Shown piece by piece: positions 1-45,046 of a stretch of 45,046 nt of DNA. The notes under the pieces were generated by a model. That model ran no database searches. It was not told where the DNA came from and saw only the letters and a program-made list of their open reading frames with translations. The DNA is from Trichosphaerium sp. ATCC 40318 (lineage: Eukaryota > Protista > Tubulinea), in assembly GCA_038496445.1 (NCBI GenBank), contig JALMLS010000193.1:1-45046 (forward strand), given 5' to 3'. The first letter of the stretch is position 1, and every line of letters starts with the position of its first letter. Made by a program: the position numbers and the translations under genes.

Positions 1-1141
1 AATTGCATGAATATAGCAATCAACAGTACATACGATGTGCTCCGATTCTATTTAATAAGTAAAGGGTTTTAATAAAAAATAGGATGTACTAAGAGTATCT
101 CGGTGGATTCTTTGGCATCGGATTGAAAAAGCTATTGGATGATTAGAAAAACATGTCTACTTACGCTCATTACGCACTTGTGGAGAATTTTTTATGAGAG
201 AGGTTGTATAAGCAAGAGCAAAACTTGCGGTACTTGAGAGTCCAAGAACACACATCAAGTAATACTTAAAGGAAGTCGATGTGCGGAAAATTCTGAGTTT
301 AAAAGGCATAAGGATAAGTTTCTTTGATTATTCTCACGCACTTTCCTATCGTCCAGCCAATGAAGAGACCAAGTGCAATATATAAATAAAGAAATACGAA
401 TGTAGGCCAGTATTTAACAAGTTGAGAAAGTGTTACAACGTCAGACACTTAATGTTTTAAGTCATAACCTTTTTTGACAATTTTGTATTGTTTTTTGGCT
501 TTTTGCCAGAAAAAAAAAGGTGGCGGACCTGTTGCGAATAGCAGTGATGGCATAATAAGTGATTTTATAAGGTTTGAAATACTCTGTACTGTATTGTCAC
601 TTAAGACGCCTATACGAGTCATCGTAATACCTTAAATAAGTGAGTTTACGCGTTTGTTTGTTCGTTGGCAAAAACCTGTTTATTTCACTTACCAGCGGCA
701 ACTAAGCAACATATTTCACCTGTTGCTGCTAAAGCCGAAAACGTGATAACCTTTAACGTAGCCATAGCCAATCTGGAAGTGTTATTAAGTTCGTTACTTT
801 TTACGACTAAAAAGCCAAGTCACGTGACTTTGGATGGACAAACCAAAAACAGATTGTCCGAGTTTACAATTACTTTCATTGCATTGAACTGCATGTAGAA
901 GTTAATCTGGATGAGAATAGAATAATAGTATTCTGTTGCAATCTGTACAACAGATTTTGACATGCAAACCAATTGGTTTGTGTCAAGAATAAACTCAACC
1001 TGTAGGCGTTGTAACTTTTCATATTTCACGTTTAATGTAATAAAAAAATAAATAGAACACGTGTATTACTCTTCAGTGACTAGGAGTTGGCTTTGATTTT
1101 TAGTCTTATAAAAATCAAAATACTCATAGACTCCTGCTTTA

Positions 1142-1942
1142 ATGGCGTCAAAACGAAAGGTAGCTGGCTAAAACGTACTATGTAGCATAAACTAACCGGC
1201 GACATCCTCGTAGATTAATACCTCAGAGTTGGCTGATTACTGCCTATTAACCCTCCCCGTTGAGTTGCACCTAGATATTATCGATTTAGACGGAGAAGTA
1301 TTCAATGGCTCTCTTTTATCCAACCACATGGCTATAACTACAAGATTCAATAGCACGTTTGATAAGCATGGTAAATGGAGGAAATATTTTAATTGTCCAA
1401 TGCGCATTCAATGTTTCCTAATTGAAGGAGAAGGCAACTTGTGGAATGCTGAGCATAAAAGTCTGGTTAAAATGGAATGTTTTTACATCAATAGTAAGAG
1501 ACACGGACAAGAGAAGCGTTGGTATAGGAATGGTAGGATGGAATCCACGTGTTTGTACTCGAACAACATAAAAGTTGGAGAAGAGAAAAGTTGGTACATG
1601 AATGGCATCAAAAGAAGTAGTATTTGTTATAGCAAGGCTCCGATTAGTAATTGTACAGCAATTCAGAAGCTAGAAGGTGATAAAATAGCTTGGCATGATA
1701 ATGGCCAAATGGCTTACAAGTGTTTTTATGTTGATAACAAACAGCAAGGTGAAGAAAAAAGTTGGTATAAGAATGGTCAAATAAAGCGTCAATGCTTTTA
1801 TGTAAGTACACAACAACAAGTCTTTCCACAAAAACAGGGCGAAGATATATTTTGGAGTGAAGATGGTGAATTAAGAACTGTACATTTTTATGATAAAGGT
1901 CAATTTATACGTGACAAATCGTATTTAGCGATATCGTTTTGA
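1142..1942 (+). CDS. F-box-like + MORN-variant (YwqK/MORN_2-type) repeat protein, 2 exons (1142-1159, 1214-1942)
   Basis: ATG at 1142 gives MASKRK. A phase-0 intron 1160-1213 (GTAGCT...ACTAAC...CGTAG) joins it in frame to the TTG-started ORF. F-box-like LLTLPVELHLDII is followed by about 24-aa GEEKSWYxNGQ repeats. Confidence 0.85.
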
Positions 1943-2299
1943 CTTAGATAGAAATCATTTCTCATAAGATTCATGTGTTCTTGTTGATCTACAATACCAG
2001 ATTGGAGGCAGAATATGTCTCACTCAGCTTCAATCCCTGGATCACATACCCAGAGACCCTTCCCATTTATTAAATTGGAGTTATCTCTTGTACATATACA
2101 ACAAATTACATATATAAATTGAAGAATTCAATCAGCAACACAAAAACTTTTTGCATCATAATGTGCCATTGTATAGAACTGCTACTTGCTGATGTTGTTT
2201 TACGATACTACTGTACTTAAACAACTATCTCTCACTTATCAAACGCCATAAAATACCTTTTATACTGTCAAAAAATGAATGAAAAGCACGTGATTACTA

Positions 2300-3070
2300 A
2301 CGTTGTAAACACCAACTTCCAAGTGAATGTCTATGCAAGCATTGGTTTAGAACGTTTCGACTTCATAGTTTTTGCTCATTTTAAAGGTACCTGAGCAAGT
2401 TGAATCTCTAGGCAAGGCTTATTGTTAGGTATTGGTTGTATGGCTAGCTCCAAAGCTTTTATACTGTCGGGCTTATCCAAGAATGGTATTTTTCCTTTAT
2501 CGTTCGGAACCAGAATTGACTTATTCGCTTCGTTGTCAAGTTTCTAGAGTACGTTAATGATAGCCTCATCATCTAGTTTGCTCTTCTAACGTATGTAGAG
2601 GTTTATCTAGAGTCCCTTTAAAACTCATTAAAGAGTTAACAGTCGAGCACAAAAGGAAGTTAAGTACCGGCAAACAAGAACTAAGTCATTGTTAATTTGA
2701 TCAAAAAGCAATTCAATTGATTTCGAGTGTCCATGGCGACGCGCAGTGAAGTGGTGTTTGACCGTCTTCCATAGTAACACTTGTTTCGAATTTGTTTTTA
2801 AGAAGAATTTCCAAGTGATTGTGTTTGCCCTTGATGCAAGCCAAATGCATCATTGTACAGCCTATGGCAATTTCCTTGTATTCGAGTATGTACTTGGTAT
2901 AGTGGTTTTAAGTTGTTTAGTAGCTATAAGAGCTTCTATGGCTGTGGTAGAGTTGCACATTATGCTCATGTGAAGTACCTTACATGACCAGACAACACCA
3001 ATACCCCTTTGTAGCTACTGCTTTAATTGTATAGAGCTGCTTAATATCCGAGTACTTAGAGATACATTTT
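2300..3070 (-). pseudogene. Ankyrin-repeat pseudogene
   Basis: Minus-strand pieces VLHMSIMCNSTTAIEALI, GCTMMHLACIKGKHNHLEILLKNKFETSVTMEDGQTPLHCA and RHGHSKSIELLF match the ankyrin consensus. They are separated by two frameshifts (near 2905 and 2740), with in-frame stops further on. Ends are approximate. Confidence 0.75.
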
Positions 3071-3518
3071 CTATGTAACAAAAACAAAAGTATCCTCCCT
3101 AGGTGAGGACACGGTATTTTTATTTGTTTTCATTCAGATGCACTTCCTAGGTAAGGCCGCTGGTTTTTGAGAATTTTTTTTTTTTTTTGGGTACCAAGTA
3201 AGTTCTATGTTCACCGATACTTTAAGATCACGGAAGCCGCTAATAGATTTGTTACTTTTTTTTTTTTTTTTTGATTTTTTATTGGTTTTATAGACCGACC
3301 ATTATGTGTCTACTTTCGTCAGCCACTACGAAAGGTTTAAGAGGGTTTTATGTGAGTCGCTTCGGTTAGTCAAACCGAAACTAGCTGTGGAGAACTACTT
3401 CCATCTGATATCGAGAATATTTTCGTTTCTTTTTATACCATTAAAAACTACACAAAAATAAATTGTGGTATTAATAGAAGCTTCTAGAAGGTTAGTTCAC
3501 TGAAAATTCTATTTTAAA

Positions 3519-3721
3519 TACTCAAATATGGATAATGCACATTTCAAAACGCTCCCAAAGGCCTGTGATAGCTATTTACACACGTGGAAACCACATTGAA
3601 CAAGTTTTGTATCTAAAAGCGTGCAACGAAACGAGAACTTCTTTTTTTAGATACTGTTTCGTAATTACTCAAATATGGATAACGCTCGTTTGGAAAACCA
3701 CAAACCTTGTACTAGCTATTT
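3519..3721. repeat. Degenerate direct repeat, 147-bp spacing
   Basis: TACTCAAATATGGATAA occurs exactly at 3519 and 3666; each copy is followed by TAGCTATTT (3569 and 3713). Confidence 0.7.
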
Positions 3722-3931
3722 TCATGTATTTGGAACTTATTCATGCACACAGTCTATCCTAGGCAGAAAATTGTGCAATTTGATGGCTGATTTTGACTGG
3801 ATTTGTGGGTTTTGGTGTTCTGTTGACTATTCCGATTCGGTTTTCAAATGCAACTTGTTGAATCTATCCATTAGGAACATTGCTAGGTGCTACAAACCAA
3901 AGCTCCTCAACATCCTGACTCACCAAACGCC

Positions 3932-4003
3932 CATGAATATTCATGAATGAATATTAATGAATATGGCTTACGGGACAATGAATATGAATATTGCTTGTAT
4001 TCA
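3932..4003. repeat. Cluster of ATGAATA(T) short repeats
   Basis: Several ATGAATA units, including the palindrome ATGAATATTCAT. Confidence 0.55.
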
Positions 4004-4324
4004 TAACGGAAGGGCGTTAATCTATCCTTTCTGCTGTGATGTTTTTAGGCAAATTTTCAGTGTTAACAGCTCATCTCAACACACTGTTTGGTAATAATTG
4101 ATTTACATTATACTGTCAGCGAAGAACTCGCTGTCAAGCTACTTGACAAGTACAAATTCCCTTTACCAATATCACGTGACAAAGCTAGTTTTACACATTT
4201 CTTATCAACTAACGTTCTGACCGTGATAACTCTTTGTAGGAGGCTGGGAGCAAATATACAAGTCAGGAGTTTGGTTAAGCTACAGTGAGTTTTTAACAAG
4301 TTTGACCATTACACTCATCAAATA

Positions 4325-5245
4325 ATGTCGATCAAGCAAGAAGAAGCTATGAATCGAGTTACACGTCTTCAAAGTATGCCACCAGAGACGATTACTCATA
4401 TTTTGAGTTTTTTAAACAGGAAACAGCGTATTAGAGCTTGTAGAGTATCTAGTGTATTCAAAGACATCATACGTAACAATCTTGGCTTTAATATCATCAA
4501 ATTACATGATTCAACAGATTGTCGTGTTCTCTTTGAAAGTCCTTTGCTCAAAAACACTAAAATTGTTTGTGAGTATCTAGAACTAGAAGGGAACGACTTG
4601 AATTATCTTTGTGGTGTTCGAACCATTTATTTAAATGGTGCCATATTGACAGATGCAGATATTGTTGGACTAGTAAACAAAGGACAACATTTTAGTCACT
4701 GCTCCATTCATACAATATACTTGAGTGAAACGTCCATCACAGATGTATCTTTAAAGGCACTCAAAGGTGTACATACAATCGATATTAGACATTGCAAGAA
4801 TATTACTGTTGAAGGAATAAAGGCACTAAAAGAAGTTCATAAACTTATCCTCTCTAATCCTCAAGACTCATGGTTGAAGTATCTATGTAATGTCCATACG
4901 CTCTTTATTGATAAAGCTAAAATGATGACTGATGAAGGATTCTCATCGTTGATAAATGTGAATACCCTTTCCTTGATTAGGTGTCCGAATATAACAGACT
5001 CATGTTTGAAGAACTTGGTCAACCTGAAGCAGCTTGGTGTTTGTGGGTGTAATGGGATTACAGACTTAGGATTAAAGTACTTGGTCAACCTTGAAATTCT
5101 TTACCTTATGTCTAATGATATGATCACCAATGAATGTTTTGAGCACTTGAAATCACTTAAACGCCTTGTTATTCTAAGTGGTTGTAAACAGATTACAAAA
5201 GAAAAAATTGAAATGTTAGGTATAACTTTTGTTTCATTTTCTTAA
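4325..5245 (+). CDS. F-box/leucine-rich repeat protein (FBXL/AMN1-like LRRs), intronless, 306 aa
   Basis: F-box LQSMPPETITHILSFLNRKQRIRACRVSSVFKDII. LRRs of the type LKGVHTIDIRHCKNITVEG and LVNLKQLGVCGCNGITDLG. Confidence 0.9.
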   Translation: MSIKQEEAMNRVTRLQSMPPETITHILSFLNRKQRIRACRVSSVFKDIIRNNLGFNIIKLHDSTDCRVLFESPLLKNTKIVCEYLELEGNDLNYLCGVRTIYLNGAILTDADIVGLVNKGQHFSHCSIHTIYLSETSITDVSLKALKGVHTIDIRHCKNITVEGIKALKEVHKLILSNPQDSWLKYLCNVHTLFIDKAKMMTDEGFSSLINVNTLSLIRCPNITDSCLKNLVNLKQLGVCGCNGITDLGLKYLVNLEILYLMSNDMITNECFEHLKSLKRLVILSGCKQITKEKIEMLGITFVSFS

Positions 5246-5818
5246 GGGCACTTTGCCCTTAAGTGTAACTTATTAACCTTACTGCTACATGCCTTGTACT
5301 TGTATGTTAATAAACTTACCTTGAATACTAGTACCCTGCTTGACGTATAATTATCAGGGATGATGTTTGATTACAAAACAAAACTAATTGACATAATTGA
5401 AACAAACTTTCCCTCAAATACAAAAGATTTAATGAATCGTCACTTAGCATCACTCATGATCTGTGTTCACCAATAACTGACAGTAACAAATAGACTTTAG
5501 TTGCTACAAAATCGGACTTGGAAGCCAATAAACAACACAAAGAGATACACAAATAACATTCTTATACTATGCAGAAGAGATAATCATCATTGAATATCTT
5601 TTTGTGGCCTAGTCAATACGTGTGTATCTGAAGCTTGTCTACATGGATCTTTCATGCATGGTACATCATCTACTGTAACACTAATTGAGCGTGGTGATTG
5701 TGATGTAAACAGTATACACATGGTACATGGCAGGTCACATTGTAAACAGTAGCAAAAAATAGGCCATTTCAGTTTTGGTGCAAGATCAGTGTTGGAAGGC
5801 TTGGAGAAGTATTTATTA

Positions 5819-8259
5819 CTATAACTTGGTTAATATGTCTTGCCAGTTATTACAGTATGACCAAGTATTGTCATCGAGAGTTTTCATTTCAAGAGGTACA
5901 TTGAACTCAAGAACATCAGAATCAGAAAAAAAGCTCTTCCATGGGGCTCCTGGAACTCCTAAAACGGCCATAGACTTCCAATATCTGCAATAGTTATTAA
6001 AAGATGTGATTGAAGTTAAAAATCATACGCTGCCATTGAGTGTGAAACGTAGACGTCATCTTGAGAAAAAGTTCCATTGAAGAACAGACTTTGGTGCTGG
6101 AATATGTATGCTACTGTTGTTTTGTTTGTAAGTATACTAGAAGTTTAAAGAGATCATGTACTTACACTCTGAAGCATGTGTAGCATTAAGGAAGGAGTTT
6201 GGTCCTTCAGGGAACTTTGTAAAATGATATCTAAAGTAAGAATCTGGCTGAAATTTTGCTATAAACGGAGAAGCTAAGTGTACACCGCACGCAATACCAG
6301 AATCTCCAAAAATCTTAGAAGCGCCCTCCCAATATCCTCTCGCCTTAGAATACGGCACATACCTGTAAAAAAAACATCACGTGAACAAACTTATAAATAC
6401 AAACATCACAAACCATGACTTAACAAGCTCAATAAAGTCAGAAGAATATCCAGCGAAAGATTCAGCGACTATCTTGTTATACATTGCTTCATCAATACCT
6501 AAATACGTTAGAGGTGTTATGTATAATAACAGCAGCAAAGTCGGTCATACCTTCTGCTGGTGTCTTTCCGCTGTTTTGAAACATAAATATGTTTCCTTCA
6601 TATTCTTGAGTGCCGATTATCATAGGGTACTTCCTATACAATCCATCTTGGAGCAAAGACAATGGTTGAGCGGTGATAGTTGTTCCACCAACAGTGGGGT
6701 AGTATGATAACTATTAGCAGTCAGTAAACCATACACTAGTAAACGTGCTCATACGCCAGATTTCTGTGTTTCAGTCATTAGTGTCTTTGCTGGTACTTTT
6801 TTCAGGCATCTGAGAAATCATCAATTATTTAACAATGTAAACATTGACTGTACTCAGTATTAGAGCAATCAAAAAGTTGTAATACACTCTCTGTAATCTT
6901 CATACTAGTTTCTTTTGAGGGAAGTCTCCATGGCCCAGGACTCTCAGCGATTAATGCCCTCAAACAATTATTAGTACAAAAAGAACGATTGATAAAGTAC
7001 ACGTGGTAGAACAGTCAGAACAAAAGTAACATTGTAATGATAAAATGATAGATGGTCAGTGTAGAATGTGTCAACAACAATCGCTCCTTTGCTACTGCAT
7101 CACCTAGTAATGAAGCACCCACTCAACAACCTACAATAGCTCCAGGTGGAGGTATAATAGATGTATTTATCATGGGAAAGTCAGGAACAGTAGGGGACTC
7201 AGTAGGATTTAACGATTGGATGATTTCAAATACGAGTGATATTGTTGTGTAATAAATGAAGTATTGCAACTCTTGTGAAGAGTTTAAATTCAAAAAAGGG
7301 TGCTCACCGTATAGGTACTGTTTGAATTGTAGGTGGTAGAATACTCTGTAGCAACGTGCTCATACCACCTGCTGATTCACCAAATACTGTCAAGGTACTC
7401 GGATTACCACCAAACGCGTGTATATTTTCGTAGACCCATTTAATAGCTAACGCTTGATCTTGTAATCCAACGTTTTCGTGTTGTTTGTTATCTTCATTGT
7501 AATAAAATCCGAAAACATCGAGTCGATATCTACAAAAAGAAATTGACTTTTCGGTCACGTGATATCTTTTTTTTCAAAGTTTTTTTTCAACGTACGATAT
7601 GGTGACTACAATGGAATCTGTTTGAGCAGCAAGTTGTCCGCCAGGGTACAAAGACGTGCCTCCATACAGAAAAGAACCACCATAAACTATTAAGGTCAAT
7701 ACAATCAAGACAAGTCATTTCACTTCACGCACTGAATAGTAAAACTGGCGTTTCTGAGTGCATTGGCATAGGAGTGAATACATTAAGGTATAGACAATCT
7801 TCTGAAGTTTGATCCAAAGTATACATACTACCACCTTGAACACAAGCCTCCTTGAAACTATACAACAAAAAACTTAAGAAAAGTTTTTCGATTTTGTTCT
7901 CAACATACTCTTTGGCGTCAATGATTTTATTCCAATCGTCTACAGGTTGTGGAGCCTGAAAACGCTTATCTCCAATAGGAGGCGTTGCGTATGGTATACC
8001 TAGTTAAACAATCGTAAGAAAAAGACGTAAATGTTACGAGAATGAGGCTCTCACCGTGGAAGTAAGTAAACGGTAGCGCCTCAGTTGTATCTAAACCGAT
8101 TTAGTATCTTACCAACAATATGGCGTAGAAAGTACTGTAATATCCTTGAACAGGTCCGTTCTTTGTTTGAACAACAGGCGGAGATGATCCAAAATAATTC
8201 AGGCACGTGATTGTTACTAAAAAGTTCAAAAAGAGGATAGCCAACAAGCTTTTTAACAT
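5819..8259 (-). CDS. Secreted type-B carboxylesterase/lipase (COesterase family), multi-exon
   Basis: Signal peptide MLKSLLAILFLNFLVTITC. Motifs VVQTKNGPVQG, GIPYATPPIGDKRF, SEDCLYLNVFTP, GLQDQALAIKWVYENIHAFGGNP. Triad residues in GESAGG (Ser), GTQEYEG (Glu) and HASEL (His). TAG at 5819-5821 is followed by AATAAA. Confidence 0.93.
7052..7252 (+). other. Antisense 66-codon ORF/orphan exon nested in carboxylesterase intron 6959-7307
   Basis: Open frame with a Pro/Thr/Ser linker (TASPSNEAPTQQPTIAPGGG), preceded by AG and with AATAAA overlapping its stop. The host intron is 349 nt versus about 45-65 nt for the others in this gene. Confidence 0.45.
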
Positions 8260-9054
8260 GAGTAGTGTATGGCTGTTGCAATATACAAAAAAAGAGTATT
8301 TTCAGTAAAGGCCATTGTCAACGTAGTTCTGTGGTATTAAAGACATACACAAGATACGAACATTCATTAGGCCTCAAGTTCCACCAGACTCATGCGCCAG
8401 GTTGTAGGGTCACCTTGATACATTAGATTGGACATCATAGTCAATAAAAAGAAGGTGCATATTGGACTAGTCTTGAGGCTCTATCATACATACAAGGGGA
8501 TTTATTACACGTAAAAAGAATGCGTAGCAAATGATAATTGAATAAAAAAACAAGAAAGCATGATCACAGTTGTAATTGTTTTGTAAAAGCTTGAAATATT
8601 CCACATTTCATATGAATACAATTACAGAGACGTCAATTTGTTAGAAGTAACTGAGAGTCTTAAGGATATATTGCGGTTGTGATGGTCCAGCTGTTTCTGA
8701 AGCTGCAATTTTGACAATTATAAAAGGCGTACATTTCGTCACATGATCTCCGCACATGACTGAGGTGCGGAGTTATCATTATTTTTTGCACTACAAAGCT
8801 ACTTACGCTTCAAATGGAGCAAGAAGGACGAGTGTGAGATGGAAAAGAGTTCGTGGATAACCGTGATTGTAGTATTTTACTACAAACTAATCAACATAAT
8901 AAACTACAAAAGAAGGCCAAGACAGGATTGACACAATGAATATAATGCCATAATGTTTGTTCATGATGATCTGCTTCCGTGATATCAAGTGCCTTTTATC
9001 ACTTAAGCCAAAAACTATTGGTACACTAAACATCACAACGTCTCTTGAGATCAC

Positions 9055-10219
9055 ATGCATTTTACATCCATACTGGCGTTATTGGCCTTAATTATATCTA
9101 TTTCTTGTCGCCAAATCTCTCCTGGGTATATTTATGGTGTGGCTTCATCACTAACTGATCCTGAAAATGTTGAAGTATTTTATACAGACTTAGAGTTTAA
9201 TAATGGTAAAATACCTTTACCCTTGTTTCGTACTTAACTATTTGCAGAACCTACTTCTCTGGGCGTCACTGCTACGTTTACGCTTCAATCAGAACAATTT
9301 CCAGCCATAAGTGAGCCACAGATGTAAAACCAAGTATGCTGTTTTACAGGCTGATGATGCTTTTTTAGTACCTTCATTTGATGGCTCGATGATTCTTTTG
9401 ACAATGATAGAAACTAGTGGAAGATTTAAAGTAATAGTTAAATCAATTGACAACACATTAATATGTACTGGCGACTTCCCAGAGTTTGCTATTGCCGGTC
9501 AATTTATTGATGATACAACATTCATTGTTTTACTTCCTCCGTCATCCACAGTGGCAACATACAAACTTGACATAACAAATACGAATAATTGTGTATCTCC
9601 AATATACTCGTGCGTAATATCACCAGTAAGACCTTCTGGTTTTATTGGAAGTACGTTGATAACCATCAATTTTTTCTTCTTTTTTTCTTGCTTAATATGA
9701 CTTACTGTTTCTGTTACAGTGGTAGTTGATAGCGAAACAACAATGTTGTCTGTTGCTCAAAGATTTGGGAGTTCTGAAATTCATTCTGTTGATACATCAG
9801 CTTTTTTTGTTCCAGGAGCATGTGTTATTGATTCGATTGATACTTTGGGTTCTCCAATTGTGGGTACTATCTTGCTGTTAAGGCTTGATGATACTACAAA
9901 TGTTGGTATCAACAGTTTTGCTGAAACCCCACGAATGTCAATAGCAATTGATAAAACAACAGGCACTTATGTTCTCTTCAATCATTTATTGTTTATTATA
10001 TTTGGCTTACAAGAATTGTAGGCACTCAAACACCATATAGAACAGTTCAATCATCAAGCATCACTCTGCCAACATTCTACCCAGGTTTCATAGCTCCGTG
10101 TGTATCAAGGTGAATTGAAAGAAAGAAAAGAATACTCACTTACCAGTGTTTTTAGTAAACGGTCAGCAAAGGCAGTGGCGTCATTAAATGAGGAACGAAT
10201 AGCACTGCTACATCGTTAA
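9055..10219 (+). CDS. Secreted hypothetical protein, multi-exon
   Basis: Signal peptide MHFTSILALLALIISISC. The ORF-track pieces are joined by GT-AG introns. The last exon reads KRSAKAVASLNEERIALLHR* and is followed by AATAAA. Confidence 0.7.
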
Positions 10220-12129
10220 ACACTGTTACAGTAATTAATAAACTTTATTCCTTCAGTTCAATTTCATTGTTCTAAACTGAAGGATACTGTACACGATTTG
10301 TCACTAATAAAAGTACTGCATTTACCAGCAATGAAAGGGTTTACGTGAGTAATGGCTGTACAATGCTTTAGTTGGACACTTTCATTGTACTCAACACTAG
10401 AGGATACTGTAGAGGCAATACGCAATTATGATGTAACAGTGCGATGTATTTTATTGTGAACTAGCTTTGAATAAAGTAGGATCTCACACGTGACCAAGAT
10501 CAAGTAGAGATAGGTTCTCCAATCTGGAGTGTTGTTTATGATCCAGAAGTTAGGGATCTACGTTCCTAGGCAAAGTCTCAGTAACATTTTTTTGCTCATG
10601 GCTATTCAAAACTTGAATGAAACAGACAATATAACAGGTTCACACGGTTTGTACTTGTTTCCATGTTTCTGTTGGTTGGTTCAGGTACGAAATTATCACA
10701 TGTTTTTAGTTTGTGACTGTTTTCTGACTTTGTTTGCAGCTATTACTATCAACTCTATATTTTTACATAAGTGTTGGTGAATACATGGATAGTGTTGGAA
10801 AAAGTTTGAGATAGCAATACTATTAGCGACTTTAGATTTACTGTTGATTTATGATTCGTCCGTTGTTTTAGTTTTGGTTTTTCTTCTTGCTCAAGTGTTT
10901 GTTGTTTTTTAAACTTGATGACAATTCGAAGCTGTTGGTGTTTATTCTACTTCCGGTAGTTGCAGTAGAATTGAGTATTTTATACCAGAGTCTTTTTTAC
11001 AATTTAGTGTATTTGAACAAAGAACTGTGAATATCGGGAAGTGTTTTATTCGTTACAAGAACAAGTAAAAGGTTTGTACTTGATCTCACCATCTTCTTGG
11101 TCAGCAACGACATAATCTTGTAGCCAAGACTCTAGCAATTGGTAAATATTGTATTTCAACTCCATGGTTTCTTGAATGTAACATTCCAAGCAATAATTGT
11201 CCTTGAGAATAACTCTGTCTGACTCGGAAATTGTTTTATTTGTTGGCCATCCTAAGAAAGAAGCACTCAAAAAACAAACAGTTTAAGGACTAAAACACCT
11301 CTGAGAACTTTGGCAAACATAAAAGAATGCTCTTCAGCATGAATCTTGTCTTGGCAACAACAACATCAAGGAAGCTGTTGGCACGTGATTAGAGGTTAAG
11401 CCGGCTATAAAAATCCGTAGTCTGATAAAGAAAAATGTTGACACTTTCACTTTTCTAAACTTTGTCAATACAAACTCAATCACCTGTCTCCGTTAATAAT
11501 GATGCTTCGGCTGGTGTTCTTTCTTATTGTTATTTTCGGAGTACATAATGGTAATTTAGTATTGTCGGTAAATGGTAAGGGCAATAAACTTCTAAAAACA
11601 ACCGTTTTTCTCGTTTAGAACGACGACCGACAAAGTCCGAGGACTTATATGTTTAGGCACATCTACGGAACACAAAGCAGTTCCGTATTTCTTTGGATAT
11701 GGTTCTAAAGTAGCTTTTGATGATTTTAACGCTTCAATTGTTATTCCACGTGATGGCGCTAATCTAACAGGTAAAATAAAGACGAAAAAATAGAAAATGA
11801 AAAAAAACACTTTAGTTAATTTTAGATAGGCACGATGAAACCGCCCTTTGAGTACAGAAAAAAACTTGTAAAACACGTGTTTTTTGGTTTTCCGAAAATG
11901 TGGAAAAAAAAGTCGAAGTGATACTGTTCACCACAAAGGGAGACAACTGAGTTATGGCGCTCAGTCGCTAGGCTTTGCCCCCAAACCCCCTAAAGGGGCT
12001 TTTTAAATAGTTCCTATGGCATACTATAGGATAAATAGTGTGCCGAATTTTTTTTGGACAAAATTCTACATATTTGGGCTTCCGGTTTTTTGCACTTTGT
12101 CGACGCAACGCTCTTAAGTTAATTAATAG

Positions 12130-13459
12130 CTTGCAGGAAAAGCTGTTTTTGCTGTCTTCCCGGAAGGTAGACGGTCATACAGGGATTGGGTATCACAAGG
12201 TATTGTCGGGATTGTAGAGTGGTATGATACAACAAGCGATATTCGCCTAGGCAATGCAAACTACATAAAAATGTATGGAGGTAAGAAAATGTAGAACAAG
12301 ATCAAAAAGTACACTCGCCTTTGTGCTGTCTTGTTATTCTAAAGCTTTTTTTTTAGATTCTTTAAAGGGAATAGGAGTTCCTATTTTGGGACAAAGAGGG
12401 TTTGATTCGATAACAGATAATACAACAGTTACTTTTAAGTTTGGAGAAAATGAGTGGTATAATCTTTATTCTAGTCCCTGGGCTATTGGTACTTATTGAA
12501 GCCAACTCTGAATGGTGACTCTTACTTCATTTTAGTCACACACGTGATTTTAGTAACAACAACTTTAGCTGCGTTGGCTGTAGTAGTCACAAGGTAAGTA
12601 ACATTTTTTAGCGTTCGAATACAATCTAAGTTTGCTGGTAGGTTTGTGCAGTTTATCATCCTCGATGGATACCGTGTATCAATCGCTAAAGTTGCCCTGA
12701 GCGTGGAGATACTTAGTAATATACTTAGATTGTTTTGGTGTATTCCTGACCCTTTCGGCTATTTATTTGTCGTACCTGGATGGTACTTTAAAGCTCATTG
12801 TTTTATTGAAACTTAAATATTAAGTCACGTGTAGGTATGAAGAAGTATTCACTGTTTATCACACCAGCTTTGCTGTAGTATCCAACCTACTTATCGTACT
12901 TTACTGGCACGAATCAATGGTCTCATTGAGCCTGGAAGCTACACCATACCTCCGAAAGTTTGCAATACCTTTCTATATTCTAGCTGGAGGTATAGTACTA
13001 GTTGAGACTACCTTTGCTGCGATAAGAATCGCACTATTCACTAGGGCGAACTTTGATGCTCTTAACTTTGTTAATGCCGGATTCTATGCTGCAATTAACA
13101 CCTTGTTGATGATGTACCTAATCATTATCTCATATAAACTCTGGAAAAGACTTAGAAGTATATCAGATAATGGAGAAACAAATGCTATAATTTCAAGACA
13201 TTTTACACGTGTTACAGCAACTATAATCATTTTGTACTTACTTGGAGCAGGGGCAGTGATATGGTTAGCTTTGCCAGCGCCAAAGGATGACCCTCTAGGG
13301 AAACTACTATTCTGGCTATATATGTTTTGTTGCTTTAATTCTTTGTCTATTGTTCAGGCAGTTAGTTTTGTTCCTTCACGAATGTCAAAACCGTCATATG
13401 ACAGCAACAAACAATATCTATCAAATGTGTCATCGGTTACCCGTGCAACAAGACAATAA
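12130..13459 (+). CDS. Multi-pass (about 7 TM) membrane protein, THH1/TOM1- or GPCR-like, with an N-terminal extracellular segment; start unresolved
   Basis: Spliced product LAGKAVFAVF...GENEWYNLYSSPW...VEILSNILRLFWCIPDPFGY...LIVLYWHESM, then four more hydrophobic helices. A candidate ATG near 12016 could join through a phase-0 intron. Confidence 0.7.
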
Positions 13460-13697
13460 ATGAACTTAAGCCAAAGCAAACTTCTACACATGGATATTAA
13501 TGAACTTTTTATTTAAATACTTTTTCTAGAATGAGAACTCAATACACTTTAAATAGGTTAGCCTAAGCAAACTTGTGAACTACACCAAGGGCTTGTAGGT
13601 TGTTGAGTGTCATGGATGTAGATTTAGTGTTAATTTTTATTTGCATCCATAAGAATCAAATCAGTGTAACTTGTTTTGAATACGCTAGCGCATTCAG

Positions 13698-14610
13698 CTA
13701 CCAATAACTTAAATTATAGTGCTCCATCAATTCTCCATCCTTACGCCATTCTTTGTATTCTCCTGTTTTACGTCCATTTACAAGATAAAAGTGCTTATAC
13801 AAATTACCGTTATCATGCCACATTTTATACTCTCCTTCCAATACATCATTTTTATTCTGACACTTCTCCTTGAGTTGACCATTTTTGTACCAACTCTGAT
13901 ACATTCCATCTAGTACACCGTTTACATAAAACTTCTGTTCCAATAATTCTCCTGTTTCATACCATGTCTTGGACTCACCTTCATACTTATCATTAACAAA
14001 ATGATGCACCTCTTGTAATTGACCATTTGGATACCACTTCTTGAACTCTCCGTCTCGCTTACCATTGACATATTGACCATGAATTTTACTATCATCCTTA
14101 TGCCGTTCTTTATATTCTCCATGCTCTTTGCCATTGACATAATGACAATGTAGCATCAAGTTACCTTGACATCGGAACCATCTCATGTCATCCCATTCTT
14201 TCCACTCTCCATCACGTTTACCATCAACATAATGTCCAAGCTTGCACAATTGACAGAGAAAAGTACCATCAAAATAATACAGCTTTTGAAAACTATCACC
14301 ATACCACAGTTTATACACTCCATCACGTTTTCCGTGTTTCCAATGAAGTTCTTGTGTTTTTTCTTTGTGCTCTTGTATCCATTTCCCGTGTCTGTTTAAC
14401 TCTGTATCAAACCTAGTCATCGCTGTGTGTTTTGATAGCAATGGCCATAATTCATACACTACATGGTCTAAATCCATGATATCCAGCTGTATTTCCACTG
14501 GTAGACGTAAAAAGACGTTACACCCCGAGTTTGATGACTTTAAAAAGGAAATTAGTATTTTAGTCATATCTACTCTGTACCGCAATCGATACCTTGTGTT
14601 TTAATGCCAT
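13698..14610 (-). CDS. F-box-like + MORN-variant repeat protein, 2 exons (14610-14593, 14537-13698)
   Basis: ATG at 14610 gives MALKHK, then phase-0 intron 14592-14538 (GTATCG...ACTAAT...AAAG). F-box-like FLRLPVEIQLDIMDLD is followed by GEFKKWYPNGQL-type repeats. Confidence 0.88.
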
Positions 14611-15591
14611 CTTGTTGTTATACTGCAGGTTGAATCAATGCGTGGTTTATTAGGTCTTTTCGACAATTACAAAAGGGTACAAATGATAAAAAATTATTGT
14701 GGGATGTGGTTCACTGAAGTATAGAGTTTACGCTAGACAGTTGAGTAGAGCTAGATTACGTAAGCATTCCACAATGCTTAGCAGCTTTAAAACGTGCTGT
14801 TAAATGAGGATATGGAGTGTGAAAGCGTAAAAATATGTTGTGAGCGTGAAAAAAATTATTTACTAAAAAGACAAGATAGAGATGGCAGAAATACAACCCA
14901 GGCAGGTTACGGACGGAAACGCAAAAGGCCCGACGGTCCGCGGTCACAAAATCTCAGAACCTTCCATCTATTGACCTACTCACTGTGCATGTGATATCCC
15001 ATCGTTTTTTTTTCATAAGCCTAAAATAATTCAGTTTAGAAACTATTATTTCGCAGCTTAATGCTCGTAGGTAAGGGTTTATAGGAGTTAACCATTCGCA
15101 TTCGGGGCATTAAAGCAATGGGAGGTTGTTCTGTACACATATATCTTCGTTGGCAACCTATTGGAATAGATAACACCATATGATTATTAAGGTGATGTAT
15201 TCTCTTGGCCCAACAACAACAAAGACTATATTGCGTTGTGGCAATATGTTTAGCTGTACCTAAACTTCATACTAGCACATTAAACAATTAATCAAGAAGG
15301 GTTTGCATGTTGATTATAGAGCTTGTAGCACCTTAACATCGTAGCCACTCATCACAGTTGTGCCTACATCTGGAGGTGCTGTTAGCGCTGTTTAAAGTCA
15401 CGAATAGACAGTCAACCAATAGCCCCTTCGGTACGACCTCGCAGCAAAGGGGATCTCGCCTTTGTAGCAGTGGTTGAATAGTGCTACACTGATACAAGTA
15501 GAAGACTTTGATGTACCACCTTCAGTGAACCGCTGTTGTCAGTTTGTTTCTAAACTCTGTCGTTTAAACGAGCTTGCATCTTGGCTTCAAA

Positions 15592-16512
15592 ATGACTACT
15601 AAACGGCACATAACTATGTACCCGTCAAGCAAAGATGACACAAGCCTGTTTTCTTTGCCAATAGAGATACTTACCAATATTATTATCTGTAATGAACTCA
15701 CGTGGCAAGATTTAGCTTCTTTACAACAATCAAGCCATTATCTATGCGAAATAATACGAAATAACTCGGATTACATTTATCGACACCTGTACATTCAGAA
15801 ATGGGGTTCTGAAGCTCAAGAAATCGATTTTGCTGTCCATCAAAGCACTGCAGGTGCTATTAAGTTCCAACAAAGCCTGGGAATTACGGTGCCAGAGACC
15901 TCGTATAATCTCAACGCTATCACGTGGAAAGAAAAGTATCGAAACAAACTTATTCCAAATATCATCTCAGAGTTGGGTTGTAACTCCAAGCATGTTCATT
16001 TAGGACAGACAGTAACATTCACAATTACACTGGAGAATGTTGGTCACACAACAGAGCATGTATACCTCGGTTATGGAGCAAATCTTGGTGAATGTCATCT
16101 CATCAACAGTGGTGGAGCTATCTATATTTGGAACCCTCAAGTCAAAGGTGCACATGAGTTTCTCCACAACATCAGGACAAGTCGCTACAATCCTGATTTT
16201 CTGAAACCGTTGTTTCACTTTGACGCCAAATTGAATCCAGGAGATAAGCACACTTTTGAAATACCTATGCTGTTTCAAACAGCTAAAATCCAAACATTAC
16301 TCGGAGCAATACTATATGATTTGGTTCCAGGTGCCTTATCTCTTCAAGGAAGACTTTATGACGTTTGTATAGCCTGCCATAAAACACCAGATGTGTTTCC
16401 TCTTCAAGTATTTGCCATAGTCAGCACTCGAAAGGAAAGACACGTTCACAGTCACTGTTCAGTTGTTACGAGCAATGTTTTAAATCTTACAATGTACAAG
16501 TTATCCAAATAA
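15592..16512 (+). CDS. F-box protein with C-terminal beta-rich (Ig-like/DUF11-like) region, intronless
   Basis: First ATG at 15592 (MTTKRH). F-box LFSLPIEILTNIIICNELTWQDLASLQQSSHYLCEII. Ig-like strands VHLGQTVTFTITLENVG and LNPGDKHTFEI. Confidence 0.8.
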   Translation: MTTKRHITMYPSSKDDTSLFSLPIEILTNIIICNELTWQDLASLQQSSHYLCEIIRNNSDYIYRHLYIQKWGSEAQEIDFAVHQSTAGAIKFQQSLGITVPETSYNLNAITWKEKYRNKLIPNIISELGCNSKHVHLGQTVTFTITLENVGHTTEHVYLGYGANLGECHLINSGGAIYIWNPQVKGAHEFLHNIRTSRYNPDFLKPLFHFDAKLNPGDKHTFEIPMLFQTAKIQTLLGAILYDLVPGALSLQGRLYDVCIACHKTPDVFPLQVFAIVSTRKERHVHSHCSVVTSNVLNLTMYKLSK

Positions 16513-16825
16513 ACCAGTTTAACCACGCACATGTTCCACGTGATTATAATGGTTCAAAAGATTTGAATATGGGACACGAACATAAGTGGGTAGAGGGGCC
16601 TTCGCTGTTGATTAACATTGTAAGTTTATAATAGTCAGACAGTGATTTTCAATAGTGGTCGGTTCAAAACAAAAAAAAAAGCGAAAACTGTAGTGAAGTA
16701 AATGACTTCAAACGAGTTTGCTTAATATCAGTTATAACTTTCCTCTGCAAATAACAATTTTGGATTGGGTTTGTTAAATCACGTATTTAACTTCCGTCCA
16801 ATCTACCCGCGGGTTGATCCAAGCA

Positions 16826-17077
16826 ATGACGGAGGTTCAACCGGAGTTACTGCAAGATCGTTCTCTCCTCGTGTTCTCGCCACTTACCAAAAATAGTATT
16901 CCACGTGTTTTGAAATGCTTGGATTTGCGAGAAATTGTTCGATCTAAGGCGCTAAAAGACTAACACTGCTGAGACAGCCTTCAGCAATTGCAGTTCAAAG
17001 ACTGTTACTACAAAATTGACTTGAAGTACTTAAGTACTAGAGTCATTTCACAAAGGGTAAAAAGATAGAGCAGTGGT
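16826..17077 (+). pseudogene. Decayed F-box-like N-terminus, in frame with the downstream LRR ORF
   Basis: ATG 16826 is 84 codons upstream of, and in frame with, ATG 17078. It reads ...FSPLTKNSIPRVLKCLDLREIVRSKALKD, then stops at 16961 (TAA), 16970 (TGA) and 17066 (TAG). Confidence 0.6.
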
Positions 17078-17926
17078 ATGGAAACTAATTCCCATAAGCT
17101 TCGCAGTATTGAAGTCGAGAGCATCGATCAAATCAAAACCCTTGCCAGGAGTCCTTTACATAATACAGAGATTTCTTTGTTTAGCTTGAAAGACACGTTA
17201 ACAGACAGTCACTTGCGTTTACTGTCAGGTGTACATACTATCGACTTGTTGTACTGTAAGAAACTAACAGACAAGGGCGTACAGGCATTGGCTGGTGTAC
17301 ACACTATTTCTTTAGCATTTACCAATGTAACTGATGAAGGCGTCAAGGCATTGGCAGGTGTACATAAAATTGATTTAGCTTTTACTGGAGTCACAGATGA
17401 AGGTATTTCTGCATTGGCAGGCGTACATACTATTGATTTGTCTGGTTGCAAATTGATAACTAGTAAGGGTATTAAGCCACTGGCAGGCGTACACACTATT
17501 ACCTTAACTGGGTGTGAACTTATAACAGATGATGGTGTCAAGGCGTTGGCAGGAGTACACACTATCAACTTGCATTACTGCAAATCTATAACGGATGAAA
17601 GTGCCATGGCATTGGCAGGTGTACATTCTATTAATTTATCATGTACATCAGTTACAGACGAAGGTTTAAAGGCATTAGCAGGGGTACACACTATTGAACT
17701 AGCGTTGACAACAATAACAGATGAGGGTATCACGGCATTGGCAGGTGTACATACTATTAATTTATCGTGTACATCAGTGACAGATAAAGGTTTGAAGGCA
17801 TTGGTAGGGGTACACACTATCAACTTGACGTTTTGCAGTGAAATTACAGAGGATGGTATCAAGGCATTGGTGGGCGTACACAATTGCACACGAGATGACA
17901 AGACACACCCTTGGAGTTCATTGTGA
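17078..17926 (+). CDS. Tandem LRR protein (11 LxGVH units, 21-22 aa each), intronless
   Basis: Highly regular 63/66-nt repeats of the form LAGVHTIxLxxxxxTDxG; the nucleotide framework GCATTGGCAGGTGTACAYACTAT is strongly conserved. Confidence 0.88.
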   Translation: METNSHKLRSIEVESIDQIKTLARSPLHNTEISLFSLKDTLTDSHLRLLSGVHTIDLLYCKKLTDKGVQALAGVHTISLAFTNVTDEGVKALAGVHKIDLAFTGVTDEGISALAGVHTIDLSGCKLITSKGIKPLAGVHTITLTGCELITDDGVKALAGVHTINLHYCKSITDESAMALAGVHSINLSCTSVTDEGLKALAGVHTIELALTTITDEGITALAGVHTINLSCTSVTDKGLKALVGVHTINLTFCSEITEDGIKALVGVHNCTRDDKTHPWSSL

Positions 17927-18172
17927 CCAGACAAATCAATTTATCAAAATCAGTAAATTAACCCACAAATAAAACACATCCAGTTAAAACAGCTTATCAT
18001 ACAACAGCGCTAAACAATGTTGAGACAAGGTAATATTTTGTAAGTAAAGCTATCTGCTGTTTCCATTGGCTCATGACTTGCAGTTGGGCCCATTTTTCAT
18101 TTTTATTTTTGCACGTGCAAAAAGCTACGTAGATTAAAGGTGTTTGTAATTATCCGCATTTGTTTGCAAATT

Positions 18173-20550
18173 ATGCAAGTGGGACAACGAATGCAAGCAA
18201 ATAGAGGGTAGTTCGCTTTCTGTCGGGACAAGAACCCGACCTTCGCTTATCCTTACATATAAATTCTTACACTGCCAGTTTTGCTCGCACTACGTCAGCG
18301 CAGAAGAAGATTACACGTTGGTTTCTAACTGTTCACTGAACGTTTTTCAACCCCGCGTATTGATTACTGAAAACGACTTGTTTTTGGACTTAAATTCTGT
18401 GAAGTTATTAATAGATATCCAGACTAACTAGCGTTTGAGTTGAACAGCGTTTTATTATTACCTTTATAAAGCTGTATACTATTATTGCAGCAGAATGGGC
18501 TACAGATGGCATCCCTCAAATTGTTTATGGGTTATGACTTGTTGCGCATGTTTACCCATGTACGAGACGTTTTAAATGATAATTAAGCGGTTTATTGCTT
18601 TTTTTTGTCTCAAAATGCTAAAACGAGGTTTAAACTTTAAAACTAATGCTCACGTAGTGCGTCAATACTTAAAGTGATTATATTCATAGTTCCAGTCTCT
18701 TTGGCGATATTTTTATCGTGTACTCTCATAGCAATATTCTTTATACCGTTTAACTTAGTGTACGTATATCCTGGACGCGAATAAAGACGAATAGCATAAA
18801 AAAGAACAAAACTCAACCTTATTCGTCGTATTACTGCTTTTTTCTCTAAATGACCGCCTAGAATGACTGTATGGAGTCTTATATTCACAAAAAAAATAGG
18901 AATAAACCTAAAAATACTCACCTTCTTGTACGTCACGCATAATCTACCATAAAAAGAAAGTTCGTTCCGCCTGCTCGATATCACTGACTTTTTTTGGCTC
19001 TAGAATCCTACCTCTTGGATTTGTTCTTTGGGTACCAATGGTAATAGTAGGATCATTATTATTTGGTCTTGGATATGGAGTGTTTAAGCCTATAGAAGTC
19101 ACGTGGGTAGGTAGAATGACATCTGAAAATCACGAATACAAAAAAACAATTTATTTCGATTTCATTGGTTCTTATGGTCTTCGATTCTAGGATAAAAGTA
19201 ACAATCCAGTTCTTGGATATTGGGGAATCATAAAAGGAACATATCACATGATTAGGATATTTACAAAATACATTGCGGTAGGATACTTTAAGAAAATGAA
19301 AAAACTAAGAAATACTTCATTACCAGCTGGTGTACGTTTCTCCATCTCTTTCTTCATATTAACCAAACTGAGTTACAACTTTATCCTAATAAAACCATAA
19401 AAGAATTTTTGTTTTAACATTATCACGTGATTGGTTTCACTCAAAACCAAAAACTGTTCTAACTTTATTCTTAGAAAAAGCCGTTTGACATCAAGATATA
19501 TCGTACGTAACGAAAACTTACCATCTTTTAAACTAACTTCTTGTTTTAAACAGAGATTTTCTTCTGCTTATTAACTTCACTATGGACATTGATATTCTGC
19601 TTCATCTGTATTCTTATTGGGTACATAGTTAAGTTCGTACCAGGTGTTGTACGTATTACCCAAAAAATCATTGTTGTGCTTTCTTTAAAGAAGGACCAAA
19701 AGTGGTTCGACAGCCTGGGGTAGAAACCTCAACTAGACCCTCCTGAAAAGGATATTTGATGTTTTTCGTTTATTGATGTTGCCATGCTAACGTATGCTAG
19801 TGTAAATCATACTACTTCCTGTGGAAATTTTTTATCCATGAAACTGGTTGTGTTCTGAAAATGCTCCTGCTTATCCCCTTTATTCTTGCAAACATACTAC
19901 TTATTCCATTTGCTGCTGCTGCTACTCCTTTCGTCGCATTATCGGCTGTTTATCCAGCATTGGCAGTGGGTACGTACTTTGATTTCGTCGACATTGGTTT
20001 TTTCAAGCGTTTTTAATTTTAATTTTTTTTTCCCACTTACTCTTGCTTAGTCCCTGTTACATACACTTATGGTTTGGTTATGGGATTGTATTTCCCATTT
20101 TCTACAATAGCGTTTTATGATAAAGAAACGAACAGTTACATATTTGGGGGCGGTTACACATGCTTCAAATGCTGGAGAGTAGGTTACAAGGCAAAGAAAA
20201 AAAAAATGAAGCAAAAGAAACGTGCAAGAAAAGGTGGTGCAAGACCAGCTCCAGTACCAAGACCAACACCAACACCGACGCAAGCTCCACCACCACCAAA
20301 GCTGAAAAAGAAAAAAGTTGTACAGAACCAAGGTGCCCCTGTAGAAGAACTTGGTGCCGGTATGGCCGCACCTAATACAGGTGCATCTGCTTCGACTCCT
20401 GCTACTACTACAGCTCCGAAAACAAATAACGCAGCTGACGGTGCTGGAAACGTTAATGTGGATGATAGTAGCACTGCATCAAGCAAATCTTTCAAGGTGA
20501 AAAAACCAAACAAGTATGCAGTGAGTATTTCAGAGAGTTGTTCAATGTAG
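18173..20550 (+). CDS. Multi-pass membrane protein resembling the plant At3g27390 uncharacterised family, with a Lys/Pro-rich tail; multi-exon, 5' end tentative
   Basis: Spliced exons ASILKVIIFIVPVSLAIFLS, MTVWSLIFTKKIGINLKIL, LPLGFVLWVPMVIVGSLLFGLGYGVFKPI, KKPFDIK and VKFVPGVCKSYYFLW follow the motif order I recall for that family. Confidence 0.7.
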
Positions 20551-20936
20551 GAAGAGGTGCCTAACATAAAATAGAAAATAAAAGAAAATCTAGTTCAAAT
20601 TCTTTGACATAAATTATCTACCTTTCTACGTTTTCGATTTGACCACATTGTATCATACACTGTTGATGCCAATTTCACCAGTTGAAACACCACCAACCAT
20701 AGTAAGCTAAGGCAACGATACAGTGCCAATTAAATTCACTTCTTTCAAAAAAAGAAGAAGAAGCAGGAACTTCGTATACTCCACCCATTATTCCTTAGTA
20801 TGATATTATACTCATACTTCTAATCTAGATATATTGTAGTTCAGTGTACTAGAGTGAAGAGTATTGTATTTCTAGCTATACTTTATTGTATACAAAGATT
20901 CTTGCTTCTGTGTTAACTTTGAATAACCAAAACAAA

Positions 20937-22224
<1,288 letters not shown>

Positions 22225-23522
22225 CCGTCTTAGCCTTTCACCAGTCAATTGTTAAGTAAACTAAACTCACGTTGACCCAAATATAGACAAACGCCTAAAC
22301 ATGGCATTGTTAGATTGAAAATGTTATTTTGAGAAGAGTAACGGCGAAAAATAATTGAAGTTGCTTTTTTATTTCGTACGCAACATTTTTGGGTGTAACA
22401 CTAAATATTGTAATATGTAGTCCGCATGAAGTGCAATTTATTATTTCTGTATGATTGCCAACAGGTAATACACTTTGTTTGGCAACAAAGAAATAGTCTC
22501 GTACATGCTACGGGTGGCCTCAACAAAGCAACCATCGGCGTTGGAAAGCTAAATGCATCTAACTTTGGGAGGTTCACAATTTTCTTTCCATCCGATGAAT
22601 GGTATCTTGTAAGAGATAAAGAAATTCACGCCTTCTAAATTCACACCATTGTCAGCAGTTTATTGCACTCCCAATGATGATAAGAGCTCTTCCTATACAT
22701 ACGAAATTAGCACAATTCAATCGTTAAAACATAACAGGATGACAATACACAAACTCCACTGACCTGAAAAAAGTAAGAAAGACATATTGAGAGAAGCATG
22801 TTAAACTCAAGCCTTTTGTTATTAATCGTAAAGGTAACAACCAGCAATGACTTTTTAACAATTAAAATGTTGTTCCGATTTAAGTTGCTCAGGTAAGCAC
22901 AAAACCTAAAGCCTTTTTGTGGAGAGCTCATTCCGTGTTTGATTAGATCACAAATTACATGTGTCAAGACATTGCGATTACGTAAAACAATCCTATTGAT
23001 GCATGCATCGTACCATCGCAGTCACCTTTAATAGTACCATGACCATTTCGTACTTCCAAATCTGGCAAATGGATCATGGGCACTGTCAGGAGCAGCGATT
23101 GGCTCCATTTGATTAGGTAATGTATCTTGAGCTAGCTCTAAAAGACTTGGTATGACTGTATGTGATCTCTTATGACTATAACGAGTTATAATACAGTTCC
23201 AGTGTTAGGTGTGAGAGAGAAAATAGTATACACAAAGTACACTCTTATTCCAACTAACAACAACATTTGAAATGTTTTCAACTCAATATCTGCGTCATCC
23301 ACAATGTAAACCCAAGGGTTTAAGTTTCTTGGCAGATTGTCCAAAATCTCAGCCAAAATCCTATGGCTTGATTACCAGTTATATGCACAAAAATCACAGA
23401 ACTATAAGTTTCATTCCTTCCAAAGTTAAGAACCTTCCAAACGAGGATTTGACATTCTAGCCTAACGCACCCAAAGTCGTTGAAAGTCTACATAAAAAAA
23501 CAAGTCCTGCGTCTTGTAATGC

Positions 23523-24579
23523 ATGTTTAGTCTTTTGCACGGCACGTACAAGTATCTATTTGCACCAAAACGGTTTGCCGTTGTTATATTAGGTTTAGAT
23601 AATGCTGGAAAGACGGTAAGTAGTACTTTAATGCGGTTGTAATGAGTTTCTAATAACCAAAGACGTTGCTAGAAAAAACCAAGCAAATTCTTACAGATGG
23701 GCCTACAATCGATCCCTCACGCATTATTCCTACTGTAGGTCTCAATAGTACGCGTTTTAAGTAATAATTAAAGTAATACTGACAAATACACGTGAAAGTC
23801 GGTAATGTTCATGTTAATAAGGTTGAAATCAATTTTTGGGACCTCGGAGGTGAAGTAAGCGCAAATTCTACTCATAAGAGATGTTTAGATATCTACAATA
23901 CAAAAATCTAAACTTCCTTAACAAAGGCTGGCCTTCGTGGTATATGGAACAGATACATAGAAGACGCTAATGCGTATATTTTTTGCGTTGGTACGACACC
24001 AGCAACTTTTTTTTTGAAAGAAAAGAAAAAATTCTCTAGCGTCTCTACGTGCCGTGCTGCGCCCTTGTTGATGTTGATTACTTTAGATGCAACTGATGAA
24101 AGCAGATTTGATGAAGCTTTGAGAGTATTCAATGACTTGATGCGTCGTAGTGAGACAGATGAGCGTCCTGTATTAATATTAGCAAATAAATGTGAAGAAG
24201 ACTCATCCCACTCTGCAAGAGAAATCCAAGACGTTTTACAAATCCTAGTACGTCTTAACTAAAATGTCCGTTTACTCAAATACAAACAAGTAGATGGAAT
24301 AGTCAGAAAAATCAACTATTTTTTTTTTTGCTGTTTTTTTTTTATTTTAGAACACTATGTTACATTCTTATTACTGTACAAGGATAGTAGAGGTGATCGC
24401 GAACGTTTTAAAATTCTTTCTGTTTCAGCGAAAACAGGGTACTTAAAAAGTCAATAGACTTCTTTTTTGAACGACTACACACCAGAAACTAACTTATTAA
24501 TCATAGCCATGGTATAGAACACGCTGTAAATTGGCTTTCTGGAGCGTTACAGAACAAGTCCATTGCGCGTAGTGTATAG
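23523..24579 (+). CDS. ARFRP1: ADP-ribosylation factor-related protein 1 (ARFRP1, yeast Arl3-type GTPase), multi-exon
   Basis: MFSLLHGTYKYLF N-terminus without Gly2, ILGLDNAGKTT, IIPTVGLNIG, FWDLGGE, LILANK, VSAKTG. Confidence 0.92.
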
Positions 24580-24640
24580 TTGAACAAATAAACGCCTATT
24601 TCTTTTTTTTAAACACCCTGACACCCTTACGGTACCTCTC

Positions 24641-27600
24641 TTAATTGCCTGGAGCAGGCTGCTGTACGAATGCTTTGGCGCCTACCCTCTCTTTTGGTGG
24701 CTTTACAGCCACTACTTTACCCTTCTTGGCGTTTACAGTGCACTCTGTGATTAGATTCTTTAATATCTGCTCACGAGTTCGATGCATCTTATCAACGAAC
24801 GTAGGATGAAAATTCACGGTTGCACGTTCTGCATTGATGACTACAAGAGATAGTTAACATGGAATAAAGTAAAAACGGGCTTATTTGTACGTACGTTTAG
24901 TGAGTAAGAACTTTCGTAAGTATGGTCCTTCTTCAAAGATTTGTCGCTCTGGGAACTCTGGTCCAAAGGCAGGCACACCGTGCCTTCTTACTGTAGTAAT
25001 ACGGTACTGATTCTTGCCTTTATCACTCTTTTCTGCTACAGGAGATACAATAATGAAGACATCTCATAAGAGTCAAAGAAAGTAATTGACTTTGTCAAAA
25101 AAAAAAAAGCAAGCAAGTAGATGTAAAAGGATACGATTAAACTTTGATCTAAAGGTATCAGGGCTAAAAGGCGTATCGCCTTCTTTGAATACTACAATAA
25201 CAATATCGTTACCCAAGAATCTCTTTCTCTCAAGCTACAATAGCAATTAAAACCGTCGCATAGTACGAATAAGGCGTTTACCTGTTGAATATTCGTAGAG
25301 CTAGCCGGTATAAGCGTAGAAACATGAAACATCACCTCAAACTTCTTATCTAGGCATGTATACAACGAATATTTGCCTGTTGCGTTCTCTACAAATAAAA
25401 AAGTGAGTTTTCAAGGCGTTACTACTCTACGTGGGTAGATTTTATAGTAGAATGTGCTAGCACGTACGATTACTAGTGTCTAGACCACCTGAGTACTTTT
25501 TAAAGTCCCTTAGTTCTAATATATCACCCAAGTGCTCCATAAACGTTATCAAAGGTTCAGACATTACTTCTAAAGCGAAAAGTTATGAAGGATTATTTGC
25601 AACTATTAAATATTTTTCAAAAAAAAAACACTTACGATTTCCATAATACTCGAGCTCTTGTGTCTGTCCTTCACGGCAGAATAGTAACCCAAACTTATAG
25701 TTGGAGATTATTTCCTGATTCTCAAATTTTAATAATGAAGTTGATAGTGCAGGATCCTACAAAAAAATGTGTCAACAAAAACAAGAATTTCTTGAGAAAA
25801 AACAATACAAAAAAAAAAAAAAAAAGGAATCAATACCTTTACATGTACAAAAGGTACATTACCATACTGAGGTAAATACTTAACAATTGTACGTATTGTA
25901 CTTCCTTTATCCATAGGAAGACGCATATTCACTGTAGACTAGTAGAAATCGTTAAAAAAAGAAAAAGTTTGAAAATGTTTCAACGAACTAATTGTTTTCT
26001 ACAATTGTAAATAAAAGAGTTATTATTATTCCAGACGTACCAACTTATCACGCACAAGAACAAGTAAAGTTTGTCTATCTTGTAGCTTAGCTGAAATAAT
26101 AACAGGACCTGAAGGTGTAGTAACACAATAATTTGTATGTAAGTGTCCATAAAATAGTTGCTTAAAATGAGGAATATCCTTATTAGAAGTTGCAGTAATC
26201 TGCAAGAACCTATTAAAACAAAAAATTAGTTAAAAATGCAAAAGCAATGCAAGCCTCCTATAATACAAGGGCTCACATATTCTTTGAAGCTGTAAAGCTA
26301 CAAACAAGTGTAATTTTATCATTGAAAAAAATTATTTTGTACAAAATACTTCAAAATTGCCTCAACGAACATCTTGATTAACGAGGGCTTCAATATTGTT
26401 TTTATGCATTTTAAGAAAACGGAAATTTAAAGTAAGAGAATCCAGAGAAACATACCTATCTAGTTCCTTTGTATTTGGTGCACCAAAATCTATATGCCAA
26501 TTGGCAGATTCTTGAATAATTTTTTTATCATCTTCAGTCATCTCTTTCTTTCTAGGGCTCAACTTGTGTACACCAAATCCCATTGATGTACGATCAGCTC
26601 TAGCTGATTTAGGAGAACGTTGGCTAAACTCCACAATAGGTGTCTCAGCAGAAGAAATACCAGATTGATCAGATAATGACCCTTTTAAAAACAGAAAATA
26701 AGTAAATCGCATTCACTCCGGTACTTAAGCAAATAACAACACTTACTCTTACGAATACCGTCCTTAGGTACATCACTTTTTTTCCCTTGGTTACTCTCCT
26801 TAATAGCCATATTCCATCTCATCTCCATCTCTTTCCGTTTGTCAACTGTTAGATCTACTGGTGCATTGGTGTTACCAACATTCACCCTTCCGCTTTGACG
26901 GTACAGCTTTAGTGATGATGGCTGTTCAGTATCTAGCTTCACTTTTTCTGAACCAATAACTTCTGTTGACTTTATGGAAATAAGCTTTGGCCTAAAGATG
27001 AATAAGGATGTTTCCAAAAAAAAAACCAAAAAAAAAATTACAACGAAAAAAAAAAGTAAAGGTAGTACATACAACACAACAGCAGATGTTTTTGTCAAAC
27101 GTGGAGGGTTGCTCTTGCTTGGGGTACGTGACTTTATCATATCATCGGTTTCGAGAAAATCATGAGAACGTGATAAACCCTTCTTTGGTGAAGGTGCAGA
27201 AAACTCTTTACCAAATTCTACCACCACAGGTTTTTGTAATATAGGTTTACCAGTAGGTGAAGGCTGTTTTGGTGTCGTTTCAGGTGCTGATTTTATATCA
27301 ATAGCAAACCTCGGTAGAGAAGATATTTGAGGTGACTTGACTTGAGCTTGTCCGAATCGAGGCTCAACAATTGCATTTTTTTGCGACGGCTGTGGAGCGC
27401 TCATTGATAACGTCTGGTTAGATTCTAATCTTAGACTTCGTCTATTTGCTAACTGCTCAAGTGGAGGCCGTTTATACACTGGCGTTGATGGTGTTGAGCC
27501 ATCATTAGAAGGTTCAGATTCTTCTAAAAGAGTTAACAAAAGGTAAATTATTATTTAAATTTCTTATTACCAATAACTAAAAGTGGTCTTCTTCCTTTTC

Positions 27601-29305
27601 TAACTGCAGCAGGTTGGGCACTCCAATCACGATACGAATTTGAACTTTCATGGTTAGAGAATACAAGGCTTGATAAATCTACTCTATCTTGAACTGTTCT
27701 AGCAGAATTAGGTCTGCTGTCATCATTTCCTAACAGAGGGGTTAAGGAAAAAAATAAGCACATAAAAATGTGACTTACGCATCAATTGACTGATTGGTAG
27801 TTTACGCTTCCAATCAGAAGGTCCTGCTACACTATGACGGTAGTCCATTCTCGACGCAGGAGCTGACGCTACAACTTTAGGATCCACTGGCGCTTTAGGT
27901 TCTAAAGAATAAAAGATGAATACTCTACATGACACTTGCTTCCTTACCTTGCACAGCTGTTGGCTTTTGTTTTGCTTGTGCCTTTGGTTGTGGGGAAATA
28001 ATTTTAGGCTCTGGGGCGTTCATTGAAGGGCCTTGAAGTGTCTGGGATCGTTTAAGTTCTCCTTTACTAATTTCTCGTAATTTAGAAAACAAATCATAAT
28101 CAGTGTGTTTCAACACTTGCAGAGCCTCTGATTTATCAGCTTTGGTTACTGATGGTTTCACTAATGATAATTAAGTAAATATAACAGGAAATAATAAATG
28201 AAAACAGATATCTAAGACAGCTAATAACACACCAAGGATGTTGGAATTGAAACAAAATCAAAAAAAAATTTCAAAAAAAAAGGACGCACAATGTGTCAGT
28301 AGTGATGTAATCTGATCCTTTTTATCCGGAGATAAAGCACTTGGTCTCTTAGTTGTCGGTACATCTGCAGGATCAGGAAAACGGTCTTTCAAGTCTTTTA
28401 TCAATACCTTTAAAAAAAAAATCGTTAAAAACCACATAAAACTAAATAAAAAACACCAACAACGCCAAATATAACAATATAAATCAAAAAAAAATAACAA
28501 AAAAATTTGAACGTTAAACAAAATAAAAAGGCGATTATTTACCTTGTGTATAGGCACAAATAGAGCCATGATAAGAATAAGCTCAATAGATTGAACAGAT
28601 ACAAACACGAAGTTGAAGACTACGCCTATTTTGGATCCTAATAAAAAAAAGTTAAATAACGGGCTCACAAACGCTTATTCTACATGTTTTGTCTGTAAAC
28701 AAGAGTAACAGTAAACGTTAAAACCAAAAACAGTAAAATAGAGTTGATGTACCCACTAGCCAGTACAGGTTATCTGCATTGTGTAGAAATTCACCTAGTT
28801 CTGGTATTTGTGTATGTTCTAGAGTAGTATAAGCGTTTTTAATGTCGTGCGGATCTGTTTGGATTTTTTGGGCTTTTTTAGCTTAGAACTAAAGAAAATG
28901 TACCCTCTGGCATTGCAGCTCTTGAAACGCCGGCGTCTCCTGTTGGCCAATCATGTAGTAACTAAAACGACAATAAAGCTCCGAAAAACGGCAGGAGATG
29001 ATATATAAGCCCAACAAGGCGCAAAGACGTGGAGAAATGATCTTACATCCGCAATAGACGTTAATGCATCAAACAGATACGTTGATTCGCCCATTTGATC
29101 CAACGATGATATGTCAAGCAATGCAGCCCTCATTTGGTTCAACCTAAAGCAAAATGTTTAAAAATTGCCAATTTACGGCAACTAACCTAATGAGCAACCG
29201 ATTTATGACGGTAAGCAGTAGGTCGCGTATGGTACCAGCTCTAGGGTCCAAGCTGGCAGCAGCGATACCTCTGTACGAAACTCGGCCATTAATACGTGTT
29301 TCCAT
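24641..29305 (-). CDS. Rap/Ran-GAP domain protein with a long Ser/Pro-rich middle region, multi-exon
   Basis: C-terminal RapGAP motifs YSGGLD, TGKYSLYT, EVMFHVSTLIP, LEKKRFLGNDIVIIVFKEG, FLLTKLINAERA, RTREQILKNL. First ATG at 29305; stop at 24641. Confidence 0.9.
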
Positions 29306-29584
29306 ATTGCCTGTATCTTGCTATCATTGGTAAATGGACTTTACTCCAACAACCTCCCTTAAGTGGCTCTATTTGTGAAACTCGTATAAAACGTATCTAA
29401 CGCTTCGAATCAAAGGAGTGGCGCATACAACACGCGGAAAAAGCAAACAAACGCAAAATAAAAAGTATCACTAGCTAGTACGAAGCCAGTTGCTTTATTA
29501 TAGCGTAGTATTGATCGCCTTTTTCAGAATAAGATACTCGTAAATTACGGAAAGTGTTACCAGCTTGGTTTTTAGTATTGGAGT

Positions 29585-31752
29585 ATGCCAAGGCAAATTC
29601 AGGTCATAGTACCAGCAGGTACATCATTTTTTAACGTTATCCTGAAACAAACGGCGTATTAACAACACTTCAATAGGTGCTGCTAGCTCATCACAGATAC
29701 AACCGTCCATAAACGCATTGGTTAAATACCTAAAAGCGAGTCCACACGCATTTGCAATTAGTACGTTTTTGTCTCGATCATTTTTGGTCTCTAGAAGATT
29801 CCACTTGCTCTAGCTTCTGCTACGTACTATTAACATTTTGAGTGCATGAGTTAACTTGCTTTTTTTGAAATAAAACGCCTAGAGCTCTTGAGAGGGTGTT
29901 TTTAAGCGTAAAATCGTCGATCATAACGTTAAAATCGGCGATTGGATAGTTTACCGGTTTTTGTATTTAAATCAACTTTTTCGCACCTCTGACGTGTCTT
30001 CTAGCTGAATTTCGAGGTGTAGATGCTACTATGTTTCAATTCAGATGTACTGACAAACACGTGGGTATTATAATGGATGATATGGCAGAATTTGGAGCTG
30101 GTATTGACTTTGGGGTTATAGACATTTTACCTCTTCAATCCACCAAACCACGGTTAGCTACAAACCATATCACGCCTCTGAATAGGAAAAAATACAAGTA
30201 CGTCCATCACAAGAGGTGTGGCAACGTGCAGTGTGCCTGTAAAAAAATAGCTTCAAAGTTGCAAAGATATTCCAGTTTTTTTTGGGTTGTTTGTTGTACT
30301 CTTATATCGTTTGATAGGATGTCTGATCGTATGTCAATAGAAGAAATATATGAAACTGTTGATAGTCAATTACATTTGACGTTTGATTATTTAGCTATGA
30401 TTGTTGTTGCCGCAATTATTGCTGGTAAGTAAATTACTGGCTTTTTTTTGGACATGTGCAAATGACAGAATTGACGCCTTTTCTTAAACAGGAGCTGGTT
30501 TAGCTACCGATAGTTCAGCATCCGTTGTGGCCTCAATGATTGTTTCACCACTTATGGGACCTAGTACGTACAGAAAGCATTTAAAAGAAATTTTTTTCGT
30601 TTGGAAGAAAAAACAAAAAAAAGTCTAACCTCAACATGTCAGTTATGGGTCTCACGTTTGGTACAATTATCAGGTGCGTTACAATATATAAACTACGTAT
30701 TCAACTATTTTCTTACCATACTCTTTTTTTAAATAATGTGATAGGAGTAAGACTATGGTTTATAAAGGGTTTAGAAATGAGGTTTACGGATTAGTATTAA
30801 CGTTTATTGTTGGCGTTGTTTTTGGCATTGTCCTCTTTTTTACAAGTGTACCTTGGCCAACTGTTGAAATGACATCAAGGTACGTAGTTATAGTATTTTT
30901 CACATGGTCTATCCTTGAAAAGAACCTTTCAATTCTTTGTTTAACAATCACGTTTTTGAAAAAAATACAAAATATTTAACAATTGTTTATAGAGGTACAT
31001 TATCCTCCTTATGGGGAGGTATAGCAATAGCAGTACCTAGTGGTGCTGGGGTAGCATTAGCACTAACTGGACCATACTCTGGTGCTTTAATTGGTACGTA
31101 CTGATTAAGTTACATCCAACAATAAGTTCCTAAATGTTGGCACATTTAGGTATTGCAATTAGTGCAGCTCTACTTCCGCCTGTTGTAAACTCTGGTATGA
31201 ACCTAGCATATGGTATTTTAGCTATCATATTAGACTACAAATCATATGAGCATCAGGGTTCAGGTGTTAAATCTAAAGAAATGGGTAAGAAGTGGTTAAG
31301 TATCGCTGAATACTCTTTTCTACTTTTTCTACTGAATTGGATTTGTATCTATCTCACTGCTCTACTTGTATTTTGGGTATGCCTAAGACTTTATTTTCAG
31401 TAAAAAAATAATTGAGTACGCTAATAATAAACATAGATCAAACAAGTGGGCCCAAGAAAGCGTAACTCAGCAAAGAAAGGTAAGTATCTTTTTGTTGTTT
31501 TTTTTTTTCTTCGAAACCAGAAAAAATTTTTGTGCATGTGCATGCCACGTGACTTAATATTGTTTTTTGCTGTTATTAAGTTTTTCTTTAGATCGTAGAC
31601 TACAATCTGTAGTTGAAGAACCAAGGAAAATAACATCATCATCTAACTTGAACGCACTTCTACTCAGTGATGATGATGATAGTGATTCGCCTTTATTGAA
31701 TAATGCACTTCTTGCCTCTCCTTCTTCTGATATATCAATTATGTCAACCTAA
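29585..31752 (+). CDS. DUF389 family membrane protein, multi-exon
   Basis: MPRQIQVIVP start; FDYLAMIVVAAIIAGAGLATDSSASVVASMIVSPLMGP, IAIAVPSGAGVALA, GIAISAALLPPVVNSG. Confidence 0.9.
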
Positions 31753-32062
31753 AAGCAAAACAAGTAGTACGTACTACAGAGTCATTTTAGACTTGTATTT
31801 AAGCTTTTTTCATCATAACTGTGAATAAAATGTATAAAACTTTTTTAACCTACATCATATTTACTGCTTCTACCAGTTAGTAGCGTGTAATCACAATACA
31901 GGAAAATAACATCATGACAAAACCTTGTTCAGACACCATCTCTTTAGTCAAACGCGGTCCCAATCAATTTCATACGTTAAGAAACAAATGCAGTTTCACT
32001 TGGTGTTTATCGCTATCTACTAATGTCTTTACCCCTTCAGCTAAGGCCCATTTTTTGTACTA

Positions 32063-35000
32063 CTACTCCGTAACCTTCAGACCTCTTGTTTAAATATGAT
32101 TGCAATAATTCTTGTTTAAAGAGTCACTTAAAAATGGTGTAGAGGTTTGTATCAAAAATACAACAAAGGTTTGTTTGAAATAGGCACTGATTGTTTTTAT
32201 TCGCTTATCAACTTGAACACTTTTTTCTCTATCAAGAGGATTGATTGAATGTCAAAAGAGTTATTCCTTTCTTTCTCTCTTTGATTTTGCTTCCTTACCT
32301 TTTATCTTTTTTTTCCTGTAAAAGCAAAAATGTCAACAACAAAATCACGTGCGAATTTTATACACGTACCCGCTTTCAGCAGATCCCCAAGGTACATCCT
32401 CACGACGTCCCTCAGTGAATGGATAAATGTACACAGTATATTTTTCAACCTTGTTATGATTCTCAGCAAGCCATGTTGCATCATAACCGTTTTTCTTATC
32501 AAACTCGATTGTTGCATAATTCCTTCTCATTATATGTGTCTTTCCAGTCTTGAATTTATGAAGAGCGCCTTTAATCAATGGTGATACTTTATGTACTTGA
32601 TAGGCTCCAATAACATATAATCCTTGTTTTATGAGAGCATCTAAATTCATGTGAATTAGAGAAGAGCACAAAAAAAAAAGCAAAAAAAAACAAGCTTTAG
32701 ACGTTGTGAGTATTGGCTGGTGTAGTAGTTAGAGCGCTAATATGTAGATAGATAACTGACTATGCTATGAGTTATATGTGAGTTTCGTACTTGATACACC
32801 TGGCATTGATCCGATGCCTGAAGATACGATGTTATTTACAATTGTAGAATTATTTGTAATTTTTTCTCCATCTTCTGTCTTAGCCATACTCAATACACCA
32901 TGTACTGCAATATGCGCGTCTCCTGATAGTATAGAAAGCCTACAATTCTTTTGTGCTCTTACAAAGTCGAAGAGTTTATTGACAAGAAATCGACGCTCTT
33001 CTTTATGGTGATGAGAACTCCATTGATCTATCAAGTCATCAGCGACTTCAGCTTTGGACTTTTCAACAATCTACAGTTTGTATGAGTATGTAGTAACATC
33101 ACGTGATTTTGAAATTATTTGACTGTTAAATCACGTGCCTTATCCACGAAAGCACCTAAAGTGTTGTATATTACGGGTACAGGCGACACTAGGAAGAAGT
33201 GATGGATAGGCTTGCTTTTTAGCGAGTCGAGATAGGCGTCTATTGCTTCATACGTTTGTTTGCTTAATATTTGCTTTATCGTCCTTTCAGAGCGGATATC
33301 TAGCGTAAGAAAAGCTATGTTATTCACATACTGAGCAAATGTAAAATCTACAATAGTGACGTCAGATTAAAGTTGAAAGAAGGCAACTTAGGTTTTCTAT
33401 TTTTAGAAATAAACTTACGACTTTGTCCTGGAAGGAAAATACTCATGCTTTTTTTCTTCTTTATGTCAATTCCAAACTGAAATAATAATGTCATTTCTCT
33501 CGCTATAGCATATATCCCTTGAAATACATCCGAATTTTGTACCATATCTGGGTACTTGTTGAGTCAAAGAACAAAGCAGAAAACAAAGAAAAATCCAAAA
33601 AATAAAAGGTTTGGAAAGATACAGATCCAAAGCCATCAAATATGTCATGATCTAGTTCGCTGTCAGTACCATTATAGTAACAAAACTACAACATACCGTC
33701 CCATGTCATTACTGAAGGTACTTGACCAAGTACACGTCTAATATCTGAATGTCCCCAAGTCTCGATATATTTTGAGACATAAAAATCTGTTACTTCTTTT
33801 TTTAGCTTTGCTGTGAACTTCCAATCACGTTTTTCTTCCTCACTGGAATCCCAAAACATCTTTCCATCTTTATTTCGAAGACTTGGTAACTAATCATACG
33901 CGTAAACAACTAAAAGTGTAATTTTCTTTCAAAAAAAAACTCGCAAAAGAAATTCACCATGACATGAATCTATCACGTGTTTTTTATTTGAAACCTTCAA
34001 AACAGAAGTTTGATAAAATGATGCTTTAAAAATAAGTTTTTCGTACCTCCCATATTGAAGGGTAAGGAGCATCAGAATAAATTTGATCGCCACCTTGAAA
34101 AATCAAGTGATATTTTTGTCTTGTATGTGTTTTATACATATGCTTCCATAATTGGAATCCTAGCATTCCTCCCTTTGGGTCACTCTCTGGAGCGTTACAA
34201 CTACAGAAGAACAAACGTAAAGGAGTAAGAAGACCAGGTATCTGAATGCAAAATGAGCAGCTCAAATGACGAGAACAGGCAGCCTTTAAAGTACCTCAAC
34301 TTCATATTTGTCCATACCTATCTGGTACGTAATTGTCTTTGCCTCCTCGACTTGTTTAACAGTAAATTCATATTTCATAAGTTTAAGATGCTTCCAAGAC
34401 GCAAGTCGTGTTTGTTTAACCTTCTTCTGAGGCTTAAAATTCAAACGCAAGTCAGTATCTAAAAAAAAAAAGTTAAACCAAAAAACCAAAAAATTAGAAA
34501 ACCCGGTTATCTGAAACTCGAGTAATATTCCTCTTGCCTTTAGCGATTGTCTCATCAACAAGTATAAGTATACATAGCTTATATTCTCCCATTTCATTAC
34601 TCCCTTTGAACAAAATAACTGGTCCAAGTGGTACACCTTCAGTTTCTTTCCTTGCTATCGAACAATGTTAGCTTTAAAAACGATTGTTGATGTTTTCTGG
34701 AGTACTGAAAATTTGATTCTTGTTGATATGTCCAAAGCACTGTTTCTCCGGTCCACGCCAAATAAAATCACTATAGGTTCTCCCTACACCTTTAAGTTGT
34801 ATGGAGCTTCCAGATTTCGTCAGTGCTGTCTCTTTAGCAGTAGAAATACGTTCGCTTTTCATTCCTTTCGCTGGTCCTTTTTTGGCTTTCAATGGTTTTG
34901 TGCCTACAAGATAACGTATTCAATCAGCCTTGCGTCAGGTATTGATAATAGATCATCGTACCTCCCCATGAAAGAAATTGTACAACTTTTCCATTATTAT

Positions 35001-35393
35001 CTACAACAGCAACACCACTACCTTTAGAAGAGTCGTCCAATGTTAATTTGAAGTAAAGAACGCCCCATCCATTCTGCATATCTGAAAAAGTGCCCTTCAA
35101 ATCAAAATTACCAGCTACTTTACAGCTCTTTGCGTTATAAAAATATAACGACCAACCGTCAAGGCACGTGCCTTTAAAAAAATTACTGATGAAAACGCAC
35201 ATGATCAAATAAAAAACAACTTTGTGCTGTTTTTTTTTATAAAAGAAGGCGTACCAGCAGGTCCAGCGAGTTCGATACCTTCGCCTATGTCAACTAGAAA
35301 GTTTTGATAGTGTATTTCGTTTATAAACACGCTTCCATCCTCATGAATTACTTTATCATAAGTATCACCTTGTTTACCCTCAGGTGCCGCCAT
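32063..35393 (-). CDS. Lamin-tail-like (bacterial extracellular nuclease-associated) domain fused to a PhoD-like metallophosphatase; multi-exon, 3' end approximate
   Basis: N-terminal VFINEIHYQN..GEGIELAGPAGTCLDGWSLYFYN..VVQFLSWGG..GPAKGMKS..SIQLKGVG. PhoD motifs CSCN, GGDQIYSD, DDHDIFDGFGS, LDIRSERT, DDLIDQW and ILSGDAH. Confidence 0.88.
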
Positions 35394-36062
35394 TGATTTT
35401 ATGTTTATCTGTTTTGTTTGATTACAAATATGGATTTTTATTTTGTAGTACAAAAAGTCAATTTGCGTCATCTGTGATTCAACTTGCGCGTGTTTATCAC
35501 GCGACATTGCAACATGCGCTAATCTTTCAGTCACTTATCTGTAGCCAATACAATTTGATAAAAATACAGCTTATGTAAAGGGCTTTTGGTCTTTAACTTA
35601 AAAGAACAGGCGTTAGAGATGGCAGTGTTATTTCATTGATTTTCTTAACCACGTGATTGTCATGTGACTATAATGTCCCATGTTACTACCTCTACTAATA
35701 GTTGACTTTGTTAGTTCAACCAAAATTGAAACGATAGAATTTTAGTTTACCATTAGGTGTTTGATGATAGATAACCCGGCAAAAAAGTAGACTTTGCAAT
35801 CAAAACTTCACTACTTCAACAAACAGCTTCTGTGGTTAGATTCCTTTGTGGACCTGAGTATTGATATACTGCAAGTATGCTTGATCTCACTTGATTGCAA
35901 AAGACATTGCTAAATTTCATACATTTACATTAGCAGAAGCGTTAATGCTCCATTTTGATACAACAAGCAGTTTAGGAAGTAAACTGTAGTCTGATTCTAC
36001 TTGTTGTATGTTTATTGATTCTTTACAATGATAATTGGTACACCAAGTATGGTTTTGCGATC

Positions 36063-36458
36063 TCAGCAGCTTCCACAAGCAGCTTCACTCCAGCAACACC
36101 ATTTATCACTTCTGATGCGAAAGCATAATGGAGATCCAGGGTAGCAGTATGCAGTTGAACCTAAAAAAAGTAAGTATTAAGAATACCATTCTTTGATTTT
36201 TCACATACATTGACCATTCTTTTCACGACCACGTTTACGCCATCCAGGAGGACACCATCCATTTGTATCACATGTTTCGCCACACAACAATGGTCCTTGC
36301 TAGTGGCACGTTAACATACAATGTAGAAGTAGGGGTCGACATACCTCAGTTGATCTCTTTTCGTGCATATCTGGCATTTCTTCAGAGTCTTTAGATTGGA
36401 CCGCCAAGGCAACAGTTAATGCCATGAGTACAAAAGCAAAAAGAAAAGTTGCTTTCAT
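36063..36458 (-). CDS. Secreted cysteine-rich prepropeptide, copy A (3 exons, 100 aa)
   Basis: Spliced product MKATFLFAFVLMALTVALAVQSKDSEEMPDMHEKR-STEQGPLLCGETCDTNGWCPPGWRKRGREKNGQCSTAYCYPGSPLCFRIRSDKWCCWSEAACGSC*, with two canonical GTATGT...TAG introns. Confidence 0.9.
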
Positions 36459-36812
36459 TGTTCTATGAGGTGTGGTTGTTCTTGTTATGGTTTGTATTTA
36501 TAATCAGATATCAATATGATTTAAGTCTTACGTGAAATGTTACGGTAAATTATTAATCTGTTATCGGGTTGAAGCTTTGTTATGCTGTCTAATACTGTTT
36601 TTACACCCAAATATAATGCTGTTTCTGTTAGCTGTATTGATACCAAAGAGATTATGGATAAAAGATTTAGCGAAAAAGAAATGAGGTAAACGACTTACGA
36701 TACTTTATTTCAGTGAATAACCAGACTTAAAATCGATGTCTAAGTGCATTCAAACAAAACCAAAATATAAAACAACAACCAACAACAAACCTCTTCTTCA
36801 AACAAACAACAA
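36459..36812. promoter_or_regulatory. Divergent promoter region between the two peptide genes
   Basis: TATAAA on the minus strand at 36497-36502 and TATAAAA on the plus strand at 36766-36772, each about 40 nt from its ATG. Confidence 0.6.
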
Positions 36813-37225
36813 ATGAACACAACAATTTTATTTGTATTGGTGACTTTGGCATTGATACCAATTGCCTTGACGACCCAATCTAAAGACTCTGAAGAAATGC
36901 CAGATATGCATGAAAAGAGATCAACTGAGGTATGTCGACACTCCCTAGTTCTACATTGCATGTTAATTAATGCCCCATTCTAGCAAGGACCATTGTTGTG
37001 TGGCGAAACATGTGATACAAATGGATGGTGTCCTCCTGGATGGCGTAAACGTGGTCGTGAAAAGAATGGTCAATGTACGTGAAAATCCAAAAGTGGTAGC
37101 AAACTTCTTAGTACTTACCTTTATTAGGTTCAACTGCATACTGCTACCCTGGATCTCCATTATGCTTTCGCATCAGAAGTGATAAATGGTGTTGCTGGAG
37201 TGAAGCTGCTTGTGGAAGCTGTTAG
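36813..37225 (+). CDS. Secreted cysteine-rich prepropeptide, copy B (exons 36813-36929, 36984-37074, 37128-37225; 101 aa)
   Basis: MNTTILFVLVTLALIPIALTTQSKDSEEMPDMHEKR followed by the same 65-aa, 10-Cys peptide as copy A; AATAAA downstream. Confidence 0.9.
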
Positions 37226-38668
37226 TCACTAACAACTTTACTGTGCTTTTAATCAAATAAAAACAACTTAGTTAAAGTACACAATGGAGTTTATTTGTTA
37301 AACCCTTTCATTTTGCTCGTATTACCTGTTTAAGAAGCATTGATACACTCTTGCGATATTCCTTTTACTCTTCGGAGCTTGTTTCGGATTCATCGAACAT
37401 ATCTGTGACTCGCATGATCGTTCAGTATATTACAATCAGAATTGTACTATGCGTGGTAGTACCCAAGAACCCAAGCTGAGATAATCAACATTTCTTCTTA
37501 ACATATACGGAAATAGGTTTAAACCTGTCCAATGCTTTCGTGCTCTCTTCTGTCTCAAATGCTCTTCTTTACACTATTGGGTAGTAACGATTTTCTCATA
37601 CGTATGCTTCGTAATCATCCATCTTCATGATCTCAGTGATGTAATCAGAATGTACAAGAGCGCCCAACATGTGCGTTTCACCCTCTCTCTACCAACTCAA
37701 TGTATTTGTATCTGTCCAGATTGTTCACTTGACCAAGTAGATATGTTATAGGTACTCAATGAGCACAATTACTCTTTGTATAGTACCTATTGAACCGATA
37801 GTAGTCAAGAGCCTCCTTTCTTTGCATAGATGTTCGGATTCTTCTAGTGACTCGGGAGCTGCGCTCTTGTCAAAGGATTTCAACGCGAGCTCAATCTTCT
37901 TGCTAACATCTCCGTCTCACTAATGTTTATTATTCTCATTTTTAGTCCAAAATTAAACCCTTTGCGATGTGTTAGAATTCAGTCAAGTCTTACATATTAC
38001 ATTTCTTCCAGGACATACAAGTCAGCACAATGAATTTGTTATGAATTGCCAGCTGGATACTTTAAGGATTAACAACTGTTGTCAATTTGTAATGCAAGTA
38101 GTGACAATTAGGTGGCTTTACCGTCATGTGGTAGCCTTTCATAGTACTCACGATACTTACGTTTGCACTGTACTAAGACACTAGTTGGCAGTTTTCTACA
38201 GACGTGTGGTAAAAAAAAAAGTCGTTCCTAGTAAGCAACCAGCAATACATTTCTCCGAAGGCGCAACAAGTCTCCAAGGCACGGCAAGCAGTGATCGCGT
38301 TGTAATAGGATTTGTAGTATTTATTCACTATGCACATGGTACGTACGATGCGCATACTGCGCCTTAGCTTTGTTTTTGAGGCTATGCTTTAATAACAAGC
38401 ACAACTACCCGTTGGGTTTTTTTTTTATTTGATTTATGCTGTAAGAACAAAACGGCGCAAAAACACGTGATTTCTTAGAAATAGGACATATCACGCGTCA
38501 CATGCCAAATTTCTTGAAAACTAGTGCGAACCAGGCAATCCAGTTGTTTACTCAGTACAAAACTACTTATTTGTAGTTCTTACAACAGTAAGGCCAACAA
38601 ACCAGCAGCCTAGCTTGACTGACACAAGATAATATTTTTGTACTATTATCTAACATTTTTCTTCGTAG

Positions 38669-39646
38669 TATTCTAGTCCCTTGTGTAAAAGAAAATTGTG
38701 CAATGAATTGGATGCTTTGACTTTATTGGATATTCCATGTGAACTTCAAACCTATATTTGTACTTTCAACATTGAAACATTCACGAAATTCCACACTCTA
38801 TCAAAGAGAGCTGCAACAAATACTCATTTTAATGAAGTATTACAAAGAAAAGGGATATGGATAAGATGGTATAAAAGTGGAAAGGTGAAGTCTCATCAAT
38901 ACACAGTAAATGGGTTGATTAAAGAATGGTATCCAAATGGATCACTCAAGGAGCAGTACATACAAGTCAATGGTAAAAAAGAAGGTGAGTGGTTGTCATG
39001 GTATGAAAGTGGACAACTTCAGGTCCAATCCATGTGGGTTAATGATAAACAGCATGGTGAAAATAAAGCATGGTATGACAACGGACAACTACTATACCAT
39101 GCCATGTGGGTTAATGGTAAACTAAATGGTGAATTTAAAAAGTGGCATAACAATGGACAACTTGCGCAACAAGCCTCATGGGTTGATGGTAAACATACTG
39201 GTGAAAGTAAAGGATGGTTTAAGAATGGCCAATTACAGTATCTATTCATGTGGGCCAATGACAAACAACATGGCAAACGTAGAGATTGGTATGAGAATGG
39301 ACAACTTGAAGGCCAATCCATGTGGGTCAATGGTAAACAAACTGGTGAAAGTATAGGATGGTACGAAAATGGACAACTTCAGGACCAGTCCATGTGGGTT
39401 GATGATAAACGGCATGGTGAATGTAAATTATGGTATGAAAATGGACAACTTAAGCGCCAGTCCATGTGGGTTGATGGTAAAAGACACGGAGATATTAAAT
39501 GCTGGTATGAAAATGGACAGCTTAAGAGCCAGTCCACGTGGGTTGATGGTAAAAGACATGGAGATATTAAAGGCTGGTATAAAGATGGAAAACTAAAGTA
39601 TCAATCAATGTGGGTTGATGGTAAAGAACAAACTATAATTGTGTAA
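38669..39646 (+). CDS. F-box-like + about 10 tandem 24-aa MORN-variant repeats; first exon unresolved
   Basis: LLDIPCELQTYI motif, then regular 72-nt repeats GExxxWYENGQLxxQSMWVDGKxH. There is no ATG near the 5' end of the ORF, but a CTAAC branch point and acceptor AGs at 38668 and 38676 imply an upstream exon (candidate ATG 38502). Confidence 0.85.
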   Translation, partial: YSSPLCKRKLCNELDALTLLDIPCELQTYICTFNIETFTKFHTLSKRAATNTHFNEVLQRKGIWIRWYKSGKVKSHQYTVNGLIKEWYPNGSLKEQYIQVNGKKEGEWLSWYESGQLQVQSMWVNDKQHGENKAWYDNGQLLYHAMWVNGKLNGEFKKWHNNGQLAQQASWVDGKHTGESKGWFKNGQLQYLFMWANDKQHGKRRDWYENGQLEGQSMWVNGKQTGESIGWYENGQLQDQSMWVDDKRHGECKLWYENGQLKRQSMWVDGKRHGDIKCWYENGQLKSQSTWVDGKRHGDIKGWYKDGKLKYQSMWVDGKEQTIIV

Positions 39647-40252
39647 CCTCTTAAATACATTAGTTAAGTACGGATACTACAGGACAATGTTTGTGCCGTA
39701 AAGCGTCATCCTTTGGTGTATTGCCCCATCTATCTTTTTATCACATAAGGCGCCTACATCAAGCAAGAACTTAACCAATGATACTTTTCTTACCAGTGAG
39801 CGTCTGTACGAAGTGTAGCAGATCACAACCAAAATGCCCTCTCTGACATATCAGAAACGTTGCAGGAAACATCTGTAGAAGTGTAGGAGCACAACGTAAA
39901 CATACAAAAAATGAAATCAAAGTTCTGCATTGTTACTCTAAACATACTATTTAACTGAATGTCGTATCCACATTGTTGTGCCCAATAACTGTTCAATACT
40001 CGTACAAGTAACTGTCAAATAAATAAACTCCTTTGTTTACACAATGGCTACTACTGTTTTTAAAGTTCATAATGATGACTCTTTCGATTTTTTTTTATGT
40101 AATAAAACTTTTGTACAAGTGTTTTTTTTTGTGGTTTTTTTTTTAATCACAATCTCCTTTTCTTTTGATTGCCAGACGTCTGTACGACTTCAGAAAAAAA
40201 ATAGAAGATATGACATATTTACTGAATGCTCCTTGGTCAGTGTGTGGATAAC

Positions 40253-41995
40253 TTAAAAGCACTCTGCAACAATCCCTGGGTCAAGATCAGGTAAGTCTTC
40301 AAAAATCTTTTTGTTTGTTTGAGCTGAATTAACAGGGTTTGACTTTGGGAATAAACTGTTCGTCTTTTGGTTATAAGCGTTTCCAGGCTTTGTATATTGA
40401 CCCATACCAATACTTGGATATCCATTTACCATTGTATCACGTGGTTGAGCCATTATAGTTGTATCAAGACGAGGACGTTTACTTTCATGAGAAATAGAAT
40501 CAAGACGCATTGAAAGGTTCTTATCATCTCCTGGTGCCTTCCTTTTTACGTGAGATGGGCCATCTTGGTGTTGTATTAGGTCATTTAATGTTGCTTTAAG
40601 CGTTATCAATTTCGCTACAAAAACCACTGTAAGCACGTGCAGTGAGAAACAAAAATAAAATTGTTGAAAAGAAATCTTCCTAAAGCGTTACCTTTCTCTG
40701 CACGTTGTGACCTTTCTATGAGCTCTTCTAAAATCTTTATCAACCCAATAAGTTCTATAGCTCTATCATATTCTCTGGCATTTAGGAGGGAGTCTGCATA
40801 CTCTACAATTTGGTCCCTGAAGAAAGAAATTAATCACAACTACTCACAGGAGTTGACCTCGTACCTCAAAGGTTCAAAATCTTCTGCCGTGCTTGGTAAG
40901 CCTGCTGCGATGAGACCCTATAATAAACAATCAGTTTGTGTGACTCATGTTGTCACTATTTCGGAAAAATATAACGAACCTTATCTCGAGCAATACCTAC
41001 TTGATTGTTCCACTGTTGGAACTCTTTATCTATCGCAAAAACGTTAACAAACATATGTAAAAAAAGATTTAAAAATAACTAAGTGTAGCTAGCGCACATC
41101 ACGTGACAGCCTTTTTATTTTATCGAATATTTTGGTTTAAAAAATACGTACACATGCGTTCAATATTGTGCTCTTCATCTGATATTAATCTACGGGGAAT
41201 ATCGCGACCTATAGATAAAGTTAAGGCCTAACATTGAAGGTTTTAAGTTTTATTTCAAAACATTTCTCATCCTCAAACTCACCATTCTCTTTCCAAATCA
41301 TCTGTGTCAATAAATCGTGCGTTGCAACTAAGTATCAAATAAGCTGATAGCAAACAAGAATAGTAACACAATAAAGAGTAACCATGCAAAGCAAACAAAA
41401 TAAAAATAGAAAATAATAAAACAAAGACCTTACCTATCGATACACGAGCCTTGTTCATATGTAAATAATTTCTATAATGCTCCTTATCCTTATCAAAGCT
41501 GTTTTGCCATGAGGTATTTCTGTATATTACATGCACAGTCTGCATACTCTCTGGGCATTTTTCTCGCACCTACAAAATGAATAAGCTTTTTTTTTTTGTA
41601 ACATTTTGTTAAAACAAAAAATGGTTCACTGAGCCTTACCCTTGCGCAAAACCAATACTCTACACCATCCATAACAGACTGTACTTCAACGTATGTTCCA
41701 GCATGAAGTTGCTTTCTAAAAAGTACGTCAGACAAGACCAGCAACGCAGAAAAAACGAAAGAACAAAAAAGAACAGCGAATAAAAAATGTTTATGATGTT
41801 CATTGCGTTCTTGTTAATTAACACAATATTGTTTGATTGATATCTATCAACGTACTCCTTTGCTAAGACCTTAGGCCTTTGTTTTCGTAACTGCCACTCT
41901 TCAACAGTAGTCACATGATTTTTTCCCCATTCAATGACGTAGTAAGGAATAACAATACCAATAACAGTCTTACATCCGAGATCTTGTACTCTTGC
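40253..41995 (-). CDS. Hypothetical protein with Tudor/Agenet-like N-terminal domain(s) and a helical C-terminus; multi-exon, start upstream unresolved
   Basis: Exons ARVQDLG..YYVIEWGKNHVTTVEEWQLR and LHAGTYVEVQSVMDGVEYWFCARVREK..VHVIY resemble Tudor-fold strands; NLS-like KRK and KRPR; canonical splice sites. Confidence 0.55.
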
Positions 41996-44151
41996 CTACA
42001 AAAAAAAAAACGAAACATTAGCACGTGCAAAATTCATGTGATAATTTTTCTTAAAGTACTAAGGTGATTGGATACACATAATGAAAACGAAATTTTTTAC
42101 GCTCAAAGGCGACAAAAGGGCAAAGACGAGAAAATTTTTCGGTTTTTTTCGTTTGTTTTTTTTTTCAGACTTAGAATACGGCTAAAACACCGCGAACGGT
42201 ATTATTTTATTGGTGATAGTTTAATGCGATAGTTAAAACGGGTCGTTATAGAATTTAGCGCGAAATGAAAAAAAAAAAAAAACAGACAAAAAGTCTGGGC
42301 GTAAAATGATGTTTTATGAATTCTGGAATATGCCTGTAGGTTAATCGAAAGGTAATTAATACGAATAAGGTAATAGATTGACATTTAAATACGAACAAAA
42401 GAAGTTAATCAAAAACCCAAAAAAAAATATCGCATTTAACTCGTTATATTGCTCGTATATAATAACGTACCGATAGCCATGCGAACGAATGGTACGACTC
42501 TGCGCCTGTTAGAAGGAATTCAACATTTTCGCCCTTGACGAACTTGTGGCGCTTTTTAGTATAGTTAGGGTGCCGTATGGACTTGTTTACGCATTCCATC
42601 ACCCTGTAACGTTTTTTAGCGGGCTGAGTGATAAAACAACCTTTTGAACGATTGATAAGAACAATAGAATAAGAGCATTAAAGAATAAAGATGTTTGAGG
42701 TGTTGTGGCGTAAAAGAAGAAAAATAAAGGGCGGAAAAGTTTCAACCCTCACTTGTCATTGAAGTGTTATGAAATGCTTTAAAATGACGTGAAAGAGTTA
42801 CTGCAATACAGGAAAAACCAAATGTTGAGAATATTGAAGTGCCTGTTGACAAAAAGCTCGTTTTGTGAGTTAAAATTACTAGGCGTTAGGTGTGAAAAGG
42901 CGTTTTGATATTTGTAATGATTTCTCAAGCGAATTGAAGAAAAAGCCACAAACTCGTTATTAAAATAATTGTGCTGTTACCTTGAGGGAGCGCAGGTGTA
43001 TGCGGCGTAAGTAACTTGGAAAATATGAAATCATTTGACTGTATGTGAAACCACTTGTCACTCAAGCCCGCACAAGTACGAAAACAGACTTGTCTACAAT
43101 ATTCAGTTGCTTTCGCAATAGTTCCCAATACTCAACCAAAAAAAGCGGTAAATGTTGTTTTTCATTTTAGTTGGCTGCTTTGCACCCCCAGTTGCGCTAT
43201 TAGCGCGCAAAAATGCGGTTATAACGCAATGATATCGTACATGTCAACCACAGTGAGTGTTTGTGGTAGAAAAAAGCAAAACCGGTGTTTGCGTTACACA
43301 AGTAGGCGGCTTTGCGTTAGAATACAATATTAATTGCGCTTGTGCTCTTTTACATTTTGTACATGGTTTTTGTTTAAACCGCTAGTTTGTTAGGGCGTTC
43401 TACAATGGATTCTGCAGTTGATCGAAGGAGCTTGTACGTAAAGGTTCTCGTTTTGGTTTACTTAGGCTGTCAAGTGTCATCATTTTTAAAGTTTTGAGTG
43501 CAATGATGGATGGGATGCTACAAACAATAAGTAACAACGTCTTTTAGCGGTTTCGTAAGTTAAGAGGTTTTTGTTAAACGAAAAAGAAGTGGTTGGCTGC
43601 CAAAGTGGTTTGGGTTGTAATAACGACCGCAGTAGCTTCAAATAGAAGTATTCACAAAAATAGTGTAGTAATGTAAAGGAGAATTCGTACAATTTGGGTT
43701 ATGATGCTTCTCTGTCGTACTTGGGAGTGTGTCAATCTGCTCCGAAAAGCGATCTGGCCCGTGGTGCTGTATTACCCATAAGGCGTATGGATGTTGTAGA
43801 ATACGATATAGACGCGAACCCTTCTCTATTGGCTGCGTTGAACGGTGTTTTGATGACTTTGCAGTGTTTTTTCTAGAAATAGGCAGTTCTCGTCTATGAA
43901 TCGCAAAGTCGAGTATTTGAGGAGCGCTCATGTCAGTTCTTAATGGCTAGATTTATTTTAATCGGTTTTTTTAAGGCACGTAAGGCTAAGCAAGGTTCTT
44001 TCATAGATCTGTACTTTACCAGACTTTTTGCAATTAGAATAGTCCAGTACTTACAGGTGCCCTTTGCACTCGTACTATGTCATATCATGTGCAATTACAT
44101 TGTTTAGTTGAAATTAAGTATCACATGGTTATTTATTTTGTTAAAACAGAT

Positions 44152-45046
44152 TCATACAGACCAGCATTCAGAAGTAAGTAAGCGTGCAACTGTTCTGTTC
44201 TTCATTTTCAAATATAACTTGTATGAACTACCACTAAGTTTGAAAGGCTCTGATTTACTTCCCTTCGAATAGATTGATACTGTTCGTTTGTACATATTCA
44301 ATGTAACACATATTACATCTATGGAGAAGTCAACAAACAAAATTAGAAACAACTCACGTGTAACTCGCTCGCGAGCACCTTTACTCGTGGCAGTGTATGT
44401 CTTTTTATGGGATTCGCCAAAACCTGTCGCCTTTACTCCCAAATAGAATTTAGTTCCTGTATAAGCTTTCACACTACAATACAGTTAATATTGTTAAGTA
44501 ACATAAACTGAATACCTGATTTCAACATGGTGGGCTCCTGAAGCAAAACTACCATTTACATATACCACACCGTGCCTCCAGCAATCCGAGTCTATCTTAT
44601 AATTGTTACCCTCTACGCGTGTGTCGTGCTCAGAGAGTGACAGGTATGATTCTTCTTGCAAACTAAACTTCCATAATGCCTTGTTAGATATTTCTTCGAC
44701 TTTTGTGAGGTTCTTTTCAATCGCTAGTGCCTTAGTTCGTACAGCCTTGATACTCATATCCGCTGCTTTTTGTGAACGTGTTACAGCGCTTAATCCTGTC
44801 TTTGTATTCGAAAGCGTTCGTTCAAGTGAGTCCACTCGAGCAGTTTGCTTTGCGAGAAGACCTAGAAAGTCTTTTTCAGACTTTTTTGATGCTTCTGCGA
44901 AACTGAGTTTTAATTCGTTTACTGCTGCAACTAAATCACGCGATTTATTCTCTTCTGAAGCCAATCTCGTCTTTAGGTCATTGACCATAATTTCAAGCCC
45001 TTCAGATTTCGTTCTTTCTCCCAAGAGACTAGCCTTCAACGCAGCA
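44152..45046 (-). CDS. Coiled-coil + SPRY/B30.2-like protein, 5'-partial
   Basis: Long heptad-rich region open to the window edge, then SFASGAHHVEISV..KFYLGV..VICVTLNMYKRTVSIY, matching the SPRY strand pattern. One intron near 44473-44515 and a probable 39-nt in-frame intron near 44319-44357. Confidence 0.6.

Follow-up and report, generated by a model that had tools for sequence, protein, structure and literature searches.

A head-to-head pair of spliced genes predicted to yield one secreted ten-cysteine peptide in a probable Trichosphaerium-like amoeba

Animals, fungi, plants and ciliates rely heavily on small, processed, disulfide-rich peptides for defence, predation and signalling. To our knowledge, almost no such peptide has been characterised from free-living Amoebozoa, and our literature search for comparable amoebozoan peptides returned nothing relevant. 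Small secreted cysteine-rich proteins processed by Kex2 or furin, among them fungal SSCPs and effectors, killer toxins, and the prepropeptides of animal venom and defence peptides, follow a common order of parts, consisting of a signal peptide, a short acidic pro-segment, a dibasic KR and a compact core with an even number of cysteines. The gene pair described here, located in a 45,046-nt stretch of DNA (the window), shows the same order. By analogy, it most probably works like the Kex2/furin-processed small secreted cysteine-rich proteins, although Pfam, PDB and phmmer searches reveal no sequence relationship between the pair and these SSCPs, killer toxins or venom prepropeptides. We know of no cysteine framework among such processed peptides that matches the one encoded here.

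We postulate, with belief and doubt in rough balance, that the locus consists of a pair of intact paralogous genes, each with a promoter of its own, in what is probably a Trichosphaerium-like marine amoeba, and that both encode a secreted, disulfide-stabilised peptide belonging to an orphan family. Transcription of each gene would start at its TATA promoter within the common 354-nt spacer and run outwards, and each transcript would lose two short introns by splicing. The product of 100 or 101 amino acids would enter the ER by means of a cleavable signal peptide, and its ten cysteines would pair into five disulfides. A kexin-like convertase would then cut after EKR, releasing the same ~7.19-kDa peptide of 65 amino acids from both genes.

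A sequence-only reading had placed a divergent pair of three-exon genes at 36063-37225. Both models could be rebuilt with open frames and canonical introns, and these limits coincide exactly with the two stop codons (Table 1). All four introns are of the GT..AG type and 45-54 nt long, and their retention leads to a stop; intron 1 of the minus-strand gene, if read through, ends at an in-frame TAG. For the donor of intron 2 in the plus-strand gene, 37074 is the only position tried that has a GT next to it and keeps the frame open; this final base of exon 2 opens the split codon of Cys34. The introns share their style (GTAAGT/GTATGT..TAG) with confident neighbouring genes, such as that for isopentenyl-diphosphate isomerase (IDI). 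Each ATG is the first in frame after the upstream stop and carries an A at -3. Within 35900-37400, TATAAA occurs once per strand, and each TATA box is followed by a C/A-rich leader. The two upstream regions resemble each other no more than shuffled sequence does (50 of 300 shuffles reach the same score or better), and the spacer DNA shows nothing unusual in its fold. The Cys/Trp pattern of exon 3 has 0.00 chance occurrences expected in the window; together with the repeat arms, this places the gene pair far beyond chance. From their sequence, both loci very probably represent genuine expressed genes.

Table 1. Features of the divergent gene pair, in coordinates of the window.
Feature	Position	Strand	Remarks
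Minus-strand gene, ATG to stop TGA	36063..36458	-	100-aa precursor, spliced translation open
Minus-strand gene, exons	36458-36345, 36299-36209, 36160-36063	-	Rebuilt from sequence
Minus-strand gene, introns	36344-36300 (45 nt), 36208-36161 (48 nt)	-	Both GTATGT..TAG
Plus-strand gene, ATG to stop TAG	36813..37225	+	101-aa precursor
Plus-strand gene, exons	36813-36929, 36984-37074, 37128-37225	+	Rebuilt from sequence
Plus-strand gene, introns	36930-36983 (54 nt), 37075-37127 (53 nt)	+	GTATGT..TAG, GTACGT..TAG
Plus-strand gene, exon 2	36984..37074	+	N-terminal four-cysteine half, including GWCPPGW and WRKRGREK
Plus-strand gene, exon 3	37128..37225	+	C-terminal six-cysteine half, C-x6-C-x8-CC-x5-C-x2-C, and stop
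Signal-peptide coding part, minus-strand gene, MKATFLFAFVLMALTVALAV	36399..36458	-	Predicted from hydropathy (11-residue mean 1.9-2.8), then small-residue A-L-A
Signal-peptide coding part, plus-strand gene, MNTTILFVLVTLALIPIALTT	36813..36875	+	Predicted; one-codon indel relative to minus-strand copy
Acidic 15-aa segment QSKDSEEMPDMHEKR, minus-strand gene	36354..36398	-	Ends in KR; from sequence
Acidic 15-aa segment QSKDSEEMPDMHEKR, plus-strand gene	36876..36920	+	Ends in KR; from sequence
Spacer between the two ATGs	36459..36812	.	354 nt; not repeated; one TATA box per gene
TATA box of minus-strand gene, TATAAATA	36502-36495	-	44 nt before ATG
TATA box of plus-strand gene, TATAAAA	36766-36772	+	47 nt before ATG
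AATAAA, candidate poly(A) signal of plus-strand gene	37256..37261	+	31 nt past stop codon
AATAAA, candidate poly(A) signal of minus-strand gene	36011..36016	-	47 nt past stop codon

Both precursors begin with a predicted signal peptide. Over residues 1-20 the 11-residue mean hydropathy lies at 1.8-2.9, followed by A-L-A or A-L-T, and rules of thumb recognise an n-region, a hydrophobic core of 10-15 residues and small residues at -3/-1. The hydropathy profile contains no second hydrophobic segment, and secretion of the precursor via this signal peptide appears likely. The acidic segment QSKDSEEMPDMHEKR (pI 4.9, net charge -2) differs between the copies by one synonymous change (His CAC/CAT) and is joined to the mature domain by a dibasic KR, reading E-K-R and then S-T-E in both. 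The typical hydropathy profile and the sequence thus bear out the proposed arrangement of a signal peptide and an acidic segment ending in KR. The identity claimed for the two products applies to the 65-aa peptide but not to the precursors, which differ in length (100 versus 101 aa) and in their signal peptides, alike at only ~9 of 21 positions and unequal in length by one residue. Each precursor is a single unit without internal repeat, rather than the several KR-separated units of the fungal KEX2-processed repeat proteins (KEPs).

Judged from the sequence around it, cleavage at the KR falls only slightly short of an even balance. The strongest alternative, which we hold tentatively, is that the KR is no processing site and that the final product is a protein of ~80 amino acids with an acidic N-terminal tail, an outcome compatible with any function. 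Kexin and furin often prefer an aliphatic residue or Arg at P4; here P4 is His, and the furin consensus R-x-K/R-R is absent. Furthermore, the acidic segment is identical in the two copies and constrained like the cysteine-rich part, in contrast to the variable signal peptide beside it. Since its conservation equals that of the mature part, the acidic 'propeptide' may not be a discarded spacer. On the other hand, propeptides can stay conserved by assisting folding, and an acidic stretch with E-K-R immediately ahead of a cysteine-rich domain is a classical Kex2-type context, for which L-D-K-R of yeast alpha-factor serves as a comparison. Kexin-like enzymes also occur in Amoebozoa, with three such genes in Acanthamoeba (bioRxiv 10.1101/802215).

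The mature peptide common to both genes comprises 65 amino acids (7.2 kDa) with an even count of ten cysteines, arranged as C-x3-C-x5-C-x14-C-x4-C-x6-C-x8-CC-x5-C-x2-C. This framework, the four Trp and the WRKRGREK stretch had all been described beforehand, and all are present in the rebuilt peptide. The WRKRGREK stretch had been described as cationic; the peptide overall is no more than weakly basic (8 K/R versus 6 D/E, net ~+1.4, pI ~8.05). For an antimicrobial peptide that acts on membranes, a net charge of ~+1.4 is low.

Several known peptide classes share partial features with this framework. The C-C-CC-C-C cysteine order is seen in many knottins, and the six cysteines of exon 3 by themselves follow it; in contrast to knottins, the last exon-3 loop of two residues is shorter than usual and four extra cysteines lie in exon 2. 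With the EGF-like hairpin (C-x-C-P-P-G-[FWY]-x-G-x-x-C) the peptide has in common W-C-P-P-G-W and, after it, a Gly-rich loop that ends in a cysteine, but it has a single cysteine before PPGW and 14 residues, not 4-8, to the next one. The EGF signature C-x-C-x2-[GP]-[FYW]-x(4,8)-C is accordingly absent, W-C-P-P-G-W being followed by 10 residues before the cysteine. Of the cysteine-stabilised alpha-beta defensin pattern, C-x3-C is present and C-x-C is not, and there are 10 cysteines instead of 6-8. The precursor matches no knottin/toxin, EGF or defensin model in Pfam at E<=1.

The absence of a recognised family, proposed from the framework alone, was upheld by broader searches. The Pfam-A scan of the precursor (E<=1) gave a single match, to a phage tail tube (E 0.16) and of no relevance, and none to hevein/CBM18, CBM14 or other curated cysteine-rich carbohydrate-binding or toxin families; a word-index homologue search with the precursor produced no candidate. 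Among PDB sequences phmmer found nothing significant, the likenesses to the methyl-CpG-binding domain of MBD6 (E 0.5-0.9) and to the N-terminal, APT lectin-like domain of aerolysin (E 1.3-1.9) being at chance level. An exhaustive phmmer search of 1.84 billion representatives returned no protein with the 10-Cys framework and three matches in all, each a repeat protein without it.

Two of these, P0001 and P0003, are uncharacterised bacterial secreted repeat proteins from ordinary bacterial contigs, without a Pfam family; the significance of their E-values is raised by the repeats and by the alignment of signal peptides, which both possess, as the pair is predicted to. P0001 has 13 of 29 residues in common with the exon-2 module (G-x-L-x-x-G-x-T-x-x-x-NG-x-CP-x-G-[YW]-x-K-x-G-x-x-x-NG), and P0003 shares C-x3-C...PPG[FW] with the peptide. 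Unlike the peptide, they carry 2 or 4 cysteines per repeat, without the 10-Cys framework. The likeness is at the level of a motif and says nothing on function.

At the DNA level, the exon-3 Cys/Trp pattern matched metagenome contigs at least 120 times, those listed being only chance, and gave 55 matches, no true one, in 2.9 million viral contigs; the matches listed from both sources consist of low-complexity TGG/TGC repeats that contain in-frame stops. The exon-2 pattern had zero matches in the same viral contigs and 45 in prokaryote genomes, all out-of-frame, GC-rich chance occurrences. An exact look-up in the protein collection found neither of the precursors and none of three neighbouring ORFs. 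As the organism's own proteins are missing from such collections, finding no homologue there is weak evidence on relatives in poorly sampled amoebae. As judged by these searches, the peptide is an orphan family.

Our best guess at the role of the peptide, offered with reserve, is an abundant extracellular peptide with a defence or binding role, for example against bacteria or competitors or on a glycan surface, because an aromatic-rich, glycine-rich, disulfide-locked build fits such a role. In many toxin and antimicrobial peptide (AMP) families, such as conotoxins and amphibian antimicrobial peptides, the signal peptide is conserved and the mature part variable. The pair shows the reverse, an invariant mature part behind a variable signal peptide. 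Because the mature part is conserved while the signal peptide diverges, and because the net charge is low, we do not think that the sequence describes a fast-evolving arms-race toxin; the two points also speak against a classical AMP.

A bolder reading, which we consider somewhat unlikely, sees in the peptide the first member of a disulfide-rich fold that is as yet undescribed and confined to Trichosphaerium-like amoebae; it would be kexin-matured, possibly made two-chain by a cut at the internal RKR, and would act outside the cell as a potent effector, either an antimicrobial or anti-grazer toxin or a gamone-like life-cycle signal. If true, it would be among the first such processed peptide effectors described in Amoebozoa, as far as we know. 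An orphan gene for a small secreted cysteine-rich protein is, by itself, common in eukaryote genomes. If the peptide is expressed and secreted, however, it offers a compact and well-delimited candidate (65 amino acids, two loci with one product) that can be made and tested directly, kexin-type prepropeptide processing would serve such effectors in this lineage, and a new fold may be defined.

The same composition would also suit a protein of the cell coat or test with a structural or carbohydrate-binding task, for instance a small lectin-like module on a fibrous covering or algal polysaccharide, with no free bioactive peptide. Among the 65 residues are 4 Trp, 2 Tyr, 1 Phe, 8 Gly and 5 Pro, and an aromatic-, Gly- and Pro-rich composition is common in small glycan-binding modules; perfect conservation, doubled dosage and a faint resemblance, not significant at E 1.3, to the lectin-like N-terminal domain of aerolysin point the same way. 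We nevertheless regard a coat component as unlikely: repeats and an anchoring signal are absent, no carbohydrate-binding or wall-protein Pfam model matches (E<=1), and the aerolysin and MBD likenesses do not rise above chance.

Less probable still is a cell-to-cell signal (gamone, pheromone or autocrine factor) that coordinates stages of the amoeba life cycle in the manner of the prepro-made pheromones of ciliates. The water-borne pheromones of Euplotes, allelic and variable disulfide-rich proteins of 4-10 kDa made from prepro-precursors, provide the nearest protist parallel. The pair resembles them in its prepro architecture and small, stable, disulfide-rich product, but shows no sequence similarity, pairs two loci with one product in place of variable alleles, and departs from them in genetic code as well as gene structure. 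A mature sequence so strictly conserved would suit a ligand fitted to a receptor, and Trichosphaerium, the likely source genus, has a complex life cycle that includes sexual development genes (PMC10521059). Against a signal, Pfam, PDB and phmmer searches gave no similarity to known pheromones, no receptor candidate lies nearby, and two TATA-driven copies suggest bulk output rather than a trace signal.

The comparison of the two copies speaks for functional genes. The arms of the inverted repeat measure 78-117 nt, with 95-97% complementarity. Exon 2 is identical at 91 of 91 nt (36984-37074 versus 36299-36209) and exon 3 at 95 of 98 nt (37128-37225 versus 36160-36063), the differences being confined to the last Cys codon (TGT/TGC) and the stop codon (TAG/TGA). 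The introns show 74-76% identity and contain indels, the signal-peptide coding parts share ~70% nucleotide identity, and the flanks are not alignable. Similarity is thus limited to coding sequence and introns and halts exactly at the stop codons. Across the 240 nt that encode the pro and mature parts, we observed 2 synonymous differences (at 46.7 sites) and 0 nonsynonymous ones at 193 sites, compared to ~23 expected at the intron rate (P ~2e-11). Eighty codons without an amino-acid change, alongside diverged introns, signal peptides and flanks, point to strong purifying selection. This pattern indicates real genes whose exact protein is under purifying selection, rather than a chance or assembly palindrome, while gene conversion, not selection, could account for part of the identity. 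We found no convincing further copy or cysteine-dense ORF in the window; a 21-aa likeness at 43735-43797, considered as a third copy, lacks a signal peptide and frame support.

It is very improbable, on this evidence, that the pair is a transposon or rearrangement inverted repeat, an assembly foldback with an open frame, or a set of unexpressed pseudogenes. The pair is indeed absent from the gene and ORF tracks and from all protein collections, but splice sites, start context, TATA and AATAAA are kept in both copies, and a foldback should have left arms that are near-identical even in their introns.

The proposal of a protist source agrees with the genomic setting, which is Trichosphaerium-like: the window has 36% GC, short introns and F-box/MORN genes, and the published Trichosphaerium genome is similar in all three respects (PMC10521059), an agreement that supports the probable taxon on circumstantial grounds. 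The contig is not human. F-box-like and MORN domains are commonest in giant-virus-attributed genes of Trichosphaerium (PMC10521059) and one such gene lies 1.4 kb downstream of the pair, but acquisition of the pair from a giant virus, with a virus-related function, is scarcely credible given host-type introns, a multi-exon cellular PhoD-type phosphatase gene as upstream neighbour, no viral protein match by phmmer among the 1.84 billion representatives, and no true match of the exon-2 or exon-3 patterns in the viral contigs. Rfam and tRNA scans of the window found nothing. The homologues of the MORN and F-box/LRR neighbours are only 34-43% identical, and the named eukaryotes among them are Trichosphaerium (MMETSP) and Balamuthia.

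Two head-to-head three-exon genes, the plus gene and the minus gene, occupy the locus. Region 35700-37600 was read and the gene models were then built by script; the rebuilt models, with canonical splice sites, bear out the two divergent three-exon genes proposed by the sequence-only reading, whose coordinates 36063 and 37225 prove to be the outermost bases of the stop codons. The plus gene product comprises 101 aa (stop TAG), and that of the minus gene 100 aa (stop TGA). For intron 2 of the plus gene, 37074 was the sole donor position tried that had GT next to it and an open frame. If intron 1 is left unspliced, the reading frame runs into a TAG in each copy, and splicing is therefore needed in both. 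Both start ATGs are the first downstream of an in-frame stop and carry A at -3. TATAAA occurs a single time per strand within 35900-37400, 47 nt (plus gene) and 44 nt (minus gene) upstream of the ATG, while AATAAA lies 31 nt and 47 nt, respectively, 3' of the stop codon. Neither copy is broken; the locus is intact, with canonical signals in both genes.

Table. Position and structure of the gene pair and of other genes in the window
Feature	Position	Strand	Details
Plus gene, exons	36813-36929, 36984-37074, 37128-37225	+	scripted model building
Plus gene, introns		+	54 nt GTATGT..TAG; 53 nt GTACGT..TAG
Minus gene, exons	36458-36345, 36299-36209, 36160-36063	-	scripted model building
Minus gene, introns		-	45 and 48 nt, both GTATGT..TAG
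Three paralogous F-box-like + MORN_2 genes	1229-1942, 13698-14585, 38681-39646	+, -, +	
F-box/LRR, F-box-like, LRR_6 (RNI-like) genes	4325-5245, 15574-16512, 17078-17926	+	single-exon
Carboxylesterase (COesterase)	7307-8003	-	multi-exon; E 1e-23
Isopentenyl-diphosphate delta-isomerase	~20980-22250	-	multi-exon; human IDI1, E 4e-16, one exon
Arf-family GTPase	23912-24259	+	multi-exon
DUF389 membrane protein	30031-31403	+	multi-exon
PhoD_2-type phosphatase	32348-35534	-	multi-exon

The N-termini of both precursors are hydrophobic (mean hydropathy 1.8-2.9, 11-residue window, about residues 1-20), with small residues preceding the likely signal-peptidase site. They are followed by the same acidic segment, QSKDSEEMPDMHEKR (pI 4.9), in agreement with the signal peptide and acidic propeptide previously placed upstream of the Cys-rich part. 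The predicted mature 65-aa sequence (reduced mass 7,199 Da) is identical between the copies, as had been claimed, and contains four Trp, again as read earlier, and eight Gly. Its ten Cys, at 9, 13, 19, 34, 39, 46, 55, 56, 62 and 65, match exactly the proposed framework C-x3-C-x5-C-x14-C-x4-C-x6-C-x8-CC-x5-C-x2-C. Exon 2 supplies four Cys, the codon of the fourth being split by intron 2, and exon 3 supplies six in the order C-C-CC-C-C. The cationic character assigned to the peptide holds in part: it is basic and WRKRGREK is present, but with 8 K/R against 6 D/E (net about +1.4, pI about 8.05) it is only mildly so. The mature part lacks an N-glycosylation sequon, and the precursors lack a second hydrophobic segment.

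The two copies have diverged unevenly. Across 78-117 nt the inverted-repeat arms are 95-97% complementary; exon 2 is identical at 91/91 nt, exon 3 differs only in the stop codon and at the third position of the final Cys codon, and the acidic segment carries one synonymous His difference. The introns are 74-76% identical with several indels, the signal-peptide part has a one-codon indel and mismatches at 17 of 57 aligned nt, and 200-300 nt flanks on either side are no more similar than random. In the 240 nt encoding the acidic and mature parts, 2 synonymous differences fall at 46.7 sites and none of the 193 nonsynonymous sites differs, where the intron mismatch rate predicts about 23 differences (P ~2e-11). 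Selection has thus held the protein unchanged, and the pattern is what purifying selection leaves on coding sequence whose exons have the predicted boundaries. Divergence ranks from the signal-peptide part (30%) through the introns (12% plus indels) to exon 2-3 synonymous sites (4%). The signal-peptide part exceeds the introns (Fisher p = 0.009); the introns may in turn exceed the synonymous sites (p = 0.22 on mismatches only, p = 0.0015 when gap columns are counted). From two sequences, this suggests either an old duplication after which the short introns have also been under constraint, or a contribution to the identity from codon-level selection or from gene conversion biased towards exons. 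The purifying-selection signature argues strongly against a non-genic repeat, and a non-genic artefact is unlikely; an assembly foldback is excluded, because its arms would match throughout and these differ in introns and signal-peptide parts.

Searches for relatives upheld the earlier view that the framework is unrecognised, since Pfam, 1.84 billion representatives and PDB sequences gave no family. With the precursor, Pfam at E<=1 returned only an irrelevant phage tail-tube match (E 0.16), and a word-index search found no homologue. Exhaustive phmmer of the 1.84 billion representatives gave three matches, all repeat proteins without the framework. Two of them, the database entries P0001 and P0003, are uncharacterised bacterial secreted proteins: P0001 has 13/29 residues in common with the exon-2 module, around NG-x-CP-x-G-[YW]-x-K-x-G...NG, and P0003 has C-x3-C...PPG[FW] in common with the peptide, resemblances that we treat as motif level only. 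PDB sequences yielded chance-level matches (MBD6, E 0.5; aerolysin N-terminal domain, E 1.3). The exon-3 Cys/Trp pattern gave only low-complexity chance matches in viral contigs and, among the matches listed, in metagenome contigs; the exon-2 pattern gave only chance matches in prokaryote genomes. The window holds no further copy. The peptide and the neighbouring ORFs are absent from protein collections, where the source genome is unrepresented, so close relatives in poorly sampled protists may be missed. The peptide conforms to neither CS-alpha/beta defensin, EGF-like, hevein/CBM nor KEP patterns, and the knottin Cys order is found in the exon-3 half alone. Judged by sequence, the gene pair has no demonstrable membership in any curated family, and we file it as a putative orphan family.

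Small disulfide-rich secreted proteins are widely made by way of prepropeptides, a route that the product of the gene pair would share. By established cell biology, the precursor would enter the ER co-translationally, lose its signal peptide and form five disulfides. A kexin-like convertase would cut after E-K-R; genes for such enzymes are present in Amoebozoa, and Acanthamoeba has three (bioRxiv 10.1101/802215). This cleavage is the least secure step, because His occupies P4 and the acidic segment matches the mature part in conservation; the segment may therefore be retained or serve as a folding aid. Cleavage at the internal K-R of WRKRGREK could give a two-chain form. With low confidence, we postulate a peptide that is abundant outside the cell and serves in binding or defence. 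Rich in aromatic residues and glycine and locked by disulfides, such a peptide would be suited to stable binding of a surface or glycan, and its net charge is low for one that disrupts membranes. A role in signalling and one in structure or the cell coat are both live rivals. Many venom and amphibian antimicrobial-peptide families show the reverse of the pattern seen here, where the mature sequence is invariant and the signal peptide varies freely.

A giant-virus origin of the gene pair is unlikely. F-box and MORN are the commonest giant-virus-derived domains in Trichosphaerium (PMC10521059), and the window carries both; the exon-2 pattern had zero matches in viral contigs. The analysis identified no virus or toxin that affects animals, people or crops. 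The F-box-like/MORN_2 genes encode an F-box-like N-terminus (LPVE..LDI.DLD), followed by YwqK-type MORN_2 repeats. Their best matches are only 34-43% identical, come largely from metagenomes or bacteria and in some cases carry DUF5758; they also match Trichosphaerium and Balamuthia, the best named eukaryote match of a MORN gene being Trichosphaerium sp. ATCC 40318 (35% identity). Among 5.8 billion proteins, the F-box/LRR protein has a single homologue, the MMETSP transcript P0151 (42% identical). The start of the PhoD_2-type phosphatase gene looks lamin-tail-like by eye, unconfirmed by Pfam. Low-complexity Lys/Pro/Ala-rich open frames with no family match occupy both strands at 20023-20594. 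GC skew is locally strong and positive at 42001-44000 (0.19), where no gene was identified, and is preceded by a negative stretch at 40001-42000 (-0.11). GC content of the window is about 36%, and its genes have exons of about 150 nt and introns of 45-190 nt; the Trichosphaerium draft genome has 37.7% GC, with introns averaging 75 nt and exons 154 nt (PMC10521059). The match in these features and in gene content is good, though circumstantial, and makes a Trichosphaerium-like amoebozoan the probable source; the contig is not taken to be human. The window's introns are of GTAAGT/GTATGT...CTAAC...TAG type, for which those of the isopentenyl-diphosphate delta-isomerase gene provide the reference for the genome's intron style.
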